Source: an uncultured Thermococci archaeon (GTDB lineage: Archaea > Methanobacteriota_B > Thermococci > Methanofastidiosales > Methanofastidiosaceae). Taken from it: DNA of 64,000 nucleotides. The stretch is from positions 77,075 to 141,074 of the forward strand of contig CAZCMP010000005.1 of the NCBI GenBank assembly GCA_964500005.1, given 5' to 3'. The notes under the pieces are model-generated. The model was given only the letters and a program-made list of their open reading frames with translations, was not told the origin of the DNA and did no database searches. The translations under genes and the position numbers were made by a program. This document shows, piece by piece, positions 1 through 64,000 of this stretch (position 1 is its first letter; the number at the start of each line of letters is the position of its first letter).

Positions 1-1
1 T

Positions 2-931
2 GGAGTTTATTATATTTCTAAAATACCGGAGCCAGGAATGTTATTGAAAGCAGAAAGTAATATCCTAAAACTTTTTTCTCAGCCTCTAAGAGATGCAAAT
101 TATAGGAATCTAATAAAATTTTTAGGATCATGGAATTTTGCAGTTAATTTGGCCGCACCTTTCTTTACCGTATATATGTTAAAGAGATTAGACCTGAATA
201 TGTCTATTATTATAATATTTATGGTACTAGGACAGTTGATGACATTTATCTTTCTACATTTTTGGGGGGAAATATCCGATAAATTTAGTAATAAATCTGT
301 ATTGCAATTTTGTGGGCCTCTTTTTATTCTAAGTATACTCGGTTGGACTTTTACAACATTACCGGAAAAATACTTCCTAACAATTCCATTATTGGTAATA
401 GTTCATGCAACTATGGGGGTATCTGCAGCTGGAGTTTCCTTAGCTTCTGGAAATATCACTTTGAAATTAGTACCAGAAGGTAATTCCACTGCATATCTTG
501 CACTTTCAAGCATAATAAATTCTATAACTGCGGCCATAGCCCCAATAATTGGTGGTTTATTTGCCGATTTCTTTGAAAAGAGAGAATTGGCATTAACTCT
601 TGAATGGATATCCCCTGAAAACACACTATTATTTGAAACGTTTAATCTAAAATCTTGGGATTTCTTTTTTTTCTTAGCTTTTTTAATTGGGCTGTATTCA
701 TTACACAGCTTAGCAGTTGTAAAAGAAGGTGAAGAAACAGGCAAAAAAATTATTTTTAATGAATTATTTTTAGAAGCGAGACATGGCATTAGAGGATTTT
801 CCAATATAGGAGGGGGATTAAGATATATGATTCAATTCCCATTTTCAACATTATTACTAGTTAGAAATAACGATTTTATAAAAAGAAGACTCGTGAAAAG
901 AATTAGATTAAAAAAAATCTATAGGTATTAA
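2..931 (+). CDS. MFS-type transporter, C-terminal part (5' end truncated by window edge)
   Basis: The frame is open to the window start. The product is multi-TM and hydrophobic with MFS-like loop motifs. The first in-frame ATG is at 38. Confidence 0.55.
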   Translation, partial: GVYYISKIPEPGMLLKAESNILKLFSQPLRDANYRNLIKFLGSWNFAVNLAAPFFTVYMLKRLDLNMSIIIIFMVLGQLMTFIFLHFWGEISDKFSNKSVLQFCGPLFILSILGWTFTTLPEKYFLTIPLLVIVHATMGVSAAGVSLASGNITLKLVPEGNSTAYLALSSIINSITAAIAPIIGGLFADFFEKRELALTLEWISPENTLLFETFNLKSWDFFFFLAFLIGLYSLHSLAVVKEGEETGKKIIFNELFLEARHGIRGFSNIGGGLRYMIQFPFSTLLLVRNNDFIKRRLVKRIRLKKIYRY

Positions 932-981
932 GAATAGTCAAAAAACTAATAAATTGATATATTCTATTTAATTAAGGTATA

Positions 982-2280
982 ATGGTTTTCAAACTTTATG
1001 ATATTAGAGGGGTATACCCTAATGAGATAGATGAAAAATTTGCATACAGCTTAGGCAGAACGTTAGGTAAAATATATAAAAAAATCCTTTTTGGAATTGA
1101 TTCTAGGATTAGCTCTGAAAAGTTTAAAGATCCATTCTTAACAGGAGTCTTAAACAGTGATGCGGACATAGTTTATGCCGGAATCATATCTACACCTTTG
1201 ATGTATTTTTTGACTAAAAATAGATATGATCTTGGAGTAAGCGCAACAGCTTCTCACAATCCAAAAGAATTTGGAGGATTTAAAATGTGTGATAAAGATG
1301 GTATGCCTCTTTCTCCAATAAATGAAGTAAAACCATTTTTTAAAGAATACGAAATACCTCTAAAACTAGAGAAAGCTAAAAATTACTATCAAAATCTTGG
1401 AAAGGAATATAGAGATTTTTATCTAAAAATATTTAAGGATGTTAACTCAAATATTGGTATAGTGGTTGATTTTTCTAATGGTGCAACAATCCATGAAAAG
1501 AAAGTTATCGAAGATATTTTTTTAGATAAGAATTTCTTGTCTGAAAAACCAGATGGAAATTTTCCAGATCATTTGCCCAATACAATGACAGAAGACAATT
1601 TAAGAAATCTGATGTCTAAGGTAAAAGAAAAGAAAGCAAATATCGGAATCATCTTTGACGGGGATGGCGATAGACTTGGAATAGTAGACGAAAAGGGGAA
1701 TCCTATCAAGGGCGACATTTTAACAGCAATGATTGCAAATCAAATACTAAATGAGAAAAAAGGAACTATAATTTATGATTTACGCTGTAGCAAAGTAGTC
1801 CCTGAAACTGTCATTGAACAAGGTGGAAAACCGATTAAATCACGGGTAGGTCATTATTTCATAAAAAAATTAATGAGAGAAAAAGATGCCATTTTTGCTG
1901 GCGAGTTATCAAATCATTTTTACTTTAAAGAAGCTGGAGGATTTGAAGCCCCTTTATTAGCATTATTTTACATTTTCAAAGAGCTAGAGGATAAAAAACT
2001 AAGTGAAATATCTAAAAGATACCAAAAATATTACCAAAGCGGAGAGATGAACTTTGAAGTTGATAATAAAGAAAAAATAATGAATTCTATTTTACTTAAT
2101 TATAAGGATGCCAAAGTCGAAACTATTGACGGGATTTCAATTTACTATGAGGATTGGTGGGCTAATATAAGGCCTTCTAATACTGAAGCATTGCTTAGGA
2201 TTAATATAGAGTCTTCTAAAAAAAATATATTAGAAGAGAAAATCAAAGAAATTAACTCAATTGTAGAAAATAATATTTAA
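982..2280 (+). CDS. phosphoglucomutase/phosphomannomutase (alpha-D-phosphohexomutase family)
   Basis: The active-site Ser loop SATASHNP and the metal loop FDGDGDRLG are present. Confidence 0.8.
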   Translation: MVFKLYDIRGVYPNEIDEKFAYSLGRTLGKIYKKILFGIDSRISSEKFKDPFLTGVLNSDADIVYAGIISTPLMYFLTKNRYDLGVSATASHNPKEFGGFKMCDKDGMPLSPINEVKPFFKEYEIPLKLEKAKNYYQNLGKEYRDFYLKIFKDVNSNIGIVVDFSNGATIHEKKVIEDIFLDKNFLSEKPDGNFPDHLPNTMTEDNLRNLMSKVKEKKANIGIIFDGDGDRLGIVDEKGNPIKGDILTAMIANQILNEKKGTIIYDLRCSKVVPETVIEQGGKPIKSRVGHYFIKKLMREKDAIFAGELSNHFYFKEAGGFEAPLLALFYIFKELEDKKLSEISKRYQKYYQSGEMNFEVDNKEKIMNSILLNYKDAKVETIDGISIYYEDWWANIRPSNTEALLRINIESSKKNILEEKIKEINSIVENNI

Positions 2281-2295
2281 TATTGTGGTGTGTTT

Positions 2296-3618
2296 ATGTC
2301 AGATTTACCTGAAAATGGGATAATTTATAGCAAGGAAAAAAACATTACCCCTCTAAAAATTCCATCGATAGCCGAATATAGTAAAGTTGTTGGTAAAGAA
2401 AAAATAGATAAAATTAAAGAGATAAGTGAAGAACTAGACGGCATTAGATTGCTTGAACTAAATTCCACTGCTTATGGAGGGGGGGTAGCAGAGATGCTAA
2501 AATCTTCAGTTCCATTTCTAAATGAACTAGGCATACATGACGATTGGAGGGTAATGCAAGGTACAACTGAATTCTTTGCAGTCACAAAATCAATGCACAA
2601 TTTGTTGCAAGGTAAAAAACAGAATTTTACAAAAGAAATGCATGATATTTATATTAATTGTACTAAAAGAAATGCTGATGCAAATATCATTGGCGAAAAT
2701 TACGATATTATTACTATTCATGACCCTCAGCCACTTGGATTAGCTAGCTATCTTAAGAAAAAAAATGAAAAATGGCTTTGGCGGTGCCATATTGACCTAG
2801 ATGTTGAATTCTTTCAGAAAAATGAAAACATTCGAAGCTTGATAAGTAACTGGGCCCATTACTATGATGCTGCGATTTTTTCTAATGTTCAGTATATTGT
2901 TCCAGCTTGGGATTTTCCTAAGTTTATTACGCCCCCTTATATAGATCCTTTATCTGAAAAAAATAGAGACCTAAAAGAAGATTTTATAGATAAGACTTTA
3001 GAAAAACGTGGAATTAATAAAGAAAACCCTATCATCCTTCAAGTCAGCAGATTCGATAAATGGAAAGATCCTTTAGGCTTAGTAAAAATCTATAAAAATG
3101 TAAAACAAAAGGAAGATTGCCAATTAATATTAGTGGGTAGTATGGCATCTGATGACCCTGAAGGTATAGGAGTATTAGAAGAAGTACAGAAAAAGGCCAA
3201 TAGAGATAAGGACATCCATATTCTCACAAATTTGACTGATTTAGAGGTAAATGCATTCCAGCGTGCTGCTACAATCATATCCCAAAATTCAATCAAGGAA
3301 GGTTTTGGATTGACAGTTACCGAGGCTTTATGGAAAGCTAAACCTGTTGTAGGTAGACCTGTAGGCGGTTTAACATTACAGATAGTTCCAGGAAAAAATG
3401 GATTTTTAATTCACAATGACGATACAAGGACTGAAACAATAATATGGCTTCTTCGAAATCCAAAAAAACGAGAGAATGTTGGAAAAGAAGGTAAGAAATA
3501 TGTAAGAGAACATTTCTTGATGCCGGGCAGAGTATTAGATTTCTTACTGTCATTAAAGACTATAGGCAATGTTCCCAAGGAGAGTATAATAAGTTTTCAT
3601 CCATGGTATGAACTTTAA
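2296..3618 (+). CDS. treT: trehalose glycosyltransferring synthase TreT (GT4)
   Basis: Motifs NSTAYGGGVAEML, WRCHIDL, IDPLSEKN, QVSRFDKWKDPLG, VGSMASDDPEG and NAFQRA..EGFGLTVTEALWK match Pyrococcus/Thermococcus TreT as I recall it. The track start at 2290 is GTG, so I use the ATG at 2296, which follows GGTG. Confidence 0.75.
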   Translation: MSDLPENGIIYSKEKNITPLKIPSIAEYSKVVGKEKIDKIKEISEELDGIRLLELNSTAYGGGVAEMLKSSVPFLNELGIHDDWRVMQGTTEFFAVTKSMHNLLQGKKQNFTKEMHDIYINCTKRNADANIIGENYDIITIHDPQPLGLASYLKKKNEKWLWRCHIDLDVEFFQKNENIRSLISNWAHYYDAAIFSNVQYIVPAWDFPKFITPPYIDPLSEKNRDLKEDFIDKTLEKRGINKENPIILQVSRFDKWKDPLGLVKIYKNVKQKEDCQLILVGSMASDDPEGIGVLEEVQKKANRDKDIHILTNLTDLEVNAFQRAATIISQNSIKEGFGLTVTEALWKAKPVVGRPVGGLTLQIVPGKNGFLIHNDDTRTETIIWLLRNPKKRENVGKEGKKYVREHFLMPGRVLDFLLSLKTIGNVPKESIISFHPWYEL

Positions 3619-3772
3619 ATACTTACTTATCCAAGTAAATAAAAAGAAAATTAAAAAATATTTTCGTTCAATTTAAATAAAAATTCTTTTAATTTTACAA
3701 AAGGACTCGATTTATTCTCTTTTTTCAATTCAAAACGAAAATCTTATTTATTTGTTTTTACATAATTATATT

Positions 3773-4798
3773 ATGAAAGCAATAATACTGGCAGGAGGGT
3801 ATGCAACAAGACTTTGGCCAATTACAAGAGAAAGGTCAAAGGTCTTCCTTCCTATAGGAAAAAAAACTATATTAGATTTTGTCTATGAAAAAGTAAAAAA
3901 GTTGAATATTCCTATTATCGTTTCAACAAACGAATTTTTTGAAGAAGATTTCATAGAATGGGCAAAAGATAAGGACGTGAAATTGGCAATAGAAAAGACA
4001 ATCAAGGAAGAAGAGAAACTAGGCGCCGTCAGAGCCTTAGCCCAGTTGGCCAAAGATATAGACGATGAACTTTTTATTATAGCAGGGGATAATTTATTCA
4101 CCTTTGAACTAACAGACTTCTTAGGATACTACAACGATGTCAATGCACCGGTGACAGCTTTGTATGACGTTAAAAGCATGGATCTTGCAAAAAGATACGG
4201 CATTGCAGAGTTAGAAGGCGATAGGATAATAAGATTTCATGAAAAATCTGAAACCCCACCTACTACGATGGCAGGCATAGCTATGTATATATTGCCTAAG
4301 GATTCGGTCAAAATTCTATTAAACTATGTAAAGGAAAATAAAAAAGTAGATAATCTAGGAGATTTTGTAAGTTTTTTATCGGAGAAAACTAATGTTTTTG
4401 GCTATTCTTTTTCAGAAGGCTCATGGCACGATATTGGATCTCCGGATTCTTACATAGACTCACTTAAAACATATATGGAAACATATATCGGAGATTGTGA
4501 AACATCTTATAGTTGCAAGTATAGTTGTAAAATTATCGAGCCAGTCGTAATAGAGGATAAATCAGTAATTAAAGGAAAATCAGTTATAGGCCCTTACACA
4601 TATATAGGAAAAGGATGCGAAATAGATGAATCAAGTATTACTAATTCAGTTATATTTGACAACACTAGTATAACAAAATCATTTTTAGACAAGAGCCTCG
4701 TTGACTCAAAATGCAAATTATTTGGGATAAAGATAAGTAATTCAGCAATCGGCGCTTACTCCAAAATTAATAAAATATTAAAAATTTGTAGTTTTTGA
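3773..4798 (+). CDS. sugar-1-phosphate nucleotidyltransferase (NDP-glucose pyrophosphorylase) with C-terminal left-handed beta-helix domain
   Basis: The N-terminus MKAIILAGGYATRLWPIT is the G-x-G-T-R nucleotidyltransferase signature. The C-terminal third has hexapeptide-like repeats. The likely start is the ATG at 3773, not the 3752 in the track. Confidence 0.75.
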   Translation: MKAIILAGGYATRLWPITRERSKVFLPIGKKTILDFVYEKVKKLNIPIIVSTNEFFEEDFIEWAKDKDVKLAIEKTIKEEEKLGAVRALAQLAKDIDDELFIIAGDNLFTFELTDFLGYYNDVNAPVTALYDVKSMDLAKRYGIAELEGDRIIRFHEKSETPPTTMAGIAMYILPKDSVKILLNYVKENKKVDNLGDFVSFLSEKTNVFGYSFSEGSWHDIGSPDSYIDSLKTYMETYIGDCETSYSCKYSCKIIEPVVIEDKSVIKGKSVIGPYTYIGKGCEIDESSITNSVIFDNTSITKSFLDKSLVDSKCKLFGIKISNSAIGAYSKINKILKICSF

Positions 4799-6508
4799 AT
4801 AGTATTCTATTGCTTTATTCATATAATCTTTTTCAAGTATCCCTGGTAAAGTAGAAGTTTCGAATATTCTATTGGGTAATCTAAGGGATTTTATGTCAAA
4901 TCCCATCTTTTTCTTAATCTTAACTTTTTCAAGATATATTCTCTCTCCGATATCGATAATTTCATCTTTACTAAATTCCATCCCTAGCGGTTTAAAAGCT
5001 TCAACTACTATTTCTGGGGTATAGACATTTCTAGCGAAAAAACATATGACTAAACTTGAGAGAACTTGTCTCCACTTCTCTTCTTCTAAAAGTTCATCGA
5101 TTAACTCTTTGTAACCTATTTCTTTCTTCTTTTGATCAATCGAATACCCAGCATTATCAAGATGACTATGACGTAAACCTATTAGGGTACCTAGATGACA
5201 CCCATAGCCTGTGTGGTACCCAGGCATTTCATTGTTACCAAAAGCCATTGCATAGTCCTTCCCCCCATAAACATCTGAGGCCTTTTCAACGCCTTCAGCG
5301 AGATTTTTGTAAAATTCAGTGGGTTGTTTAACTAAATATTCTATGCCTTTTTCATATTTTTTGTAGTCGCTAAAATCAAAATCTAGAAGTGTATCCTTAT
5401 TAGTAATTAGGCCTTTTTGTAAAGCTTCTGTAGCCCAAGCCAAACAAACTCCGGTGCTTATTGCATCTATGGCATATGCTTCAGCTTTATGGATTAGTTT
5501 TAATAAACCTTTAGCAGATAATATCCCTAACATAGAACCCAAAGAATATATCAATTCGTAATCATAAGATATCATCAAAGTTTTAAAGAAGTAATCTGCA
5601 TTCTCATAAGGCTCTCTTAAAGATGCTATATGTATACATGCTGTGGGACAGTGATTACAGGCAACACGCCTACCGAGATACATTTCCCCTATAGTCTCAC
5701 CACTTATATTCTTCCCATATTCAAACTTTGTAGATTGGAGATTCTTTGTGGGTAGTCCACCAATTTCATTTAATGTCATAATATTAACAGATGTTCCTAT
5801 AAGGTGGTATTTTTTCATAGCATCAGATTCTGTGGCTATTTTGAATATTTTATTATAAATTTCTCTGAAACTCTTGGCATCTTCGGGCATTTTGCTACTC
5901 CGGCCTCTAACCATAACTGCCTTGAGATTCTTTGATCCAAAAACAGCACCCAGACCCAATCTTCCAAAATGTCTGTAAGTCTCAGTAGTAACTGAAGCAT
6001 ATCTAACTAGTTTTTCACCGGCACCTCCAATTGCCATGACAGTTCTCATACCTTTTCCTTCTTCTCTTTCGGCTATTATTCTACCAGTAATCCTAGAATC
6101 TTCAATACCCCAAATAACCCTGGCATCTCTAAAGAATACTTTTCCGTCTTCAATTACAAGATAAACTGGATTTTTGCTAACGCCTTTTATAACAATTGCA
6201 CCATATCCTGCATATGCTATACTTGTTGCAGTTCTTCCCCCAGCGTGGCTTTCTCCCCACTCACCTGTAAGAGGGCTTTTGAAAAGAGCTACCGTCTTAG
6301 TAGCTAAAGGATAAGCGGGAGTAAAAGGTCCAATACTAAAGATAATTACATTATCTTTACTTAGTGGATCTACGGATGGATTTAACTCCTCTTTCAGTAG
6401 TTGTGTACCTAAGCCTACACCGCCAATCCATTCTTTAAATAAATCTTCTCTCTCTTCTATAGTATAACTATTATTTGATAAATCAATAATTAGGACTCTA
6501 TTATTCAA
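4778..6508 (-). CDS. aor: aldehyde:ferredoxin oxidoreductase family tungstoenzyme
   Basis: The N-terminus aligns to the AFOR_N domain. It has the 4Fe-4S ligands CNHCPTAC and a conserved AOR C-domain. It starts at a TTG that overlaps the upstream ferredoxin stop in the sequence TTGA. Confidence 0.8.
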   Translation of the reverse strand: MNNRVLIIDLSNNSYTIEEREDLFKEWIGGVGLGTQLLKEELNPSVDPLSKDNVIIFSIGPFTPAYPLATKTVALFKSPLTGEWGESHAGGRTATSIAYAGYGAIVIKGVSKNPVYLVIEDGKVFFRDARVIWGIEDSRITGRIIAEREEGKGMRTVMAIGGAGEKLVRYASVTTETYRHFGRLGLGAVFGSKNLKAVMVRGRSSKMPEDAKSFREIYNKIFKIATESDAMKKYHLIGTSVNIMTLNEIGGLPTKNLQSTKFEYGKNISGETIGEMYLGRRVACNHCPTACIHIASLREPYENADYFFKTLMISYDYELIYSLGSMLGILSAKGLLKLIHKAEAYAIDAISTGVCLAWATEALQKGLITNKDTLLDFDFSDYKKYEKGIEYLVKQPTEFYKNLAEGVEKASDVYGGKDYAMAFGNNEMPGYHTGYGCHLGTLIGLRHSHLDNAGYSIDQKKKEIGYKELIDELLEEEKWRQVLSSLVICFFARNVYTPEIVVEAFKPLGMEFSKDEIIDIGERIYLEKVKIKKKMGFDIKSLRLPNRIFETSTLPGILEKDYMNKAIEYYSKTTNF

Positions 6509-6861
6509 TCGTTCACCTCCACAAAAGCAAGAACATCATGAGGACAGAATTGAACGCAATACCCACAGTGAATACAAACTGCAGGCTTACCATTTTCCCT
6601 TTCAAATATAGCCCCTATTGAGCATGCTTTCATACAGTTTTGGCAAGCTATACATTTATCTTCAATAAACATCACTCCGCCACCTTTCCGTGGAACTAAC
6701 GCACCAGTAGGGCATACTTCAACGCAGGGTGGCTCTTTACAGGCTCTACAAAATATAATTGTCGCCCCCATCTCAAATCCACTTAGGCTTACTGCTAAGA
6801 TTCCGGACGAGTTTATCCCTATCTCAGGTTTTTTGGGATTTTTTCTAGCACATGCAAACAT
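6505..6861 (-). CDS. 4Fe-4S poly-ferredoxin, putative AOR electron-transfer subunit (N-terminus probably extends to 6927)
   Basis: It carries three cluster motifs: CxxCx4Cx3CP, CxxCxxCx3C and CxxCxxCx3CP. A fourth motif, CVGCSLCMFAC, lies in frame upstream of the annotated ATG (see findings). Confidence 0.7.
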   Translation of the reverse strand: MFACARKNPKKPEIGINSSGILAVSLSGFEMGATIIFCRACKEPPCVEVCPTGALVPRKGGGVMFIEDKCIACQNCMKACSIGAIFERENGKPAVCIHCGYCVQFCPHDVLAFVEVND

Positions 6862-6927
6862 GCATAGGCTGCATCCAACACATTTTTCTATATCTTTAAT
6901 TTGTAGTTGTTTTAATTTACCAACTCC

Positions 6928-8247
6928 TTATAATTCATTTTCTAATATTCTTCTAGTTTCAATTTTGTATTCCTCAACGTTTGGTTGATTAAATGGATTT
7001 ATTCCTAATAAATACCCCAAAAGCATTGTTTCAATCATCATAAATTGTAAAAACTGGCCTATAGAATATTCCGATTTATCAAGCATATGAATCTCTGTAA
7101 AAGGTCTTTTTCGGGCTCTGTAAGCTTTTATAACTCCTTTGTATATAGCCCTCATTATTGTCTGTAATCTTTTTCCAGATATCTCTTTAACTAATTCAGA
7201 GTATTCTCCATTTTCAGACACCTTAACAATATTCTTATTTTTCTTTATTTTGACAAAAGTTGTGAATTTGTCGGCGGGTCCACCCAGATACAACTGTGCC
7301 ATTGAATGAAGGTCAGTTGAGCCTATAGAGATCGTGGGAGTTATGCCTACATTTACGCGCTCTTTTTTTAAATTATACTCTTTTCCTATACTCTCTCCTA
7401 TCAACTGTTTGTACCATTTCCCTAAAGATTCTAAGTCTGGACTAAATATGAATAAATTATGAATATTTTTTCCTCTTTTGTAATGGATGTACTTAAGCGA
7501 AGCACTAATTACTGCAGGATTATCCTTTACTTCAGTATTCAAACATTTCTTGATGATTTCTTTTGCTCCTTTCAATAATTCGGTAATATCAATTTCTATT
7601 AATCCTAGGGGAAATAAGCCTACAGCCGATAAAATAGAATATCTTCCGACTACCTTTTTTGGAATAGGCAGGGTATCAAATCTTTCTTTTTGAGCCAAAT
7701 TCCAAAATTTTGAACCTTCATCTGATGTTACAATTATATACTCTCTGTAGTCTTTTTTGTATTTCTTCAATAATTCAACTAAAATCTCAAAATTTGCAAT
7801 AGTTTCTGTAGTGCTTCCAGATTTACTTATTCCATTAAGTATTATATTTCCTCCATTCTTTAAAACTGGTTCAATTATTTCTATTATATTATTAATCAGG
7901 TCAGAATCAACAGTATCTGCATAAAGTATTTTTGTATTTGGATTTAATTCGTTGTATAATCTCCCATATATGGCTTCTTGAACAGCAATCGTTCCTAGAT
8001 TACTTCCACCAATACCTATTACCACTATATATGAAGGATTCAATTTCTTTTTTTCATTTATTAATTTTTTGATATTTTCGACATATTCTAAATCGTATGG
8101 AAGATTAATAACTGATTCATGCACTTCATAATGTTTTTCCTCTATGTCTGTTAACTTTTCTATTTTTTCTGTTAATTTCTTAGCTACAGCCATCAAATCT
8201 AAATCTAATACCATGCTATCTTTAAAATCAAATTTTAATTCATTCAT
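6928..8247 (-). CDS. pgi: glucose-6-phosphate isomerase
   Basis: PGI family motifs are present: GIGGSNLG, GRYSILSAVG and the sugar-isomerase domain. Confidence 0.85.
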   Translation of the reverse strand: MNELKFDFKDSMVLDLDLMAVAKKLTEKIEKLTDIEEKHYEVHESVINLPYDLEYVENIKKLINEKKKLNPSYIVVIGIGGSNLGTIAVQEAIYGRLYNELNPNTKILYADTVDSDLINNIIEIIEPVLKNGGNIILNGISKSGSTTETIANFEILVELLKKYKKDYREYIIVTSDEGSKFWNLAQKERFDTLPIPKKVVGRYSILSAVGLFPLGLIEIDITELLKGAKEIIKKCLNTEVKDNPAVISASLKYIHYKRGKNIHNLFIFSPDLESLGKWYKQLIGESIGKEYNLKKERVNVGITPTISIGSTDLHSMAQLYLGGPADKFTTFVKIKKNKNIVKVSENGEYSELVKEISGKRLQTIMRAIYKGVIKAYRARKRPFTEIHMLDKSEYSIGQFLQFMMIETMLLGYLLGINPFNQPNVEEYKIETRRILENEL

Positions 8248-8255
8248 TTTAACAC

Positions 8256-9224
8256 TTATTTTATTTTAATAATTTTATGAGGATATTCACTGATTTTAGA
8301 ATTGATCTCCTCTATATCCAAAAATTTATTTTTTGCACCCAAGTATTGAATTACAGATTCGGCTTCAGTTGCCCCATATTCTAAGGCAATTTTGATATTT
8401 TTAGATTTCATGAAACCTGTAAGAAATCCTGCACCAAAACTATCTCCCGCCCCAGTAGTTTCTTTTACATTTACCTCGTTTGGTATAATCATATGTCCTT
8501 CTTTGTTTGTAAATGTATAAGCTCCATGATCGCCATCAGTTATTATTGCTATTTCTGGCCCATAACTAAGTAAATTATCTGCCATAAGTCTTGGATCAGT
8601 ATGGCCAGTAATCATTTTGGCTTCTTCAAAATTTACGCAAACTATATTAGAATTGTTAAGTATTTTTTCAAACTTTTCTATTCCTTTTCTTATTAAATAA
8701 GAACTAGGATTATACATTATCCCAATATTATTTTCATTTGCATATTTTGATATTTTTATCTGGGTGTCTAGTGAATCTTCAAGCATTGTACAAAGATAAA
8801 ACCATTTGGTGTTTAATCTTGATAAGTTAATTTCATTAAATCTAAGTTTATCATTTTTATCTTTTAAGGTAAGGATTGTCCTGTCCCTTCCTTTCGCATC
8901 CAGAATTACAGAATAATCTGAGAGGCCTTCTTCTTGTATCAATAAAGATGTATCACATTGAATAGAGTTTAGATATTTCAATATTTTATCTGCATTGTGA
9001 TCATCGCCTATTTTTCCCAATAATGCAACTTTCAATCCAAATGTTGCAAATGCTCCAGCAGTATTTGTTCCGCCACCTCCAATTTCAAAATTCATTGATT
9101 TAACAAGGATCTTGCTCCCATATGGTACGGATAATTGTCCATCTTTAGTTATTCTAAATAGATCTTTTCCTGTGTCTACAAATAGATCTATAGTACAACT
9201 ACCCATGGTAATAACGTCATACAT
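8256..9224 (-). CDS. PfkB-family carbohydrate kinase, probable ATP-dependent 6-phosphofructokinase
   Basis: It has the GG dipeptide, GGGGTN and the C-terminal TGAGDSFGAGF anion hole. It sits between fba and pgi. A GGTGA SD precedes the ATG. Confidence 0.7.
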   Translation of the reverse strand: MYDVITMGSCTIDLFVDTGKDLFRITKDGQLSVPYGSKILVKSMNFEIGGGGTNTAGAFATFGLKVALLGKIGDDHNADKILKYLNSIQCDTSLLIQEEGLSDYSVILDAKGRDRTILTLKDKNDKLRFNEINLSRLNTKWFYLCTMLEDSLDTQIKISKYANENNIGIMYNPSSYLIRKGIEKFEKILNNSNIVCVNFEEAKMITGHTDPRLMADNLLSYGPEIAIITDGDHGAYTFTNKEGHMIIPNEVNVKETTGAGDSFGAGFLTGFMKSKNIKIALEYGATEAESVIQYLGAKNKFLDIEEINSKISEYPHKIIKIK

Positions 9225-9228
9225 TTTT

Positions 9229-10119
9229 TCACCTTGGGTATTCTTTCATGATGTCTCTAATTTTCTCATTGATTTTCCAGGAATCTTCTCTACTTCTTTG
9301 CCAAATATTTCTTCCAAAAATTATTCCAGTGGCGCCAGCTTCCATGGAAAGTTTAACTTTATTTAAAAGATCTTCATCTCCTAGTTTTGATCCTCCAGAT
9401 ACGAGAACCATCGTATTGCCTGCAGACTTTACTACTTTTTTAATAGCTTCTTCTGGAGACAAATCTAGTTGATTATATGGTTCCGGATACAAATCCATTT
9501 TCGAATTGTCGATAATAGGAAAATTAATCTTTATAATATCTGCGCCCAATTCACACCCTACACGCGCAGCATAGTCTACAGCGTATAGAGATTCTTTTCC
9601 TCCCTTTGCTTCAATGGCCTTTCCTCTTGGATAAGACCAAACTATTATTGGCAGCCCATATCTATCTGCTTCTCTTTTTACTTTTCTAAATTGTTCAATA
9701 TCTTCCTTTTGATTGGGAGTCCCAACATATAAAGTATATCCAACGGCATCTGCACCTAGTCTAATAGCATCTTCTAAACTAGCGGTCAATGGAGAAACTG
9801 GAGCATCGTCTTCTGGTATTGAAGTTTTTCCGTTTAATTTTAAAACTAGAGGTATGATGCCCGCATATTTTTTCATATATTTTTCTGCAAGTCCAATATG
9901 CATTACAATGCCTGATACTCCAAGACTTATAGCCAGATTTAGAACGTATTCAGGATCCAGACTTCCGGGATTTGAAAAGAAGTCTCGTGGCCCATGTTCT
10001 AAACCATGATCAATGGGCAATAGATTCAATGTTCCATTTCTTAATCCATGGCTGTATAATAATCTATACAATCTAACTCTTTTTCCTAAAGCTAGGTCCA
10101 AATTACTTAAAATATCCAT
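9229..10119 (-). CDS. fba: class I fructose-bisphosphate aldolase (archaeal DhnA/FbaB type)
   Basis: Motifs LPIDHGLEHGP and GADAVGYTLYVG...IIKINFP match the archaeal class IA aldolase. The track start at 10140 is TTG. The ATG at 10119 follows GGAGGT. Confidence 0.8.
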   Translation of the reverse strand: MDILSNLDLALGKRVRLYRLLYSHGLRNGTLNLLPIDHGLEHGPRDFFSNPGSLDPEYVLNLAISLGVSGIVMHIGLAEKYMKKYAGIIPLVLKLNGKTSIPEDDAPVSPLTASLEDAIRLGADAVGYTLYVGTPNQKEDIEQFRKVKREADRYGLPIIVWSYPRGKAIEAKGGKESLYAVDYAARVGCELGADIIKINFPIIDNSKMDLYPEPYNQLDLSPEEAIKKVVKSAGNTMVLVSGGSKLGDEDLLNKVKLSMEAGATGIIFGRNIWQRSREDSWKINEKIRDIMKEYPR

Positions 10120-10248
10120 ATTTTTTACCTCCATTATCAAAAATATAACAAAAATAGCGTCTAAACTATCATTGAGATAAAAATATGAATCTATTGCCCA
10201 AACTACTCAATAATTTTTCTTTTTATCTAATATAACTCTTTCGGTAAA

Positions 10249-11337
10249 TTACAAGGAGTTTACAATTGAGTAGAATGCAGCCCCATATAAACTAACGTTA
10301 TAGTCAAGGATTAAATATACTGGGATAGACTTAAGAACTGCTTTTTGAGTCTGACAATAAATAAATTCATCTGAAAACTCTTTACTTTCAATTAGCCCCT
10401 TATTTTTCATTGCTATACCTCCTGCGATATACACACCCCCCAATGCAAGAGAATCTAAAGCAAAATTTTTTGCGCATCTGCCATAAAACATGCCAAATAG
10501 TCTAAAAGTTTCTCTGCATTTTAGATCTATATTTCTGTATTTTGATATGGCGGGAGGTTTATCCATAGATCTTTCTATTATTTCATCGTATTTTGTTTTT
10601 CCATAATTTCCAGTATTTTTTAAGAATGAGTATATACTCTCTATGCCCTGCCCAGACAATATATCCTCGTATCTTAAGGGGCCTTGAAGATTCTTTTTTT
10701 CTTTTATATAATTAATTAATTCAAATTCAAAAATATCTTTAATAGGAAAATCCGAATGTCCCCCTTCACTAGGAAGGGACTCATATATGCCGTTATGGTT
10801 GTTGAAATAAAGTATTGACTTTCCAAGCCCCGTTCCTGCACCGATAATTGCTTTAGTTTTTTCAAGAGTTTTCTCATTAATTCCTGGCCTAATAACCAAA
10901 ATATCTGCTGGCCGATATTTAATAAGATAATTTATTCCGTAACCTATTGCCTGGAAATCATTTATTATATGGACTATATCTAAACCGGTTTCTTTTTTAA
11001 TTTCATTTATATTGATTTTCCAATTTAAATTTGTTAAATTTATTATATTTTCTTTAATATTCACTCCAGCACATCCAAAACATGAAACTTTAATCTCTAT
11101 AGCATGATTATTTTTAGCAAATTTCAGCATTTCTTTTATAGGATGTATAATTGAGTTAAGTTTTTTGCTATTATAGCGCTTAAAAAACATCAAATAGGGA
11201 ATATTTTCACTTATACCACAAATTCCTATAGTAGTATTGGTCCCTCCAATGTCCGCAACAAGAACATATTTAGAATATAAAAGATTGTTATTTGAAACAT
11301 ATTCTATCTCTATTTCATTTACCAAATGAACACCCAA
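10249..11337 (-). CDS. glk: glucokinase (Glk family)
   Basis: Motifs VADIGGTNT, IINDF, GAGTGLG and EGGH are collinear with E. coli Glk. The start is uncertain, either TTG at 11337 or 11325. Confidence 0.75.
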   Translation of the reverse strand: MGVHLVNEIEIEYVSNNNLLYSKYVLVADIGGTNTTIGICGISENIPYLMFFKRYNSKKLNSIIHPIKEMLKFAKNNHAIEIKVSCFGCAGVNIKENIINLTNLNWKININEIKKETGLDIVHIINDFQAIGYGINYLIKYRPADILVIRPGINEKTLEKTKAIIGAGTGLGKSILYFNNHNGIYESLPSEGGHSDFPIKDIFEFELINYIKEKKNLQGPLRYEDILSGQGIESIYSFLKNTGNYGKTKYDEIIERSMDKPPAISKYRNIDLKCRETFRLFGMFYGRCAKNFALDSLALGGVYIAGGIAMKNKGLIESKEFSDEFIYCQTQKAVLKSIPVYLILDYNVSLYGAAFYSIVNSL

Positions 11338-11448
11338 AAAGTCTCTATATTTATTATCATTATATATTAATTTTTATGTTTAAATAGATTAGTAATTTCA
11401 TAATTAATAATTTAAACTAAAAGCCCGTATAATAAATGACTTGGTAAA

Positions 11449-13647
11449 ATGAAAAGATTATTAATAGTTTCAAACAGACTGCCTATTACCATAGAAAAGA
11501 ATAATGAGGGCTTAAATTTTAAGCACAGCGTGGGGGGTCTTGCTACAGGACTTGCATCATTCTATAAAAACTATGATAGCACTTGGATAGGCTGGTGTGG
11601 GCTTTCTTCAGACAAAATAAATATCGATGAAAATAAATATATAAAGTCAAAGTTATTGGAAGAATATCAAAATTACCCAGTTTTTTTATCAAAAAAAGAT
11701 ATTGAACTATATTACAATGGATTTTGTAATAGTACTTTATGGCCACTTTTTCATGGATTCACACAGTATACCGAATATATAAAAAAGAATTGGGAGACTT
11801 ATAAAAGCGTAAACGAGAAGTTCTGTGAAGCCGTATGTGAAATTGCAAATAATGGGGATATAATCTGGATTCATGATTATCATTTAATGCTACTTCCAAA
11901 ACTAATTAGAGAAAAATTGCCCCATACTTCAATAGGATTCTTCTTACATATTCCATTCCCTTCTTTTGAGATCTATAGGCTACTGCCATGGAGAAGAGAT
12001 ATCCTTGAAGGGATTCTTGAAGCTGATTTGATTGGGTTTCATATATCTGATTATTCAAGGCATTTCTTATCAGGAGTATTAAGGATATTGGGATTTGAAA
12101 ACGTTGCAGGTAAAGTCTTCACGGGGAAACATTATTCTGAAGTCGATGCATTTCCTATGGGGATAGAGTATGATAAATTTTCAAGTATGGTAAAAGATGA
12201 AAATGTTCAAAAAAAAATAAATGAGATACGGGAGAAAATAGGGGAATATAAAACTATTTTTTCGATAGATAGGCTTGATTATACAAAAGGAATTCTCCAA
12301 AGACTTGAGGCATATGACTATTTTCTCGATAAGTATCCTACTTATAGGGGAAAGGTCGAATTAATTCTTGTAACAGTCCCATCAAGAACTAAAGTTGAGC
12401 ATTATGAAAAACTTAAAAACAAGATTGATGAATATGTTGGAAAAATAAATGGAAAATATGGAAGAGTAAACTGGACGCCAATTAGATATCTATATCGTTA
12501 TATCTCATATTATTCTCTTCTTTCATTGTACAATCTTTCTGATGTAGGATTGATAACCCCCATAAGAGATGGTATGAATTTAATTGCCAAGGAGTTAATA
12601 GCTTCAAAAAATGATGGAAAGGGAGTGCTTATCCTTAGTGAAATGGCCGGTGCTTCAGTTGAACTTGGAGAGGCATTGATAGTTAATCCAAACAATGCAG
12701 AAGAAATTGCAGATGCAATTAAAAAAGGATTGGAAATGCCAATAGATGAACAGATTGAAAGAAATAGAATCATGCAAAAAAGATTAAAAAAATATAATGT
12801 GACAAGATGGGCAGAAGATTTTATAGAAAAACTTGAAGAAGTAAAAAATGAACAGAAAACACTTGAAGTAAAACTTATTCTACCTTCAACTAAAATTGGC
12901 ATGATAAATAGATACAAAAAAAGTGAAAATCGTTTATTCTTGCTCGATTATGATGGAACTTTAGTTCCATTTTCAAATGCACCCCATAAAGCATTACCGG
13001 ATAATGAATTAATTTCTATTCTAAAAAATCTATCAAATGATCCTAAAAATAATGTTGTCATAATAAGTGGGCGCGATAAAAATACTCTTGAGAATTGGTT
13101 TAAAGGTGTCAATTTAAGTATTATAGCTGAGCATGGTGGGCAAATTAAGGAAAAAGGAAGCAATTGGATTTTAACTAAACCAGAGGAAGTAGAATGGAAA
13201 GGAAGAATCTTGCCTTTATTAGAACTGTATGTTGATAGAACGCCGGGATCATTAATCGAAAGTAAGGAACTTTCTCTTGTTTGGCACTATAGAAAAGTAG
13301 ATCCAGAGTTAGCAGCTATACGGTCTAAAGAACTAAAAGCAGCTTTAATGCACCTAACTTCTAATCTAAATGTGGGAGTTTTTGAAGGTAATAAAATTAT
13401 TGAAGTTAAGAATATAAATATAAATAAAGGACATGCGACTTCAAACTGGCTTAATAAAAATAAATGGGATTTTATAGTTACAATTGGAGACGATTTCACA
13501 GATGAAGATATCTTCAAAGTAGTTCCAGAAAATGCATATTCAATAAAGGTAGGTATTGAGCCTTCTCAAGCCAAGTACAATGTTGAATCGTACAAAGAAG
13601 TTAGGATATTACTAAAAGAATTAACCTCTGTAGAATCAAATGATTAG
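11449..13647 (+). CDS. bifunctional trehalose-6-phosphate synthase (GT20) / trehalose-6-phosphate phosphatase (HAD)
   Basis: The N-terminus LIVSNRLP...GGLATGL and GFFLHIPFP are OtsA-like. The C-terminus LFLLDYDGTL and GDDFTDE is an OtsB-like HAD domain. Confidence 0.85.
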   Translation: MKRLLIVSNRLPITIEKNNEGLNFKHSVGGLATGLASFYKNYDSTWIGWCGLSSDKINIDENKYIKSKLLEEYQNYPVFLSKKDIELYYNGFCNSTLWPLFHGFTQYTEYIKKNWETYKSVNEKFCEAVCEIANNGDIIWIHDYHLMLLPKLIREKLPHTSIGFFLHIPFPSFEIYRLLPWRRDILEGILEADLIGFHISDYSRHFLSGVLRILGFENVAGKVFTGKHYSEVDAFPMGIEYDKFSSMVKDENVQKKINEIREKIGEYKTIFSIDRLDYTKGILQRLEAYDYFLDKYPTYRGKVELILVTVPSRTKVEHYEKLKNKIDEYVGKINGKYGRVNWTPIRYLYRYISYYSLLSLYNLSDVGLITPIRDGMNLIAKELIASKNDGKGVLILSEMAGASVELGEALIVNPNNAEEIADAIKKGLEMPIDEQIERNRIMQKRLKKYNVTRWAEDFIEKLEEVKNEQKTLEVKLILPSTKIGMINRYKKSENRLFLLDYDGTLVPFSNAPHKALPDNELISILKNLSNDPKNNVVIISGRDKNTLENWFKGVNLSIIAEHGGQIKEKGSNWILTKPEEVEWKGRILPLLELYVDRTPGSLIESKELSLVWHYRKVDPELAAIRSKELKAALMHLTSNLNVGVFEGNKIIEVKNININKGHATSNWLNKNKWDFIVTIGDDFTDEDIFKVVPENAYSIKVGIEPSQAKYNVESYKEVRILLKELTSVESND

Positions 13648-14403
13648 CCTTCTTTTCATAAGTTTTATTGAAACAAAGAAGAATATTGTAGTTGTAGCTA
13701 AAATCCAGAGTAGACTAGTTACCATGGAAAAACTGTAAACACCCAGTGTTAACGCCCTGTTTATTATAACTATGTGGGCCAAGGGTAGTATGCTTAAAGC
13801 TACGTATTGTATTGCCTCGGGTAAAACTGTCATAGGAAAGAAAGTACCACTGAACAAAAACATGGGAGTAATAAATAGGAAATTTGGGTAGCTTAAAGCA
13901 TCAATTGTCGGGCTTAATGCAGTAAAACACATGGCGATACAGGAAAACAATAACCCTCCAAGAAATGCAAATGGAATAATAAGTAGAGATGATGGCATTT
14001 CGATAACGCCAAATGCCAAGAGTACAGGCAACATTATTGTGGCATAGATAGTGCTCCTAGTTGCACCCCAGAATAATTCCCCAGCAATAACTTCTTCTAT
14101 GGATATTGGGGTGGCTATCATGGCATCAAATGTCTTTAGATAGTACATTCTGACAAATGAGGTATATGTACACTCAAAAAAGGATGCCGTCATTACAGAT
14201 ATTGACACAAGTGCCGGGGCAATGAATTTTGCATATGGAACCCCGTCAACGCTTTCTATAAATCCGCCTAATCCAAATCCTAATGCCAATAGGTATAGAA
14301 TTGGCTCTAAGAAAGGTGGAACAAAATTTAGCTTCCAAGTCTTGACAAATGTTACAATATTTCTTCTCCAAGGTTTCAAAAGTCTATAGCTTAGCCCAAA
14401 CAT
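13636..14403 (-). CDS. ABC-2 type transporter permease
   Basis: It is a six-TM hydrophobic protein directly downstream of the ABC ATPase. Confidence 0.7.
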   Translation of the reverse strand: MFGLSYRLLKPWRRNIVTFVKTWKLNFVPPFLEPILYLLALGFGLGGFIESVDGVPYAKFIAPALVSISVMTASFFECTYTSFVRMYYLKTFDAMIATPISIEEVIAGELFWGATRSTIYATIMLPVLLAFGVIEMPSSLLIIPFAFLGGLLFSCIAMCFTALSPTIDALSYPNFLFITPMFLFSGTFFPMTVLPEAIQYVALSILPLAHIVIINRALTLGVYSFSMVTSLLWILATTTIFFFVSIKLMKRRLII

Positions 14404-14405
14404 AT

Positions 14406-15314
14406 CTATTCCCTTAGTTTTCTCCCCGTTAGTTTCAAAAATACATCTTCAAGTGTTGCAGGTCTTGCCGTGACCCCACTATCCACACACTCTTTGAGTA
14501 TTAGATTAGTTATATCGGATATATTCTCACTGTATACCTCTACATTTTCATTTGCAACTTCGTAGTTAATATTATTTTTTTCTAGACACGCCTTTATCTC
14601 TAGAGTATTTTCTGCTTCTACAATGTGTTCTCCTACATATTTCTTAACAAGTTCTTTTGGAGTTCCTTGAACTAGTATTTCTCCATTGTCCATAATAACA
14701 AGCCTATCGCATAGCTTTGCAGCTTCTTCCATGTAGTGAGTTGTTATTATAACAGTTATTCCTTTTGAGGAAAGATCCTTTAGTTTTTCCCAGATCAGAT
14801 GTCTTGCCTGAGGGTCAAGACCAGTAGTTGGTTCATCCAAAATCAATAGCTTAGGTTCATTAATCATTGCCCTTGCTAGAACAAGCCTCCTTTTCATCCC
14901 ACCAGAAAGTTTTTCCACTGAACTATCCTTTTTTTCCGTTAGTTGAACATATTCGATAAGTTCATTAGCACGTTTCTTTGCTTCATCTATAGGAATGTCA
15001 AAATACCTTGAGTACTGAATAAGGTTTCCAATAACTGAGAAATCGGGGTCAAGATTATCCATCTGAGGAACGACGCCCATAAGCTTCTTTATTTCTTTTT
15101 GATTGTGTTCAACTTCGAGACCAAATACCTTTAGGGCCCCCCCTGTTTTTGGTGAAACACACTGGATTATCTTCATTGTAGTCGTTTTACCTGCCCCATT
15201 TGGTCCTAAAAAGCCAAAAACTTCTCCTTCCTTTACCTCGAAATTGATCTTATTGACTGCTATAATATCACTGAATTTCTTTTCGAGATTTTTGGCTTCG
15301 AGAACTATTGTCAA
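14406..15314 (-). CDS. ABC transporter ATP-binding protein
   Basis: Walker A GPNGAGKTT, the signature LSGGMKRR and Walker B LLILDEPT are present. Confidence 0.85.
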   Translation of the reverse strand: MTIVLEAKNLEKKFSDIIAVNKINFEVKEGEVFGFLGPNGAGKTTTMKIIQCVSPKTGGALKVFGLEVEHNQKEIKKLMGVVPQMDNLDPDFSVIGNLIQYSRYFDIPIDEAKKRANELIEYVQLTEKKDSSVEKLSGGMKRRLVLARAMINEPKLLILDEPTTGLDPQARHLIWEKLKDLSSKGITVIITTHYMEEAAKLCDRLVIMDNGEILVQGTPKELVKKYVGEHIVEAENTLEIKACLEKNNINYEVANENVEVYSENISDITNLILKECVDSGVTARPATLEDVFLKLTGRKLRE

Positions 15315-15340
15315 TGAAACACCGATTAGGTTAATCTATC

Positions 15341-15641
15341 TTATTTTAAAATCTTTCCGCTTATTTCCCTCTTTTTAACCTGTTTACCCTACCCTAATCG
15401 ACTAAAAAATCAAAGCTTTTTCCGCACTTTTCCACCTAAAACAAGCTCTAAATCACAACATATATCCTCCTCCATACAGCTAAAAAATCGCACTCCCCTC
15501 TGCCCCCAAAACTCCAAAAATCGACCAAATTTTTTCGATCACTCAATTTTTTTTCAATCCCATTTTTTCGAAAAAATTCACTGATGTAACAATATATATG
15601 TTACAACATATATAATTATAAAATTATTACAATATAGACTT
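15341..15641. repeat. left arm of a ~300-bp imperfect inverted repeat (partner 20320-20640)
   Basis: By manual alignment it matches the reverse complement of 20320-20640 at ~80-85% identity. Shared blocks include ttccctctttttaacc.gtttaccc and gatg.aacaatatatatgtt..aacatatataattataaaattattacaat. Confidence 0.7.
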
Positions 15642-15752
15642 TACATCTTTTACATATAATGGTATAAAAAAAACAGAGAAAGTATCCCCTGTTTGATTAT
15701 TAAATATCGCAACCTATTAATTTATATAATTAAAAATTGTTTAAATAATGTG

Positions 15753-16748
15753 ATGCTGGATAATTCTACTTCTTGGAAGCGATACTTTAAATTTAGTCCA
15801 GTTACTCCACTTATTTTTTCTGAAAATCAGGCTATAAACTATTTCGTTAAGCGAGATATTTTAGATGAAGAGCCAAACAATATGGAGTCTTTATGGATTC
15901 TTCCAAAGGTCATATCACTTTTTAATAAACAACAGAAAGATGGATCTTGGAAGTATTCAGGTGCTAGAAAAGATATTAGCTCTCAAATGATTTACAATCA
16001 AATTGAAACTTATAGGATTATCCGAGTATTGGTTGAAAAATATGGGCTAAACAACACAAATGATGAAATCTCCAAAGCTTGCGAATTTCTCTTTTCCTTT
16101 CAGACAGAAGAAGGTGATTTCAGAGGGATATATGGTAATGAATACACGCCAAATTATTCTGCTGCGATTATGGAGATGTTAATAAAAGCAGGATATGAGA
16201 AAGATGATAGAATAGACCTTGGGATCAAATGGCTTATGTCTATTAGGCAAAATGATGGTGGTTGGGCCATACCATTTAGAACAACTAAACACAAGATTAA
16301 TTATGTCTTTAATGAAAATGATAAAAATGCTCCAATCAAAAATGACCCACTTAAACCTTCATCCCATTTAATAACAGGAATAGTTTTGAGGGCATTTGCA
16401 TCACACAACCACTACAAAAAATCAATTGAGGCAAAGAGAGCGGGGAATTTTCTTAAATCTCAATTTTTTAAGAAAGATAATTATCCTGATCGTGGGACAA
16501 CTGATTATTGGGAAAAGTTAGCTTATCCATTCTGGTGGACTGATATAGTTTCCTCTCTTGATTCTCTTTCGAAACTCCAATTTAACCCAAAGGACAGTGA
16601 CATAAAAAAAGGATTAGAGTATCTTATTGATAATCAGAGGTCAGATGGAACCTGGAAAGTATATTATGGCCTCCCAAAAGATGATAACAATGATTTATGG
16701 ATAAATTTGGCTATTTGTAGAATTTTCAAGAGATTTTATTCTATATAA
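15753..16748 (+). CDS. prenyltransferase / squalene-cyclase-like (QW-motif alpha/alpha toroid) repeat protein
   Basis: It has repeated Q-x2-DG(S/G/T)W motifs (QKDGSWKYSG, QNDGGWAIPF, QRSDGTWKV) and GGF-like repeats (EEGDFRGIYG...YS.AIMEML). The track start at 15693 is TTG. The first ATG is at 15753. Confidence 0.6.
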   Translation: MLDNSTSWKRYFKFSPVTPLIFSENQAINYFVKRDILDEEPNNMESLWILPKVISLFNKQQKDGSWKYSGARKDISSQMIYNQIETYRIIRVLVEKYGLNNTNDEISKACEFLFSFQTEEGDFRGIYGNEYTPNYSAAIMEMLIKAGYEKDDRIDLGIKWLMSIRQNDGGWAIPFRTTKHKINYVFNENDKNAPIKNDPLKPSSHLITGIVLRAFASHNHYKKSIEAKRAGNFLKSQFFKKDNYPDRGTTDYWEKLAYPFWWTDIVSSLDSLSKLQFNPKDSDIKKGLEYLIDNQRSDGTWKVYYGLPKDDNNDLWINLAICRIFKRFYSI

Positions 16749-17193
16749 ATTAAATAATTAATCGATTAGGGCGGGCTAATCGACTAAAATAATTATTTTA
16801 GAAAATTATTTATTGATTAAATTTGAAAAATATAAATATCAACATATATATTTTATATAATATATATTTAAATAATTATTGCATTAAATAATTGATAATT
16901 TTTAACATTAGTAGCTAAAAATAGAATATCATGATGTTGTAGTATTTTCCTAAATAGAGATAATGGAATCGGTATTTATTAATCAAAATTTTTCGGTAGT
17001 TAGGATTAAATATTATACTTCCTTGTCAAATGACCGATAATATGGAATCTATCCCTATGCCCGATTAAGTCTTATTAAAAATGAAGGCATTATAGTTCTT
17101 TTTGTTCTATTGTCAATACAGCCACTTTACAGATTTTTAAGATAATCTCCAAAGAAGGACTATTTAAAATCTATTTATACCGGAGTAATTAAG

Positions 17194-17210
17194 ATAATTG
17201 CAATAATTAT
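17194..17210 (+). promoter_or_regulatory. copy of recurrent ATAATTGCAATAATT(TTA) box followed by a TATA-like element
   Basis: Copies of the same ~18-nt semi-palindromic box recur at 18464-18479, 18960-18977 and 20329-20346. Each is followed within 10 nt by a (T)TTATATA-like element. Confidence 0.25.
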
Positions 17211-17415
17211 ATAAAATTATATAATGTAGAATATTATAATGAATAATAATTGCAATTTCCCATTAACCCTGGATTAAATGTTATTATTGAAATTAGATTG
17301 CCATTTATTTTTGGCATAATTTTTTGAATATGATAATGGAATTGGAATTCATTTACCAACTTTTTATAGGGGATAAAAATAAATACTTTGCAATCCTATT
17401 TAATAAGGTGAGAAT

Positions 17416-17613
17416 ATGGGATTAATGTCTTGGGTAGATAAGAAATCAGAAAAAATAAGCGCCTGGGATATTGCGTTTGTAAAAATTGGTGCTATGATAT
17501 TTGGCCTTATTATCGGGGCTTACTTTCCAGTTTTAGTAAAACAGTATGTTATACTGCTTATAGTTCTTTTTATACTATTTTCCGCGAAACCTGTTTATGT
17601 ATTTTTCAAATAG
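17416..17613 (+). CDS. small hypothetical membrane protein
   Basis: The 65-aa ORF has one or two TM segments and a GGTGAG SD 6 nt upstream. Confidence 0.35.
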   Translation: MGLMSWVDKKSEKISAWDIAFVKIGAMIFGLIIGAYFPVLVKQYVILLIVLFILFSAKPVYVFFK

Positions 17614-18047
17614 TTTGCTGAAATACATTTTTATCTAATTACCGGGCTTATTTGAATAAAAAGAAGACTTTAGAGATATTAAAAATAATTTAATATCGCC
17701 AAAAATAACGGGGCGATCTGATATCTAGAACTACCTTTAGTTTGAGTCCTAATTATCCCTAAAAAGGCCCTAATATCGTCCTTTATAGCTAAATATATGA
17801 GAAAATCTGCTTTATTACGTATAATATACATTATACGCAATAAATAATAGGATAAATACTAGAAAAAAGCCAGGGTAAACAAGCCATTTAGGGCCTATTT
17901 TACCTATAATTCATATTATCTCAAGAATTTAAAAATCTTATTATTCGCAAACGGTTTTTTTAGTCGTTTAGGGTGGGCTAGATAAAAATAAAATACCTTT
18001 CTAAGAGGATATTTTTAAATGTAAAAGAACAAATAGTCTATGATATT

Positions 18048-18398
18048 ATGGCCGGAGCTTCGAAAGAAGTAAGCGAGTATATTAACAGTTTACCAGAGGA
18101 TAAAAAAGAGATAGTAAAAGCACTTAGAAAGATTATTTTATCTGTAGACCCTAGCCTAGATGAATCGTTAAAGTGGAAGCAGCCAGTATACTCAAAGAAA
18201 GGAGATATATGTTATTTATTCCCTGCTGGCAATCATGTTAATCTAGGATTCTATAACGGTACAGAGCTTAAAGATCCTAAGAAGATGCTTGATGGGATTG
18301 GAAAGACGATGAGGCATATCAAAATAAGGGATTTAGGAGATATAGATAAAGAATATTTTTGGGAATTGATATCCGATGCCATTTCCAAAGATAGATGA
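18048..18398 (+). CDS. DUF1801 (YdhG-like) domain protein
   Basis: It has the ...GKTMRHIKI.. C-terminal pattern and is a paralog of 27177-27533. Confidence 0.6.
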   Translation: MAGASKEVSEYINSLPEDKKEIVKALRKIILSVDPSLDESLKWKQPVYSKKGDICYLFPAGNHVNLGFYNGTELKDPKKMLDGIGKTMRHIKIRDLGDIDKEYFWELISDAISKDR

Positions 18399-18463
18399 TT
18401 TTGCAATAAATTTACAATAATATATTTCATATAAAATATTTTGAAATAATATTTGCAATTATA

Positions 18464-18479
18464 ACTTGCAATAATTTTA
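18464..18479 (+). promoter_or_regulatory. copy of TTGCAATAATTTTA box + TATA-like element
   Basis: The sequence acttgcaataattttacatttatatat is present here. Confidence 0.25.
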
Positions 18480-18533
18480 CATTTATATATTATTAATAAT
18501 AATGTTTTATATAATTATTGCAATTATTCTTGA

Positions 18534-18857
18534 TTATTCTTTTTCCTTCTTCAATATGAATGGCAGTGTTGTAAATGATGTCCCTATCAGCAATATTCCG
18601 ACAATTCCTATTATCCTTGCTATGGATATCGTATTCGCCCCAAGTAGAGTACCGTTAAACATTAAGAAAGCCCCGATCAAAGCTAATGATAGCCCTATTA
18701 TGAACTGGATAGTAAACCTTTTCTTATGAATATCCCCTTTTCCCTGGAATAAAGACCCTTTTCTATTACTAAATGCTACGAATAGCACTAGTAATAATAA
18801 AATAATCCCGATTATGATGAGTACCATAGCTGGATTCACCATATAAAATATAAGCAT
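18534..18857 (-). CDS. hypothetical integral membrane protein
   Basis: The 107-aa product has three predicted TM helices. The opposite-strand ORF is rejected. Confidence 0.45.
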   Translation of the reverse strand: MLIFYMVNPAMVLIIIGIILLLLVLFVAFSNRKGSLFQGKGDIHKKRFTIQFIIGLSLALIGAFLMFNGTLLGANTISIARIIGIVGILLIGTSFTTLPFILKKEKE

Positions 18858-18959
18858 AACTTCTATTTAAGGTTTTTGTTTATTAGATTAATTAAAAAAT
18901 CTTAAATATTTAATAAATATCGGAAATATGTTACTAAATCCTATTTAATATAATAAGTG

Positions 18960-18977
18960 ATAATTGCAATAATTTTA
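18960..18977 (+). promoter_or_regulatory. copy of ATAATTGCAATAATTTTA box + TATA-like element
   Basis: The sequence ataattgcaataattttatgtttatatatat is present here. Confidence 0.25.
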
Positions 18978-19095
18978 TGTTTATATATATCCTAATATAT
19001 AAATAGTTAAGATCCTAAAATACAATATTTTCCTTGTCTAGGCTACCCTAAACAAGAACAAAATACTATTAAAAATATAGAAAATTAATAATAGA

Positions 19096-20145
19096 TCAAT
19101 TAACGTTGCAGCCTTCTAGATCTGGGTGATTTTTGCATCTGTTGTTTCTTAGTATTGAAAGGAATTTATTCATTGGAAGTGTAGTTGGACAGCCAGTGTT
19201 ACCTCTTGCATTAAGTTTTGGGTCTCCGATAAAGTAACTGTCGTTAGGATCGTCGTATATGTCTATGTCCTTTCCGTTGTTGCAGAACTGATTGTAGTAC
19301 ACTTTTGTCCCTGTTGGATTTCCGTCTGCATGGACAAAGTTATGATCATGGCGTTCCTGTATACCGAATTTTGGATTATTCCTGATAATATTGTTTCTAA
19401 TTAATGTATTTGTTACTATCCCACCGATTTCAATTCCTCTATCCACTGATTTTTCGATTATGTTATTTTCAACTAGAACATCGGAGATTTCTCCATTGCC
19501 CCATGTAACTATGCTTATTCCGATATCGCCCCCACCGAGAATATGATTGTCTTTAATAAGAATGTTTTTCGCTTTTGAATTCCAAGTTACGCCCATTATT
19601 CCGGCGCTATCCCAGCCTTCCTTATAAGGTCCTCCTTCTACTATGTTTCCGATAACTTTTGAATCATTTCCTGCAACTTGAATTCCAACACGAAGATGGT
19701 TAGGTACTTTTATTTTGTTATTTAGTATATTGCAAGTTGTTCCTTCTCCACTGCCCGTTCCCTGAATAATTCCAAAAGATTCAGGCGATGTGCTGGATAA
19801 AATAATAGTAAAGCCTTCCACAGTTATCGTCCCTAGATTCTTACCATCAATATTGATTACCCTATAGCTTGTAACGCTTGTGCCAGGTCCGATTATTGTT
19901 GAATCTCTTCCCCCTACAGATTTTAATGTAATATTTGATTTATTTATCACGACGTTTTCATTATAAGTACCTGGATATACGAGTATGGTGTCACCGGCAG
20001 CTGCTGCAGTGATTGCATCTCCGATCGTTGTATATGTTTTTCCAGCTCCCACTTCACGAGTAGTAGCTGCACTTACTGGATCAATAATAGCCAATATAGA
20101 AACAACTAATAAAATTCCTATAATTATCGATTTTATTTTTTTCAT
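19096..20145 (-). CDS. secreted right-handed parallel beta-helix (pectate-lyase/NosD-like) repeat protein
   Basis: It has a signal peptide MKKIKSIIIGILLVVSILAIIDPVSA. It has beta-helix repeats with N/G/I ladders. The N-terminal TILVYPGTYNENVVI motif is shared with 25720-27084. Confidence 0.75.
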   Translation of the reverse strand: MKKIKSIIIGILLVVSILAIIDPVSAATTREVGAGKTYTTIGDAITAAAAGDTILVYPGTYNENVVINKSNITLKSVGGRDSTIIGPGTSVTSYRVINIDGKNLGTITVEGFTIILSSTSPESFGIIQGTGSGEGTTCNILNNKIKVPNHLRVGIQVAGNDSKVIGNIVEGGPYKEGWDSAGIMGVTWNSKAKNILIKDNHILGGGDIGISIVTWGNGEISDVLVENNIIEKSVDRGIEIGGIVTNTLIRNNIIRNNPKFGIQERHDHNFVHADGNPTGTKVYYNQFCNNGKDIDIYDDPNDSYFIGDPKLNARGNTGCPTTLPMNKFLSILRNNRCKNHPDLEGCNVN

Positions 20146-20319
20146 AATTTTTCACCATTTTTTTTATTAGATATAGATAATTGTACCTAATTATTAGATA
20201 TTTTATTATATATAAAGCTTTTGGTAACGATAATTATAGCTGGTAATTAAAAATTATAATTGTTAATTATTAATAGTTATTAAATATTATTATTGTTAAA
20301 CGATAACTACTAAAAAATA

Positions 20320-20640
20320 TATTGGATAATAATTGTAATAATTTTATAATTATATATGTTACAACATATATATTGTTGCATCTTGAGATTTTTAGAAAAA
20401 AATGCAGAAAAAAAATTGAGCGATGGGGGAAATTTTAATTGAGTTTTGGAAAAAATAGAGGGATAAAATGGTCTAAAGCGGCTGTGCTGGAACAGTATCG
20501 CCTATGATATATGTTGAGTAATCCGAGCCGATTTAAGGCGGAAAAGGAAGGGAAAAGCTCCGATTATTTAACCGATTATGGCGGGGGTAAACGGGTTAAA
20601 AAGAGAGGGAAAAAAGGAAATATTTTAAAATAAAATATAT
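20320..20640. repeat. right arm of the ~300-bp inverted repeat (partner 15341-15641)
   Basis: Its reverse complement aligns with 15341-15641. It also contains an ATAATTGTAATAATTTTA box at 20329-20346. Confidence 0.7.
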
Positions 20641-21866
20641 TATCCGGTGTAACCAAGTTCTCTCGCCCTGTCGAAACACTGTTGAGCTTCAGAGTATCTT
20701 CCTAAGTCCTGAAGTGTTCGCCCTTTGTTATTCCATGCGAGGGCATAGTTAGGGTCTATTGCAATAGCTTTGTCATAGGAAATTAAGGCTTCAGAGTTTT
20801 TTCCAAGGTTTCTGAGTGCTACTCCCCTATTGTTCCATGCTTGTTTATAGTCGGGATCTATTGCAAGCGCTTTATCGTATGAGATTATGGCTTCAGAAGG
20901 CCTTCCAAGGTTTCTGAGTGCTATCCCTCTGCCATACCATGCTTCTTTGATGTTTGGATCCAATGATATCGCCTTGTCGTAGACTTGTAGTGCTTCTGTG
21001 TACCTTTCAAGAAGTCTAAGTGCGGCCCCCTTACCGACCCATGCAAGGGCATAGTTTGAATCTATAGAAATCGCTTTATCAAAATTAGTTATGGCTTCAG
21101 AGTGCCTATCTAGCTCATTGTATGCATATCCCCTCCAATACCATGCTTCTTTGATGTTTGGATCTATAGAAATCGCTTTGTTATAAGATTGTATTGCTTC
21201 AGGATACCTTTCAAGATCTATGAGAGCTTTTCCTTTATTTGTCCATGCATCCTTAAAGTTTGAATCCATAGAAATAGCCTTATCAAAGCAAGTTATGGCT
21301 TCAGAATATTTCTTTTGTCCTTGAAGTAAAATCCCCTTGCCATTCCAGGAATTAACTAGGTATTTCTTAGTTTCTTTGTAATCAGGATCAAGCTCCATAA
21401 CTTTCTCAAAATTTTTTATTGCTTCATCATATTTTGCTTGATCATAAAAAGACACGCCTTCGTTGTATAACTTTTCAGCTTCAGATGCGCCTGGAAATAA
21501 AATAAGGGCGGCTACCAAAATAATAACTACTCCAATGCCCCCTATTGCAATTATCTTTTTTTTGCCTTTAGGCGTGGGAGATTCCTGATAATTTTTTGCT
21601 TCGGCTTTAGGGGGTTCCATTGTTTTTTCAAAAGGAGTCCCACATTGCCCACAAACCTGATCAGACAATGCCATTTTAGATCCACAGTTTTGACATATCT
21701 TACCCTCTGCTTCTACCTTTGTGCCACAAGATGGACAAAAGAGAGAGCCTCTAGGAAAAGAACTATTACATTTACTGCATTTATTTTCGTCCATTATATC
21801 CCATTTAGCCATATTATTTAGCATATATAAGGGTATGGAAAATAAAATAAATATTCTTTCATGCAT
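20640..21866 (-). CDS. double zinc-ribbon / TM / TPR-repeat protein
   Basis: The N-terminus has CxxC...CxxC x2. It has one TM helix and about 8 TPR repeats (AW..KG.AL..L.RY.EA...YDKAI.IDPN). The C-terminus is ELGYTG. It is a paralog of 38103-38837. Confidence 0.8.
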   Translation of the reverse strand: MHERIFILFSIPLYMLNNMAKWDIMDENKCSKCNSSFPRGSLFCPSCGTKVEAEGKICQNCGSKMALSDQVCGQCGTPFEKTMEPPKAEAKNYQESPTPKGKKKIIAIGGIGVVIILVAALILFPGASEAEKLYNEGVSFYDQAKYDEAIKNFEKVMELDPDYKETKKYLVNSWNGKGILLQGQKKYSEAITCFDKAISMDSNFKDAWTNKGKALIDLERYPEAIQSYNKAISIDPNIKEAWYWRGYAYNELDRHSEAITNFDKAISIDSNYALAWVGKGAALRLLERYTEALQVYDKAISLDPNIKEAWYGRGIALRNLGRPSEAIISYDKALAIDPDYKQAWNNRGVALRNLGKNSEALISYDKAIAIDPNYALAWNNKGRTLQDLGRYSEAQQCFDRARELGYTG

Positions 21867-21927
21867 TTAATCTGAATTATTAACATGCATAGGGAAAAGA
21901 TTTATTATATTAATATCCTTAATTTCA

Positions 21928-22167
21928 TTGTTACCAAATTTTATGGAGAGTTGTGTTATGAGGATTGTTAAAAAAGATATGATGAGGCAACAGAAAATAC
22001 AGAGGCAAGAACAAGACCCTGAAAGGCAAGCGCAGGACGAGCAATTGAAAAAGCAACTAGAAGAAATGAAAAAACAGAAGATAAAAAAGCAGAAACTAGA
22101 TGAAAAGGAGATAGAGAAGAGTAAAAATAAACAGGAACAAAATAAAGAAAAGATGAAAATTAAATAA
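21928..22167 (+). CDS. hypothetical K/E/Q-rich low-complexity protein
   Basis: The 79-aa product is highly charged and of low complexity, and may be spurious. Confidence 0.2.
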   Translation: MLPNFMESCVMRIVKKDMMRQQKIQRQEQDPERQAQDEQLKKQLEEMKKQKIKKQKLDEKEIEKSKNKQEQNKEKMKIK

Positions 22168-22233
22168 AATTAAGTTTTATTCTTTCTGTCAAGATCCAGT
22201 ATAACATTAATTATTGCAATAGGAAAGATCTAG

Positions 22234-22679
22234 ATGATTAGACCCCTTCAAAAAGATGAAGAAATTCCTTATAATCTATTATTGCTAGCCGATGAAACAA
22301 TTGATGCTATTAATAGGTATATCAATGATTCTGAAATTTTCATATTTGAAAAGAATAACGAAACTATAGCGATCTATGTACTCCAAAAAATAAGTGATGA
22401 CACTATTGAAATAAAAAATATAGCAGTGGATACAAACATCAAGGGCAAGGCATAGGTAAGCTACTTCTGAGAGATGCTATTTCCAGAGCAAAAGGATTCA
22501 AAACTATTGTTATTGGAACGGGTGATATAGCAATTAAACAGTTGTATCTATACCAGAAAGAAGGTTTTGAGATATTTGACATTAAAAAAAGCTTTTACCT
22601 AGATAACTATCCAAATCCGATATATGAAAATGGGATACAGCTTAAAGATATGGTAATGCTAAAGAAAGAACTGATTTAA
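22234..22679 (+). pseudogene. GNAT family N-acetyltransferase interrupted by a frameshift
   Basis: The N-terminal 73 codons (frame 1) end at TAG 22453. The GNAT motif A continues in frame 3 from ~22443 (G(Q)GIGKLLLRDAISRAKGFKTIVIGTG...EGFEI) and runs to the stop at 22677-22679. Confidence 0.6.
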
Positions 22680-22745
22680 TTTGAAACTAATTATTAAAAA
22701 ATTTTTTCCAATATTCTTATATACAAAAATTCAAAATAAATAACA

Positions 22746-23375
22746 ATGTCACAATTTAGAACCCCCAAAGGATTTTATGGAAGATTATTGGCTAGGGGCA
22801 TGGCATGGGGACATAAAGATTTTTACAAAAATGCTGCAAAGGCCCTTGATCTAAAAGAAGATGATAAATATCTTGAAATAGGGTTTGGCTCTGGATTATT
22901 CATAAAGAGATATGCTTCACATGTTTCAAGAATATCAGGATTAGATTATTCCATAGAGATGGTAAATCTAGCAACAGATACCAATAAAGACCTCGTTACA
23001 TTGGGCAAAGCTGAATTTAAGCTAGGCGATGCATCTTCTTTGCCATGGAAAAATGAGGAATTTTCTGCAGTAGCTGGAATTGAAACATTTTTCTTTTGGA
23101 ATGAGCCGATGAAATCGCTTAAAGAGGTATACCGGGTATTGGCCCCAGGGGGCAGATTGGTAATTGAAATGGCATACAATAAAGAGGACGGATTGGATCA
23201 CTCAAAGCATGTTAAGCAAATGAATCTAAAATTGTATACTGCAGATGAAATGACTAAAATGCTAAATGAAGCTGGATTTAGCGATGTAGCCGTCACTTAT
23301 TTTAAAGGATTTTGGCTTCCCTTGAAAGGGCATGTTGTTCCAAAAGGCATGGTCATTAAAGCTATTAAGAAATAA
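22746..23375 (+). CDS. class I SAM-dependent methyltransferase
   Basis: Motif I YLEIGFGSGLF and post-I VLAPGGRLVIE are present. Confidence 0.8.
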   Translation: MSQFRTPKGFYGRLLARGMAWGHKDFYKNAAKALDLKEDDKYLEIGFGSGLFIKRYASHVSRISGLDYSIEMVNLATDTNKDLVTLGKAEFKLGDASSLPWKNEEFSAVAGIETFFFWNEPMKSLKEVYRVLAPGGRLVIEMAYNKEDGLDHSKHVKQMNLKLYTADEMTKMLNEAGFSDVAVTYFKGFWLPLKGHVVPKGMVIKAIKK

Positions 23376-23418
23376 TGTAAAAATAGTAATATAAAAGAGT
23401 TGTAATAAAAAAATTGAA

Positions 23419-24339
23419 TTAATCTTCCTGATTTTCCTTTAGGATTTTTAATATCTGTGCAATTGGAAGTGAAGGTTTATTTCCTGCTTTTGCCAATCTG
23501 CTTGGATTCCAATTTATTATCTGATTAATTTCTTGGAGGTCGTATTTCATTTTGGCATCTTTATAGTTGTATAGGTCTTGTGCAAGTGCTATGGCATCAT
23601 TGTTGTTAAATGCCATCCCTCCAAAGTGCATTAGGACGACAGTCTGCCCCGGATTAACGGTGACATTCTCCCAACTGTAATTAATATACCCGCTTTCATC
23701 AGAGAACTCCCACAGCGAATCTATTCTGTCAGAACCACCAGGCCCATCCCATACATGAGAAAGAGAAGGGTCATGTGTACCATCGCCATTATCAGTAAGC
23801 TGGTCATACGATACTGCCCAGTAATCGTTTACATCTGCTAATGCATCGCCACTTGAAGTTTTAACAACTCGATTGTTAGAGTCAGAGCCAAAATTTGAAT
23901 ATATCCGCACACCAACTGATATAGGGGATTCTGTGGGATTGTAAAGTATCTCTAAATACCTTACCCAGTTCCGATCTTCAGGGAAGTAAACCTTGCGCCT
24001 AACAATCAGATTAGACATAGTATAATCATCCAAAAAGTATTCTCTGCCATCTGCTTCTGTAGTGTAGTTCTCGCTATCATCGTTATTGTACTGTGGATAA
24101 TCCTTTGGATTTCCGATTCCAACATAAAGGCGGAAAGCATGTTCGTCATATGCATCACGTAAGGATCCATCCTTGCTGTGTGCATCATTAATATGTCCAA
24201 ATTTCGTATCAAAATCATCAAAAATGAAGTCCATAACATCTACGTCAAATTTATCGCCGAAAACAGACGCAATCCCAAACGTACTTACTATAAATAGAAA
24301 GCTTATCAATATCGCCATTATTTTCTTCATAATAATCAC
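23419..24339 (-). CDS. secreted hypothetical protein with conserved C-terminal ILKILKENQED tail
   Basis: It has a signal peptide. There are no recognisable domains. The C-terminal 16 aa are shared with 25720-27084. Confidence 0.55.
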   Translation of the reverse strand: MIIMKKIMAILISFLFIVSTFGIASVFGDKFDVDVMDFIFDDFDTKFGHINDAHSKDGSLRDAYDEHAFRLYVGIGNPKDYPQYNNDDSENYTTEADGREYFLDDYTMSNLIVRRKVYFPEDRNWVRYLEILYNPTESPISVGVRIYSNFGSDSNNRVVKTSSGDALADVNDYWAVSYDQLTDNGDGTHDPSLSHVWDGPGGSDRIDSLWEFSDESGYINYSWENVTVNPGQTVVLMHFGGMAFNNNDAIALAQDLYNYKDAKMKYDLQEINQIINWNPSRLAKAGNKPSLPIAQILKILKENQED

Positions 24340-24428
24340 TGTTGATAATCAGTTCTATATAATGACTAATAGTATATAAATATATCGAATTTTGCCTATA
24401 TAATTTTAAAATAACAGATTATAACCCC

Positions 24429-24626
24429 TTATTTCTTGTTAGCCCACTTCTTGGCTGCTTTTGTGGGGAAAAGAGTTGCAAATACAGTTTGTTGCCATTT
24501 AAGAAATTTATCGATGCAATCTAAACATATGTCTACGCTATGAGATTCATCAATTTTCAATTGATTAAATTTTGGATCATATCTCTCGATTTCTTTCCTA
24601 CATAATATGCAATCCATTGTAATCAC
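24429..24626 (-). CDS. small CxxC...CxxC zinc-finger protein
   Basis: The 65-aa product has CILC...CLDC. Confidence 0.35.
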   Translation of the reverse strand: MITMDCILCRKEIERYDPKFNQLKIDESHSVDICLDCIDKFLKWQQTVFATLFPTKAAKKWANKK

Positions 24627-24660
24627 GTTCCATAATGATATGTTTCAATATACCTCTCAT

Positions 24661-25599
24661 TCATTTTTTATATGCAACGTAAATATCTGCTTCTATCATT
24701 TTGTTATCTTTATAGAAGTGGTGGGTAAAATAGACATTTCCATCAACATCTATAGAAGCCTCCCCTGCGAGAGGTGAGATTATAAGCTCAGGTTCTGTCC
24801 ACTCCCCATTGATCCACTTTGACCTCCAAAGGCCATAGTCTCTACTAATCCACAATTCCTTTCCATCTGGGGAAATAACGGGCCACCCTTCGTCTCTTGC
24901 AGTGTTGACATTTGTAACGTTTTTTGGCTCAGACCATTCACCTTTGGAATCTTTTTCCATTACCCAGATGTCTAATCCCCCCTTTCCACCTGCCCTGGCT
25001 GAATGGAAATACAACTCATCGCCGTAGAAGTGTAGCTCCCCAACTTCATAACTTTCAGGGAAATTGACTTTCAGCCAGTTTTTCCATTTATTGGTCGATG
25101 GGTCAAATTCAGCCGTGAACCAATTCATACCTGGGTACCCCTCTCTTGCAGAACAGAAAAACATTGTATTATCCTTAACAAAGCTGCACCCGTCTAAGGC
25201 CAGTTTTCTAGGATCCTGTAATATAATTCTTTCAGGCTTGCTCCACGTATCTCCAGATTTATGTGAAACGTATATACCAGTTACTCCATCGATAAGTTGT
25301 TTTTCAACGGGTATGTTGACATCAGGGGTAAACCAAAAATAGAGAGTTTTTCCGTCTGGTAGTATAAAAGCAGAATCTTCACCACCTCTAGTATTAATCG
25401 GGTATGGCAAGGGAACTGGATCATAATAGTCTAAAGAGTAAGATTTTGGAGGATTCGAATCTGTTTCAGGCGTGACCTTTATTGCATTTGGCGGGATTTT
25501 GCTTTCCCTGTCAATTAGTTCAATCTCTTTAGTTGCACAGCCCATTACGGAGATCAACAGTAAAATCCCCAATAATAGGACAATTATCTTTTTATTCAT
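24661..25599 (-). CDS. putative lipoprotein with TolB-like PD40 beta-propeller repeats
   Basis: It has a signal plus lipobox-like LLISVMGC. Repeated DGK(T/E)L(Y/W)F-type PD40 motifs are present. The likely start is MNKK at 25599. Confidence 0.55.
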   Translation of the reverse strand: MNKKIIVLLLGILLLISVMGCATKEIELIDRESKIPPNAIKVTPETDSNPPKSYSLDYYDPVPLPYPINTRGGEDSAFILPDGKTLYFWFTPDVNIPVEKQLIDGVTGIYVSHKSGDTWSKPERIILQDPRKLALDGCSFVKDNTMFFCSAREGYPGMNWFTAEFDPSTNKWKNWLKVNFPESYEVGELHFYGDELYFHSARAGGKGGLDIWVMEKDSKGEWSEPKNVTNVNTARDEGWPVISPDGKELWISRDYGLWRSKWINGEWTEPELIISPLAGEASIDVDGNVYFTHHFYKDNKMIEADIYVAYKK

Positions 25600-25719
25600 A
25601 TCTGCGCCCATTTTAACTTATTTTCAAGAGATATAAGTTTACCGGGAAAAGAAAAAAATAAAATCATGAAAATTGTTTTCAATAGTACTAAGTTATCTAA
25701 AAAAAAGTTTAAAATAAAT

Positions 25720-27084
25720 TTATTTTTCTTCGTTTTCCTTTAGGATCTTAATTATCTTATCCACCGGGAGATATTGAGTCTCTGAGCCACCTATAGATGG
25801 GTAGTGGTACCCCATATCTACAGTTCCTCTATCAAATACCCCTTTGACATTTGTCGTAAAACCTGTTGAAAGACTAAGGTTTTTAGCTAAGTCAGAACCA
25901 CTGTCAACACAAGGGCTCAAATTAGAGAGGTAGAATTCCCCTAAGGGCCCTTTGGTGAAAATTGGATCTACAGATATGCATCCTTCACCAGGCTCTACCC
26001 CTCCAAATGCTTGTCCCCAGTTGTCCTTGTTGTTCCAGGAATTAGAATATATAATTGAGTTGAAAAATAATAAGGGGGGTACCCATATGCCGTAAACGGG
26101 TGTTAGGTCATCGCTAGCAGTATTACTGCTTACTATGCAATTTTCAACTGTTATGCCAACACCTATGGCAGAAATTCCATAAACTGATCTTCCGTCAGTA
26201 TAAATATTATTGATGGAATTATTACTAACGGTACAATTGATAATTAAACTGTTTTCCGTTAGATAAGGATTATCCACGTCAAGATTAATACCTTCCAAAT
26301 AAGTTCCCCTTAGGAGCTTATTTCCGCTGATTGAAATATTTTTTATTAAAAAAGGGCTTTTGCCCGCAAGATATACGCCAATTAAGGCCTCCCCATTTTC
26401 TAAAGTGTTATTGTTGACCGTTCCATTTTTTATTGTCCAATTGTTGCCACCCCCAACTACAGGCCTAAATGTAGAAGTAATTTTAAACAAATTTCTGTCA
26501 AATTCAAACCCATCTATCAACCAGTTATTTCCATAGCCTGAAATACCAATAATACGGATTCCATTATAAAAAATATTATCACTCATAGAAACGTTTTTTA
26601 CTGACCAATTGTCTCCTATTCCAAGTATACAAGAAAGATCTCCAGACACAGGAATGACGTCTGTCGTGAGGTCGAATTTACAGTTTTCTATTGTTACATT
26701 GCTTCCCTTAAAGGTAATACCATATAACTGAAAATTTCTTAAACCAAGATTTTTGATTGTTATATCGTTTAGAATCTTATTTGTATAATCATAATTACCT
26801 ATACAAATATCAGATCCTCCTCTACAATCAATTATGGTGTTTAAAGGGTCATCCCCTATTATGGTGACATTTGGATTATTGATTTCGATCCCATTTGGGT
26901 ATGTGCTAATGTCATATGTTCCATAGTGTACATAGACTGTATCCCCCGGTTCTGCTGCACCTATCTTGGCTACAATGTCGTCCCCTGGGTAAACATGTAT
27001 ATTTCCAGCAGAAACTGGATTCAAAAAGATAAGAAAAGCGCCTAAAATAATAAAGACCGTTATAATACTTGATACTTTTTTCAT
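25720..27084 (-). CDS. secreted right-handed parallel beta-helix repeat protein with C-terminal IIKILKENEEK tail
   Basis: It has a signal peptide MKKVSSIITVFIILGAFLIFLNPVSA. It has extensive beta-helix repeats (NN..NN.I....G). It is a paralog-like of 19096-20145. Confidence 0.75.
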   Translation of the reverse strand: MKKVSSIITVFIILGAFLIFLNPVSAGNIHVYPGDDIVAKIGAAEPGDTVYVHYGTYDISTYPNGIEINNPNVTIIGDDPLNTIIDCRGGSDICIGNYDYTNKILNDITIKNLGLRNFQLYGITFKGSNVTIENCKFDLTTDVIPVSGDLSCILGIGDNWSVKNVSMSDNIFYNGIRIIGISGYGNNWLIDGFEFDRNLFKITSTFRPVVGGGNNWTIKNGTVNNNTLENGEALIGVYLAGKSPFLIKNISISGNKLLRGTYLEGINLDVDNPYLTENSLIINCTVSNNSINNIYTDGRSVYGISAIGVGITVENCIVSSNTASDDLTPVYGIWVPPLLFFNSIIYSNSWNNKDNWGQAFGGVEPGEGCISVDPIFTKGPLGEFYLSNLSPCVDSGSDLAKNLSLSTGFTTNVKGVFDRGTVDMGYHYPSIGGSETQYLPVDKIIKILKENEEK

Positions 27085-27176
27085 GAAAAACACCATTATA
27101 ATTGTAAAAATAGATAATCATTAATATTTAAATATTTGCTTAAGTTGAAAAGTAAAATAATTTTGAAAATAAAAAA

Positions 27177-27533
27177 TTATTTTTTGTATTTTGGATGGAC
27201 AGGGGATGCCTTTTCACGCACTAATTGGATAATTTTAACGAGCTCTTCTTTATTAATTGAGTCGATGTTTTCAAATTTCAAGTGGCGCATAGTCTTTCCC
27301 CCACCTTGAAATAATTTAACTTCCTCTGGCGTTAGTCCAACAATTGAGAATCCCATGTTAATTTGTTTAGGGAGATTTGCAATGTAATACAGATCATCAT
27401 AGCACATTACGCCATATTCCATTTTTTCGTTTAGACTAGGGATTGCATCAAGCAGAACTTTGCGTAAGTATAACATTATTTTTTGTCTTTCAAGAGGTTG
27501 TTTTTCTAAATATTGTTTTATCTGTGGATTCAT
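27177..27533 (-). CDS. DUF1801 (YdhG-like) domain protein
   Basis: It has GGGKTMRHLKF.. and is a paralog of 18048-18398. Confidence 0.6.
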   Translation of the reverse strand: MNPQIKQYLEKQPLERQKIMLYLRKVLLDAIPSLNEKMEYGVMCYDDLYYIANLPKQINMGFSIVGLTPEEVKLFQGGGKTMRHLKFENIDSINKEELVKIIQLVREKASPVHPKYKK

Positions 27534-27636
27534 TCTATTACCTATTAATCTTTGAATTTACATAAATATAAAGATATGGAAAAAGAAGAAAATAAAGAAA
27601 ATAAAACCTATAAAATAAAAATAAAAAATTAAATTT

Positions 27637-28956
27637 TTATGAGACAACAAAGTCTATTGTGGCAGTGTCAAATACGCCACTTGGCGAGTATGCGACCATT
27701 GTAACCTTGTATGTGCCTGAAGGAACGTTTGAACCCAATGTGAATAATGCAGAGTATGCGCCTATGTTGTGTGCCTTTAGCTTTTGTGTTTCCGGTACAG
27801 TTTGAACTGTGACGCCTTCTGGAAGCCCGTCAAATCTTAACCTTGTGTCGTTTTGTGTAAAGAACCCTCTGTTCTCTACCTGTAGGAACACCTGTTGGCT
27901 ACCGGGGGACATTTCAAATGATGATATGATCTTACCATCTTGGATTACAGTTTCCCCTCCTGGGACTGAGAATGTCTCAATGTCTACCTTTGGGTAGAGT
28001 ATTGTGGCAGGGAGCGATGGATTCGGTTTGCAGTCGTAGCAGCATTTCTGCTCAAGTGAGAATAATAATCGACCTTTTCCCTCGATTGTGATTGTCCTTG
28101 GAACGCCTTGAATCATGACAACATCAGGCATTTGGTCAAAAGGCCTCTCACCATTGTACCAGACAACCATGTGTGGGTAATTATTGGCTAGTACTGCAAA
28201 GCTTCGGACTTCACATGTAGGAAGGCTTAATGGTACGCCGTTTATCACAATTTCTCCACATCCAGCAAATAGCATAATCACATACTCGTTGACATCACAT
28301 TTGTAGTTTGCAGGCATGTTGTATCCGCTGCAATTTGTTGCACATTCAAGTGAAGGGTTGCTTCCACACCCCCTCATGTCAAAGCAACAGCTATTTATCA
28401 GCTTTCTATCCTCTGAACTAAAATCCCCTTCGCCAGCACACGGTGGAGGCTCATTAAAGAATGTTCTGGAGTCGTTGCATGATGGAACATTGATAACCAA
28501 TGATTTAATTTCTGCTCCACCCACATATTCAAAGTATGATTGTTTACCATATAGATAACATTCAGAGCTTTCACAACTTTCAAGGCATTGATTAAAAAAT
28601 GGCATATCGCCACAAGATTCATAGCAGTAAGCTAAGCATGACTGTGTGGATTTTGGCATATTTACACATAATAGATCCCTTGCATAGCATCCTTTCACAT
28701 TGCTAATGTATATCTCCATCCAGTAAGGATGGAACCATCTTTGTTGGCACTCAAAAAAAGCATTGTATGAGCAGTCATCACATGGATCATATTGGTCAAC
28801 TGTTTGAGGTTGAGAACACGACTTCATGCAATCATTGAAGATGCATTCTTGACATCCCGAAGGAAGAGTATCTTCGCATGGTTCTTGTGAACTTGCAATA
28901 GAAAAACTTGCTATTCCCATAAGGAAAACTATAGTTAAAGCTAATATTTTTTTCAT
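27637..28956 (-). CDS. cysteine-rich secreted protein with C-terminal Ig-like/CARDB-like beta-sandwich domain (paralog A)
   Basis: It has a signal peptide MKKILALTIVFLMGIASFSIASS. More than 40 Cys lie in the N-terminal two-thirds. The C-terminal ~170 aa are ~95% identical to 45926-47329. Confidence 0.75.
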   Translation of the reverse strand: MKKILALTIVFLMGIASFSIASSQEPCEDTLPSGCQECIFNDCMKSCSQPQTVDQYDPCDDCSYNAFFECQQRWFHPYWMEIYISNVKGCYARDLLCVNMPKSTQSCLAYCYESCGDMPFFNQCLESCESSECYLYGKQSYFEYVGGAEIKSLVINVPSCNDSRTFFNEPPPCAGEGDFSSEDRKLINSCCFDMRGCGSNPSLECATNCSGYNMPANYKCDVNEYVIMLFAGCGEIVINGVPLSLPTCEVRSFAVLANNYPHMVVWYNGERPFDQMPDVVMIQGVPRTITIEGKGRLLFSLEQKCCYDCKPNPSLPATILYPKVDIETFSVPGGETVIQDGKIISSFEMSPGSQQVFLQVENRGFFTQNDTRLRFDGLPEGVTVQTVPETQKLKAHNIGAYSALFTLGSNVPSGTYKVTMVAYSPSGVFDTATIDFVVS

Positions 28957-28964
28957 ATTTTACA

Positions 28965-28976
28965 CTATCCGGATAG
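28965..28976. promoter_or_regulatory. perfect 12-bp palindrome CTATCCGGATAG in conserved 5' leader (also at 47338-47349)
   Basis: It is identical in sequence and position (9-20 nt upstream of ATG) in both Cys-rich paralogs. Confidence 0.4.
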
Positions 28977-29082
28977 TGACTACTAATGTAGTCTCATATT
29001 ATAAGATAATTATATTATATATCCCTTTTGGTAAAACCACGCACTTAGTTGATTATAAAAAAGTCTGAAATAAAAAATAAAT

Positions 29083-29547
29083 TTATTCCTTTTCTTTTAC
29101 ATATTTTACATCTTCAGGGGCTTCATATTTTGTTCGCATGACAATTGTATTTGAAATTCTGTTAAAAAGTCGTAATTTACTGTTAGACATGGCGAGCCAA
29201 CCGATGAGGCAGTCCAAAGGTAAGATAAATGCTTTGCCAAAACTTTCTAATGCCGCGATGCCATAATCTATTTTCTCTCCTTTTCTATCCGTAACTTTTA
29301 GATTCAATGCCATCTTTCCAATAGATTGTCCGCTATAACCTTCAAATATAGTCCAATAAGCAAACAATAAAATCCCGTTAACACCAAAACTCTTGACATT
29401 GATAATGGAAAGAATATTAATGAAGCTGAACTCACCTAAAAATCCTAGAAAATTTGTAAGAAAATTTGATACTACGCCTATCAATATGATGTCAATAAGC
29501 CACGCCCAAAATCTACTTTCCCACTTAGCCAAATATATTGTTTCCAT
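29083..29547 (-). CDS. RDD family membrane protein
   Basis: It has three TM helices and an RDD-domain-like arrangement (WLIDIIL...R.D...G..). Confidence 0.6.
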   Translation of the reverse strand: METIYLAKWESRFWAWLIDIILIGVVSNFLTNFLGFLGEFSFINILSIINVKSFGVNGILLFAYWTIFEGYSGQSIGKMALNLKVTDRKGEKIDYGIAALESFGKAFILPLDCLIGWLAMSNSKLRLFNRISNTIVMRTKYEAPEDVKYVKEKE

Positions 29548-29602
29548 TTTATCGCCTTTTAATATGATTATAGAAAATATATTTAGTTATAATAATATAA
29601 GC

Positions 29603-30340
29603 TTATTCACTAGATACCTTTGTCTTCCCCACAGGCGCAGCATATATTGTGAACTCATCTTCTCCATCAACACCTAAAAGATTGTCCATCAGCTCTTGAT
29701 TGTATGCGGCAATTGCACATGTCCCACACCCAATGGCCTCACATGCTAAATAAAGATTTTGGCATGCATGACCTGCATCAAGGGCTATGACTTTGTAAGA
29801 TGCCTGCCCATACCTCCATTCCATCCTATAAGGAATTGTGGTCCATATGAAGGTGACTGCGGCCTTGCCAGCAAATTCTTGTCCCAAAGCTGCTGCTGAA
29901 GTCTTTGCTTCTAGATCTTTCGGTTGGCTTATGAAAAGTAATTGATGAGTTAAGGGTAGGTATCGATATATGCCCTTCTTAAGGCCTTTGATATTAAAAA
30001 CTACTAGGTAAGTCTCAAAGCTGTGCCTGCATCCCGCTGAAGGAACGTTTCTAAAGGCATGGCCATAATCAAGTACCTCCCTTACACCCTGTGTAGACCA
30101 GACCAGAAAGGATAGCTCCTCCATTGAGAGGGGCTCATTTTTAAATATGCGTCTTGATCTCCTCTCTGCTATTGCTTTAGTGAGATTAAACTCTGGCGTG
30201 TATCCTTTTGGAAGGTCTACAATTACAGCATTTTCAGGCACAGATTTTTGTAAAGGTGGTGGTGAAACCCCCATGTTTTGGTCTGTTTTGGAAAAATCTG
30301 TACTTAAGCGTACATTATCTTTTAGAAATTCTCTGCTCAT
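29603..30340 (-). CDS. SagB/ThcOx-type dehydrogenase (nitroreductase superfamily)
   Basis: It has ERRSRRIF, PSAGCRH and a C-terminal nitroreductase fold with a GCG motif. Confidence 0.7.
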   Translation of the reverse strand: MSREFLKDNVRLSTDFSKTDQNMGVSPPPLQKSVPENAVIVDLPKGYTPEFNLTKAIAERRSRRIFKNEPLSMEELSFLVWSTQGVREVLDYGHAFRNVPSAGCRHSFETYLVVFNIKGLKKGIYRYLPLTHQLLFISQPKDLEAKTSAAALGQEFAGKAAVTFIWTTIPYRMEWRYGQASYKVIALDAGHACQNLYLACEAIGCGTCAIAAYNQELMDNLLGVDGEDEFTIYAAPVGKTKVSSE

Positions 30341-30439
30341 TGCATCGTATATTATTAAAGAAAATAAAAATTTAATCCCTGTAATTTGAATTTATTTTTT
30401 TATAATTACCTTTGTTTTATTGTTCTTTTACCATATTTT

Positions 30440-31855
30440 CTATGTTCCACAATAAGTCTTGTATCCAACTTCTGACTCAGGCGGTTGTTGAAACTCTTTA
30501 TTGACATTTTTATAGTCATAAGGCTTTTTTAGAGCTTTAAGTAACCTTTCAAACTCTGTTTTGTCCCTTATTGCTTTTTCAACATGATGATTTCTGGGTA
30601 TTAGGGCAGGATTAGTCTTCTGCATTACCTTCTGAGTTTTTGAGGGATTTTGTTTTTCAATTCTTTTTTTCCACCTAATAAGCCAATCCCTTCCTTGATC
30701 TTCGGTAAAAGGATCTTTATTATTAGAGAGCTTGAAAAAAGTATTGGTGTAATCCATTTTGTATTTCTTCATTAAATCAAGAAGTTCTTTGATTAGTTGT
30801 ACATCCCCCTCCTGTTTTGAGAGAAGACCCAATTTTTTACTCATCATTTTGATATATGCATTTTGAAACTTTTCATCAAAACTTTCTATAATCTTCTCTG
30901 CAATTTTAATGGATTTTTCTTCATTTTCATGAATTAGGGGAAGGAGTGCTTCAGCTAATTTTACAATGTTCCATTTTATGATATTGGCTTGGTTTCCAAA
31001 TGAATATCTGCCTTGTTTATCTATTGAGCTATAAACAGTTTTCTCATCATATGAATTCATAAATGCGCATGGCCCATAATCTATTGTCTCTCCAGCTATA
31101 CTTGTATTGTCCGTATTCATAACACCATGAATGAAGCCGACCCGAAGCCATTCTACTATTAGTTTTATTTGCTTTTCAATGACTTTTTTTAGTAATGCTT
31201 GTGCGGGATAATTGGATTTTTTTAATTCGGGGTAATGCCTTTCTATTGTATACTTAAGCAATTGCTTGAGTTGTTTTATTTCCAAAAGGGATGCATACTC
31301 AAAAGTGCCTATTCGTATATGGCTTTCGGCTATTCGTGTCAGTACTGCTCCTGATTGCTCTGCTTGCCTGTATACTTTGTCCTTAGTTTCGATAACGCAC
31401 AAACTTCTTGTAGTTGGTATTTTCAAATAATGCATCGCCTCACTTATCAGGTATTCTCTAAGCATTGCTTGAAGTGTTGCACGTCCGTCACCCCCTCTAC
31501 TATAGGGTGTCCTCCCCGAGCCTTTTAGCTGTATATCGTACAGTTTATCTTTGAACAGAATTTCACCTAAAATAATTGCCCTGCCATCTCCAAGTACAGT
31601 AAAATAGCCAAATTGATGGCCGGCATATGCCTGGGCAAAAGGCTTTGTATTTGGGATTATCCTGTTTCCTGAAAAGTAATCTACAATCTCCTTTTCATTC
31701 AAATTAATCTTGAGTTTTTTAGCCAACTCCTTATTGTAATAAAAAATGCTTGGTTCCTTTACAGGTAGCGGATCCTGTAGCGTGTAAAAAATTTCGTCAA
31801 GATTAAGATAAGTTTTATCTAATTTGATGTTATACTCAGTATTTCCATTATCCAT
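30440..31855 (-). CDS. selO: protein adenylyltransferase SelO (YdiU/UPF0061)
   Basis: Motifs YAGHQFG, LGDGRAIILGE, LKGSGRTPYSRGGDGRA, EYLISEAMHYLKIPTTR and HGVMNTDN are present. Confidence 0.85.
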   Translation of the reverse strand: MDNGNTEYNIKLDKTYLNLDEIFYTLQDPLPVKEPSIFYYNKELAKKLKINLNEKEIVDYFSGNRIIPNTKPFAQAYAGHQFGYFTVLGDGRAIILGEILFKDKLYDIQLKGSGRTPYSRGGDGRATLQAMLREYLISEAMHYLKIPTTRSLCVIETKDKVYRQAEQSGAVLTRIAESHIRIGTFEYASLLEIKQLKQLLKYTIERHYPELKKSNYPAQALLKKVIEKQIKLIVEWLRVGFIHGVMNTDNTSIAGETIDYGPCAFMNSYDEKTVYSSIDKQGRYSFGNQANIIKWNIVKLAEALLPLIHENEEKSIKIAEKIIESFDEKFQNAYIKMMSKKLGLLSKQEGDVQLIKELLDLMKKYKMDYTNTFFKLSNNKDPFTEDQGRDWLIRWKKRIEKQNPSKTQKVMQKTNPALIPRNHHVEKAIRDKTEFERLLKALKKPYDYKNVNKEFQQPPESEVGYKTYCGT

Positions 31856-31967
31856 TTTTCTTTATTTATATCCCCTATATTTAACTTGGCCTACTTTAGA
31901 AAAAGAAACCTATTGATTATTTAATTGGAAAATATTTATTAAGATTAAAAGAAACCTATATTTTAAT

Positions 31968-32846
31968 ATGAAAATAGGGTACCCTTGTATCAACAGAGGC
32001 ATTGGATGCACAGCAAATTCTACCTTTAGATTGGTAAATTATTCTGAAAGTAATCTAATTGAAAAAGTTACCAATAATCTTGATTGTCTTAGTAAGATAC
32101 TAAGATACAACGTAGATAATGGTTTGCTCTTCTTTAGAATAAGTTCAGACTTAATCCCTTTTGCAAGCCACCCCGTATGCACTTTTAATTGGCAAGAATA
32201 TTTTAAAGAAAGATTTCAGGACATTGGAAATTTCATATTAAAAAACGAGATTAGGATTTCAATGCACCCTGACCAGTTTGTATTGATAAATTCAAACAAT
32301 GAATCAATCGTGACAAAAAGCATTCTGGATTTAAAATGGCATTGTGAAGTTTTGGATTTAATGGGGCTTAATGAAACGGCCAAAGTACAGATTCATGTAG
32401 GGGGCGTTTATGGCGACAAAGAATCTGCAATCGGTAGATTTGTAGACAACTACAAAAAACTTCCAGATTTTATTAAGAGAAGATTGGCGATAGAAAACGA
32501 TGAAAGATTATATTCTCTTAAAGATTGTCTTTCTGTATCTAAAAAAACAGGTATTCCAGTTATTTTTGATTCTTTTCACCATAGCTGTCTGAATAATGGT
32601 GAAACAATGAAAGAGGCTATAGAGTTATCTGAAAAAACATGGAGCAAAAAAGATGGCATACTAATGACAGACTACAGCTCACAAGCGCCAAATGAAAGAT
32701 TTGGAAAGCATGTAGATCACATTGATGTAGAAAAGTTCAGACAATACTTAAAAGAAACTAAGGAACATGATTTTGACATAATGCTTGAAATTAAAGATAA
32801 AGAAAAAAGTGCCTTAAAGGCTATAGAGGTAATCAATGATAGTTAA
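31968..32846 (+). CDS. uvdE: UV damage endonuclease UvdE
   Basis: Motifs FRISSDLIPFASHP, MHPDQF, IHVGG and FDSFHH are collinear with the UvsE/UVDE family. Confidence 0.8.
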   Translation: MKIGYPCINRGIGCTANSTFRLVNYSESNLIEKVTNNLDCLSKILRYNVDNGLLFFRISSDLIPFASHPVCTFNWQEYFKERFQDIGNFILKNEIRISMHPDQFVLINSNNESIVTKSILDLKWHCEVLDLMGLNETAKVQIHVGGVYGDKESAIGRFVDNYKKLPDFIKRRLAIENDERLYSLKDCLSVSKKTGIPVIFDSFHHSCLNNGETMKEAIELSEKTWSKKDGILMTDYSSQAPNERFGKHVDHIDVEKFRQYLKETKEHDFDIMLEIKDKEKSALKAIEVINDS

Positions 32847-32885
32847 AGTGCATAGGAATCTATTGGCTAAAAAATTAAACTTAAA

Positions 32886-33788
32886 TCATCCTTTCAGACA
32901 GTTCTTCAAGGCGACAATAAATGTTTTTGGATCCTCAAACATGGGCAAATGCCCTACGCCTGGTATAACTTCCAATTGACTATTTGGGATTCTTTCCTTT
33001 AAGTAATAACCCTTAGAAAGCGGTACCCACGTATCCTCCTCACCCCATATCATAAATGTAGGTACATCTATTTCTTCTATAGGCTTTTGCAATACATTTT
33101 TATAGCGTGTTGAGGTGATTTTAATTAAAACATACTCCCAGCCTTTAAAGATCGTTGGATTTACAAAAAGCGGTTCTTTAATCTCCACTTTTTTGTACAT
33201 TGCACTAGTAAACGTTTCTGAAATCCTAGACTCATTATAAAATAATTTCATGATAATCCTCACATATTCTCTAACAATTGGCCAATCTAAAATTTTAGTA
33301 GCTTTGATATTCAAAGAATCATCATCCGCTTTATCCATAATTGAACCGGAAACTAAGACTAGCCTTTCAACTTTTTGTGGGTATTTCTGGCAATACATCG
33401 TTGCTATGTTGCCCCCCATACTGTGACCTACAAGTGTAAATTTATTTAACTCTAGTTTATTGACAAAAGAGTTTACAAATTCTGTTTGAGATGGGTGTGA
33501 ATAATCTTCATCCCTCTTTTTTTCTGAAAGGCCAAATCCTTTTAGATCAACAGCAACTACCCTGTACCCCTCTTCAGCGAGCGCGGGTATTACAGGTATC
33601 CAATTTGTAGATGACCCACCAAACCCATGTAACAAAAGAATAGTTTTCTCAGATTCTGGATTTACATCAATGTAAAAAGTTTTGTAATTATTTATTTCTA
33701 TAAAATTAGCCCCTTTTATTTCAAAATTAGAGATATAATCTTCTGGAGTAATGCCGGTGTCTCTTACAAAAATAGGAGAAAGGATCAA
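32886..33788 (-). CDS. alpha/beta-fold hydrolase
   Basis: HGFGGS and GHSMGG define the nucleophile elbow. The C-terminus has a His. Confidence 0.75.
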   Translation of the reverse strand: MILSPIFVRDTGITPEDYISNFEIKGANFIEINNYKTFYIDVNPESEKTILLLHGFGGSSTNWIPVIPALAEEGYRVVAVDLKGFGLSEKKRDEDYSHPSQTEFVNSFVNKLELNKFTLVGHSMGGNIATMYCQKYPQKVERLVLVSGSIMDKADDDSLNIKATKILDWPIVREYVRIIMKLFYNESRISETFTSAMYKKVEIKEPLFVNPTIFKGWEYVLIKITSTRYKNVLQKPIEEIDVPTFMIWGEEDTWVPLSKGYYLKERIPNSQLEVIPGVGHLPMFEDPKTFIVALKNCLKG

Positions 33789-33883
33789 AATAATTAGAAA
33801 CGTACAAATAGTATATTTTACTATCTTCTTAGATGAAGTTTTCTCTTTAATAAAATCACCTTCTATTGATTAAGAATATTAAT

Positions 33884-34288
33884 TCATTTTTTGGTTCCGC
33901 ACTCGCTACAATATTTTCTGTGAACATTTATAGTGCCACCACATTCTGGGCATCTCCACCTTATCCTTTCATTTTTTACAAATTGTCTTATTCCCAATTC
34001 TCTAATATTTTCTAGATTCTCAATCATGCTCATAGCATATTTAGTCCTGTACCTCTTATCAAGATTTTTAAGCCTCTTGCATGGATATTTTTCACATCTA
34101 AAACAGAATTTGGTCTTTTTAATAGTCTCACAATTTTTAATTATGCATCTAACACAGCTCACCGCTTTATTTTCATCAGATTCATTGCATCCAGGACAAT
34201 GATTTTTCTCTCTTAAATACGCCATGCATATACCACAGTTCATTCCGCATGGAGCAATGAGTTTAGAGGTAATTGTATTTATTGCCAT
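33884..34288 (-). CDS. Cys-rich DUF3795-like protein
   Basis: It has the APCGMNCGICMAY start pattern, many CxxC pairs, and a C-terminal zinc ribbon CPECGG...CSECG. Confidence 0.45.
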   Translation of the reverse strand: MAINTITSKLIAPCGMNCGICMAYLREKNHCPGCNESDENKAVSCVRCIIKNCETIKKTKFCFRCEKYPCKRLKNLDKRYRTKYAMSMIENLENIRELGIRQFVKNERIRWRCPECGGTINVHRKYCSECGTKK

Positions 34289-34361
34289 GTATATATCTAG
34301 GCGTAAAAGAATAAAAATGTAATTATTTTTAAGAATTTAGAGCGCTATATTATAAATAAAA

Positions 34362-34709
34362 TTATTCTAAGTTGATGTTCTCTGCACCTTTTTGGATTTT
34401 TCTGAATAGCTTTTCAAATTCAATGGGCTTTAGGCCCTCCTCTTCACATTCGTTTGAACAGTAGTAGTTGTCATCATATGCGGGCAAATGGAGCCAGCCA
34501 TTTTGAAAATCCCATACCTCAACATAGTACCTAAATCGAACGCCTCCACATTTTCTGCATGTCTCGTCCTCTGCTATCAGCCAAAGCTTGTATGTGAACT
34601 CCTCTCCACCCTTCCCAGCCAAAGTTATCTTTTTTGTGTATGTTTCCGTGTATGCTTGGGTATCCATCTCCCATTTATCCTCTGGATTTCCAATCTCAAA
34701 AAATGCCAT
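34362..34709 (-). CDS. hypothetical protein
   Basis: The 115-aa product has CRKCGG...CSNEC and no family I recognise. Confidence 0.4.
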   Translation of the reverse strand: MAFFEIGNPEDKWEMDTQAYTETYTKKITLAGKGGEEFTYKLWLIAEDETCRKCGGVRFRYYVEVWDFQNGWLHLPAYDDNYYCSNECEEEGLKPIEFEKLFRKIQKGAENINLE

Positions 34710-34751
34710 CTGCTCACCTTTATATCTTAAGTAGATAAATATAAGAAAATA

Positions 34752-35204
34752 TCAAACTTTCTCCAATGTAAGATCCCATGTCAACTCTGCAGTCAAACCC
34801 AATATAACGGTTATTGGACAGAACTTTGTTACAACTTCTTTTGTTATTTCTTCCATAAGATCTTTTTCAAGATCCCCTCTTATTTTAATTTTTGCATGAA
34901 TCTTATCAAAAATTCTTGGGTACTCATCTACCCTAGTGCCTTCAATGTCCACATGACAATATGTGTAATCCTTTCCCTGCTGCCTAAGTAAGATCTGTGT
35001 ATTAACAGCTATGCACGCACCTGCTGTAGCGAGCAATCCTTCTAAGGGTATGGGATGATCTCCACTTCCACCGAATGCTTTTGAAGCTGCAAAAGGTATT
35101 TCGTGACCAACACTATCCTTGCCTAAATACTCCATGTCTTTTTGCCAGCTTACTGAAGCCCTTAATATATCTTTAGGTTTTGGAATCATAAAATAATTTT
35201 CCAA
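34752..35204 (-). CDS. OsmC/Ohr family protein
   Basis: Motifs LLATAGACIA and KFCPIT are in the OsmC-like arrangement. Confidence 0.6.
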   Translation of the reverse strand: MENYFMIPKPKDILRASVSWQKDMEYLGKDSVGHEIPFAASKAFGGSGDHPIPLEGLLATAGACIAVNTQILLRQQGKDYTYCHVDIEGTRVDEYPRIFDKIHAKIKIRGDLEKDLMEEITKEVVTKFCPITVILGLTAELTWDLTLEKV

Positions 35205-35283
35205 TTTTCAATATATAAATATATGGAAAATAAAATATATGCTATAAATCTTATTATATTATAGCAACCAAGTTGTATTTAAT

Positions 35284-35574
35284 TTAGCATTGTGTATTGT
35301 ATGTCCCTAATCCCCCTTTGTTTGCATAGTTCCACATTAAGTTTACACCTTTTGCTTTCTCATAAACCTCAATTTGGTCTAAAAGATCAAGGTATCCTTT
35401 AGCCTCTATTGTGTCTATTAATGCGTTATCCCTTGCATCATACACACCGTATGCTATTGTATCGCCAACTCTACATAGTTCCCTTATAGTGACATTCATT
35501 GTTGGTACTGCGCTTGCCATTCCCAATGTTGTTAAAAAGAATAGAAATACTAACGCTATAGCAATCTTTTTCAT
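35284..35574 (-). CDS. small secreted hypothetical protein
   Basis: It has a signal peptide MKKIAIALVFLFFLTTLGMASA. Confidence 0.45.
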   Translation of the reverse strand: MKKIAIALVFLFFLTTLGMASAVPTMNVTIRELCRVGDTIAYGVYDARDNALIDTIEAKGYLDLLDQIEVYEKAKGVNLMWNYANKGGLGTYNTQC

Positions 35575-35755
35575 ATTATATTCCTCCTTTATTTTTTTAT
35601 ACCTAAGCCATATAATTATTCTCTTTCTGATATATAAATATATTGAAAAAATAGAAATAAAGAAAAATTGACATTAATTTTAAATAGGGTTTACCGATAA
35701 ATAGCTTGTAGATTATATCTATTATAAAATTAGAGTAATATAGGAGGTTATATTT

Positions 35756-37024
35756 ATGGGTATTAGTTTAGATTCACAGGAGCCCCCAGGTGGCCGGTGG
35801 ACAATTGTAATCGTAGGGATCATATTACAACTCTGTCTTGGAGCGATATATGCCTATGGTGTTTTGAGAAATCCTTTACTTGAATACTTCAAATCCAAAG
35901 GATTAAACCCTACGGCAATGGATATGACGTGGCCATTCATTGTATTCTTGGCATTTTTTGCCATATTGATGCCATTGGCAGGGCCCTATATCAAAAAGCT
36001 TGGCCCTATGAAAGTATGTATGGCTGGCGGAGTTCTCTGTGGATTAGGATGGCTTGCAGCTTCCTTTGCAACTTCACCTTTGATGCTCATTCCGTTATAC
36101 GGGATAATTGGCGGTGTGGGTGTTGGTATTGCATATGGGGCACCGATTGCTGCCTCCACACAATGGTTTCCTGATAAATGTGGACTTGCTGTTGGATTGA
36201 CAGTCCTAGGCTTTGGATTCTCCTCAGCTATCATCACTTATGCAACTAGATTTCTATTGGGAAGTGGCTGGGGCATAATGAGCATTATGCAGATATTCGG
36301 AATAGTTTTTATAATCCTAAGTATTGTGCTTTCACTACTACTTAAATTTCCGCCAACTGGATGGAAGCCAGCTTGTATGATCGCATCTAAAGCTGGAGCT
36401 AGTAGTGTTGATTTCATGAGAGATCAGATGGCTAAGACCTCAACCTTCAAAGGGTTATGGATATGTTATACTATTGGTGCACTTGCTGGCCTAACTGCTA
36501 TTGGAATTGCAGGTCCTGTTGGGGCAGAGGTATTTGCCAATGCAGGTATGAACCCTGATGTAGCAAATGGATTAATATTTACTTTGATATTGCCCTTTGC
36601 AATATGTAACGGTGCAGGAAGGCCAATCTTTGGCTCGCTTACAGACAAACTCACGCCCAAGAATACTGCAATATTATCGTATGTTCTGATTATCGTAGCC
36701 TGTTTAGTAATGTACACAGGGTACAATAGTGTCTTGGCATATATCGTTTGCTTCTCACTTCTTTGGGGATGCCTTGGGGGTTGGCTTGCAATAGCTCCAA
36801 CTGCCACAGCAAGCTATTTCGGTAGAAAAGACAATTCTAGAAACTACGGGCTTGTCTTTACAGCATACGGCGCAGGGGCCATCATTGGCGGTATTGTATC
36901 CGCACAAGCAAAGGACCTCTTGGGAGCCTTTCAGCCATTTTTCTTGATAGTAGCTGGACTTGCTGTAGTAGGAATAATAATTGCCTTTATTCTATTGAAG
37001 CAACCTATTGTTAAGAAAGTATAA
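35756..37024 (+). CDS. MFS transporter, oxalate/formate antiporter-like
   Basis: It has 12 TM helices. GGAGGT is 8 nt upstream of the ATG. An OFA-like N-terminus is present. Confidence 0.75.
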   Translation: MGISLDSQEPPGGRWTIVIVGIILQLCLGAIYAYGVLRNPLLEYFKSKGLNPTAMDMTWPFIVFLAFFAILMPLAGPYIKKLGPMKVCMAGGVLCGLGWLAASFATSPLMLIPLYGIIGGVGVGIAYGAPIAASTQWFPDKCGLAVGLTVLGFGFSSAIITYATRFLLGSGWGIMSIMQIFGIVFIILSIVLSLLLKFPPTGWKPACMIASKAGASSVDFMRDQMAKTSTFKGLWICYTIGALAGLTAIGIAGPVGAEVFANAGMNPDVANGLIFTLILPFAICNGAGRPIFGSLTDKLTPKNTAILSYVLIIVACLVMYTGYNSVLAYIVCFSLLWGCLGGWLAIAPTATASYFGRKDNSRNYGLVFTAYGAGAIIGGIVSAQAKDLLGAFQPFFLIVAGLAVVGIIIAFILLKQPIVKKV

Positions 37025-37092
37025 AAAATAAATTTTTATTTTTATTAACTATAAATAATTCAAGCGCAGATGTGGGTGGAGATATACAAATA

Positions 37093-37266
37093 TTAGGCCT
37101 TCTTAAGTTGTTTTAATCCGAGTGAAACAAGAGCAATTCCTATTACTATTACCAATACGTTGTTTATTAGGGCGCCCATATTAGGGTTCTGTAGTAAGCC
37201 TGTTATTGCAGACAACGCTGCTACCACTCCAATAGTTAAAAGTATGTATCCTAAAACTTTTCCCAT
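37093..37266 (-). CDS. small (57 aa) membrane protein not in ORF track
   Basis: The product reads MGKVLGYILLTIGVVAALSAITGLLQNPNMGALINNVLVIVIGIALVSLGLKQLKKA. A GGTGA SD is 6 nt upstream of the ATG. Confidence 0.35.
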   Translation of the reverse strand: MGKVLGYILLTIGVVAALSAITGLLQNPNMGALINNVLVIVIGIALVSLGLKQLKKA

Positions 37267-37302
37267 ATTTAATCACCGTCAAAATATCTTCCTAATTTTT
37301 CG

Positions 37303-37530
37303 CTATTTCTTAGATTCTTCTTGCTCTTGTGTTATCTGTTTAGAATATTTTCCCCAGTTATTCTGACAAGATTTACAGTGCCAACAAGGTGAGTCCTCGT
37401 TTACTAAACACCCTCCTAAAAGAACTTCATGAATCTCTTCCTTCTCAAATAACTCATCTGATGGCATACCGTATACTATAGGCACTATATCATTTGATCC
37501 ACATTTTGGGCATTTCGAGTTTTTTTCCAT
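37303..37530 (-). CDS. small zinc-ribbon protein
   Basis: It has CPKCGS...CWHCKSC. Confidence 0.45.
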   Translation of the reverse strand: MEKNSKCPKCGSNDIVPIVYGMPSDELFEKEEIHEVLLGGCLVNEDSPCWHCKSCQNNWGKYSKQITQEQEESKK

Positions 37531-37667
37531 ATAATAAATATTGAATATATATCTATTTAAGTTTATCGAAACACTAGATGTGACATCACTAATTTGAATT
37601 AGATTTATAAATAAAAGTAATATTTTATATGTAAGGCCTTAGTGGCCAAACAAAGGGAGTAGTTAAA

Positions 37668-38006
37668 ATGTATGGTGAAAGAAGAGGGGCACGTGATAGG
37701 CCTCCTCGTGAAATGCATAAAGTGGTTTGTCAAGAATGCGGACAAGAAACTGAAGTCCCATTCGAGCCAGATGGTACAAGACCTGTTTACTGCAAAGAAT
37801 GCTTCCAGAAAAAGAATCCAAGAAGAGGGGAAGGTAGGCCCCATCGTGGCGGAAGAATGGGTGGGCGTGATAGGCCTCCCCGTGAAATGCATAAGACAGT
37901 TTGTCAAGAATGCGGACAAGAAACTGAAGTCCCATTCGAGCCAGATGGTACAAAACCTGTTTATTGCAAAGAATGCTTCCAGAAAAAGAAACCAAGAAGA
38001 TTCTAA
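37668..38006 (+). CDS. tandemly duplicated C4 zinc-ribbon protein with Arg/Gly-rich linkers
   Basis: It has two copies of RDRPPREMHK.VCQECGQETEVPFEPDGT.PVYCKECFQKK. A GGAG-like SD is upstream. The three overlapping ORFs in this interval are rejected as repeat artefacts. Confidence 0.6.
   Translation: MYGERRGARDRPPREMHKVVCQECGQETEVPFEPDGTRPVYCKECFQKKNPRRGEGRPHRGGRMGGRDRPPREMHKTVCQECGQETEVPFEPDGTKPVYCKECFQKKKPRRF
37692..38003. repeat. 174-bp tandem direct repeat (1.8 copies) inside the zinc-ribbon gene
   Basis: Copies 37692-37865 and 37866-38003 are more than 95% identical at the nucleotide level. Confidence 0.8.
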
Positions 38007-38102
38007 AAGTATTTTTTGGAAAGATTACTTTCTGAATAGAAATGTACTTTTATTTTTTATATTTAATTCTTTAATCATAATTAAAAATAGATAAAATTAA
38101 GT

Positions 38103-38837
38103 TTATCCTGTATACCCAAGTTCCTTAGCCTTTTCATAACACGCCTTTGCTTCTGTAGTTCTCCCAAGTAATTCAAGCGCGATTCCTTTGTAGGCCCAAG
38201 CCTCCGCATCATTTGGGTTTATAGCAATGACCTTATCAAAGCAAGTGATTGCGTCTTGGTATTTTCCTTGGTTCCCAAGTATAATTCCTTTGTTAAACCA
38301 TGGAACTGCATAATTTGGATTTAGGGTGATAGCCTTGTCATAGGATGCAATCGCTTCAGAGTATCTGCCAAGATCATCAAGTGTGTTACCTTTGTAAATC
38401 CAAGCGTCTATGTTATTCGGCTCCATCTCTAAAGCTTTTTCAAATTTTGATAATGCCTCACTATATCTTCCTTGGTTATATAGTGATACGCCTTCATTGT
38501 AGTACTCTACGGCGCTAATTGTACTATCGACTTGTACTGAAGTCTGAGGCTCCTGTGATTCATCCTCATAAGATAAAGATTCAGGAGGATTTGAGAATAA
38601 AAAAAATCCAGCTACTGTCACTAAAACTACAATCCCAATAACTGCGGCCACAATCATCTTTTCATTGCTCTTTTTGGGAACAGGTTTTTCTGTGTAGACT
38701 TTTGTTTCTTCTTCTCTTGGCAAACTAGTCCCTGTTTGAACATTACTTTTAACATCTGCCCCACAGTTTGGACAAAAAGTAGAATCCCTAGGTATTTCTT
38801 CACCGCACACAAGGCAGAATATTTTCTTACCTATCAT
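38103..38837 (-). CDS. zinc-ribbon / TM / TPR-repeat protein (paralog of 20640-21866)
   Basis: It has CLVCGEEIPRDSTFCPNCG, a TM helix and 4-5 TPR repeats. The C-terminus is ELGYTG. Confidence 0.8.
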   Translation of the reverse strand: MIGKKIFCLVCGEEIPRDSTFCPNCGADVKSNVQTGTSLPREEETKVYTEKPVPKKSNEKMIVAAVIGIVVLVTVAGFFLFSNPPESLSYEDESQEPQTSVQVDSTISAVEYYNEGVSLYNQGRYSEALSKFEKALEMEPNNIDAWIYKGNTLDDLGRYSEAIASYDKAITLNPNYAVPWFNKGIILGNQGKYQDAITCFDKVIAINPNDAEAWAYKGIALELLGRTTEAKACYEKAKELGYTG

Positions 38838-38959
38838 AATATCACTAACTTAATTTAAATTACACCCAACTAATTTTACTGAGATTTAGATATATAAGTT
38901 TATGGAAGCATATCTAAATTCTTAAATACAAGTACAGGATTATCTAATCTGGTGAAAAT

Positions 38960-39277
38960 ATGGTACTATACATCACAAGTTGGATGAAACAAAGTAGAGA
39001 TGGAAATTATAAAACTATTAAAAGAATTGTAAATTTGCCAGAAATAGTAGCAAATGATATTATAGATTGTTTTGGGATTACCAATGTCCTCCTAGGCAAA
39101 TCTGAAGGTAGTAACTCAGATAGATTTTATGTTGAATTAATCTCTAAAGATATGTCTATCGAATATAAAAATGATAAAATTACTATTATGAAAAATAGTG
39201 AATCTACTACAGTTTACTCTATGCAAATTGTAAATCCATTCCAAGAAATCGAAGAAGATGATTCAAACGAACAATAA
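38960..39277 (+). CDS. hypothetical protein
   Basis: The 105-aa product has no motifs I recognise. Confidence 0.3.
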   Translation: MVLYITSWMKQSRDGNYKTIKRIVNLPEIVANDIIDCFGITNVLLGKSEGSNSDRFYVELISKDMSIEYKNDKITIMKNSESTTVYSMQIVNPFQEIEEDDSNEQ

Positions 39278-39282
39278 AAATA

Positions 39283-40314
39283 TTATTTAATTACGGCCTT
39301 TCTTACAAAGTCTAATTGGTCTGAGATTGCCTTTTCAAAGTATTCGCCTTTGTAAAGATCATAATGGCCTATTGGATATTTAATGACTGTTACCTTCTCT
39401 TTTAATATCTCAGCAACTCTTTTATGAGAATCCGGGGATACAAGAGTATCCTTCTCGCATATAATCAGTAGTACAGGACATCTAACTTTAGGGGCGGTTT
39501 TTATAGGGTCTGGCCCAGGTGGAATAAGTAAGCTCCTCGCACATAACCTATTGATAAAATAATCAGATTCAGAAAAAATATTTTCATATCCGGCAAATGC
39601 TTCTGGTGCATTCAAAAAGGCTAAAGTTCCAGGTCTCCCAACGATAGGGATATAATGGGGGGAGAGTCCAAACCTCGAACGTCCTTTGTCCCTTTGAGCA
39701 TGTATAAAAAGTTTTAGGAAATAACCTCTTCCTTCTCTTTCAAAAATAATCTTGTCATCTTTGCTATGGTCTAGACTTGGGCACTGGGCTATAACGCCTG
39801 CAATTTTTTCATCTACGGATGCTGAATTGATTCCATACCCCCCTGCCGCAGAGGTGCTCCACAGTACAATCTTATCGCCATTTATTTTTTTATTGCTCCT
39901 CGCATAATTAATAACGGCTTTTAGATCTTCCTGCTGTTTTTTTCCGTGAAATAGTTGCCTTGGCTCGCCTCCACTTTCACCAAAATAACGGTAGTCATAG
40001 GTGATTGCAGCAATTCCATTTTTTGCAAATCGAACGGCATATGGCTCTAACAATACATCCTTTGTTCCCCCAAACCCTGTGCTTAAAATAACACAAGGCA
40101 CAGGTTTCTTTGTATTTAGGGGCATATATACCCACGCACTGATAAATGTATTATCTATATCTATATTAATATCATACCTGGACTTTGGCACGGTTTTTTC
40201 TACTTTTTTCTTCTTAATTACTTCTGGCTCAACTGAAATACCGGGATAAAAGATAACTACGGCCAAGTAACATATAACAATCCCCAAAAGAATCAACAAA
40301 ATTTGTAATAACAT
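39283..40314 (-). CDS. membrane-anchored alpha/beta hydrolase (dienelactone hydrolase/peptidase S9-like)
   Basis: It has an N-terminal TM helix, ILSTGFGG, the nucleophile region WSTSAAGG, and a C-terminal HY. Confidence 0.65.
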   Translation of the reverse strand: MLLQILLILLGIVICYLAVVIFYPGISVEPEVIKKKKVEKTVPKSRYDINIDIDNTFISAWVYMPLNTKKPVPCVILSTGFGGTKDVLLEPYAVRFAKNGIAAITYDYRYFGESGGEPRQLFHGKKQQEDLKAVINYARSNKKINGDKIVLWSTSAAGGYGINSASVDEKIAGVIAQCPSLDHSKDDKIIFEREGRGYFLKLFIHAQRDKGRSRFGLSPHYIPIVGRPGTLAFLNAPEAFAGYENIFSESDYFINRLCARSLLIPPGPDPIKTAPKVRCPVLLIICEKDTLVSPDSHKRVAEILKEKVTVIKYPIGHYDLYKGEYFEKAISDQLDFVRKAVIK

Positions 40315-40390
40315 CTTAATGGGCCTCCAAAATAATAATCAGGTATTTAATATAAGACCTTAACTATTTTTAGACTGGATAAACCTAAAA

Positions 40391-40855
40391 TTAAAATAAT
40401 CTGCCTAGTTCTTCTGAAACTTTTGCAATCTGTTTCTCTTTATCTTTGTTACATATCACAATTTCTGACCTGCAGAACTCCCCACCCTTTGATTCACAGA
40501 TGCCCTTCATTTTTGAAATGGCCTGATTACCACCCGTTCCCTTTAATGGTAGTCCTTTAGTGACAAAGCATGATACTTTTTTACCTTCTAAGGATTTGAG
40601 TTGAGACAAGAAGGCAGTCATGACGGACGAAAGAGAGAATGCGTGAACAGGTGAACCAAAGATCAAAGCATCGTATTTTGATATATCTGGGCCATTAATA
40701 ATCTGTATTTTTTTTATGTCCCGCTCCTTTTCATTTTTCACATCTATCCTCTCAATTTTTACACTGTTTCCTTTTTTGGTAAGGAGCTCTTGAATCTTCT
40801 GAGCCACCTCATAAGTATTCCCGGTTTGAGAATAGACTATTATTCCTATTTTCAT
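40391..40855 (-). CDS. flavodoxin-like protein
   Basis: It has MKIGIIVYSQTGNTYEVAQ and YDALIFGSPVH. Confidence 0.7.
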   Translation of the reverse strand: MKIGIIVYSQTGNTYEVAQKIQELLTKKGNSVKIERIDVKNEKERDIKKIQIINGPDISKYDALIFGSPVHAFSLSSVMTAFLSQLKSLEGKKVSCFVTKGLPLKGTGGNQAISKMKGICESKGGEFCRSEIVICNKDKEKQIAKVSEELGRLF

Positions 40856-40876
40856 ATTTAATCTCCTTAAAAATAA

Positions 40877-41293
40877 CTATAGTGCTAGTCCAGCTTTTTC
40901 ATCTGAAGTCGAGTAGAAAATATCTGTGACTTTGATTAACAGAGCTCCTTTTGCAGGATATCTATCCCCTTTGGCCTTCATCCATTTTCTTGCTTCTTCG
41001 TAAATAGGCCCCTCCGTTAGATATTCACATTTTCCCCTAATTTGATAGGCCTCTTTTTCCCTAATTATTGCTATTGCAACCTTGGGATTTTCAAGAATGT
41101 TCTTTAATGTTTTTTTCATAAAGTTGTCTAATACTATAATTGTTTCGTCGTCCAAAAGGTATTTGCCCCCAATGTATGAGCAGTTCGGCTCCCCCTCCTT
41201 TGAAGCAGTTGCAAGTACGTGAAACCTTTCCTTTTCAAAAATATCCTTAACATTTGTAGGCATTTTCATAATTACACCAAACCTATTTCTCAA
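40877..41293 (-). CDS. pyridoxamine 5'-phosphate oxidase-like FMN-binding split-barrel protein
   Basis: It has FHVLATASKEGEPNCSYIG...IIVLDNFM. The true start is likely MKMPTNV near 41269. Confidence 0.6.
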   Translation of the reverse strand: MRNRFGVIMKMPTNVKDIFEKERFHVLATASKEGEPNCSYIGGKYLLDDETIIVLDNFMKKTLKNILENPKVAIAIIREKEAYQIRGKCEYLTEGPIYEEARKWMKAKGDRYPAKGALLIKVTDIFYSTSDEKAGLAL

Positions 41294-41352
41294 ATATTAT
41301 TTATAAATATCTCTGATGACAGTTCAGTAAAAATAAATTCTTATGTTAATTT

Positions 41353-41622
41353 TCAAGTATTCTTTTTATTTGTCAAATATTCATTTAACGCCTTTCCAAT
41401 TTTATCCCAGAATACGAATGGAATAAAAAGGAATGCAAAGACCCCAACAATTGACCATCCTATAGTCAATCCAACAGCTATAATTATAATTAAAATAGAT
41501 AAGACTTTTTTTAATGTATTTGATTTTTCATCCTTTGGCAAAGTTTCTGCTCCACAGTAAGGGCATGCCTCTAAACTACCTTCCATTAAGCTCCCACAGT
41601 TTGGGCATTTATGGTCTTCCAT
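41353..41622 (-). CDS. zinc-ribbon membrane protein
   Basis: It has CPNCGS...CPYCG followed by two TM helices. Confidence 0.45.
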   Translation of the reverse strand: MEDHKCPNCGSLMEGSLEACPYCGAETLPKDEKSNTLKKVLSILIIIIAVGLTIGWSIVGVFAFLFIPFVFWDKIGKALNEYLTNKKNT

Positions 41623-41694
41623 AAGAATCGTTATATATTAGTTTTTCATATATTTAAAGATATTGAGAAAATTAATAATAAAAAAGAAAAAAAA

Positions 41695-42015
41695 TTAAAA
41701 TTCCTCTATTCGAGATTCGTACTCATCGATCCCATATTTTAGATTTTCTAATAATCTAGCAATAGGAGTATAATCCTCATTCTTGTTCTTATCTCTTTGC
41801 TCGCAAATTAAATTATCACATTTAGCCACATGATTTCTTAACGCTCTTACCTTCTCTCTTTCACTTTCAAAACTTTGTTCATAAATGCTCTGTAAAGAAT
41901 ATATTTCTTTTTTCATTATATCTGCAAATTCCCCTAATCTTCCTTCTCCAAAAGAGGTTACAAATTGATTGAAATCTTCTTTTGCTTTATCTATATCCCT
42001 TTCAAAAGATTCCAT
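41695..42015 (-). CDS. hypothetical coiled-coil protein
   Basis: The 106-aa product is charged and helical. Confidence 0.35.
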   Translation of the reverse strand: MESFERDIDKAKEDFNQFVTSFGEGRLGEFADIMKKEIYSLQSIYEQSFESEREKVRALRNHVAKCDNLICEQRDKNKNEDYTPIARLLENLKYGIDEYESRIEEF

Positions 42016-42210
42016 AACCCCACCTAAATATTTTGTGTGGTTAATCTATTTAGAATAAACTAACCACCATATTATAGGCAGTACAAATATATAGTTTTAA
42101 CTGCAATAGATTCAACATTTAAATGACAATATTAAATAAAATATATATTATGAATATATATTTATTATAAAATCAAAGGTAGCTTATTTATCTCTTTTAG
42201 CAAGATATTA

Positions 42211-42747
42211 ATGGAGATTTGGGTAGGATTATCCTTTAATATAAAACTCATAATTATTCTAAGGGGAAGAAAAATGCCTCAAATATCAAAGGGAGGAAAA
42301 TTTGTATTTGGTTGGTCAATAATAAATCCAAAAGGATACGTAAAAATACCAGAAATTACATTTAACGAATACGGGTTGTCCACAGATGAAAATGTTATAT
42401 TGTTTTCTGGAAGCAAAACGTCAGGAGGTTTTTGTGTATCCAACCGTACATTGATTAATAAATCAATAATTAAAGGTTTATTTGTTGAGCATCCAGAAAT
42501 TAATGATTACTCGTTAAATGAAGGGGATTGTGTAAAATATAAGGGAAGGCTATACTCTTGGTCAAAGATCCATCCAGAGGGCATATTAAGGCTATTTCCT
42601 CATACAATGAAGCTATTCAGTGTGAAACCGGGGGATAAGCTTCTCTCAATTAGAGGTAGTAACATAGCTTTTGTATTGGCGGTAAAAGGACCTATAATCG
42701 AAGCTGCAAATAGATACGGCGGGATAATTGATGAGTACCTCTGTTAG
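42211..42747 (+). CDS. hypothetical protein
   Basis: The ORF is 178 aa. The likely start is the MPQISKGG ATG at 42274. Confidence 0.4.
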   Translation: MEIWVGLSFNIKLIIILRGRKMPQISKGGKFVFGWSIINPKGYVKIPEITFNEYGLSTDENVILFSGSKTSGGFCVSNRTLINKSIIKGLFVEHPEINDYSLNEGDCVKYKGRLYSWSKIHPEGILRLFPHTMKLFSVKPGDKLLSIRGSNIAFVLAVKGPIIEAANRYGGIIDEYLC

Positions 42748-42804
42748 AAATAAAACTAAGTAAATTATATATACTAGCTGGATTATTATTCACAATAGTT
42801 GTAG

Positions 42805-43380
42805 GTGATTTTTTTGAGTAATCTCAAAGCAGAGATGTTTAATAGAAAGGCTTCAAATCCTAAATCCAAGCCTTTTGAAGTAATTGAGATTCTATCAATA
42901 AAAGAAGGAGAAAGTATATTGGACATAGGTTCAGGTGGCGGATTTTTTAGTTTTCTTTTTGCTGAAAAAGTGGGAAAAAGTGGAATGGTATATGCTTCTG
43001 ATATGAAGAAAGATTTTTTAGATTATATTGAAGAAACAAAAACTTCCAGAGGGATTTCAAACATAAAAACAGTTTACATTTCTAGGGAAATCCCTGAAGT
43101 AAGTGAGGGGAGCATAGATCTTATTTTCATGAGAAATGTCTACCATCATTTGAAAAATCGTGCAGAATATTTTTCAGATATAAAAAAGGTGTTAAAGCCT
43201 AAAGGAAGGGTGGCCATAATTGATTATATTGGAAACAGAGGCTTTAGTTTTCATCGAATGATGGGCCATTCGACTAGTAAAGAAATCATGATAGAGGATC
43301 TTGGAAAATCAGGGTTTAAATTGATGAAAGATGCAAATATACTTCCAGAACAGAATTTCCTGATATTTGGATTAAAATAA
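42805..43380 (+). CDS. class I SAM-dependent methyltransferase
   Basis: It has ILDIGSGGGFF and an acidic loop ASDM. Confidence 0.75.
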   Translation: MIFLSNLKAEMFNRKASNPKSKPFEVIEILSIKEGESILDIGSGGGFFSFLFAEKVGKSGMVYASDMKKDFLDYIEETKTSRGISNIKTVYISREIPEVSEGSIDLIFMRNVYHHLKNRAEYFSDIKKVLKPKGRVAIIDYIGNRGFSFHRMMGHSTSKEIMIEDLGKSGFKLMKDANILPEQNFLIFGLK

Positions 43381-43462
43381 CATATTTGAGATAAACAAGG
43401 AAAGGTAAAAACCTATTAATTTATCTGAATAAATATTTAAATATATTTATTAAATTCTAGTT

Positions 43463-43822
43463 GTGTTATCTGATGACGATGAGATTTCTATAAAACATAT
43501 CGGATGCTGCGGTGCATATTGCAAGACATGTCCTGCTTTAATTGACAAAAGTTGCAGAGGCTGTAAACTAGGATATGAAACTAAAGAGAGGGACATCAGT
43601 AAAGCAAAATGTTCGATAAAGGTCTGCTGTATTAATAAAAATTACGAAACTTGTGCAGATTGTAATGAGTATCCTATTTGCGAAATAATTCAGGGATTTT
43701 ATAGTAAGAATGGGTATAAATACAAGAAGTATAGGAAAGCAACAGAATTTATTAGAGAAAATGGGTATGTAAAATTTATCGAAATTGCAGATAAATGGAA
43801 TTATGCCCATGGAAAATATTAA
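43463..43822 (+). CDS. Cys-rich DUF3795-like protein
   Basis: It has GCCGAYCKTCP...CRGCK...CADCNEYPIC and is a paralog of 33884-34288. Confidence 0.45.
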   Translation: MLSDDDEISIKHIGCCGAYCKTCPALIDKSCRGCKLGYETKERDISKAKCSIKVCCINKNYETCADCNEYPICEIIQGFYSKNGYKYKKYRKATEFIRENGYVKFIEIADKWNYAHGKY

Positions 43823-44259
43823 TCTTTTTTAATTTTTGGTTTAGTTATTGGGCTAACAATCCACCACCAGCCACCAGAATACGAACGATTGCCAAATACG
43901 AATTGGCTAAGATTTTTTGCCCATAAATACCATGGGGCGTAACTTAAGAATAATAGTGCAGCAATCCAATCGAATCCTAAATAATTGTATGTGATATTAA
44001 AATCTAAGTCTAGTATCATAAAAGGATTCCACATAAAGTCCTTGCCATTTTGTATATTGGACCAAGGTATTCTAATGAGAATGTTGTCAAAAAAACCTAT
44101 ATATATAAGTATATCAAAAATCATAAAGAATGCTACAACTAAAATCGAATACCAGGCAATAAAGGTTTTGTGTTTAGTCCTTAATTTTTGGTAGAATTTA
44201 TGAGAGAAGAATCCTAAAATCATTATTAATATATAACTGTCCACAAAGCCCATTAGCAT
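43819..44259 (-). CDS. hypothetical integral membrane protein
   Basis: It has four TM helices. Confidence 0.4.
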   Translation of the reverse strand: MLMGFVDSYILIMILGFFSHKFYQKLRTKHKTFIAWYSILVVAFFMIFDILIYIGFFDNILIRIPWSNIQNGKDFMWNPFMILDLDFNITYNYLGFDWIAALLFLSYAPWYLWAKNLSQFVFGNRSYSGGWWWIVSPITKPKIKKD

Positions 44260-45419
44260 TCCTCTGGCTTAATGATTTTATCCAACAAATGAAATTCTTC
44301 TTGATCAAACCACCCTGCGTTTACATACCATTTTATAGTTTGTCTTACTCCTTCAAACGGATTAGCATATTTGAATTGAAAGCCTAGATTTTTGATCTTT
44401 TTATTTGAAAAGTAGTACTGATGATTAATGTATTCTGACATTGCTTCATCTATTTTAGGGCGTAATCCCCATTTTCGAGCTTTTTTATTCTCATTTTTTA
44501 TATAGGCCGATGCGATAGACCCACATAATTTATAGATAGGATACCATATTGGGATAATTGCATAATTAATTCCAAGTTCTTGGTAAATAAATTCGAGGAA
44601 ATCTTCTTGTGTTACATTGTCTCCGCCGACATTGAATACTTCTCCTATAGCTTTGTCATTTTGAGACAAGAATAACGCTGCATTTACAAGATCTTCAACG
44701 TGAACCATTGGCATGACCAATTTATTTTTCTTTGGATATATTATTGGCAAAGGCATTGATCGCATCTTATTAATCATATAAAAAACATGAAACATTCCGT
44801 AAGTTTGATGTGGCCCATAAATCGGCATACTCCTGAGGATAGTATATTCTAATCCTGAACTTTTTGCAAATTCAATTATTATTTTCTCTTGCTCAGTTTT
44901 TGATATAGAGTAGTTATTTAGTGGATTGCAAGGAGTACTCTCATCAGCTTCGAGAATGAATCCATTTTCATTACTATTATATTTTGGTATCCCATATACT
45001 CCACATGTACTCCAATGAATAAATCTTGGATATTTCTCTAAATTTTCATAGGCAGCTTTCATCACTGTGATTAGATTAGATAGGCCTTTGACATTAATAT
45101 TCATAAGTAATTCATAAGATGCAAAATAATCGTACAAACTTGCAGTATGAAATATTACATCATAATTATTGTTACCAAGAGAAAAAAGAGGTTCTAGCGA
45201 TTTTGGATCAGTTAAGTCTGCAGCGATGAATTTAACTTTCGGATGGTCAACTGACCTATTCTTGAAGTTACCATTAAAAATAGTTTCTTTACACATTATA
45301 GATTTTCTTTTAGGGCCGTCAAGGTCAGTTCCTACAACATCCCATCCTTTTTTTACAAGAAGATCAATCATGAACGTGCCAGTATGCCCCAATGCTCCTG
45401 TCACTAACGCTTTTGGCAT
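44253..45419 (-). CDS. NAD-dependent epimerase/dehydratase (extended SDR)
   Basis: It has an N-terminal TGALGHTG Rossmann motif and YxxxK downstream. Confidence 0.75.
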   Translation of the reverse strand: MPKALVTGALGHTGTFMIDLLVKKGWDVVGTDLDGPKRKSIMCKETIFNGNFKNRSVDHPKVKFIAADLTDPKSLEPLFSLGNNNYDVIFHTASLYDYFASYELLMNINVKGLSNLITVMKAAYENLEKYPRFIHWSTCGVYGIPKYNSNENGFILEADESTPCNPLNNYSISKTEQEKIIIEFAKSSGLEYTILRSMPIYGPHQTYGMFHVFYMINKMRSMPLPIIYPKKNKLVMPMVHVEDLVNAALFLSQNDKAIGEVFNVGGDNVTQEDFLEFIYQELGINYAIIPIWYPIYKLCGSIASAYIKNENKKARKWGLRPKIDEAMSEYINHQYYFSNKKIKNLGFQFKYANPFEGVRQTIKWYVNAGWFDQEEFHLLDKIIKPEEC

Positions 45420-45470
45420 CTAATCTATAGATATTATTTTCTTTTTATTTAAGTATTTTGATAATTCGCC

Positions 45471-45854
45471 CTAGTTTAATAACACCAAGAAAAGTCCAAT
45501 TCCAACAATTAAGAAGATCATGCTTAATATTAACAACTTTCTCATCATTTTAAATTGAGCCATGGTCTTGGGTTTACTTAATCCTCCAAAAGAAACGGCC
45601 ATTGAGAGTCCTATCCCTATTCCTGCTGGGATACCCAACGCTAGATTATTGAATGTGACTTGCCCATATATTAATCCCAATGCAACACCTATTACCAACC
45701 ACACTAGCATTGGTTTTGTAAATCCTACTCGTTCTGGGATTAAAGATTCTTTATCCTCTCTTATAGGAATTCGGATAAGGGACAATAAGATATAAACGCC
45801 CATGATTATAACAAACGCACCCACCATCAAAGAAACGTCTTGAATATCTATCAT
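45471..45854 (-). CDS. hypothetical membrane protein
   Basis: It has 3-4 TM helices. Confidence 0.4.
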   Translation of the reverse strand: MIDIQDVSLMVGAFVIIMGVYILLSLIRIPIREDKESLIPERVGFTKPMLVWLVIGVALGLIYGQVTFNNLALGIPAGIGIGLSMAVSFGGLSKPKTMAQFKMMRKLLILSMIFLIVGIGLFLVLLN

Positions 45855-45925
45855 GATAAGGGAATAATATTATTCGTTAAAAAGTTAGTGGTTTAGAAAA
45901 GAGAAAAAAATTAAAAATTAAATTT

Positions 45926-47329
45926 TTAGGGGACAACAAAGTCTATTGTGGCCGTGTCAAACACGCCGCTTGACGAGTATGCGACCATTGTAACCTTGTA
46001 TGTGCCTGAAGGAACGTTTGAACCCAATGTGAATAATGCAGAGTATGTGCCTATATTGTGTGCCTTTAGCTTTTGTGTTGCTGGGGTTGTTTCAACTGTG
46101 ACGCCTTCTGGAAGCCCGTCAAATCTTAACCTTGTGTCGTTTTGTGTGAAGAACCCTCTGTTCTCTACCTGTAGGAATACCTGTTGGCTACCGGGGGACA
46201 TTTCAAATGAGGACAGTATTTTACCATCTTGGATTACTGTTGTGCCTCCTGGGACTGAGAATGTCTCAATGTCGACCTTTGGGTAAAGGATTGTGGCAGG
46301 GAGCGATGGTTTCGGCTTGCAGTCGTAGCAGCACTTTTGTTCAAGTGAAAATTCTAGATAACCGTCTCCTTCGATTGTAATTGTCCTTGGAACGCCTTGA
46401 ATCATAACAACGCCGGGTGTTGGGTCAAAAGGCCTCTCACCATTGTACCAGACAATATAATTTGTACATGTGTATCCATTCAAAGCTGCGCTTACATCTT
46501 GCGTACATGAATCATAAGGTATTCCGTTTATTTTAACTCCGCCTCCATAAATAAGTTTCATGATGACGTACTCGTTGACATCACATTTGTAGTTTGCAGG
46601 CATGTTGTATCCGCTGCAATTTGTTGCACATTCAAGTGAAGGGTTGCTTCCGCATCCTCTCATGTCAAAGCAACACCCCTCTATAATAATAGGTTCAATA
46701 TCATTGAGTATTTGTACTTCCTTATTAATAAAGTCTTCATCACTAGTGTCTGTTTCAAATACCCTCCCACACGGCGGGGGGCTTTGGAAGAATGTTCTGG
46801 AGTCGTTGCATGATGGAACTTTAATAATCAAAGGTGGATTTGTGCCCCCTTTGGGGTCTATCTGTTGTAAAGGGTACTCTATATGTAAAGGTTCTCTGTA
46901 TAAATAACAAGTGGCACTGTCAAAACATCCATCCATACATTCGTCATAGTGCTCAACATCGGCACAAATTTTATTACATGCATCTTCTGGGTAGTATTGA
47001 TTTTCAACTAAATCATTGATACACAGCAGATCCCTTGCATAGCACCCTTTCACATTGCCATCGTATATCTCCATCCAGTAAGGATGGAACCATCTTTTTT
47101 GACACTCAAAGAAAGATCTGATTGAGCAGTCACAGGGGCCATATCCATTTAGGGATTCTAAGTCTAGCTCAGGAGATTCAGAACACCACTTAATACAATC
47201 ATTGAAAAAGCATTCTTGGCATTGCGAAGGTGGTGTGTACCCAAATAAGCATGGATTTTGAGAACTCACAATAGAAACACTGGCTATTCCCATAAGGAAA
47301 ACTATAGTTAAAGCTAATATTTTTTTCAT
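45926..47329 (-). CDS. cysteine-rich secreted protein with C-terminal beta-sandwich domain (paralog B)
   Basis: The signal peptide MKKILALTIVFLMGIAS is identical to paralog A. The conserved C-terminal ~170 aa are shared. The track start at 47338 is GTG. The ATG at 47329 matches the start of paralog A. Confidence 0.75.
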   Translation of the reverse strand: MKKILALTIVFLMGIASVSIVSSQNPCLFGYTPPSQCQECFFNDCIKWCSESPELDLESLNGYGPCDCSIRSFFECQKRWFHPYWMEIYDGNVKGCYARDLLCINDLVENQYYPEDACNKICADVEHYDECMDGCFDSATCYLYREPLHIEYPLQQIDPKGGTNPPLIIKVPSCNDSRTFFQSPPPCGRVFETDTSDEDFINKEVQILNDIEPIIIEGCCFDMRGCGSNPSLECATNCSGYNMPANYKCDVNEYVIMKLIYGGGVKINGIPYDSCTQDVSAALNGYTCTNYIVWYNGERPFDPTPGVVMIQGVPRTITIEGDGYLEFSLEQKCCYDCKPKPSLPATILYPKVDIETFSVPGGTTVIQDGKILSSFEMSPGSQQVFLQVENRGFFTQNDTRLRFDGLPEGVTVETTPATQKLKAHNIGTYSALFTLGSNVPSGTYKVTMVAYSSSGVFDTATIDFVVP

Positions 47330-47486
47330 ATTTTTCACTATCCGGATAGTGACTACTAATGTAGTCTAATTTTACTGAGATTTAGACTATTTATCTCTTT
47401 TGGTATATCTAACAAAATTTTAGGAAGTTAGCGATAGAAAAATTAGATATAATTATAAACTTCAACTGAACGGATAATATGTTAAA

Positions 47487-48602
47487 ATGGATATTAAAGA
47501 TAAATTAACTCTCTGTAATTGCGTAACTCTCTCTAGGATATTGATTATATTCTTTTTAATTTATTTTGCTTATGTGAAGGAACTTCTGATTTTTTCCATT
47601 TTATTCTATGTTGCTGCAGCCTCTGATTATATTGACGGCCCTATTTCTAGAAAACAAAAAAACTCTTCTAAATTTGGAAGCGATCTAGATTATTCTGCAG
47701 ATAAGATTATAGCTTTATTGTCCTTTTTATTCGTCTACCTATTTAAGCCAGAGATAATAATAGACAACAAAATACCATATTTTATACTAATAACAATAAT
47801 CATTCTTCACGAAATGGTATTCCAATTAAAAAATAAGAGCAAAATAATGTTACATACAAATTCCGCGAGGATTTTTATTGGGTATTATTATGCTTCGCTG
47901 CCAATAATCTTCTTATTGGACTCATACCGGCCCCTGTTCTATCTTTCTATATTCCTTGGATCCTGGTCCATAGCTGAGATGACTATCTTGGGGTATGTCA
48001 AAAAAGATTTAACACTTGAAGTAAAATCAATTTTAAAGGACAAGTATGACCCTTTCTACTACTTAACTTATGCTTTTCCAATGAAGGCGATGTTGTTTCC
48101 ATTCATGGCTTATTTCGTTTATTTGGGAGAATACGGCCTATTTATATTCAGCTTTTATATCGCATCATTTTTGGATTTTATTGATGGGGTTCTGATTAAT
48201 AGAATTGTTAGGTCAAACCCTATCGCTTTAAGAATCAACGAATTTTTGGACAACTATTTCATTATAGCTTTTGTGTCAACTCTTTTAGTTTTTAGAGACT
48301 ATTTATATGAAATGGATACATTATACCTATACGGATTAATTTTTATTATGGCTATTTTTTTAATAATTAATCTTCAAAAAAGATATTCTATTATTGAAGA
48401 CAATAGCACTGTAAATAGGTTATTTCTAATAGTTACTTATGCCCTATTGCCATTGCCAATAGTAATACCCTACCTTAAATTAGTTCTATTGGCTATAATC
48501 ACTCTAGGTTTATTTTCTATAGCATATCACTTTACTTCATATTTATTCTACGGAAAAAGTGATTCGGAATATCCGTCTCCTTTGCCGGAACAATTAAATT
48601 AA
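47487..48602 (+). CDS. CDP-alcohol phosphatidyltransferase family membrane protein (apparent tandem domain)
   Basis: It has D(47)-x2-DG-x2-SR-x8-G-x3-D-x3-D (DYIDGPISRKQKNSSKFGSDLDYSAD). A degenerate second copy DFIDGVLINR lies in the C-terminal half. It has about 10 TM helices. Confidence 0.6.
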   Translation: MDIKDKLTLCNCVTLSRILIIFFLIYFAYVKELLIFSILFYVAAASDYIDGPISRKQKNSSKFGSDLDYSADKIIALLSFLFVYLFKPEIIIDNKIPYFILITIIILHEMVFQLKNKSKIMLHTNSARIFIGYYYASLPIIFLLDSYRPLFYLSIFLGSWSIAEMTILGYVKKDLTLEVKSILKDKYDPFYYLTYAFPMKAMLFPFMAYFVYLGEYGLFIFSFYIASFLDFIDGVLINRIVRSNPIALRINEFLDNYFIIAFVSTLLVFRDYLYEMDTLYLYGLIFIMAIFLIINLQKRYSIIEDNSTVNRLFLIVTYALLPLPIVIPYLKLVLLAIITLGLFSIAYHFTSYLFYGKSDSEYPSPLPEQLN

Positions 48603-50008
48603 GAAGATAGGCAAGAAGGGTCAGCGCCCATTACCTTGCCTGATTCGACATACGCCCTTGCCCGGCATCCCCCGCATAAAATCTTATACTTACAGCTGCC
48701 ACAGTTTTCTTCCAGATTTTTCCTGTCTCTCAACAAAGCCAAATTTTGATTCTCTCTCCAAATCTGTAATATATCATCTGTAAAAATGTTCCCTAGTTTA
48801 ATCCTAAAAAATGGACACGGTAGAATATCCCCAGAACTTGTTATGGCAACTATGAATCTTCCGGCAAAACATCCACCAACGTAATCAAGCAAATACTCTG
48901 ATTTTTTAAACTTAGTAAATCCTATCTGTTTTAGTTCTGACTTTTCTTCATTTTGAACTGCATAGTGAAGTCTTGCAACTTCCGGTGCCTGGAGTATTGT
49001 AATTTCTTTGAAATATTTATCATATTGTCTTCTTTTTACAAGCATTTCACTTATCAATTTTTCTTTTTCTATGCTGCTAAGTTCTAATGGATCATCACCC
49101 TTTGACATAGGAATATAGTTAAAAAAGCTACATACATCACAATTAAGGGATTTGGCAAGCTCTAAAAAATCTTCAACTTCATCTTTTACAAGGTTAGTCA
49201 TTGTAATAGCCAGACCTACAGACAATCCTACTTCTTTGCAATATTTTGCCGCCTCGATAGCTTTCATAAATGAACCCTTTTCTCTATGTAAATCATTTTT
49301 CTCCTCATTTGAACTAAAGAGACTTATCTCTACATACTTAAGTCCTACGTCATAGAGTTTTTTTGCATTCTTTTGTCCAATCATTGTCCCATTTGTACCA
49401 AGAGACGTACTCAAGCCCTTATTATTTGCATAATCTATTAGCGTAAAAAGATCTTTCCTTACCAAGGGCTCTCCTCCAGAGAAAGATATGGCTGAAACAC
49501 CGGCTTCGTCTAGTTTGTCTATAATTGTTAGCCATTGTTCAGTTGTTAATTCGTCGTGCCCCCCTACCTTGTTTATATAACAATAACTGCAATCGAGATT
49601 ACATTTTTTAGAAATTTCAAGAACTGCAGACAAAGGGGAGCCTGAAACCATTGGCTTTCTTAATCCATATTCCATAATTCCTCTTAGGATAGAATTAAGG
49701 CCCTTAGAATAAGAAGGGACAGAATAGTTATCATTGAGCTTAGAAAATGATATAAAGAAATCTAGACCAGATCCACTATTTTTCTTGATAATGAAATTAA
49801 AAAAAGGTTTGTAAAATTTATATGTAGCATTACATCGGTCACATAATTTTACATCGTTTCCTGTTTTTGGGTTTCCCATCAACTGCTCTAAAACAGAAGA
49901 ATTACAAGATTCACACTTGGAAGTCAATTGTTTTATAATGTGTATTGTCAAAGGATTTTTTGTAATTAAAAATAGTCCTAAGTTGCCTAGATATTTGTTA
50001 ATGCGCAT
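48599..50008 (-). CDS. radical SAM / SPASM-domain protein with N-terminal zinc-ribbon extension
   Basis: It has CNLDCSYC (CxxxCxxC) and GGEPL. The C-terminal SPASM cysteines are CPFF...CGSCKYKILCGGC. The N-terminal ~110 aa carry CESC...CDRC. Confidence 0.8.
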   Translation of the reverse strand: MRINKYLGNLGLFLITKNPLTIHIIKQLTSKCESCNSSVLEQLMGNPKTGNDVKLCDRCNATYKFYKPFFNFIIKKNSGSGLDFFISFSKLNDNYSVPSYSKGLNSILRGIMEYGLRKPMVSGSPLSAVLEISKKCNLDCSYCYINKVGGHDELTTEQWLTIIDKLDEAGVSAISFSGGEPLVRKDLFTLIDYANNKGLSTSLGTNGTMIGQKNAKKLYDVGLKYVEISLFSSNEEKNDLHREKGSFMKAIEAAKYCKEVGLSVGLAITMTNLVKDEVEDFLELAKSLNCDVCSFFNYIPMSKGDDPLELSSIEKEKLISEMLVKRRQYDKYFKEITILQAPEVARLHYAVQNEEKSELKQIGFTKFKKSEYLLDYVGGCFAGRFIVAITSSGDILPCPFFRIKLGNIFTDDILQIWRENQNLALLRDRKNLEENCGSCKYKILCGGCRARAYVESGKVMGADPSCLSS

Positions 50009-50069
50009 ATAAATTCTTAAAATATTGGTTATATATGTCTATTGTAAGATGTCATAAAAAGAATAGAAC

Positions 50070-50360
50070 TTAATTTACTAAAGCTATGTATATTATACTT
50101 GCTATTGCAACGATAGTGACTATAAATGAGTATTTTCTATAAGACGATACCTCTTTTGATGTAGAGTCGCATGCTAGAACTTCTATTATAAGGCCGGTAT
50201 AATGGCCAACTGCAAGACCTATTGCAATGAAAACAAAATGATTGAGTAGACTGCCGATTATAATCCCAATGAGAAGGCCAAAAATAATTCCGAGTACCAT
50301 ACCTTCTCCTTTCTTGAGCCTTGATCTAGGCCTTATAAGATGGCTATTTTCAAGTTCCAT
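50070..50360 (-). CDS. small Gly/Ile-rich membrane protein
   Basis: The 96-aa product has three TM helices and lies adjacent to the rSAM gene. Confidence 0.4.
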   Translation of the reverse strand: MELENSHLIRPRSRLKKGEGMVLGIIFGLLIGIIIGSLLNHFVFIAIGLAVGHYTGLIIEVLACDSTSKEVSSYRKYSFIVTIVAIASIIYIALVN

Positions 50361-50470
50361 AATGATTCATTTTTAATATGGACTTTCTTATATATAATTC
50401 TTTTATATAAAAGGTATACAATAAATATGCAAATAACAAGTTATATAAATGAATCAAATATTTTAAAAAC

Positions 50471-50671
50471 ATGGAAATAACAAGCAGTCAGATTTTAGGT
50501 GCGTTGATAGCTATCTTTGGATTTATCCTACTTGTTTCAAGCATAATTAAAATATCTTTGGATTTCTTACCTTTAGAACAGGATGGGCTTTTTGCCGTGG
50601 GGTTTGTTCTAGTTATACTAGGTCTTCTTCTAGCCTACCATTCTAAAAAATCCGAAGATGAATTTCCTTAA
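50471..50671 (+). CDS. small membrane protein
   Basis: The 66-aa product has two TM helices. Confidence 0.3.
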   Translation: MEITSSQILGALIAIFGFILLVSSIIKISLDFLPLEQDGLFAVGFVLVILGLLLAYHSKKSEDEFP

Positions 50672-50687
50672 ATAAATATTTATTTTT

Positions 50688-51554
50688 TTAATAATTTTCT
50701 AATTCTAATACCTTGATTACCACAGAGAAATCTTCTTCATCATAACCAAAGTCTTTGGCTTTTAGGTACATCTCAAGGTTTAGATCAGTTAGCGGAATAT
50801 ACGCCCCAATCTCCTTAGCTGTTTTTGTTATCAATTTAAGGTCTTTTATGCCATTTTTAACTGAGCCCTGAACTGGGAACTCTTCTCTGATGAAGTTCTT
50901 ATGTTTCATCTTATAGAGATCGTTTGATACTTGGCCTGAAAGAACTATTTCAAATAAAAAACTTAGATCAATTCCTCCTTTCTTTGCAAAATTAACCATT
51001 TCAGAAAATCCTTCCATCATATGTAGTATCAAAAGATTAACAGATAATTTGATCATTGAAGCTTTGGGGATTTCACCACAGTATGTTATCTTGTTGCCCA
51101 TAGTCTTGAATAATGGATTAAGGCCATCAATAATTTTGTGATCCCCGCTTGTCATGATAATTAAATTTCCATCCTCTGCCGGTTTTTTGGATCCTGAAAC
51201 AGGGGCGTCGACATATTTTGCATTGAATTTCTCTAATTGTTCTTTTAATTTAGTTGAAAAAGATGGTGATATTGTTCCCATGTTGATAATTGTTTTGCCT
51301 TGATAAATATTTAGATCTTTTATATTTTTTATCAATGTAGACTCGATTATTTCAGGAGTTGTCAACATGAAAATTATTGTATCTGCCCATTGAATTACAT
51401 CATCAACTGAATCTGCAATTAAAGCTCCTTTGTCCTTTAGAGCGGATAACTTTTCTTTTGTACGATTATAACAGATAAGCTCATATCCGGATTTTAATAT
51501 ATTTGTGGCCATTGGCTTTCCCATCACACCAATTCCAATAAAACCGATTTTCAT
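50688..51554 (-). CDS. NAD(P)-dependent beta-hydroxyacid dehydrogenase (3-hydroxyisobutyrate dehydrogenase-like)
   Basis: It has MKIGFIGIGVMG and a 6PGDH-type NAD-binding and C-terminal domain. The longer track ORF runs to 51647. The ATG at 51554 gives the canonical N-terminus. Confidence 0.75.
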   Translation of the reverse strand: MKIGFIGIGVMGKPMATNILKSGYELICYNRTKEKLSALKDKGALIADSVDDVIQWADTIIFMLTTPEIIESTLIKNIKDLNIYQGKTIINMGTISPSFSTKLKEQLEKFNAKYVDAPVSGSKKPAEDGNLIIMTSGDHKIIDGLNPLFKTMGNKITYCGEIPKASMIKLSVNLLILHMMEGFSEMVNFAKKGGIDLSFLFEIVLSGQVSNDLYKMKHKNFIREEFPVQGSVKNGIKDLKLITKTAKEIGAYIPLTDLNLEMYLKAKDFGYDEEDFSVVIKVLELENY

Positions 51555-51656
51555 TGCATCGCCTATTGTATATTGTGCCATATTAACTTTATATTTATTA
51601 GTATCAGAGTTTAATAAAACTGTAAATTTTATAAAAGCTAATCCCATCTATATTTT

Positions 51657-51881
51657 GTGGTTATAATGAAAGTTCATATAAAACAGGAAGAATGTATCCT
51701 TTGCGGAAATTGTAGTGAAACTTGTCCTGAAGTTTTTATTGTAGATCCTGGAGAAAATTCTAAAATAACTAAGGAATACATGGGAAAAAATGATTCTGAA
51801 GGAGAAATAGATGAAAGTTTGATAGATTGTGTACAAGCAGCTGTTGATTCTTGTCCAGTTGGCATCATAACTTTAGAGTAA
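51657..51881 (+). CDS. single-cluster ferredoxin
   Basis: It has CILCGNCSETCP...CP, a Pyrococcus-type 7-8Fe ferredoxin pattern. Confidence 0.65.
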   Translation: MVIMKVHIKQEECILCGNCSETCPEVFIVDPGENSKITKEYMGKNDSEGEIDESLIDCVQAAVDSCPVGIITLE

Positions 51882-51987
51882 AAGCTAATTTGCATCCTAT
51901 TTTTTATGTCTGACAATTATTCCTTTTAGAATCTCGACACAGAAAAGATTAAAAACAGATAGATTTATTGATTTCAATTCATAATGG

Positions 51988-53031
51988 GTGACTTCTTTGA
52001 CAAATGTTTACTTTATTCCAATTTCATCATATTCTGATACTCAAAAAATTAGCAATGCTGCAAAAGAATTACTGAAGAGAATTATCATAGATGAAGGCAT
52101 TACTCTCGAAAAAAAAATTCCGCTAAAAGTTCACTTTGGAGAAAAGGGAAACCTTACTTTTATCAAATCTGAAAACTACGAAGGAATAATAAATTACTTA
52201 AAAGAAAATAAAAATGAGCCGTTCTTTATAGAAACAAATGTTTTGTATAGAGGACAAAGAACTAACAAGAAAAACCACATCAAACTAGCATTAAAGCATG
52301 GATTCAAACAGATACCAATAGTTATAGCAGATGGGGAGAGGGGAGAGGACTACGAAGAAGTTGAGGTGGGACTTAAGAACCTTAACAAATGCAAAATAGC
52401 TAAAGAGATTTCAAAGCAAAAACAAATGATAGTTTTATCCCATTTCAAAGGACATATAGGTGCTGGTTTTGGAGGGGCTATAAAGCAGCTTGGCATGGGA
52501 TGTGCTGCGAGAGGCGGAAAACTTGAACAGCACTCAAATACTATACCGATACTTAATTTTCTTCAATGCAAAAAATGTAAAACTTGTACAAAAAAATGTC
52601 CTACTGATGCCATAAATATCGGTTTGATTCCTAGAATTGATAGGAAAAAATGCATAGGTTGTGCGGCATGTATATCAGTTTGCCCCCATGGAACAATTAA
52701 AATTAATTGGATTGGAACAATATCTAAAAAATTCTACGAAAGAATGGCAGAGTACGCATATGCCGCTCAAAAAGACAAACAGATGATATACATCTCATTT
52801 GCCCTGAACATAACTAAGAATTGTGACTGTGAGGGGCATAACATGAAGCCCTTTGTAAGGGATTTAGGGATATTTGCATCAACAGATCCTGTAGCAATTG
52901 ATATGGCGTGTCTTGATAAACTATCTCAAAGGGAAGATAGGACTGTTTTTAGGAGAGGCAGGTACATTCTTGATTACTGTGAAACAATAGGTTTAGGAAA
53001 AAAAGATTATAATTTAATTGAAATTAAATAA
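51988..53031 (+). CDS. DUF362 domain Fe-S protein with inserted 4Fe-4S ferredoxin domain
   Basis: It has CKKCKTCTKKCP and CIGCAACISVCP within a DUF362-like scaffold. Confidence 0.6.
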   Translation: MTSLTNVYFIPISSYSDTQKISNAAKELLKRIIIDEGITLEKKIPLKVHFGEKGNLTFIKSENYEGIINYLKENKNEPFFIETNVLYRGQRTNKKNHIKLALKHGFKQIPIVIADGERGEDYEEVEVGLKNLNKCKIAKEISKQKQMIVLSHFKGHIGAGFGGAIKQLGMGCAARGGKLEQHSNTIPILNFLQCKKCKTCTKKCPTDAINIGLIPRIDRKKCIGCAACISVCPHGTIKINWIGTISKKFYERMAEYAYAAQKDKQMIYISFALNITKNCDCEGHNMKPFVRDLGIFASTDPVAIDMACLDKLSQREDRTVFRRGRYILDYCETIGLGKKDYNLIEIK

Positions 53032-53043
53032 ATATTCTAGCAT

Positions 53044-53661
53044 TCAAACTTCAACAATAACCCTACAAGGTATTGCCTCTAAATCTTCAATGCTTAATGG
53101 AAAACAGTACACTCTAAAAGTTTCTTTTTTGATTACTTCTAAGTTAATAAGGTTCTCAATGATATATATCCCGTTGTTTGATAAGTACTTATCATACGCC
53201 CCGTGATTCTTTCCCTTACCTAATCCTAGTGCATCTATCCCCACCATATTTACCTTCTTTTTTGTAATCCATTCAAGAACTTCAAAGGATATCTCAGGAT
53301 GATCAAAATATTCCTCTTTCCCTAAGTATTTACTCCAATTTGTTTTGAAAAAAACAAAGTCATTTCTTTTCACTGAAAGTTTATTACTAATATGATCTAT
53401 TGAAATAGTACTTTCTTTAATCTTAGAAACATCAATTAGAATGCCTCTACCGATAAACCTATCTAACTCTATTAAATTATCTTTACTAATAATATCTATA
53501 TGGGTGCCTATGTGTGAAGGTGTGTTTATAATTGAAGTGTAATAGTATCCTTCCGTCTCGTGATAGCATTTAAGATTATTAATGGAAAGTTGAGGGGAGC
53601 CTTTTCGAAAAATCATGCCTTCTTTTAATTTTAGAGAAACATCTATTAACATATCGTGCAC
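53044..53661 (-). CDS. cyclase family protein (kynurenine formamidase-like)
   Basis: It has the PSHIGTHIDI (HxGTHxD) motif. Confidence 0.65.
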   Translation of the reverse strand: MHDMLIDVSLKLKEGMIFRKGSPQLSINNLKCYHETEGYYYTSIINTPSHIGTHIDIISKDNLIELDRFIGRGILIDVSKIKESTISIDHISNKLSVKRNDFVFFKTNWSKYLGKEEYFDHPEISFEVLEWITKKKVNMVGIDALGLGKGKNHGAYDKYLSNNGIYIIENLINLEVIKKETFRVYCFPLSIEDLEAIPCRVIVEV

Positions 53662-53687
53662 CGTTGGATAATAATCTTGATATTGTC

Positions 53688-53894
53688 TTATTTATTCCAT
53701 TTTGACGCCGGTATACCACCCTTTCCCCAGTTAGCCTTTGGTATTTCAGTAACCAATATCTCGACTGCATCAAGGGGTGCACCGGTGATCTCACTTACGC
53801 ATTTTGATACTTCTTTAATCAATTTTTCATTTTTCTTTTCATCTGTAAATTCTTTCCACAAATATATTTCTACAAGAGGTATAATATCACCCAT
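53688..53894 (-). CDS. tautomerase (4-oxalocrotonate tautomerase-like) family protein
   Basis: It is 68 aa long with a beta-alpha-beta length and layout. The call is tentative. Confidence 0.4.
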   Translation of the reverse strand: MGDIIPLVEIYLWKEFTDEKKNEKLIKEVSKCVSEITGAPLDAVEILVTEIPKANWGKGGIPASKWNK

Positions 53895-53938
53895 TATACA
53901 TGGAAGATTTGTAATTAAAAAGTTAATTATCCAGAAAT

Positions 53939-54334
53939 CTATCTCAAACTTTTTTCTTTTCTGTACGCCATGCCCTGAAATGTTGCTATCAACTCATTTT
54001 TCTCATTAAACACGCGAATGTTATAAGTTGCAATTTTTGGATTAATTGATACTTCTTCTGCGTCAGCAAACAAAGTGCCTTCAGATACTGCTTTTAAAAA
54101 AGAAATATTAACATTTAAGGCTACGGCAATGCTACCGTGGCTATTTGCTGCAATTGCAAAGGCAAAATCAGCCAAGGTGAATATTGCACCACCATGAACA
54201 GTATTGACTGAATTAAGGTGAATGTCTTTGATATCCATTTTTACCCTTGCACGCCCATCTGATACTTCAACTAATTCTATACCTAGCTGCTTTGCAAGTC
54301 TGTCATTTTCAGAGAACTCTTTTATGAAATCCAT
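53939..54334 (-). CDS. PaaI-family hotdog thioesterase
   Basis: It has the NSVNTVHGGAIFTLADFAFA motif. Confidence 0.75.
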   Translation of the reverse strand: MDFIKEFSENDRLAKQLGIELVEVSDGRARVKMDIKDIHLNSVNTVHGGAIFTLADFAFAIAANSHGSIAVALNVNISFLKAVSEGTLFADAEEVSINPKIATYNIRVFNEKNELIATFQGMAYRKEKSLR

Positions 54335-54467
54335 AAAATCAATACAATATTAGGATTTTGGATATTTATTATTAATTGATTATCCTAGATTAGCCTTATA
54401 AGAAGGACACTTACATTTTGGATATATTAAATCTCAAAATTAGATAAAGATAAAACTGGGGCTAATT

Positions 54468-54671
54468 ATGAACGGGAATAACAGAAATACCATTAAACGA
54501 GGAATGCATGTATCAATTGTATTAAAACAAGATCAACGCTCAGGAAAATTGACAAGTGGTATAGTAAAAGACATACTAACTAATTCTCAAACTCATCCCC
54601 ATGGAATAAAAGTTCGCCTTACGACTGGAGAAGTTGGAAGAGTGAAAGAAATACTTCCAAATAAAGTATGA
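54468..54671 (+). CDS. YwbE/DUF2196-like small protein
   Basis: It has RGMHVSIVLKQDQRSGKLTSGIVKDILT...HPHGIKVRLTTGEVGRV. Confidence 0.5.
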   Translation: MNGNNRNTIKRGMHVSIVLKQDQRSGKLTSGIVKDILTNSQTHPHGIKVRLTTGEVGRVKEILPNKV

Positions 54672-54690
54672 ATCACTATCAAAAAATCTC

Positions 54691-55239
54691 TTACTCTTTT
54701 TTTACTTTTATCCTATAATGGCTAGGCGTGCCTTCTTTCTCTTTTACTAGCCCTTTATCCAAAACTATATATCTCTCGGTAGCCCCATTTTCTAGATTCC
54801 TTTCAATAACATTTCCCTTGTTAACAATTATGGTGGTATCAGCTATAAATATTACATCTTTTCCTATTGATGCTTCTAAAAACAAAGTTTTATTTTCATC
54901 TTTTTTTATCAGTTTTATAGGCTCCCATGGATTTTCCTTAAATATGCTCTTTATATCGTCCTGCTTTTTACTCTCTAATTCATCTTCAACTAATTTAATT
55001 GCATAAGGATAAAGGCCTTGAATCCAAAAATCAAAAACACCATTATAGTTTGAGGGTAAGGATATTGATTTTAAGAAATGATTGTCTCTTAAATGCACGT
55101 AAGCATTGTTAATTCTTTCAGGACCCCAGTCCTTAAACTCTTCAACAACATTCTTTGGTCCAATCCCATCTTTTTTATTATTAATTAATTCCCTGTATAT
55201 ATAGAGAAGTAATTTATTGTAGTCTTCTTTACTGTTCAT
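54691..55239 (-). CDS. hypothetical protein
   Basis: The 182-aa product has no motifs I recognise. Confidence 0.35.
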   Translation of the reverse strand: MNSKEDYNKLLLYIYRELINNKKDGIGPKNVVEEFKDWGPERINNAYVHLRDNHFLKSISLPSNYNGVFDFWIQGLYPYAIKLVEDELESKKQDDIKSIFKENPWEPIKLIKKDENKTLFLEASIGKDVIFIADTTIIVNKGNVIERNLENGATERYIVLDKGLVKEKEGTPSHYRIKVKKE

Positions 55240-55359
55240 GATACAGTTTCTGTTGGATTATCCCCTTAAATAGATAACTATAACAAATAAAAAAATACAA
55301 ATTCAAAGGTATATAGATAATAATATATATGTAAAAATATAATAATTGTTGACAATAAT

Positions 55360-55818
55360 ATGTCGGGAAATGATCTTATGAAACATAAAGTATTTTTAAT
55401 TATTTCAATGTTGTTAATACTGGCTATGGCGGTTGGATGTGCTAATAAGGCGCCGCCAAAAATTGAAACAATAAATTTTGAAGGCACTTCATGGAAATTG
55501 GATACCTATTTGAGTAATTTAAACAATCTAGTAAGTCCAATTGCAAATACTAAGATGACCCTTGAATTTGAAGATGAGAGGATATCTGGAATGTCTGGAT
55601 GCAACAGCTTTTTTGCTAAATATACTGTTGAAGGACAATCTATGTCTTTTGGATTGATTGGAGCAACAAAGATGAACTGTAGTAATGTGGGGGTAATGGA
55701 GCAGGAACAAACATATTTTAAGAGACTAGAATCAGTTAAATCTTATAAAGTTGAAGGAAACAAACTTACCCTACTTGATGGAAACGGTAAAACTGTACTT
55801 ATATTCTCTAAGAGTTGA
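55360..55818 (+). CDS. META/HslJ-like (DUF306) lipoprotein
   Basis: It has the lipobox LAMAVGC. It has ISGMSGCNSFFAKY and GATKMNC patterns. The likely start is MKHK at 55378. Confidence 0.6.
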   Translation: MSGNDLMKHKVFLIISMLLILAMAVGCANKAPPKIETINFEGTSWKLDTYLSNLNNLVSPIANTKMTLEFEDERISGMSGCNSFFAKYTVEGQSMSFGLIGATKMNCSNVGVMEQEQTYFKRLESVKSYKVEGNKLTLLDGNGKTVLIFSKS

Positions 55819-56173
55819 ATTAAAACCTAAAAATCAGGTGCTGACCCTATTAATGTGCAAAAAAATAATGAATACTATAAATATTATTAAAACTAAAATT
55901 ATTTTTATTCTATGAAGCCTTTCATCCTCTGGGTTAGTTTCTTCAAAATCTTTTGGAGGCAGTAATCTTGGTAGTTTCATATATTCTTCAGAATCTTTAG
56001 ATTTAGGAGTTGATTTAGGAATTTTCTTTTCTGTTTCACCGGTTGGCAGTAATGGCATTTTTAGTCCCCAACTTTGAATTTATTTAATCCTTTTTAATTC
56101 TTTTGATAAATAAGTTTTATAAAAAAGATAGCAAAAGATATTCTTATAAATAAATTAATTAACTAAATTTTGT

Positions 56174-56377
56174 ATGGAAAACGAAGGTAGATCCCTATTA
56201 AAAGAGCCAAAATCAATAGCTGCAATAGTATTTTTTATTTTAAGTTTGATTTATGTTATAAGCCCAATTGATTTAATACCAGATTTCATTCCAATAGTTG
56301 GTTGGATTGATGATATTATTGCATTATTGATAGCGATTAGTATAGGCATAAAGTATTTTATAAAAAAGAGGTATTAA
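56174..56377 (+). CDS. DUF1232 (YkvA-like) membrane protein
   Basis: It has ISPIDLIPDFIPIVGWIDD. Confidence 0.5.
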   Translation: MENEGRSLLKEPKSIAAIVFFILSLIYVISPIDLIPDFIPIVGWIDDIIALLIAISIGIKYFIKKRY

Positions 56378-56381
56378 TTAC

Positions 56382-56798
56382 TTATTCTCCAATTATTTTT
56401 ACAAGCACTCTTTTTTTTCTTTGGCCATCAAATTCCCCATAGTATATTTCTTCCCAAGGCCCAAAGTCAAGTTTTCCATTTGTAATAGCTATTACAACTT
56501 CTCTGCCCATAAACTGCCTTTTAATGTGAGCATCACCATTTGTTTCACCGGTTCTATTGTGCCTGTAAAGGTCAGGGTTGTGGGGTATATTTCTTTCTAG
56601 CCAGTCTTTGAAATCCTGGTGTAGTCCTGACTCTGCGTCATTTATGAAAACACTTGCAGTTATGTGCATAGAATTTACAAGACACAACCCTTCTTTTATT
56701 TTGCTCTCAATCATAGCATCTTCTACTAAGGAAGTTATATTAACAAATTCAACTTTACTTTTAGTATTAAACCAGAGTTCTTTTTTATAACTCTTCAT
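56382..56798 (-). CDS. YjbQ/UPF0047 family (secondary thiamine-phosphate synthase-like) protein
   Basis: It has NITS...[21 protein letters not shown]...HIKRQ.MGREVV in the YjbQ arrangement. Confidence 0.7.
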
Positions 56799-56842
56799 AA
56801 ATAATACTAGAAGAAATCAATTTAAAATTTTAATTGTATTAC

Positions 56843-56870
56843 TCATGTGGGGAGTACAACCCCCACATGA
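56843..56870. other. perfect 10-bp stem / 8-nt loop hairpin in intergenic DNA
   Basis: The stem tcatgtgggg pairs with ccccacatga around the loop agtacaac. Confidence 0.4.
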
Positions 56871-56997
56871 CCTGCACAAAATATTAGGAAAAGGTGATAA
56901 ATCTTTTGCGCAGTTGATTTTGAGTAAGGCCACTGTTTTAAAAATATATCGTTTCTTTTTTAACAATATATTTAGATAATGTTAGGTTTGAAACATT

Positions 56998-57453
56998 TTA
57001 TCTCACTATCATAACTGATGAAGTTGCATTGTGCAGTACCTTCTCTGAAACACTGCCTAAGAAAATCCTATCTATCGCAGAAATACCTTTTGCCCCCATC
57101 ACGATTAAATCATTCTTTTTCGATAACTTGATAATTTCCTCATCAGGCGCCCCTTCTTTTATTTTTTTAGTAATCTTTAATCCGTATTTAGATGCCATTT
57201 TCTCTATTTCGTCCAGTAAAAGGACCCCTTCTTTTTTCATTTTTTTTCTAATCTCTTTTATCTCAGTATCATCGGTATAAATCACAGGAGAATATGGTGG
57301 GCCAACATAAGCGCTTATTGGTACATGTACTACATACAGTGCAATTAACTCGAGATTCGTTTTGCTTGCTAAATATATTGCTTTCTTTGCAGACCTCTTT
57401 GACGGTTCTGAACCGTCAACGGGCGTTATAATTCTTCTAAATTCATTTTCCAT
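56998..57453 (-). CDS. universal stress protein UspA
   Basis: It has ILVAVDGS-like ITPVDGSEPS and C-terminal GS.SEKV...VMIV. Confidence 0.8.
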   Translation of the reverse strand: MENEFRRIITPVDGSEPSKRSAKKAIYLASKTNLELIALYVVHVPISAYVGPPYSPVIYTDDTEIKEIRKKMKKEGVLLLDEIEKMASKYGLKITKKIKEGAPDEEIIKLSKKNDLIVMGAKGISAIDRIFLGSVSEKVLHNATSSVMIVR

Positions 57454-57515
57454 CTTACTATATTGGAAATTGTATTTTATATATCTTACCTAATGAGAAA
57501 GGCTAAATAGATCAT

Positions 57516-58019
57516 TTGTTAAGGGAATATGTGAAAGAAACTAAATTTTCAATGCCTGTGATTTTTGTAGAGGACATACAAATCTCAAAAAAATTTTACC
57601 AAAATTTATTCTCTCTGGAAGTTGAAATGGATTTTGGCCAGAATATTGTATTTAAAGAAGCTTTTTCAATATGGGAAAAGAACCGTGCAAAAGAAATAAT
57701 CTTCCAAAACAAATTAATTGATCAAGAAGAAAAAAGATACAACAACGTTGAACTTTATTTTGAAACATTGGATATTCAATCAATTTGGGAAAAGATACTT
57801 TCCTCAAAAGTTGAAATTATTCACCCTATAAAAGAAGAGGCATGGGGCCAAAGAGTTTTTAGAGTTTACGATCCTGATAAGTTTATCATAGAGGTGGCAG
57901 AACCGATGGCAGAGGTAGTAAAAAGACTTTCCAAATTAGGTCTTTCTAGAGAGAATATATCGATTAAGACACAGATGGCGCTAGAAACAATTGTCCATAT
58001 TCTAGACGGAAACAGTTAA
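57516..58019 (+). CDS. VOC (glyoxalase/bleomycin-resistance-like) family protein
   Basis: It has two beta-alpha-beta-beta-beta modules. The match is weak. Confidence 0.45.
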   Translation: MLREYVKETKFSMPVIFVEDIQISKKFYQNLFSLEVEMDFGQNIVFKEAFSIWEKNRAKEIIFQNKLIDQEEKRYNNVELYFETLDIQSIWEKILSSKVEIIHPIKEEAWGQRVFRVYDPDKFIIEVAEPMAEVVKRLSKLGLSRENISIKTQMALETIVHILDGNS

Positions 58020-58186
58020 AGATTTATCCCCCTATGTCAATCCATATTCGATAAACTTTTTTTCCCTCTTGCATAATGGACATCTAAAAGTTCTAAGTAT
58101 TAGATTTCTCGAAATTTGTTTCTTTTCTAATTCCTCCATGGGGATTTCATGGACATCGCAATTATAGTTGGGGTTCATTACACTAC

Positions 58187-58978
58187 CTACTCGTATCTCT
58201 TTGCATAAGTTTTATTACAAAAACTGCACTTGTAAAACTTAACGTAATCTCCTTTGTACTCTCCTTCCTTTGTAAAATCTAGAATGCCTCCACAATCTTT
58301 ACAATATTTTGGCTCTTCCTCTTTCTTTTCTTCGTCTTCATTTGAATCTATTCTAAGTTGGCTTTCGTTTTCTTCGATTATTCTTTTTTTCAGGATATTA
58401 AATTCTTCTAGTGTTATCACATTAGATTTTTTTAATTCATTTAGTCGTTCCAGATTAGAAATTGTTTCAGCAGTTTTATTCTCTTTTTCTTTTATATCCA
58501 TATAATCGTTTGTGCTTTCATCGTATTTTAAATCAATATTTGAATCGTATTCTTCTTTTGGATTAAAATTCCCATATATTCCATTTCTTATAAGCCTAAC
58601 AACAATTTCAGCATCTTCATGGGAGAGTCCGGAAATAATGACTTCATCAGATTCAAATCTGCTATTTAGATAGACTTCAGTTGAGAGAACTCCTTTTTTC
58701 ATTCTAACGTTTGAAATATCTTTGAAATGATAATCATTAATTAATTTTTTTAGGCCCAATATGGTAGGATCTCTAAAAATAATACGATAGTTTGTCACAT
58801 ATATCTTGGCCGGAGTTGTAAAGGAACCACCTTTCTTAACTCTTGATTGTTGTGCAGCATACAATACTTCCTCACTTGGGAGAAGTATGCTTTCAATATC
58901 CTTCTCAACTTTAAAATCTCTCATATTCTCTATTATAATGGGAAGTATTAATTTAAAAATATATTTAATTTGTGACAA
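58187..58978 (-). CDS. bacterial-PH-like / SHOCT / C-terminal zinc-ribbon protein
   Basis: The N-terminal YcxB/bPH-like core reads KIYVTNYRIIF. An SHOCT-like ITLEEFNILKKRII is present. The C-terminus has CKDCGG...CSFC. Confidence 0.45.
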   Translation of the reverse strand: MSQIKYIFKLILPIIIENMRDFKVEKDIESILLPSEEVLYAAQQSRVKKGGSFTTPAKIYVTNYRIIFRDPTILGLKKLINDYHFKDISNVRMKKGVLSTEVYLNSRFESDEVIISGLSHEDAEIVVRLIRNGIYGNFNPKEEYDSNIDLKYDESTNDYMDIKEKENKTAETISNLERLNELKKSNVITLEEFNILKKRIIEENESQLRIDSNEDEEKKEEEPKYCKDCGGILDFTKEGEYKGDYVKFYKCSFCNKTYAKRYE

Positions 58979-59582
58979 TTTAACTAATTAGACATATATA
59001 GATATATATACTTTTAACCAAATCCAAATAGAATGACTAACATTAATTCATTTTTTCTAAGTATTGATTTAAAATTAGTATATACTATTAACAAACAATT
59101 CATGTTAAAAATTAAATAATGTGAATAATACAAAACTATTTTTTGAATATTTTAATATTTTATAACGGAAAGTTTTAAATAATCTAAGGATCTTATCTAA
59201 TATTGCACAGGTCGAAACTTCACTGGAATAATGCTGAAGTAACTCTCTCATGATTGCTTTGCTTTTTTATATCAAGACCTCAAAAATCTTGTTATAAAAG
59301 CCTTGTAATCTTTTGAGATACGCTCTAGTCATGGTCAAATCCTTAATCAAACACTGCGTTTGAAGGAAAGAAAAGGCATGCTTCATGCTTATTTCTTTTG
59401 TCTCCTTGGATTTAGATTGTTTCGAGACGTCGAAACAAACTAGGGTCTTCACATAATCTAGTGAAGCGACAAACTGTGCATTTCTTTTATTATTACTTCT
59501 TAAGAATATATTATTTATTAAAATAATAATATTTTTATAGATTTAAAACTTTTAAGTTAAGAGACTTTATGGAAGGATATTT

Positions 59583-60245
59583 ATGAAAAGAATAGCTCTG
59601 TTTGGAATAGTATTAATTGCTATATTGTTTTTTTCTGGATGTGCTACAGAAACACAGACACCGCCTGCTCAAGATTCTAAACCTATAGAGGAGCCCAAAA
59701 CAACACCGACGCCAGAAGAAAAACCAGTTGAAGTGCCTAAAACTGATACACAAACTATTGTATGGAAAGCAGATGGCATTATAACTCAAAATGAGTACAA
59801 AAACAGTAATGAATTTGGAAACGGAAGATTTACTGTATACTGGTCAAACGATGATGATTATCTCTATATGGGATTAAAAGGACAGTCTTCAGGCTGGGTT
59901 TCAATAGGATTTGAACCTACCTTTGCTATGCAAGATTCAGATATGGTATTTGGATGGGTAAGGAGTGGGACACCAACTGTTTTAGATATATATTCAACAG
60001 GTGCATTTGGACCTCATCCACCTGACCAAGACCTTGGAGGAACTAATGATCTAATTGAAGCTGGAGGCAGCGAAGCCGGCGGATTTACGATAATAGAATT
60101 CAAAAGAAAACTCAGTACAGGAGACAAGTATGATAAGTCATTTGCTAAAGCTCAAAATATTAACATAATATGGGGCCTAGGCTCTTCTGATTCTCTTGAA
60201 TCCCCACATACTACAAGAGGTAGCGGAACTATAAAATTAGATTAA
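59583..60245 (+). CDS. DOMON-like domain lipoprotein
   Basis: It has the lipobox FFSGC and a Pro/Thr linker. It has a DOMON-like core (GWVSIGFEP...MQDSDMVFGW...DIYSTG). Confidence 0.55.
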   Translation: MKRIALFGIVLIAILFFSGCATETQTPPAQDSKPIEEPKTTPTPEEKPVEVPKTDTQTIVWKADGIITQNEYKNSNEFGNGRFTVYWSNDDDYLYMGLKGQSSGWVSIGFEPTFAMQDSDMVFGWVRSGTPTVLDIYSTGAFGPHPPDQDLGGTNDLIEAGGSEAGGFTIIEFKRKLSTGDKYDKSFAKAQNINIIWGLGSSDSLESPHTTRGSGTIKLD

Positions 60246-60412
60246 TTTTTTATTTTCTTTATTTTAAATACTATTAATTGCGTTTTTAGTATAAATTTTA
60301 CTTGGGAGTAATTTCATTCATAATATGTTCAGTTTCAATTACTCTGACTTTTAGGAATAATATGTTTATTGAATACTCTTAAATATCTAAAAATCTTCTA
60401 TTAATTGATATA

Positions 60413-60907
60413 GTGTCCAATATTAAATCGAGAAAGAGAATAAAGTGGAACAATAACGAAGAGGATTGGGACTGTGGAGTTCAGGCACTGCACAATTTGC
60501 ACAAAATCACCGGAACTAAAAAGAAGGTTAATCCTAGAAAACTTAAAATAACAAAGAAAGAAGGAGTTTCGGATTTTCTGAAATACCGAAAAGCCTTGAA
60601 AGAAGACCCTAAAGTAAAAGAGTTAAAAGTCAAGACTGAGCCCAAGCCCAAAGAAATTAAAAAATGGCTTGAAGAAGACAAACCCTCTGGCAAAACACAG
60701 AATGTTGCAATAATCCATACAAAAGAAAAAAATGATAGATATGGCCACTTATCTCTAGCTTACAAATCAGAGGGTGACGAAATAAGAGTTGCAAATCTAG
60801 TTGACGAAGAACCGAGCTCAAAAGTGCATATTAAAAAATTAAGTAATAAAAAGACTAAATTAAAACGTGCTTATTTTCTAAAAGTAAAAAGAAAACAAAA
60901 GAATTAA
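60413..60907 (+). CDS. lysine-rich hypothetical protein
   Basis: The product is 164 aa. It has a possible Cys/His dyad (WDCGVQAL...YGHLSL) that might indicate a papain-like fold. I do not call it. Confidence 0.35.
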
Positions 60908-61449
60908 TTTTTGATATACATTTTTTTGATTAAAACAACTTCCTTAGGAACATCATTGTGTACATAACCATCGAAAGTTCTCTTTGATGTTGTAGGAACT
61001 TCTTTGATTTTATCAATTACTTCTGTTCCTTTTACTACCTTGCCAAAAACAGCATAGCCAAATCCTTGTGGAGTTTTGTCAACATGGTCTAAGAAAGAAT
61101 TATCTGCTACATTAATAAAAAATTGGGAAGTTGCACTATCAACAATACTTGTTCTTGCCATTGCAATTGTATATTTGCTATTCTTAAGTCCGTTAGTAGC
61201 TTCATTTTTTATAGGGGCATTGGTCAATTTCTCTTTCATATCGTGATCTAGGCCACCGCCCTGAATCATGAATCCATCTATGACCCTGTGAAAAATAAGA
61301 CCATCATAAAATCCATCTTTTACATAAGCTAAGAAATTTTCTACCGTTAAGGGTGCATTTTTTTCATCTAATTCAATTTCAAAGTCTCCAAGTGAAGTTT
61401 CAACAATAACAATATCTTCCATATCATCACCTAAGAAATCTAATAACAA
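60904..61449 (-). CDS. cyclophilin-type peptidyl-prolyl cis-trans isomerase
   Basis: It has [14 protein letters not shown] and ...MAR......SQFFI. Confidence 0.85.
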
Positions 61450-61493
61450 TTTATTTAAAAGCGTAGTGATATTTAATTAAAAAGTCAGTAATC

Positions 61494-62270
61494 GTGGATA
61501 TTATGACAGATGAATCTCACAAGAAGATAATTAAAGAAGAATTCGCTAAACAGTCTTCAACTTTAGAATCCTCCAACATCTTCACGGATGCTGAGATAAC
61601 AGAAAAAATAAAAAACGCTTTAGAGTTAGAAAATCAAATGACTGTTCTTGACCTAGGATGCGGCCCGGGTATTTTAACTTCGTGTATTGCGCCTTTTTCT
61701 AAGATGGTAATAGGTTTTGACATAACCCCAGAGATGACTATTAAGGCAAAAGTAAGATGCAGTACTAGCAAAAATGCAGTTTTCTTGATAGGCGATGCTG
61801 AATGCCTTCCCTTTAACGATAATTCACTTGATAGAATAGTGACTAGACTAACTTTTCATCATTTTATAAATGTTGAAAAGGTATTGTCAGAAATGCACAG
61901 GATATTAAAAGTTGGTGGAAAGGCGATTATTGTAGATATAATCTCCTCAGAAAAAAAGAGTGAAGCCGAAATACATAATGCCCTTGAGAAAATACGGGAT
62001 CCTTCCCATGTTAAGATGTTGCCAAAGAGTGAATTATTATCCCTTACTAAAAATTCAGGATTTACTATAATCTCACAAGATGCATGGGTAAAACAAAGGT
62101 ATTTTGATGAATGGATAAATATAACTTCGCAGAATGAAAACGCTTATTCTTTGGGCATAATAATGAAAGTTCTTGCAATTTCAGGAATCAATGCAGGAAT
62201 AGATTTAGACGTCAAAAAATCAATGATTAAGTTTAATCATAATTGGGTTATGATTACAGGTATAAAGTAA
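61494..62270 (+). CDS. class I SAM-dependent methyltransferase
   Basis: It has VLDLGCGPGILT and LKVGGKAIIVD. Confidence 0.75.
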   Translation: MDIMTDESHKKIIKEEFAKQSSTLESSNIFTDAEITEKIKNALELENQMTVLDLGCGPGILTSCIAPFSKMVIGFDITPEMTIKAKVRCSTSKNAVFLIGDAECLPFNDNSLDRIVTRLTFHHFINVEKVLSEMHRILKVGGKAIIVDIISSEKKSEAEIHNALEKIRDPSHVKMLPKSELLSLTKNSGFTIISQDAWVKQRYFDEWINITSQNENAYSLGIIMKVLAISGINAGIDLDVKKSMIKFNHNWVMITGIK

Positions 62271-62305
62271 ACAAAACTTATTAAGGCAAACTCAAATGTT
62301 TTTTT

Positions 62306-63133
62306 ATGAAGCGTCTAGGGGTTATTCTCTGTGAAGTCTTTGAAGAGGAAATACTTTATTTGCTAGGGAAGGAGGATATTTTTGACAAAATAATAATTGT
62401 CAACAATGAATCCTCAAAATACTTTCAACATATTCTCGAAAAAAAATTTAATCATGAGAAAATAAAAATAGCAAGAGAATTATGTTCTCCACGTTTTTTA
62501 AAAAGAGAGTCCCCTCTAGAGATTCTTATATATATTCTACCATTTTATTTACATACTAGCCCGCAAGAAATCAAAACCCAACTTATTAATGCTTCAAAAG
62601 AGATAGAAAAACACGTTGATAAACTTTTACTGTTATATGGCCTATGCGGTAATTCTCTTTCAGATATCCAAAATCTTCTAAAAGAGAATAGAATAAAAGT
62701 TCCCATATCCATACTTTTAGATGAAAAGAAAGAGATTGTTGATGATTGCATATGTGCCTTATTGGGATCTAGAGAGGAGTACGCAAAAGAACTTTATAAA
62801 GAGGGTGGAACTTGGTTTATGACAATAGGTTGGTCAAGACACTGGGATAAGATAGCTAAAGAAAGGGCTGAGATTTTAGGACCTGAACATATGGAGCAAC
62901 TTGCAAAGAGATTAGGCATAAAAAAACTTGATGGTTTAGAAAATCTAAAGTTAATTTTTGACCATACCAAATACAAAAGGCTTCTTGCGCTAGAACTAGG
63001 CATTGAAAAAAATTCAGAATATAAGAGTAAATGTGAAGATTTTGCTTCTTGTTTAAATCTAGACCTTTGTTATAGGAAAGGAACTTTAGAATTAATAGAA
63101 TCTGCTATAAGACAACCTCTAATTGATTTGTAA
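62306..63133 (+). CDS. DUF1638-like protein
   Basis: It has the LLLLYGLCGNSL core. The call is tentative. Confidence 0.4.
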   Translation: MKRLGVILCEVFEEEILYLLGKEDIFDKIIIVNNESSKYFQHILEKKFNHEKIKIARELCSPRFLKRESPLEILIYILPFYLHTSPQEIKTQLINASKEIEKHVDKLLLLYGLCGNSLSDIQNLLKENRIKVPISILLDEKKEIVDDCICALLGSREEYAKELYKEGGTWFMTIGWSRHWDKIAKERAEILGPEHMEQLAKRLGIKKLDGLENLKLIFDHTKYKRLLALELGIEKNSEYKSKCEDFASCLNLDLCYRKGTLELIESAIRQPLIDL

Positions 63134-63476
63134 TGTTAAGAAAAGTATTTATAATATTAGAATCCGTAAATAATTCTTAGTGCCGCTACAAATGCTAGAG
63201 ACCCTACCCATATGCCAAAGGGAATTAAAAACCCACTTTTGGTAAAACAACTTAGAGATGATCCGCCCATATAAACTCCTCATTTTTTGATGTTTTCATA
63301 TTGATAAGCAATAATCTACAATATTATTGAAACCTTAATGAATCCATCTAGACTATCTAGAACTTGGAATCAATTTAAAAAGTTATGGACAACAGATGAT
63401 TCGGCAATCAACGTATTAAACAGTACTTTTGAAAAAATTTATAAATAATTAAAAAAGTTAGTAATGAGGTAAAACT

Positions 63477-63692
63477 ATGTTTAATCAAATATCTTATTAC
63501 CCAATTTTTGGATATCCTTTTATAATCTATTTAGGCATATTGGCCATAATCCTTTTTTTAATTGCCGTTTCAATATCTACAATATTTAAAGGAAAAATAA
63601 AAAGTCATTTTAAAACTCACAGAGCTATTGCAATTGTTTCAATTGTGATTGCATTGATACATGGATTAATGGGACTATTGGCATATATATAG
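63477..63692 (+). CDS. small membrane protein
   Basis: The 71-aa product has two TM helices. Confidence 0.3.
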   Translation: MFNQISYYPIFGYPFIIYLGILAIILFLIAVSISTIFKGKIKSHFKTHRAIAIVSIVIALIHGLMGLLAYI

Positions 63693-63712
63693 TATTTATT
63701 CTCTATTTTTTA

Positions 63713-64000
63713 TTATCCACATTTAAAAAATAACCAATTTTTTTCTTGATCTTTTAATTTAATAAGGCAGTATCTCCCCTTAAGCCTATTGCCATTTAAA
63801 TTTACGACTATCTTGTCATTCTCATTTTCAATTAGTAAAAATGTTCCTTTGTCCCATATTTCTACTTTTCCTGCCCCATATTGTCCCTCTGGTATAGTAC
63901 CTTCAAAAGCAGCATAACCTAAAGGATGATCTTCAGTAAATACAGCAAGTCGTTTTACGCCTTTCTCAGTTGGAGGTATCTTTGGAATAGCCCAAGACTT
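63713..64000 (-). CDS. DNA ligase D 3'-phosphoesterase (LigD_N/PE) domain protein, N-terminus beyond window
   Basis: The reverse-strand translation ...KSWAIPKIPPTEKGVKRLAVFTEDHPLGYAAFEGTIPEGQYGAGKVEIWDKGTF... matches the PE-domain signature. The stop is at 63713-63715. The gene runs off the right edge. Confidence 0.55.
   Translation of the reverse strand, partial: KSWAIPKIPPTEKGVKRLAVFTEDHPLGYAAFEGTIPEGQYGAGKVEIWDKGTFLLIENENDKIVVNLNGNRLKGRYCLIKLKDQEKNWLFFKCG

Follow-up and report, generated by a model that had tools for sequence, protein, structure and literature searches.

The window analysed here, a 64-kb stretch of chromosomal DNA from a Candidatus Methanofastidiosum archaeon, very probably contains the dif locus of the chromosome. 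A 28-bp predicted target of the recombinase XerA lies amid nested inverted repeats whose recurring boxes are putative protein-binding sites. The AT-rich, gene-poor stretch most likely surrounds the place where this archaeon unlinks joined sister chromosomes, and a puzzling region thereby gains a concrete predicted function. An initial annotation of this DNA had described the recurring modules but missed both the dif-type site and the mirror symmetry around it.

Between positions 15315 and 20639, the coding fraction is 0.55, as compared to 0.81 in the remainder of the window. The gaps 16749-17415, 17614-18047 and 18858-19095 have a GC content of 18-28% and the highest A-tract density among the intergenic regions of the window. 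The intervals 16749-18047 and 18858-19095 had been reported as almost free of ORFs. They are indeed AT-rich and gene-poor, but the first one is not empty, as it holds a real 65-aa gene at 17416-17613. The predicted dif site falls in the gap 17614-18047.

17814-17841, no strand: predicted dif site (XerA target), 28 bp, ATTACGTATAA / TATACA / TTATACGCAAT

The definition of an archaeal dif site was drawn from published work (PMC2958812, PMC8371274, PMC11840125). Such sites have an 11-6-11 layout and are non-coding (PMC2958812). Here, two 11-bp arms, symmetric at 10 of 11 positions, flank a 6-bp spacer and form a TAA-N6-TTA core. The site is non-coding, without a conserved ORF on either strand in four species. 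It is single in the 64-kb window even when up to 9 mismatches are allowed, so that no second dif-like or att-like site is found there at this threshold. No other symmetric 11-6-11 TAA/TTA site was observed near the locus. The site is identical at 18 of 28 positions to the Thermococcus kodakarensis dif, TTTTGATATAATGTACCTTATATGACAA. Comparison with the E. coli dif, which we take to be GGTGCGCATAATGTATATTATGTTAAAT, gives 21 identical positions out of 28, including the ATAATGTATATTAT core. In L004, L005 and L008, three relatives, 27-28 nt of the site are invariant within flanks that are about 73% identical. The sequence is also present in L041, L063, L065, L066 and L067-L073. Overall, at least 11 Methanofastidiosum genomes share 27-28 nt of the site without any change, with flanks 73-83% identical.

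The 20-nt core CGTATAATATACATTATACG, searched as an exact match in 185,579 species genomes, was found 53 times, always as one exact copy per species-representative genome. Our base-composition estimate of the chance expectation is about 2-3 matches. The outer arm bases vary among lineages yet stay symmetric. Among the 53 genomes, about 17-20 unrelated ones have a tyrosine recombinase gene of the XerA type with one end no more than about 30-500 nt from the core. Two of these core-linked recombinases score 271 and 292 bits on the NF040815 recomb_XerA_Arch model, the cut-off of which is 220. No xerA gene was found within the 64-kb window. XerA genes are present in MAGs named Methanofastidiosia, and in one of them (L078) the same dif core lies 17 nt upstream of xerA. 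The L076/L077 lineage has a divergent 11-6-11 variant 19 nt upstream of xerA. Some of the contigs carrying the dif locus described here are labelled Thermococci. One and the same core is common to DPANN archaea, to bacteria of the candidate phyla radiation (SR1, Peregrinibacteria) and to several euryarchaeal lineages. Because it is so widely shared, it provides a simple anchor by which dif, and probably also the terminus, can be located in MAGs that are fragmented. Within the 64 kb, no clear switch of GC skew or k-mer polarity, as would mark the replication termination region, was seen at dif; genes to the right of the site show a 70:30 bias toward pointing at it.

The 28-mer is interpreted as a Xer/dif dimer-resolution site because it is unique in the window, conserved and T. 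kodakarensis-like, and because its core stands beside XerA genes. According to established Xer chemistry, one XerA monomer would bind each 11-bp arm and strands would be cut at both edges of the 6-bp spacer. Recombination between the two dif copies of a chromosome dimer would then yield monomers. A full-text search found no paper containing both 'Methanofastidiosa' and 'dif', and we present the site as the first predicted dif for Methanofastidiosum.

The long AT-rich spacers and their modules make up three nested pairs of imperfect inverted-repeat arms, with dif at the centre and a reach of ±2.8 kb.

17183-17359, no strand: inner left arm (pair 1), with a 62-65-nt palindromic unit at 17194-17258 and boxes at 17196 (plus) and 17245 (minus)
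18359-18539, no strand: inner right arm (pair 1), with tandem palindromic units at 18401-18462 and 18463-18527 and boxes at 18464 (plus) and 18513 (minus)
16735-16905, no strand: middle left arm (pair 2), with a GC-box hairpin, TCGATTAGGGCGGGCTAATCGA, at 16762-16783, an AT palindrome and a minus-strand box at about 16871-16888
18910-19088, no strand: middle right arm (pair 2), with a 14-mer at 18937 and an exact box at 18960-18977 that has a TATA-like element after it
15329-15673, no strand: outer left arm (pair 3), whose inner end has a variant box, a TATA-like element and the palindrome TATATATGTTACAACATATATA
20290-20645, no strand: outer right arm (pair 3), with a box at 20331

The arms of pair 1 are 68% identical over 183 nt (E 1e-16), with an axis at +34 nt from dif. 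Those of pair 2 are 62% identical over 181 nt (axis +84) and those of pair 3 are 70% identical over 359 nt (E 1e-46, axis +160 nt from dif). In all seven genomes for which both flanks are available, there are inverted repeats whose axis lies at most 35 nt from dif. In L004 and L008, a single imperfect palindrome spans everything between -660 and +640, its axis being at -16 and -3, respectively. At least 11 genomes share the core block 17187-18528, in syntenic position and with 77-82% identity. Outside Methanofastidiosum, the top inverted repeat is centred on dif in 5 of 17 loci, where about 2.5 are expected, which is only suggestive of large dif-centred repeats in other lineages.

The two boxes of the inner left arm, at -626 and -577 from dif, have the same offsets in all relatives. 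Conservation of the inner right arm between species stops at about 18525-18528. The middle left arm module follows the last gene of the cluster in L005 and L008 and occurs twice in L004, on either side of CorA and cupredoxin cargo. The box of the middle right arm is at +1140 from dif and is found on the same strand at +1060 to +1190 in relatives; this arm also contains a GC-box variant at 19039-19056. The outer left arm bears a GC box at 15385 and an ABC-transporter promoter at its outer end. It stands where relatives have a 67-aa ORF, and L063 has a homologue of it at -1277 to -1031. The inner half of the outer right arm is homologous to L005 12226-12404, L004 15632-15750 and L065 4991-5338 (syntenic position).

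The arms arose long ago, when a few units were duplicated in inverted and in tandem orientation. These units are a 62-nt palindrome with AATTGCAATAATT boxes at its end, a box followed by a TATA-like element and ATATATTGTT, the GC box, and a small membrane-protein gene with its own promoter. Arms within a genome are less identical than orthologous arms of different species, which indicates that the duplication is old.

The box ATAATTGCAATAATTTTA is exact at 18960 only. Copies with one mismatch are at 17194, 20329 and 18510 (minus strand), while the copy at 18462 has three. The full copies listed in the initial annotation are present, all but the one at 18960 with mismatches, and its variants at 15626, 18512 and 22207 were recovered, each of them on the minus strand. 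Every box copy is followed by a TTTATATA-like element, as had been proposed. The 13-mer core AATTGCAATAATT, with at most one mismatch, has 8 matches in the 64 kb against 1.2 expected, a number reached in none of 100 shuffles. Seven of the eight are within 17196-22221, and the box has no match in 36 kb of other Methanofastidiosum DNA. The modules are therefore specific to the locus and do not reflect generic promoter composition. Across 11 genomes, boxes occupy mirror positions, at about -1040 (minus), -645 (plus) and -595 (minus) to the left of dif and at about +505/+575 (plus), +620/+690 (minus) and +1060 to +1190 (plus) to the right. In the present genome, AATTGCAATAATT boxes are also found at ±2.5 kb from dif. 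The central part of the box, ATTGCAAT, is palindromic.

The other short motifs were retrieved with small shifts. The GC box is at 16764 (previously 16765) and 17966, whereas 17885 is only a loose variant. Its occurrence in both inverted-repeat arms holds on the left (15385, minus strand), the copy on the right, near 20574, being weaker. The motif GATAATGGAAT(C/T)GG is exact at 16959 and 17332 (previously 16953 and 17333), but the third copy, at 17036, is an indel variant. The 14-mer AATCCTATTTAATA is exact at 17392 (previously 17390) and 18937, with 0.01 expected.

Genes and conserved blocks of the locus are as follows.

15753-16748, plus strand: squalene-cyclase-like (alpha/alpha-toroid) gene, 331 aa, Pfam PF13243, between the outer and middle left arms
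16950-17144, plus strand: decayed tandem copy of the 65-aa gene unit, in which 16959-17012 repeats the promoter block and 17089-17144 is what remains of the 3' end
17416-17613, plus strand: gene of a 65-aa two-helix membrane protein, 63-89% identical in relatives at the protein level, with changes of the synonymous type
17614-17813, no strand: conserved non-coding block left of dif, CCTTTAGTTTGAGTCCTAATTATCCCTAAAAAGGCCCTAATATCGTCC..., kept in 8 genomes
17842-18047, no strand: conserved non-coding block right of dif, including TAAAAATCTTATTATT, which is invariant, and the GC box TTTTTTAGTCGTTTAGGGTGGGCTAG at 17956-17980
18048-18398, plus strand: DUF1801 gene, Pfam PF08818, present in L041, L065 and L066
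18534-18857, minus strand: gene of a 107-aa membrane protein, transcribed toward dif, conserved in L005 (67%), L004 and L008
19096-20145, minus strand: gene of a secreted beta-helix protein, transcribed toward dif, Pfam PF13229, between the middle and outer right arms

The genes between the arms mostly point at dif, and the gene set differs from species to species. In L004, L005 and L008 the genes converge on dif. The same holds for most genes in the window, except for the DUF1801 gene, whose plus-strand orientation means that the pair of genes directly bordering dif does not converge. The squalene-cyclase-like gene, whose homologues are named Methanofastidiosum, is transcribed toward dif. The beta-helix gene is missing from the syntenic position in L005. 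The 65-aa gene is preceded by a promoter block (17330-17415) composed of GATAATGGAATTGG, a TTTTTATAGG TATA and a GGTGA ribosome-binding site; its product matched no known family. Relatives have an inverted paralog of this gene across dif. In one clade, the DUF1801 gene occupies the slot of this inverted 63-66-aa paralog, and L004, L005 and L008 have the paralog instead. No conserved ORF and no conserved RNA structure were found in the left block, 17614-17813.

Part of the first ORF-free stretch corresponds to the decayed tandem copy of the 65-aa unit, which the initial annotation had missed. Direct repeats 16777-17048 and 17143-17422 are 62% identical and 17090-17144 and 17558-17612 are 71% identical. 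A tblastn search detects a weak remnant there (E 0.008).

Several explanations may account for the modules. Because these carry TATA-like elements, their interpretation as promoter/operator units bound by one factor is a live one, and we regard it as a realistic possibility, though short of an even chance. Small transcription units (the 65-aa, 107-aa, beta-helix and cyclase-like genes) would be controlled by one factor recognising ATTGCAAT, the symmetry would be a residue of inverted gene duplication and dif would lie among these units by chance. This resembles the proposal of the initial annotation and is compatible with the 28-mer being dif. The small genes are true paralogs, inverted, and the boxes are specific to the locus, each with its TATA-like element. 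If the modules are read as TATA then box, the box falls at the expected transcription start, an operator position, and this reading points at dif, matching the convergent direction of the genes. As promoters, the orientation of the boxes is ambiguous. However, the best BRE/TATA candidates of the 65-aa, DUF1801, beta-helix and ABC genes, as judged by eye from the sequence, are 30-60 nt upstream of the start codons and are box-free. In addition, the two 62-nt units at 18401-18527 sit between the 3' ends of two convergent genes, and the box at about -1040 is conserved even though it faces or abuts the 3' end of a gene (radical SAM, cupredoxin or cyclase-like). More generally, box positions are fixed relative to dif while the intervening genes change. 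It is rather unlikely that the nested palindrome is a neutral scar of rearrangement at dif or the terminus, with modules lacking a function of their own. Xer recombination of antiparallel dif sites could for instance swap one flank for an inverted copy of the other. Such an event would agree with symmetry axes only a few nucleotides from the dif centre in L004 and L008, with almost symmetric dif arms and spacer, with a cargo that varies by species and with the description of the Thermococcales terminus region as rearrangement-prone (PMC2958812). Nevertheless, the arms are 60-70% identical within a genome versus 73-83% for orthologous arms across species. Despite this old duplication, the boxes and their distances to dif are near-invariant in both arms in 11 genomes, a pattern indicating that the boxes are under purifying selection.

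The modules and the conserved blocks adjacent to dif might also encode small RNAs transcribed from the box/TATA elements, as the initial annotation had envisaged. The non-coding blocks are 77-83% identical between species, as compared to 74% for the neighbouring 331-aa coding sequence, and hairpins exist, such as TCGATTAGGGCGGGCTAATCGA at 16762-16783. For 17614-17850, the folding z-score of the minus strand is -2.1, but this value is mostly due to the dif palindrome itself, and the plus strand gives -0.9. RNAalifold consensus folds of eight species are weak (-1.7 and -6.3 kcal/mol), with a covariation term that lends no support. The scan with Rfam covariance models, a check proposed at the outset, yielded no match at the gathering threshold and none at E ≤1. 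With neither Rfam nor covariation in its favour, this explanation appears improbable. A remnant of an integrated virus, plasmid or Xer-exploiting element at dif, close to the decayed mobile element suggested earlier, is highly improbable. The outer arms do resemble long terminal inverted repeats around about 5 kb, the cargo is variable, with ORFans near dif in relatives, and an rve-family transposase gene and a RusA gene are nearby in L008. On the other hand, integrase, transposase and replication genes are absent between the arms, a comparison with 50,697 phage and 72,556 plasmid records detected nothing similar, and the chromosomal synteny of the core block is preserved in at least 11 genomes. 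An integrative mobile element exploiting Xer (IMEX) was also considered and was rejected, as no second dif-like site bounds an element within the window at ≤9 mismatches.

Returning to the dif locus itself, the near-invariant boxes are predicted sites for a sequence-specific dimeric DNA-binding protein. Together with A-tract-rich DNA, this protein would mark the flanks of dif symmetrically. It may work as an operator-bound factor where convergent transcription units have their TATA elements, form an architectural flank, or do both. The architectural role is considered because the sequence surrounding T. kodakarensis dif stalls Smc-ScpAB on both sides of dif. We also put forward, as a doubtful but distinctive proposal, that the mirror array of boxes and 62-nt units is a dedicated accessory system for an FtsK-less archaeal Xer, with sites for a sequence-specific protein on both flanks. 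By analogy with the cer/psi accessory sequences, the array might serve as a topological filter, imposing the geometry of XerA synapsis or its directionality. It might alternatively form polar barriers to transcription, replication forks or SMC, insulating dif on both sides. If true, the dif boundary would be specified by sequence, whereas the Thermococcus version depends on a non-specific nucleoid protein. Box symmetry could also be simply inherited from the inverted duplication. The 62-nt unit and the box offer specific DNA baits for studying how FtsK-less archaea confine XerA to dimer resolution, and the same baits serve the question of why chromosome-domain boundaries coincide with dif.

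The closest precedent for the locus is the AT-rich dif-surrounding sequence of Thermococcales, of which it would be the counterpart. Thermococcales dif sites are not next to xerA and have conserved AT-rich flanks with flanking inverted repeats (PMC2958812). These repeats, also noted for Methanosphaera stadtmanae dif, were proposed as possible partner-binding sites (PMC2958812). As in Thermococcales (Cortez et al. 2010, PMC2958812), the site described here is a 28-bp, single-copy, non-coding sequence whose 11-bp arms form an imperfect inverted repeat around a 6-bp spacer; it is conserved among relatives, bordered by conserved AT-rich flanks and apart from xerA. The arm sequence is different, being here ATTRCGTATAA. 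Three nested pairs and a 13-nt box at fixed mirror positions are found here, and no such detail was described for Thermococcales. Binding of XerA to dif was shown in Pyrococcus abyssi by EMSA and in vitro recombination (PMC2958812), whereas the present dif is predicted from sequence.

In T. kodakarensis, dif was deleted and XerA binding was shown by ChIP (PMC11840125). The site lies in 1.9 kb of intergenic DNA, the sequence of which is both required for an Smc boundary and enough to form one; the boundary is TrmBL2-dependent and correlates with A-tracts (PMC11840125). This boundary 1 (Nat Commun 2025, PMC11840125) resembles our locus in that dif is in long AT-rich, A-tract-rich intergenic DNA, that genes on either side converge on it and that the lineages are related. 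It is, however, a single 1.9-kb gap, where 3C-seq showed Smc-ScpAB to be stalled via the non-specific nucleoid protein TrmBL2. The region studied here is split by small genes and has palindromic boxes that are sequence-specific.

The bacterial XerCD/dif system of E. coli has the same 11-6-11 layout. It uses two recombinases and takes its direction from FtsK and KOPS, whereas archaea have a single XerA and no FtsK. The near-perfect symmetry of the predicted dif arms fits a single recombinase. Finally, the xerA-linked dif sites of DPANN and other archaea (L015, L033, L055, L078 and others) have an identical 20-nt core, CGTATAATATACATTATACG. In these lineages dif is 10-500 nt from xerA, whereas the Methanofastidiosum dif stands apart from xerA, in a palindromic locus.

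We identify 17814-17841 as the predicted dif site of the chromosome because its features, its linkage to xerA and its matches to known dif sequences fit the published definition of archaeal dif: 11-bp imperfect inverted repeats around a 6-bp spacer, non-coding, single copy and conserved (PMC2958812, PMC8371274). In Thermococcales, dif is not adjacent to xerA (PMC2958812). The site has an 11-6-11 layout, ATTACGTATAA-TATACA-TTATACGCAAT, with arms symmetric at 10 of 11 positions, and is single in the window even when up to 9 mismatches are allowed. The 27-mer TACGTATAATATACATTATACGCAATA is invariant in a four-species alignment. Its 20-nt core was scanned against one genome per species (185,579 species), yielding 53 matches, one per genome throughout. 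Core-bearing groups are Methanofastidiosum, many DPANN archaea and MAGs labelled Methanosarcinales, Methanomicrobia or Halobacteria, together with candidate-phyla-radiation bacteria (SR1, Peregrinibacteria) and a few other bacteria. Bases outside the core vary by lineage, with symmetry kept. In the 1.44-Mb Methanofastidiosum sequence JAXGZJ010000001.1, dif is located at about 1,295,876. Of its 28 positions, the site shares 21 with E. coli dif and 18 with T. kodakarensis dif (the latter sequence from PMC11840125).

A tyrosine recombinase gene lies about 30-500 nt from the core in ca 17-20 of the other core-bearing genomes. Against the NCBIfam equivalog model recomb_XerA_Arch (cut-off 220), two of the recombinase genes reach 271 and 292 bits. 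Other Methanofastidiosia carry dif-type sites 17-19 nt upstream of xerA. Among the retrieved loci, the core is often 10-100 nt upstream of xerA (L015, L033, L055, L078, L076 and others), and at L076 a TrmB-family gene is directly upstream of xerA. There is no xerA gene within the 64-kb window; XerA genes for this group were found only in MAGs named Methanofastidiosia. As marks of a replication terminus, k-mer polarity and GC skew show no clear switch at dif in the 64 kb, where gene orientation confounds both.

The window has a GC content of about 32% and looks chromosomal. Its genes include those for aldehyde:ferredoxin oxidoreductase, phosphoglucose isomerase, glucokinase, an OtsAB fusion, an ABC-2 exporter and SelO. 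The coding share falls to 55% in 15315-20639, versus approximately 81% elsewhere in the window. GC content in the gaps of this region is 18-28%, and A-tracts are denser there than in any other intergenic DNA of the window. The initial annotation had described 16749-19095 as AT-rich, gene-poor and assembled from recurring modules, and this observation was largely right. Three further long gaps (650-920 nt) without an ORF of at least 120 aa, at 37025-37671, 41294-42210 and 50009-50687, are devoid of the box described below.

The motifs first noticed are present in the sequence, with small corrections to their coordinates, and repeat analysis revealed that they are portions of larger repeats. One of them is a semi-palindromic box with the 13-mer core AATTGCAATAATT. 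Allowing one mismatch, it has 8 matches in the window versus 1.2 expected, 7 of them within 17196-22221. Exact copies of the 14-mer AATCCTATTTAATA are found at 17392 and 18937, and those of GATAATGGAATYGG at 16959 and 17332. The larger repeats form three nested inverted pairs and one tandem duplication.

Repeat features around the predicted dif site, with axes as offsets from it
15329-15673 and 20290-20645: outer inverted arms (pair 3), 70% identity over ~350 nt, axis +160
15385, minus strand: GC-rich box copy
16735-16905 and 18910-19088: middle inverted arms (pair 2), axis +84
16764: GC-rich box copy
16777-17048 and 17143-17422: tandem duplication, the two copies approximately equivalent
17183-17359 and 18359-18539: inner inverted arms (pair 1), 68% identity over 183 nt, axis +34
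17966: GC-rich box copy

The box is part of a unit with the consensus order AATTGCAATAATT, TATAAAA, TATATT, AATATA. Units at ±0.6 kb from dif end in an inverted box; those at ±1.1 kb and ±2.5 kb run on into ATATATTGTT. One palindromic unit, 62-65 nt long, occupies 17194-17258. The promoter orientation of these units is ambiguous. A decayed 3' remnant of a 65-aa ORF follows the first tandem copy (16777-17048). The box was also considered as a XerA half-site; ATTGCAATAAT and ATTGCGTATAA agree at only 6 of 11 positions, and this resemblance was not counted as evidence. A box variant at 22209-22221 (minus strand) is located just upstream of a GNAT acetyltransferase gene (22234-22679) that is broken by a frameshift; the acetyl-CoA motif QGQGIGKLLL can be read in a different frame near 22440. 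Either the gene has become a pseudogene or the assembly is in error here. The product of 20640-21866 comprises an N-terminal double zinc ribbon, a membrane segment and eight TPR repeats, which are 102-nt units at the DNA level.

Homologues of the squalene-cyclase-like gene (15753-16748) carry the name Candidatus Methanofastidiosum, and contigs from four other species (L004-L013) were compared with the window. In these relatives, the order is ABC-2 exporter (minus strand), a 67-aa ORF, the cyclase-like gene, a gene of ~414 aa and a radical SAM/SPASM gene, then a long non-coding stretch, a 65-aa gene (plus strand), its inverted 63-66-aa paralog (minus strand) and a gene of ~108 aa (minus strand). 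The window is devoid of the 67-aa, 414-aa and radical SAM genes, and no remnants of them were found in its ORF-free stretches; two paralogs of the 414-aa protein are encoded elsewhere in the window (27643-28338 and 45929-46624). At L005 5917-9923, and also at L008 and L011, the exporter-side genes encode a 67-aa membrane ORF, a squalene-cyclase-like protein, a ~414-aa secreted protein and a radical SAM/SPASM enzyme. They may form a peptide-modification cluster, of which the window retains only the cyclase-like gene. L008 also has an rve-family transposase/integrase gene (11065-12009) inserted between the cyclase-like and 411-aa genes, and a RusA-like resolvase gene (20696-20996) about 5 kb past dif, which suggests that the surroundings of dif collect mobile DNA. 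Contig L066 (DAKN01000078.1), which bears the label Candidatus Pacearchaeota UBA284, shares 75% identity with the window over ~1.8 kb and shows the complete dif architecture of Methanofastidiosum; mis-binning is probable.

Region 17187-17842 is 83.5% identical to L005, above the adjoining coding sequence (74%). Between species, conservation of the core block is bounded by palindromic box units, starting at 17187 and ending at ~18528. In every species compared, module 16758-16890 is found again past the final gene of the cluster; L004 has two copies, bracketing a CorA and cupredoxin insert. In self-comparison, each of the seven Methanofastidiosum genomes with both flanks has its inverted-repeat axis no more than 35 nt from the centre of dif. 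Across these genomes the arms span about -650 to -470 and +530 to +715, with a second pair at about -1150 to -850 and +950 to +1250. In L004 and L008, -660 to +640 is a single imperfect palindrome (axis at -16 and -3, respectively). Mirror positions of the box are kept in 11 genomes: -1040 (minus), -645 (plus), -595 (minus), +505/+575 (plus), +620/+690 (minus) and +1060 to +1190 (plus). The genes between the arms are mostly directed at dif and their content is species-specific (for example a radical SAM cluster, CorA with cupredoxin, DUF1801, a beta-helix protein and ORFans). Arms are 60-70% identical within one genome versus 73-83% for orthologous arms across species; the inverted duplication is therefore old. 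Beyond Methanofastidiosum, the top inverted repeat is dif-centred in 5 of 17 loci versus ~2.5 expected, and many of the 53 other core loci have no repeat at all, so that a general occurrence of dif-centred palindromes is only suggestive.

A neutral palindrome arising from dif-centred rearrangement accounts for the symmetry axis but leaves the conservation of the boxes unexplained; the near-invariant boxes in both arms argue for selection on them. The distribution of the box rules out generic promoter composition: 7 of its 8 window matches are at the locus, and 36 kb of other Methanofastidiosum DNA has none. Thus, for the box, over the window and these relatives' sequences, the similar intergenic density that would have indicated generic composition is not observed, and the modules are locus-specific. 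A reading of the AT-rich repeats as a replication origin with ORB-like boxes was set aside, as no orc1/cdc6 gene is found among the annotated ORFs and the central element is of Xer type.

The initial annotation had proposed several small transcription units under one regulator, possibly ncRNAs or small proteins, or alternatively the decayed regulatory region of a mobile element. Structured RNA genes find no support: Rfam gave no match in the whole window (gathering threshold) or in 15000-21000 (E <=1), and the conserved block left of dif has weak RNAalifold energies and no covariation (both strands, 8 species). Single-sequence folds are unremarkable save for the dif palindrome itself. Six-frame comparison of four species for small ORFs hidden in the dif-flanking blocks returned only frame-inconsistent fragments. 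As to a mobile element or IMEX, we found no pseudo-dif or other second dif-like site in the window, no recombinase or replication gene between the arms and no similarity to phages or plasmids (blastn, distant mode), and synteny is conserved. tRNA and tmRNA genes are absent, hence there is no tRNA-type att site. What stands of that interpretation is that the modules are specific to the locus, resemble promoters and could be recognised by a single factor; what it missed is that they are organised around dif, in the middle of nested and conserved mirror repeats.

The sequences themselves show the site and how conserved it is, its repeated proximity to xerA in other genomes, the mirror architecture and the locus-specific box. 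By the known Xer mechanism, XerA would bind both arms of dif, and strand exchange at the spacer borders would resolve chromosome dimers. By analogy, and given their conservation, the boxes would serve as sites for a dimeric, sequence-specific protein on either side of dif. They may be operators of the convergent genes, architectural sites or both. Cortez et al. noted that a partner of XerA may bind the inverted repeats beside Thermococcales dif (PMC2958812). In function, the nearest precedent is the intergenic sequence surrounding dif in T. kodakarensis, which is necessary and sufficient for a Smc-ScpAB domain boundary; this boundary activity is TrmBL2-dependent and correlates with A-tracts (PMC11840125). 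The locus is of a known kind, an archaeal dif with AT-rich surrounding sequence, in which the flanking box array is unusually well defined and conserved.

Follow-up and report, generated by a model that had tools for sequence, protein, structure and literature searches.

Why do two unrelated exported proteins, encoded close together in one archaeal genome, end in almost the same peptide? The DNA analysed here, a 64,000-nucleotide stretch referred to as the window, comes from Candidatus Methanofastidiosum, and two of its exported proteins terminate in LPIAQILKILKENQED and LPVDKIIKILKENEEK. What they share is a modular C-terminal tag, specific to the exoproteins of the Methanofastidiosum lineage, and it matches no catalogued sorting signal. 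Most likely, we infer, it holds exported proteins at the cell surface.

Tail genes in the window

The first protein (306 aa) is encoded by the open reading frame (ORF) 23419-24339 on the minus strand and ends in ...KPSLPIAQILKILKENQED before the stop codon. Its class-1 tail, LPIAQILKILKENQED, occupies 23419..23469 (-) with the stop included. The ORF listing starts this gene at GTG 24339, the start taken over in the original prediction, whereas the likely start is ATG 24330 (MKKIMAILISFLFIVSTFGIASVFG; MKKIM...), which places the gene at 23419..24330 (-). The second protein is encoded by ORF 25720-27096 (-) and ends in ...TQYLPVDKIIKILKENEEK before the stop; LPVDKIIKILKENEEK, also a class-1 tail, lies with its stop at 25720..25770 (-). 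The predicted bounds of this gene, 25720..27084 (-), agree with the likely start, ATG 27084 (MKKVSS...), which is that of a 100%-identical database protein, P0104. Precomputed annotation labels P0104 as Pel9A-like_beta_helix.

Both of these carriers are real, but the window also has a third that the original prediction did not list. ORF 19096-20145 (-) ends in ...TTLPMNKFLSILRNNRCKNHPDLEGCNVN before the stop, a longer variant of the tail. This class-3 tail, LPMNKFLSILRNNRCKNHPDLEGCNVN, spans 19096..19179 (-) with its stop and consists of the LP-helix core followed by a conserved C-x7-C loop. The gene (19096..20145, -) encodes an exported NosD/pectinesterase-like beta-helix protein, with a Pfam Beta_helix match of 24.9 bits, just under the cutoff. 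Its orthologue P0045 has the same tail.

The mature domains of the first two proteins are unrelated, as had been claimed from the sequence. Their bodies have no mutual BLASTP similarity at E<=1e-3, and AlphaFold2 gives them different folds: a beta-supersandwich for the 23419 protein and a right-handed beta-helix for the 25720 protein. The supersandwich protein belongs to a family without a name and has no Pfam or NCBIfam match; Foldseek aligns it to the GH94 N-terminal domain, the YidC P1 domain and mutarotase-like supersandwiches (E about 1e-7). Its orthologues are found only in Methanofastidiosum, and the tail is present in every full-length one. Among lineage homologues of the 25720-type beta-helix, 31 of 31 terminate in the tail.

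Could the likeness be a chance resemblance, or a recent local duplication of the 3' end in two genes only? The genome is AT-rich and rich in Ile, Leu, Lys and Asn, so loose versions of the motif can occur by chance, and one loose internal match does lie in a cytoplasmic trehalose-phosphate synthase/phosphatase ORF (12994-13026). However, the pattern LP[IVM]xxI[ILMF]KILKxN, back-translated, has 2 matches in the window against 0.00 expected from 100 dinucleotide-preserving shuffles. The shared tail of the two secreted proteins is confirmed, and its distribution bears on the same question.

Distribution, position and selection

The core LP[IMV]xx[IF][ILM]K[IL][LI] terminates 140 pooled proteins, which represent 94 distinct genuine tails. 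The carriers fall into at least ten unrelated families, including Beta_helix/NosD, the PQQ_2, SBBP and FG-GAP propellers, Laminin_G_3 with DUF2341 (by Pfam) and the beta-supersandwich; several further carrier families have no model at all or no recognised fold. They occur across many Methanofastidiosum genomes and in metagenomes, and every carrier with a source name comes from the Methanofastidiosum lineage. The tail is retained in orthologues whose bodies are only 40% identical. Wherever the N-terminus of a carrier is complete, it has a Sec-type signal peptide (called by a simple heuristic and by eye) that ends in VSA, VFG or VYA and not in a lipobox. A C-terminal tag on otherwise unrelated secreted proteins, the central claim of the original prediction, is supported well beyond the window.

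Estimates of tail number depend on the search. A strict DNA pattern gave 9 matches in genome_contigs and 7 in metagenome_contigs; it finds few copies per genome relative to a looser protein regex and so undercounts, the true density of tails being seen when the looser regex is applied to the locus sequences. Alignment of 44 aa against an index of 5.8 billion proteins supplied variants, mostly as short fragments because candidate selection favours short proteins.

Tails are 13-27 aa long, with 11-25 residues downstream of the LP. Per-position conservation over 97 pooled tail strings is 87 for L1, 94 for P2, 85 for I6, 90 for I9 and 83 for N13. The core is followed by one of three endings, which are exchanged between families: ...KxN[QK]E[DE] in class 1, ...GL[YG]xK[ED] in class 2 (for example LPMNWIMKKFGLG) and ...N[RK]CKNHPDxEGC in class 3. 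The class-3 extension, in the form N[RK]CKNHP[DE]xE[GD]C, terminates SBBP, PQQ, LamG and beta-helix proteins as well as small proteins. Between the end of the conserved core and the C-terminus there are 3 to 17 residues, and the final ones are variable.

Of 24 motif matches in ORFs of at least 100 aa, 23 are no more than 17 residues away from the stop (P=4e-22), and the remaining one reflects stop-codon loss (TAA-to-GAA read-through). In two collection scans, each of the 16 lineage matches is in a long open frame and is separated from its stop by 2-4 residues, the 5' end of the frame being cut in some contigs. In other taxa, by comparison, none of the 26 DNA-pattern matches terminates an ORF of at least 100 aa, and their positions are random. 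The original prediction had named two observations that would speak against a tag, namely a tail limited to two locally duplicated 3' ends and a motif not confined to C-termini. The data give the opposite on both counts: 140 carriers from at least ten families in many genomes, with matches concentrated at the stop. Taken with the shuffles, the C-terminal position and the carrier pool refute chance or local duplication, whose probability we put at practically nil.

Codons in the tail vary freely, which places selection at the protein level. Six codons are used for Leu1 and three Ile codons at positions 3 and 9, and every conserved tail residue shows synonymous variation. A different explanation would be a DNA- or RNA-level element or concerted evolution, in which the 3' ends and the 5' signal-peptide regions are recombination arms or regulatory sequences and peptide conservation is secondary. 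Tail genes do occur in tandem arrays, and unrelated families have near-identical signal-peptide sequences in addition to tails. The DNA of the two window tails is also conserved, as originally noted, although the intervals first compared were one base off and only 8/26 identical; alignment from the stop codons gives 37/54 identical positions over the final 54 nt, including a 14-nt identical run. But this similarity ends at the stop codon, with the flanks of the aligned 3' ends at background identity (19/60 and 25/60), and the codons at conserved residues vary freely. Each family's own tail variant is kept across species, so the tails of one genome are not homogenised. We reject a DNA-level element on the codon evidence; it is largely refuted, and we hold it to be very improbable.

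Physical properties and proposed role

No transmembrane segment is present in the pooled tail strings, in agreement with the original prediction: no hydrophobic stretch is longer than 2 residues. The ends of class 1 are for the most part acidic or polar, many tails terminate in basic residues (KKNKNK), and net charge ranges from -1 to +4. The helical hydrophobic moment (muH) of class-1 and class-3 cores is 0.48-0.85, above most shuffles, and 8 of the 14 cores tested are in the top 5% of shuffles. Pro (0.09 vs 0.03) and Lys (0.09 vs 0.04) are over-represented in the linker before the tail. AlphaFold2 models a helix, IAQILKILK, at residues 292-300 of the 23419 protein, preceded by a linker and with pLDDT <50 over 277-305. 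In the 25720 protein, whose body has pLDDT mostly >85, the helix VDKIIKILKEN (residues 440-450) lies inside a segment of pLDDT <50 (374-453). The tail helix has no confident packing on the body in either model; the low pLDDT means that AlphaFold2 cannot place the tail, which is not proof that the tail is free. N-glycosylation at Asn13 was considered and rejected, as the tails have no Ser/Thr at +2.

Our preferred reading, held tentatively and with somewhat less than even confidence, is that the tail forms a helix which retains its carriers non-covalently at the envelope, by binding a putative partner common to all of them. The carrier would be exported by the Sec pathway and its N-terminal signal peptide cleaved by signal peptidase I. 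A short flexible linker rich in Pro, Lys, Ser and Gly would then join the folded domain to an amphipathic helix of 10-12 residues with a Leu-Pro cap. By its hydrophobic face, the helix would dock on a common envelope component, which would be a conserved envelope protein and not bare lipid. On a cell that lacks an outer membrane, docking would retain beta-helix, beta-propeller and lectin-like proteins, among others, that are otherwise soluble, and the endings of classes 1-3 would be interchangeable decorations behind a common docking core. The tag itself is shown, whereas its role in retention and a partner for it are what we infer. The poor calculated interfacial energy of class-1 tails would favour a protein partner, and the specific conservation of L1, P2, I6, I9 and N13 suggests recognition by a protein. 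A 10-residue helix would be a very small docking element, which speaks against retention.

It is possible, if doubtful, that the system is more specialised. The Leu-Pro-capped helix of 10-13 residues might be a miniature dockerin that plugs dozens of exoproteins into one dedicated envelope receptor, for example a lipoprotein or an S-layer protein, in an undescribed surface-display system. The three endings might then specify sub-sites or regulation, and the CKNHPDxEGC loop might bind a metal or form a disulfide.

Instead of docking on a protein, the amphipathic helix could lie in the outer-leaflet interface as a direct in-plane membrane anchor and tether its carrier beneath the S-layer with no partner. 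The core is amphipathic and sits at the extreme C-terminus behind a short flexible linker, and lipobox proteins, which are already anchored, lack the tail. Class-2 tails, which combine Trp/Phe with Lys, have favourable summed Wimley-White interfacial energies (-1.8 to -2.0 kcal/mol), more favourable than the -0.6 kcal/mol calculated for the MinD targeting helix. These tails resemble generic membrane-targeting helices and fit membrane anchoring better than retention on a partner. The class-1 tails of the window, however, have unfavourable energies of +2.6 and +4.7 kcal/mol on the same scale. Net charge is about 0 and position 8 of the pooled tails is Lys or Glu, so a cationic face is not conserved. 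Lipid-binding helices usually conserve their character and not their sequence, whereas L1, P2, I9 and N13 are near-invariant here. We consider direct membrane anchoring unlikely.

Another explanation is a processing signal: the LP-helix would be bound by a dedicated protease or transpeptidase, much as in sortase or archaeosortase systems although with no membrane-spanning segment. The enzyme would cut off the tail and might link the remaining protein covalently to a lipid, a glycan or part of the S-layer. A strictly C-terminal, lineage-restricted and sequence-specific motif on unrelated exoproteins is the hallmark that lay behind the discovery of sortase-type signals. The near-invariant Leu-Pro start, with Lys-Ser/Thr as the preceding residue pair in the pooled tails, is consistent with such recognition, and variability past the core (three classes) is expected of a discarded peptide. 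But the highly conserved class-3 CKNHPDxEGC loop would be odd in a discarded peptide, and the tail, with hydrophobic runs of at most two residues, lacks the architecture of motif, transmembrane helix and basic cluster that is common to the prokaryotic sortase-type signals described (bioRxiv 10.1101/2023.06.07.544157). A co-occurring protease or sortase-like gene, proposed originally as something to look for, did not emerge: within the roughly 200 kb of loci covered, tail genes have no recurrent neighbour that encodes a peptidase, sortase, archaeosortase, rhomboid or CPBP protein. An X-Pro-peptidase-like alpha/beta hydrolase at 39283-40314 was set aside as a generic hydrolase match only. Processing is, in our estimate, unlikely.

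Which neighbours could supply the partner that retention by docking would need? Tail genes form islands, with 3 genes in 8 kb of the window, 6 consecutive genes in locus L026, 8 in 13 kb in L050 and 5 in 12 kb in L052. The islands also contain lipobox proteins, and an S_layer_C gene lies 4 kb away in L050 (16879-18795). In the window, a PD40 (TolB-like) beta-propeller with a lipobox-like signal peptide (LLISVMGC) lies between two tail genes at 24661..25611 (-), followed by a 65-aa protein with C-x2-C...C-x2-C and no signal peptide at 24429..24626 (-). The four-gene block of tailed beta-helix, PD40, 62/65-aa Cys4 protein and tailed supersandwich is conserved in L036, where the orthologue of the Cys4 protein, the third block member, is at 9711-9899. 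In L023 a PD40 homologue is found near a PQQ-tail gene.

Also between tail genes, at 20640..21866 (-), is a protein with a zinc ribbon, one hydrophobic segment and eight TPR repeats, whose paralogues recur near tail genes. At 27637..28956 (-) lies the gene for an exported protein that is rich in Cys and has ...GVFDTATIDFVVS as its C-terminus, with a paralogue at 45926-47338 and no Pfam match. This family recurs in tail-gene clusters of other genomes, some members having a lipobox; tblastn places homologues at 8871-9884 and 11038-12201 in L050 and at 3082-3933 in L052, with a fragment in L023. Four neighbours recur, namely the TPR protein, the PD40 lipoprotein, DUF1801 and the 27637-type family, but recurrence is confounded by synteny and all four stay candidates. 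Proximity marks the PD40 lipoprotein, the 27637-type family, the TPR membrane protein and the S-layer protein as candidate partners. The zinc-ribbon/TPR protein was set aside as a PEX5-like receptor, as the distance from core to carboxylate is not fixed and TPR proteins are common.

The clustering also bears on an assembly role, in which the tails of different carriers would bundle together, Lys-rich helix against acidic end, into hetero-oligomeric surface complexes. Tandem clusters and conserved blocks suggest co-expression of carriers, and the amphipathic helix contains basic residues and is followed, in class 1, by an acidic end (ENQED). Against this, a helix of about two and a half turns is short, the last residues of many tails are basic and not acidic, and self-association alone cannot hold proteins on the cell. 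We regard this role as quite improbable.

Retention on the envelope, the reading that we prefer, agrees with the distribution of other anchors. Lipoboxes, as well as C-terminal transmembrane segments followed by basic tails, are other anchors found in the lineage, and the tail is never seen together with either, as alternative anchors would predict. A bacterial homologue of the supersandwich body, P0029, has a transmembrane segment and RRRR at its C-terminus, in the place that the tail takes in the lineage.

Surface retention of soluble exoproteins in archaea without an outer membrane is known for few lineages and involves lipoboxes, PGF-CTERM with ArtA, and transmembrane anchors. The catalogued short C-terminal sorting signals all combine a motif with a transmembrane segment and a basic cluster; a conserved tag that lacks the segment, on at least ten families in an uncultured class of methanogens, suggests a retention principle of another kind. 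If the tail does act as a miniature dockerin, it would represent a way of sorting or anchoring in archaea that requires neither a transmembrane segment nor a sortase-like enzyme. In practice, the tag allows the Methanofastidiosum surface proteome to be listed from sequence alone, and as a short peptide it is testable as a display tag. It could also become a new NCBIfam or Pfam model; its carriers now appear there as 'hypothetical' or as generic beta-helix or beta-propeller proteins.

Comparison with known systems

The tail has no Pfam model (E<=0.01) and no NCBIfam model (E<=10 and E<=1), which upholds the original impression that it matches no known tag, and our literature search on the motif strings and on Methanofastidiosum surface proteins found no mention of it. 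Its closest analogues in distribution are the sortase-type signals: LPXTG/sortase, PGF-CTERM and PEF-CTERM/archaeosortase, PEP-CTERM/exosortase, GlyGly-CTERM/rhombosortase and MYXO-CTERM/myxosortase. Both are short, lineage-restricted signatures at the extreme C-terminus of many unrelated proteins with signal peptides, and the tail, like LPXTG, starts with Leu-Pro. However, the tail lacks the transmembrane helix and the terminal basic cluster, and no cognate enzyme gene lies nearby in the loci examined, where an archaeosortase gene was likewise not found in about 200 kb. Its motif is LP[IMV][AD][QKW] and not LPXTG, PGF or PEP. Positions 4-5 are A/D and Q/K/W and never T-G in the 97 pooled strings, so the LPXTG pentapeptide is absent; Gram_pos_anchor and the NCBIfam LPXTG models do not match the tail, and the pooled strings contain no PGF or PEF signature.

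In-plane C-terminal helices are found in E. coli PBP5 and PBP6, at the outer leaflet of the cytoplasmic membrane, and in MinD, on its cytoplasmic side. With PBP5/PBP6, MinD and FtsA the tail shares a short terminal amphipathic helix after a flexible linker and the lack of a transmembrane segment, and class-2 tails (FMKILGLG, IMKKFGLG) are similar in composition to the MinD helix. Class-1 tails differ in being nearly neutral, with poor calculated interfacial affinity. The PBP5/6 and MinD helices belong to single proteins and are conserved in character, whereas the tail is conserved in sequence across at least ten families.

Encapsulin cargo-loading peptides, PTS1 and the TPR-bound EEVD follow the same logic, in which unrelated proteins reach one receptor through a short C-terminal peptide on a flexible linker. 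Those systems are cytoplasmic and act on proteins without signal peptides, whereas tail carriers have Sec-type ones. Recognition in PTS1/PEX5, EEVD/TPR and PDZ systems also requires a free carboxylate at a fixed distance, unlike the variable spacing of the tail core.

Dockerins, finally, differ from the tail in size and in having a known partner. A dockerin, which has a duplicated Ca-binding segment and is about 60-70 aa long, pairs with cohesin; the tail is far shorter and has no EF-hand-like repeats, and Dockerin_1 matches none of the tail carriers. Distant tail-less beta-helix homologues (P0133 and P0135) have dockerin-like C-terminal modules where the tail would stand (Dockerin_1 at 18-20 bits, below cutoff). 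The likeness to the dockerin-cohesin system lies in the arrangement: a C-terminal module on a linker, attached to unrelated secreted proteins, which in the dockerin case docks non-covalently to a common scaffold.

Carriers of the tail in the window

Two exported proteins encoded on the reverse strand end in the same short tail, as originally predicted, and a six-frame scan adds a third carrier that the prediction had overlooked. The 306-aa protein (ORF 23419-24339, minus strand) ends in ...NKPSLPIAQILKILKENQED and the beta-helix protein (25720-27096, minus strand) in ...ETQYLPVDKIIKILKENEEK, both class 1 tails. The third, a NosD-like beta-helix protein (19096-20145, minus strand), ends in ...TTLPMNKFLSILRNNRCKNHPDLEGCNVN, a class 3 tail; the classes are defined by what follows a shared core. 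AlphaFold2 folds the 306-aa protein as a beta-supersandwich (pTM 0.73), for which Foldseek finds GH94 N-terminal domains, the YidC P1 domain and mutarotase-like folds (E about 1e-7), and the 25720-27096 product as a right-handed beta-helix (pTM 0.76). The mature bodies of these two are unrelated, as had been claimed, with no mutual BLASTP match at 1e-3.

A degenerate DNA pattern for LP[IVM]xxI[ILMF]KILKxN matches the 64-kb window (33% G+C) exactly twice, at the two predicted sites, against 0 expected from 100 dinucleotide-preserving shuffles of the window. The DNA under both tails is conserved as proposed; the two intervals first given are one base out of register. With the stop codons as anchor, the last 54 nt of the two genes are identical at 37 positions, and identity in the 60 nt to either side falls to background (19/60 and 25/60). 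Three observations, all from sequence comparison, indicate that the constraint acts on the peptide. Codons vary at conserved residues (Leu1 by CTT, CTC, CTG, CTA, TTG and TTA; Ile3 and Ile9 by ATA, ATC and ATT; Lys by AAA and AAG), nucleotide similarity between the two window genes ends at the stop codon, and each family's own tail flavour persists across species. On these grounds we rejected a DNA or RNA element and gene conversion; that the conserved DNA is itself the functional element is highly improbable.

Elsewhere in the window, a sugar and trehalose cluster (982-13647) encodes phosphoglucomutase, a TreT-like trehalose synthase, a nucleotidyl transferase, aldehyde:ferredoxin oxidoreductase, PGI, a PfkB kinase, a DeoC/LacD aldolase, glucokinase and a fused trehalose-6-phosphate synthase/phosphatase. 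A loose internal motif match within the fused enzyme (12994-13026) looks like chance. A SelO-family protein adenylyltransferase homologue (30440-31855, minus strand) and a radical-SAM/SPASM protein (48599-50008, minus strand) are not tail-related.

A modular, lineage-restricted C-terminal tag

Every full-length orthologue of the 306-aa protein retains the tail, even at a body identity as low as 40% (consensus LP[IM]AQILKILKGNQE[DE]), and 31/31 lineage homologues of the beta-helix protein end in it. A database protein with an unrelated 266-aa body (P0032, ending KTLPIAQILKILKENQED) matched the 306-aa query through the tail alone. Searched against 1.84 billion representative proteins, a tail profile gave 27 matches at E<=1e-3, 26 of them genuine and all 26 C-terminal. 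Pooling all fetched sequences gave 143 regex matches and 97 distinct strings, or 140 proteins and 94 genuine tails once 3 false-positive strings are removed. The tail is a conserved module and not a local duplication: with 140 pooled proteins carrying it, a 3'-end duplication limited to two proteins fails as an explanation, and chance or local duplication is next to impossible. Pfam and BLAST place carriers among Beta_helix/NosD proteins, PQQ_2, SBBP and FG-GAP propellers, Laminin_G_3+DUF2341 proteins, supersandwiches, the 266-aa family, a PAIYGDIVVW-repeat family and small Cys-containing proteins of 130-170 aa. Judged heuristically and by visual inspection, all carriers whose N-terminus is complete have a Sec-type signal peptide ending VSA, VFG or VYA, and none has a lipobox.

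If distant bacterial relatives of its body are set aside, the 306-aa protein has homologues only in genomes and metagenomes of Candidatus Methanofastidiosum (WSA2/Arc I). Source names, available for members of 5 of the 10 carrier clusters looked up, are all Methanofastidiosum or Methanofastidiosa. A strict pattern, run over 185,579 species represented by one genome each, gave 35 stretches. Nine come from Methanofastidiosum-type MAGs, each with the motif ending 2-4 residues ahead of the stop codon that closes a long open frame; the remaining 26 are mostly bacterial, and not one terminates an ORF of at least 100 aa. The same pattern found 10 metagenomic stretches, of which seven are genuine, all C-terminal. 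The window and the lineage loci together give 167 ORFs of 100 aa or longer. Of the 24 motif matches in them, 23 are no more than 17 residues from the stop (binomial P=4e-22); in the 24th, a signal-peptide protein, the TAA stop reads GAA and translation continues into the terminator. The other possible objection, a motif also found away from C-termini, does not hold in these ORFs. The frame of the 24th match (locus L036, 13146-14069, plus strand) encodes a small tail-bearing protein (...SLPMQTIMKILGLGQQD) with GAA where relatives have TAA, and extends 116 codons through a T-rich terminator and then antisense to an alcohol dehydrogenase gene; either the allele has lost its stop or the assembly is wrong here. 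At locus L051 (10001-10138, plus strand), a 45-aa ORF flanked by purine-biosynthesis genes (P0041, ...TGTVDMGYHYASNWLGKRGLPIEFILKILKGNKNN) consists only of the beta-helix family's last conserved segment and the tail, and appears to be the remnant of a gene's 3' end.

The shared core is L1-P2-[IMV]3-[AD]4-[QKW]5-[IF]6-[LMI]7-K8-I9-[LVI]10, with L1 in 87, P2 in 94, I6 in 85, L7 in 81, K8 in 73, I9 in 90 and L10 in 78 of the 97 pooled strings. Class 1 continues K11-x-N13-[QK]-[ED]-x (72 strings, two of them false positives), class 2 G-L-[YGS]-x-K-[ED] or MKKFGLGNKE (12 strings, one a false positive), and class 3 x-x-N-[RK]-C-K-N-H-P-[DE]-x-E-[GD]-C-x-x (13 strings, with the window's third carrier). 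A single body family can bear different classes and the tail is therefore modular: SBBP propellers have class 1 (L026, 6018-6953), 2 (P0061) and 3 (P0055), PQQ propellers class 1 (P0058), 2 (P0054) and 3 (P0038), and supersandwiches class 1 and class 2 (P0013, P0017). Conservation of the class 3 extension, N[RK]CKNHP[DE]xE[GD]C (window 19099-19140, minus strand), is very strong among carriers that are otherwise unrelated (P0038, P0045, P0046, P0052, P0055, P0056), and nothing in NCBIfam or the literature searched resembles it. Its Cys-x7-Cys loop, which contains His, Asp and Glu, could be a metal-binding site or be closed by a disulfide.

Pro (0.09 vs 0.03) and Lys (0.09 vs 0.04) are enriched in the 14-residue stretch that precedes the tail. 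AlphaFold2 models a short helix over IAQILKILK in the 306-aa protein and VDKIIKILKEN in the beta-helix protein, each preceded by a segment of pLDDT <50 and placed against the body without confidence. Helical hydrophobic moments of class 1 and 3 cores (0.48-0.85) exceed most shuffles. Assembly by contacts between such tails is improbable. The hydrophobic run in every tail is too short to span a membrane, in agreement with the predicted lack of a transmembrane segment.

Envelope genes around the tail

Tail genes cluster, with three in 8 kb in the window, six consecutive genes at L026, eight in 13 kb at L050 and five in 12 kb at L052. The window (27096-23419, minus strand) and L036 (7218-10888) share a four-gene block that may form an operon encoding a single surface complex: a tailed beta-helix protein, a PD40 lipobox beta-propeller, a 62/65-aa Cys4 (CxxC...CxxC) protein that lacks a signal peptide, and a tailed supersandwich. 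The contig holding this L036 block (CAWDRB010000027.1, 684,875 bp, also L012) is recorded as 'uncultured delta proteobacterium'; because it carries a Methanofastidiosum-type block with orthologues of window genes at 66-92% identity, the bin is probably mislabelled or chimeric.

Lipobox proteins and an exported family also lie inside tail-gene clusters. Members of this family (window 27637-28956 and 45926-47338, both minus strand; L050 8871-9884 and 11038-12201; L052 3082-3933; L023 4666-4782) recur within clusters in four sources. Their N-terminal part is Cys-rich, and their C-terminal domain, which is conserved, ends ...PSGTYKVTM.AYS..G.FDT..I.F.V[PS]. Some have a lipobox, and none has a Pfam match; the family could be a partner of the tail or just one more envelope protein. 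Four kb from the eight-gene cluster, a 638-aa S_layer_C (PF05124) protein (L050 16879-18795, plus strand) has neither tail nor C-terminal transmembrane segment. Other surface proteins of the lineage end in a classical transmembrane segment and basic tail (L047 6688-8409). Since the lineage uses lipobox proteins and C-terminal transmembrane anchors as well, the three look like alternative devices.

Unrelated tail-bearing families also have near-identical signal peptides in common (MKKLYAI[IV]ISLLFVGSFFGIASVFG, MKKIVAILISFLFVGSFFGIASVFG, MKKIFAILTSLLFVVSVFGVASVVA; window 24330-24256, minus strand; L036 6728-7150, 10001-10888 and 16294-16686; L026 3755-4555; P0032), with 80% identity over 25 residues between the 306-aa and 266-aa families. 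These families may use signal peptides of a specialised class, or both of their ends may have been shuffled in exon-like fashion.

Possible role and comparison with known signals

We lean, with some doubt, towards non-covalent retention in the envelope: an amphipathic helix with a Leu-Pro cap, joined by a flexible linker, would persist on the mature protein and dock many unrelated Sec-exported proteins on a shared, putative envelope partner. In relatives, the equivalent position points to attachment, judging by P0029, a bacterial homologue of the supersandwich body that ends in a transmembrane segment and RRRR, and by two distant beta-helix homologues with sub-threshold dockerin-like modules at the end. 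A recognition signal for a processing enzyme is distinctly unlikely; in about 200 kb of inspected sequence, tail genes have no recurrent neighbour of the peptidase, sortase-like, archaeosortase, rhomboid or CPBP kind.

The tail could instead lie in the plane of the membrane as a direct anchor, which we consider unlikely. Its amphipathic helix is like that of PBP5- or MinD-type anchors, but of the summed Wimley-White energies, as estimated, only those of class 2 are favourable, those of the window's class 1 tails being unfavourable (+2.6 and +4.7 kcal/mol), and the near-invariant L1, P2, I9 and N13 are untypical of lipid-binding helices.

As first suggested, the tail fits no known tag: neither Pfam-A (E<=0.01) nor NCBIfam models (E<=1 to 10) cover any tail class, a full-text literature search for the motif strings gave no match, and literature searches on Methanofastidiosum surface or sorting signals turned up nothing relevant. 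Encapsulin cargo peptides differ in that tail carriers have signal peptides, and carboxylate-anchored peptide ligands in that the tail's distance to the C-terminus varies. Dockerins differ in size and have Ca-binding repeats, which the tail lacks. Unlike LPXTG, PGF/PEF-CTERM and related signals, the tail has no T-G, transmembrane helix or basic cluster. The original reading of a C-terminal tag on exported proteins holds as stated, and the tag's architecture departs from all catalogued examples.

Follow-up and report, generated by a model that had tools for sequence, protein, structure and literature searches.

In the stretch of archaeal DNA analysed here (64,000 nucleotides; referred to as the window), two genes for cysteine-rich secreted proteins had been predicted to form a mosaic in which near-identical and sharply divergent DNA alternate, and the question raised by this locus is whether the pattern records recombination between members of a variable surface protein family or has some other origin. 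The genes had been placed at 27637-28956 and 45926-47329, and intact open reading frames (ORFs), designated A and B, were found at both positions on the minus strand. The features of the two products are as follows.

27637 to 28956, minus strand: gene A, a member of the type-I family, an ORF encoding an acidic secreted protein of 439 aa with 29 Cys
45926 to 47329, minus strand: gene B, its type-I paralog, an ORF encoding 467 aa with 28 Cys
28882 to 28956, minus strand: signal-peptide region of A (MKKILALTIVFLMGIASFSIASSQE), the only hydrophobic 19-mer with a Kyte-Doolittle mean above 2, with a putative cleavage site
47255 to 47329, minus strand: signal-peptide region of B, the equivalent of that in A

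The B ORF can be extended to a GTG at 47338, but the ATG at 47329 is preferred as the start because a conserved 5' hairpin element (see below) overlaps the extension. The two proteins share 68% identity (BLASTP; E=0, 32 gap positions), and A and B were the only copies detected by tblastn and blastn in the 64-kb window, where neither search found a partial copy. The window is AT-rich (33% G+C) and contains no tRNA genes, and no tandem repeats were found in or adjoining A and B, nor any phase-variable coding repeat. An exact match to the A sequence is present, unannotated, in the public collection (P0001), and those homologues that bear a name are 'hypothetical protein' entries from Candidatus Methanofastidiosum, a methanogen that lives in digesters and sediments and has not been cultured. 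A syntenic ortholog of A lies between genes for RDD and DUF1801 proteins in L003, and syntenic copies of B were found in L001 (99.8% nucleotide identity), L002 and L051.

When A and B were compared in 60-nt windows, identity alternated between ~30-50%, which is unalignable, and 90-98%, and uniform divergence was not seen; the mosaic that the original prediction had described is therefore present in the DNA. Similarity also extends over ~80 nt upstream of the ATG. The shared blocks WFHPYWMEIY, KGCYARDLLC, VPSCNDSRTFF and CCFDMRGCGSNPSLECATNCSGYNMPANYKCDVNEYVIM were all found in both proteins, with the long shared block beginning at CCFDM and preceded by S in A and G in B. Several details required adjustment. 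The signal peptides, described as identical, are the same over their first 17 residues but differ at F18V and A21V, with E25N just after. The C-terminal part, put at ~95% identity over ~170 aa, is indeed strongly conserved, but 17 differences were counted in the last 177 aa (90% identity) and nine in the last 130 aa (93%). Both proteins carry the predicted TATIDFVV ending, though one further residue follows it (S in A, P in B), and the count of more than 40 Cys was too high. The mature chain is acidic (48 D+E versus 27 K+R). No hydrophobic 19-mer was found outside the signal peptide (highest Kyte-Doolittle means 1.69 in A and 1.05 in B), and the same scan found no C-terminal anchor in either protein.

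Upstream of both genes, two further elements are shared.

28963 to 28993, minus strand: twin-hairpin leader of A (GACTAC-ATTA-GTAGTC, then the palindrome CACTATCC/GGATAGTG), 31 nt
47336 to 47366, minus strand: twin-hairpin leader of B, identical to that of A
29015 to 29029, minus strand: BRE/TATA-like box of A (AAAAGGGATATATAA), a putative promoter element recognised by its sequence pattern
47387 to 47401, minus strand: BRE/TATA-like box of B (AAAAGAGATAAATAG), likewise a putative promoter element recognised by pattern

The chance expectation for the leader match is 0, and the leader is kept upstream of the type-I gene in 11 of 11 further type-I loci examined (L001-L007, L050-L052), including L004, where the protein is 51% identical to A and the rest of the upstream region is unalignable. 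Genes of other types lack it and have ordinary GGAGG/GGTG ribosome-binding sites instead, and scanning metagenomes for the leader motif added only three loci. The few substitutions found in the leader are confined to loop positions and to 5'-arm positions at which a G-U pair results, a pattern that, although the sample is small, speaks more for RNA hairpins than for a DNA operator. The predicted RNA fold has a free energy of -9.2 kcal/mol (z -2.3), and its 3' arm covers a weak Shine-Dalgarno-like GTGA; Rfam gave no match to the leader or to any other part of the window. The BRE/TATA-like box begins 72-73 nt before the ATG and is conserved in the aligned type-I upstream regions, a position from which the hairpins would fall at the 5' end of the mRNA. 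From these features, the leader probably sets the mRNA stability or translation of type-I genes.

The C-terminal domain (CTD), here called the tail, was delimited by its conserved start.

27640 to 27996, minus strand: CTD of A, which opens with YPKVDIE and runs to the end of the protein
45929 to 46285, minus strand: CTD of B, matching that of A at 93% identity

In 56 proteins the tail, measured from YPKVDIE to the end of the chain, has a constant length of exactly 119 aa and an identity of 57-100%, and the N-terminal parts of these proteins are of at least nine unrelated types. No fewer than ten other secreted architectures carry the tail too, among them beta-helix, cadherin-like/Big_9, FG-GAP and beta-propeller proteins; the more distant tail-bearers have a Sec signal peptide and, after it, beta-helix, FG-GAP plus Big_9/cadherin-like, or SBBP/NHL propeller domains, and some tail-bearing proteins have a lipobox-like signal peptide. 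Among strong matches and complete proteins (contig-end fragments excepted), the tail is always at the extreme C-terminus and free of indels. A CC-x-x-C motif just ahead of the tail (C4, C5 and C8 of the alignment) is invariant in 13 of 13 aligned C-terminal regions, which come from several N-terminal types.

A scan for the tail motif, covering one genome per GTDB species, found 45 loci, 42 of them in Methanofastidiosum or 'Thermococci'/Methanobacteriota metagenome-assembled genomes (MAGs), with three to five loci per genome. The remaining three were in MAGs with bacterial labels, two on contigs of ~2.5 kb and the third on a contig of 685 kb with the label delta proteobacterium, and possibly reflect mis-binning or mislabelling. 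Searching 1.84 billion cluster representatives with a tail profile gave 98 matches at E<=0.001 and 38 at E<=1e-30, and the three named clusters are all Methanofastidiosum. The tail-bearing family is thus found almost only in Methanofastidiosum.

The fold and function of the family had been described as unfamiliar, and no curated, characterised domain was matched in Pfam, NCBIfam or PDB sequences. Neither A nor B matched a Pfam family at E<=0.01, and 13 tail sequences searched at E<=10 gave only sub-threshold matches (TcfC 0.002, NPCBM_assoc 0.12 in one member); sequence searches of NCBIfam and PDB matched no family. Full-text literature searches turned up no work on these proteins or on the envelope of Methanofastidiosum. 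The CARDB/Ig-like assignment of the original prediction held in part, as an Ig-like beta-sandwich is predicted for the C-terminal part of the proteins but Pfam gave no CARDB match.

Mean tail identity is 0.85 between proteins of the same type in different genomes, 0.646 between different types in the same genome and 0.639 between different types in different genomes. Tail identity follows type and not genome, so its conservation across types is attributed to purifying selection; the idea that the tails of all subtypes generally evolve in concert was considered and rejected, as cross-type identity within a genome equals that between genomes.

As the tail is strictly terminal, indel-free and attached to adhesin-type cargos, we infer that it serves as a cell-envelope retention, sorting or assembly module. 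Loci A and B have no neighbours in common, and no conserved partner gene, such as a tail receptor or processing enzyme, was found at these two loci; the gene for a 127-aa membrane protein downstream of B was considered for this role and discarded because it occurs only at locus B. The claim that A and B belong to a variable surface protein family draws on the Sec signal peptide, the acidic chain, the fast divergence and the presence of the tail on adhesin-type architectures, and it is plausible, though surface location is a deduction from these features. A more specific version, which is possible but doubtful, is that the tail is the address tag of an undescribed archaeal surface sorting, anchoring or assembly system, on which Methanofastidiosum displays a repertoire of heads, with the type-I heads, of a new fold and diversified by frequent gene conversion within the genome, acting as hypervariable receptors or adhesins under the control of the twin hairpin as a new leader RNA. 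If so, SLH domains and the C-terminal domain of the type IX secretion system (T9SS) would be functional counterparts of the tail.

A and B could alternatively be structural subunits of the envelope (S-layer, sheath or fibre), in which the tail polymerises, the Cys residues cross-link subunits and the variation is a by-product of being in the outermost layer. This is unlikely. Many different heads occur on the same tail in each genome, some of them with a lipobox-like signal peptide, which fits accessory surface proteins better than one lattice subunit, and similarities to Ena and to capsid proteins are at noise level.

The tail of B also contains a short, localised trace of exchange between the two genes, revealed by comparison with a sister strain, L001, which is represented by a contig from another sample.

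46048 to 46178, minus strand: minimal gene-conversion tract in the B tail, where L001 has the A base at 11 of 11 sites informative for A versus B

The L001 contig covers locus B and its neighbours and is equal to the window at 10,304 of 10,321 nt. Six of the 17 differences are in the last 56 nt of the contig, and the other 11 are within 131 bp of the B tail. Informative sites flanking this segment carry B bases, and it is bordered by stretches in which A and B are identical (32 nt on the 5' side and 74 nt on the other), so the tract measures at least 131 bp and at most 237 bp (45974-46210). The simplest reading of these bases is an ectopic gene conversion from A to B in the L001 strain, the A-to-B direction being the more parsimonious one. 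With the remaining 10 kb free of point mutation, such a conversion would be very recent, and the capture of such an event between strains that otherwise agree over 10 kb suggests that conversion is here faster than point mutation.

Because the window and L001 both come from metagenome assemblies, on which the tract rests, the tract and perhaps part of the near-identity of the tails might be an assembly chimera between repeats, in which case the recombination would be ancient. Exact runs shared by A and B reach 74 nt beside the tract, enough for a repeat node in a de Bruijn graph. However, the run on the 5' side is only 32 nt, shorter than the 33- and 55-mers that are the larger default k values of SPAdes-type assemblers (the settings of these assemblies may differ), and a double switch is therefore unlikely. 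Other mosaic junctions were moreover found in independent assemblies (L002, L005, L051, P0003 and P0004), and a chimeric origin is improbable.

The part of the protein between signal peptide and tail, the head, is where the divergent segments lie. Its features are given for A, together with the junction motif of both proteins.

28021 to 28881, minus strand: Cys-rich N-terminal head of A, residues 26-312
28660 to 28758 (C1), 28441 to 28485 (C2), 28273 to 28392 (C3) and 28021 to 28170 (C4), minus strand: scaffold blocks of the A head
28759 to 28881 (V1), 28486 to 28659 (V2), 28393 to 28440 (V3) and 28171 to 28272 (V4), minus strand: variable segments of the A head
28030 to 28044 (A) and 46319 to 46333 (B), minus strand: CCYDC motif where head and C-terminal domain meet

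The head is ~290 aa long and is predicted to consist of helical hairpins, bearing paired Cys, that pack against a beta-sandwich from which a long beta-ribbon is formed. AlphaFold2 models built with the family alignment had a mean pLDDT of 77.9 for the whole protein and 82.4 for residues 25-312 alone (pTM 0.80), with V3 and part of V4 falling in loops modelled at low confidence. A search of a viral structure library found nothing matching the head, and the predicted head fold has no known relative. About 19 Cys positions are conserved in the family alignment, and in the model their pattern is one of paired helices and strands.

The Cys content allows a different view of the head, namely that it is an extracellular module binding metals or thiols, for trace-metal capture or the handling of methylated sulfur, and not a recognition domain stabilised by disulfides. 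In its favour are the 28-29 Cys, which include CxxC, Cx3C and CC motifs and are odd in number in A, and the nature of the host, as Methanofastidiosum is a strict anaerobe that reduces methylated thiols in a habitat without oxidising conditions for disulfides. Whether A and B contain disulfides is accordingly uncertain, given this strictly anaerobic, sulfidic habitat. Against it, neither translation contains a heme (CxxCH) motif, no Pfam or NCBIfam family was matched, the number of Cys ranges from 1 to 35 among proteins with the same tail, and the ~19 conserved positions in paired helices and strands would suit structural staples. A binding module is therefore very unlikely.

The alternation of scaffold blocks and variable segments was taken in the original prediction as the signature of gene conversion or recombination. 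At the protein level this is only part of the explanation, as the blocks shared by A and B show little or no variation among 24 type-I proteins whose identity falls as low as 37%. Since they remain invariant even in members that are 37-50% identical, much of the protein-level mosaic reflects a scaffold and loops under purifying selection.

The DNA carries a further signal. In the conserved blocks, dS between A and B (Nei-Gojobori) is 0.23-0.64 (pooled 0.33; tail 0.23), compared with 0.86 to saturation in V1-V4, and synonymous divergence between blocks differs at least six-fold; at codons for identical amino acids, synonymous differences amount to ~17% in conserved versus ~39% in variable segments. 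The variable segments may have been imported from divergent alleles. A PHI test on the codon-aligned DNA of ten type-I genes gave an observed value of 0.310 versus a permutation mean of 0.369 +/- 0.004 (p<=0.001). The nearest neighbour shifts along the gene: in A numbering, residues 194-224 of B are 97% identical to A, and residues 225-280 are 83-87% identical to the locus-A gene of another species (L003) and 53-67% identical to A, while P0004 matches the V3 segment of A at 94% identity. Comparison of the proteins shows the same kind of shift. In no segment does pairwise dN/dS reach 1, with the variable segments saturated, and positive or diversifying selection is therefore not demonstrated.

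Exchange does not appear to have been limited to short segments. Neighbour-joining analysis places the window-clade tails apart from the other type-I tails (bootstrap 1-3%) and beside those of types II, VII and IX, which points to a swap of the whole tail from another subtype. The genes also appear to evolve fast. When the window is compared with L003, six flanking proteins show 86-92% identity, whereas the gene A counterpart is only 58% identical, and two other secreted neighbours are 61% and 70% identical. At locus B, gene B is 67% identical to P0003 and the 127-aa membrane protein encoded downstream is 98% identical.

It is scarcely credible that no recombination took place and that the mosaic is simply unequal constraint along one old duplicate, with scaffold and tail kept while loops drift, for although near-invariant blocks in 24 type-I proteins, a tail conserved in all subtypes without concerted evolution and dN/dS below 1 throughout would agree with constraint, the at least six-fold differences in synonymous divergence, the rejection of a single tree by the PHI test, the shifting nearest neighbour and the 11 of 11 paralog-derived bases of L001 on an otherwise identical 10-kb background would not. 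Recombination or gene conversion between paralogs is supported by these four independent lines, and the mosaic has two causes, purifying selection and frequent homologous recombination.

Taken together, A and B are complete, probably separately promoted type-I paralogs encoding secreted two-domain proteins, each with a variable head of predicted novel fold on a conserved tail, and they have been reshuffled by recombination. This recombination comprises short-tract ectopic gene conversion between A and B within one genome and a cassette-like trade of V segments with alleles at other loci and in other strains and species, and in one episode the whole tail appears to have been replaced by the tail of another subtype. 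In the mechanism proposed here as the most probable, the tail would retain or assemble the protein at the cell envelope and the head would be the exposed part that determines interactions. Viruses, partners or substrates may exert the pressure under which this turnover diversifies a protein exposed at the surface.

The family offers a handle on the Methanofastidiosum envelope, in the form of a terminal domain common to many of its secreted proteins and a head of predicted novel fold, and it documents what appears to be short-tract gene conversion between complete paralogs in an archaeon. If the tail is an anchoring or sorting tag, it could also aid genome annotation and the labelling or enrichment of the organism.

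Several known systems resemble parts of this arrangement. The fusexins (HAP2/GCS1 domain III, Fsx1), first suggested by matches to HAP2 and Fsx1, were rejected as relatives because they match only the generic Ig-like domain, with many unrelated Ig-like domains scoring equally, the head matches neither domain I nor domain II, and there is no C-terminal transmembrane anchor. Substrates of the PGF-CTERM/archaeosortase type were set aside as well, as the proteins end in ...TATIDFVVS and ...TATIDFVVP and have no C-terminal hydrophobic helix. A and B are unlikely targets of a diversity-generating retroelement with adenine-specific substitutions, as the 11 differences in the tract are mixed (A/G, T/C, C/G, T/A, A/C) and not restricted to a single base, and their variable segments differ by indels. 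Antigenic variation from silent cassettes, as in pilE/pilS and vlsE, shares with the present case the non-reciprocal transfer of short tracts (131-237 bp in L001), but was discounted because both copies here are full-length with the same BRE/TATA-like box and leader and the 64-kb window contains no partial copy.

The tail shares the Ig-like/E-set beta-sandwich fold with CARDB (PF07705) and NEW3 (PF10633, NPCBM_assoc), which are domains of cell-surface proteins in prokaryotes. It nevertheless falls below every curated threshold, with no CARDB match, and CARDB/NEW3 domains form tandem arrays whereas the tail is a single, terminal, indel-free copy. The T9SS C-terminal domain of Bacteroidota (Por_Secre_tail) is likewise a terminal Ig-like beta-sandwich found on many unrelated secreted cargos in one lineage, but no match of the PF18962/TIGR04183 type was found for A, B or the tail alignment in Pfam or NCBIfam. 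Archaea lack an outer membrane, and the resemblance is architectural only, the two domains appearing analogous and not members of one family.

The Opa proteins of Neisseria are encoded by expressed surface-protein genes at multiple loci, with a conserved framework and hypervariable loops, that recombine between loci. They have no sequence or fold relationship to A and B, being outer-membrane beta-barrels where A and B are soluble, secreted proteins, and A and B differ further in having no phase-variable coding repeat and an archaeal host. In organisation, however, the two systems are alike: each has several complete paralogs per genome, every one with its own promoter (a putative one in A and B), a scaffold alternating with hypervariable segments, and mosaics produced by short-tract exchange between loci and strains.

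The genes of the type-I paralogs were found to share a twin-hairpin element at their 5' ends, located in the window as follows:

28963-28993 (-), twin-hairpin element of gene A, immediately 5' of the ATG
47336-47366 (-), twin-hairpin element of gene B, immediately 5' of the ATG

The element was kept directly 5' of the ATG in all type-I genes examined (A, B and those at loci L001-L007 and L050-L052 on other contigs) and was missing from the other subtypes. The few substitutions were located in loops or yielded G-U pairs, and the 3' arm overlapped a Shine-Dalgarno-like GTGA. A search of Rfam returned 0 matches for the element.

A further gene was found directly downstream of gene B:

45471-45854 (-), 127-aa multi-pass membrane protein

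In L001 and L002, two loci syntenic with locus B, conservation of this protein stands at 98-100%; B itself diverges to 67%. Among the loci fetched, the membrane protein was not seen adjoining any other family member.

Gene A is adjoined by genes for two signal-peptide proteins that share a C-terminal end:

25720-27096 (-), signal-peptide protein
23419-24339 (-), signal-peptide protein

No Pfam family was assigned to one of them; the other resembles a beta-helix protein. Both are evolving fast, with 70% and 61% identity to their counterparts in L003, which is locus A in another species. The same tail closes both proteins (...LPVDKIIKILKENEEK and ...LPIAQILKILKENQED), possibly as another C-terminal tag held in common by several proteins.

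Elsewhere in the window, local GC reaches 0.50 (vs 0.33 for the window) at 37668-38006 (+), where frames are open on both strands, one encoding Arg-rich linkers and a tandemly duplicated zinc-ribbon unit of the form CxxC...CxxC (CQECGQETEVPFEPDGT.PVYCKECF). An AT-rich intergenic tandem repeat (65-bp unit, two copies, 81% matches) lies at 18401-18527.

At six loci from several MAGs (L009, L012, L023, L038, L048 and L049), the reading frame holding the match to the family tail domain was truncated or very short, representing either pseudogenes or assembly frameshifts. The truncated frame at L012 is on a 685-kb contig (CAWDRB010000027.1) whose MAG bears the label 'uncultured delta proteobacterium'; either this MAG is mislabelled or the tail domain genuinely occurs outside Methanofastidiosum.

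A second, divergent family member was identified in L003, just past the beta-helix gene:

13420-14970 of L003, P0030, 516 aa, 38% identity to A

The window carries other genes at this position, and thus both the copy number and the placement of family genes differ between species.
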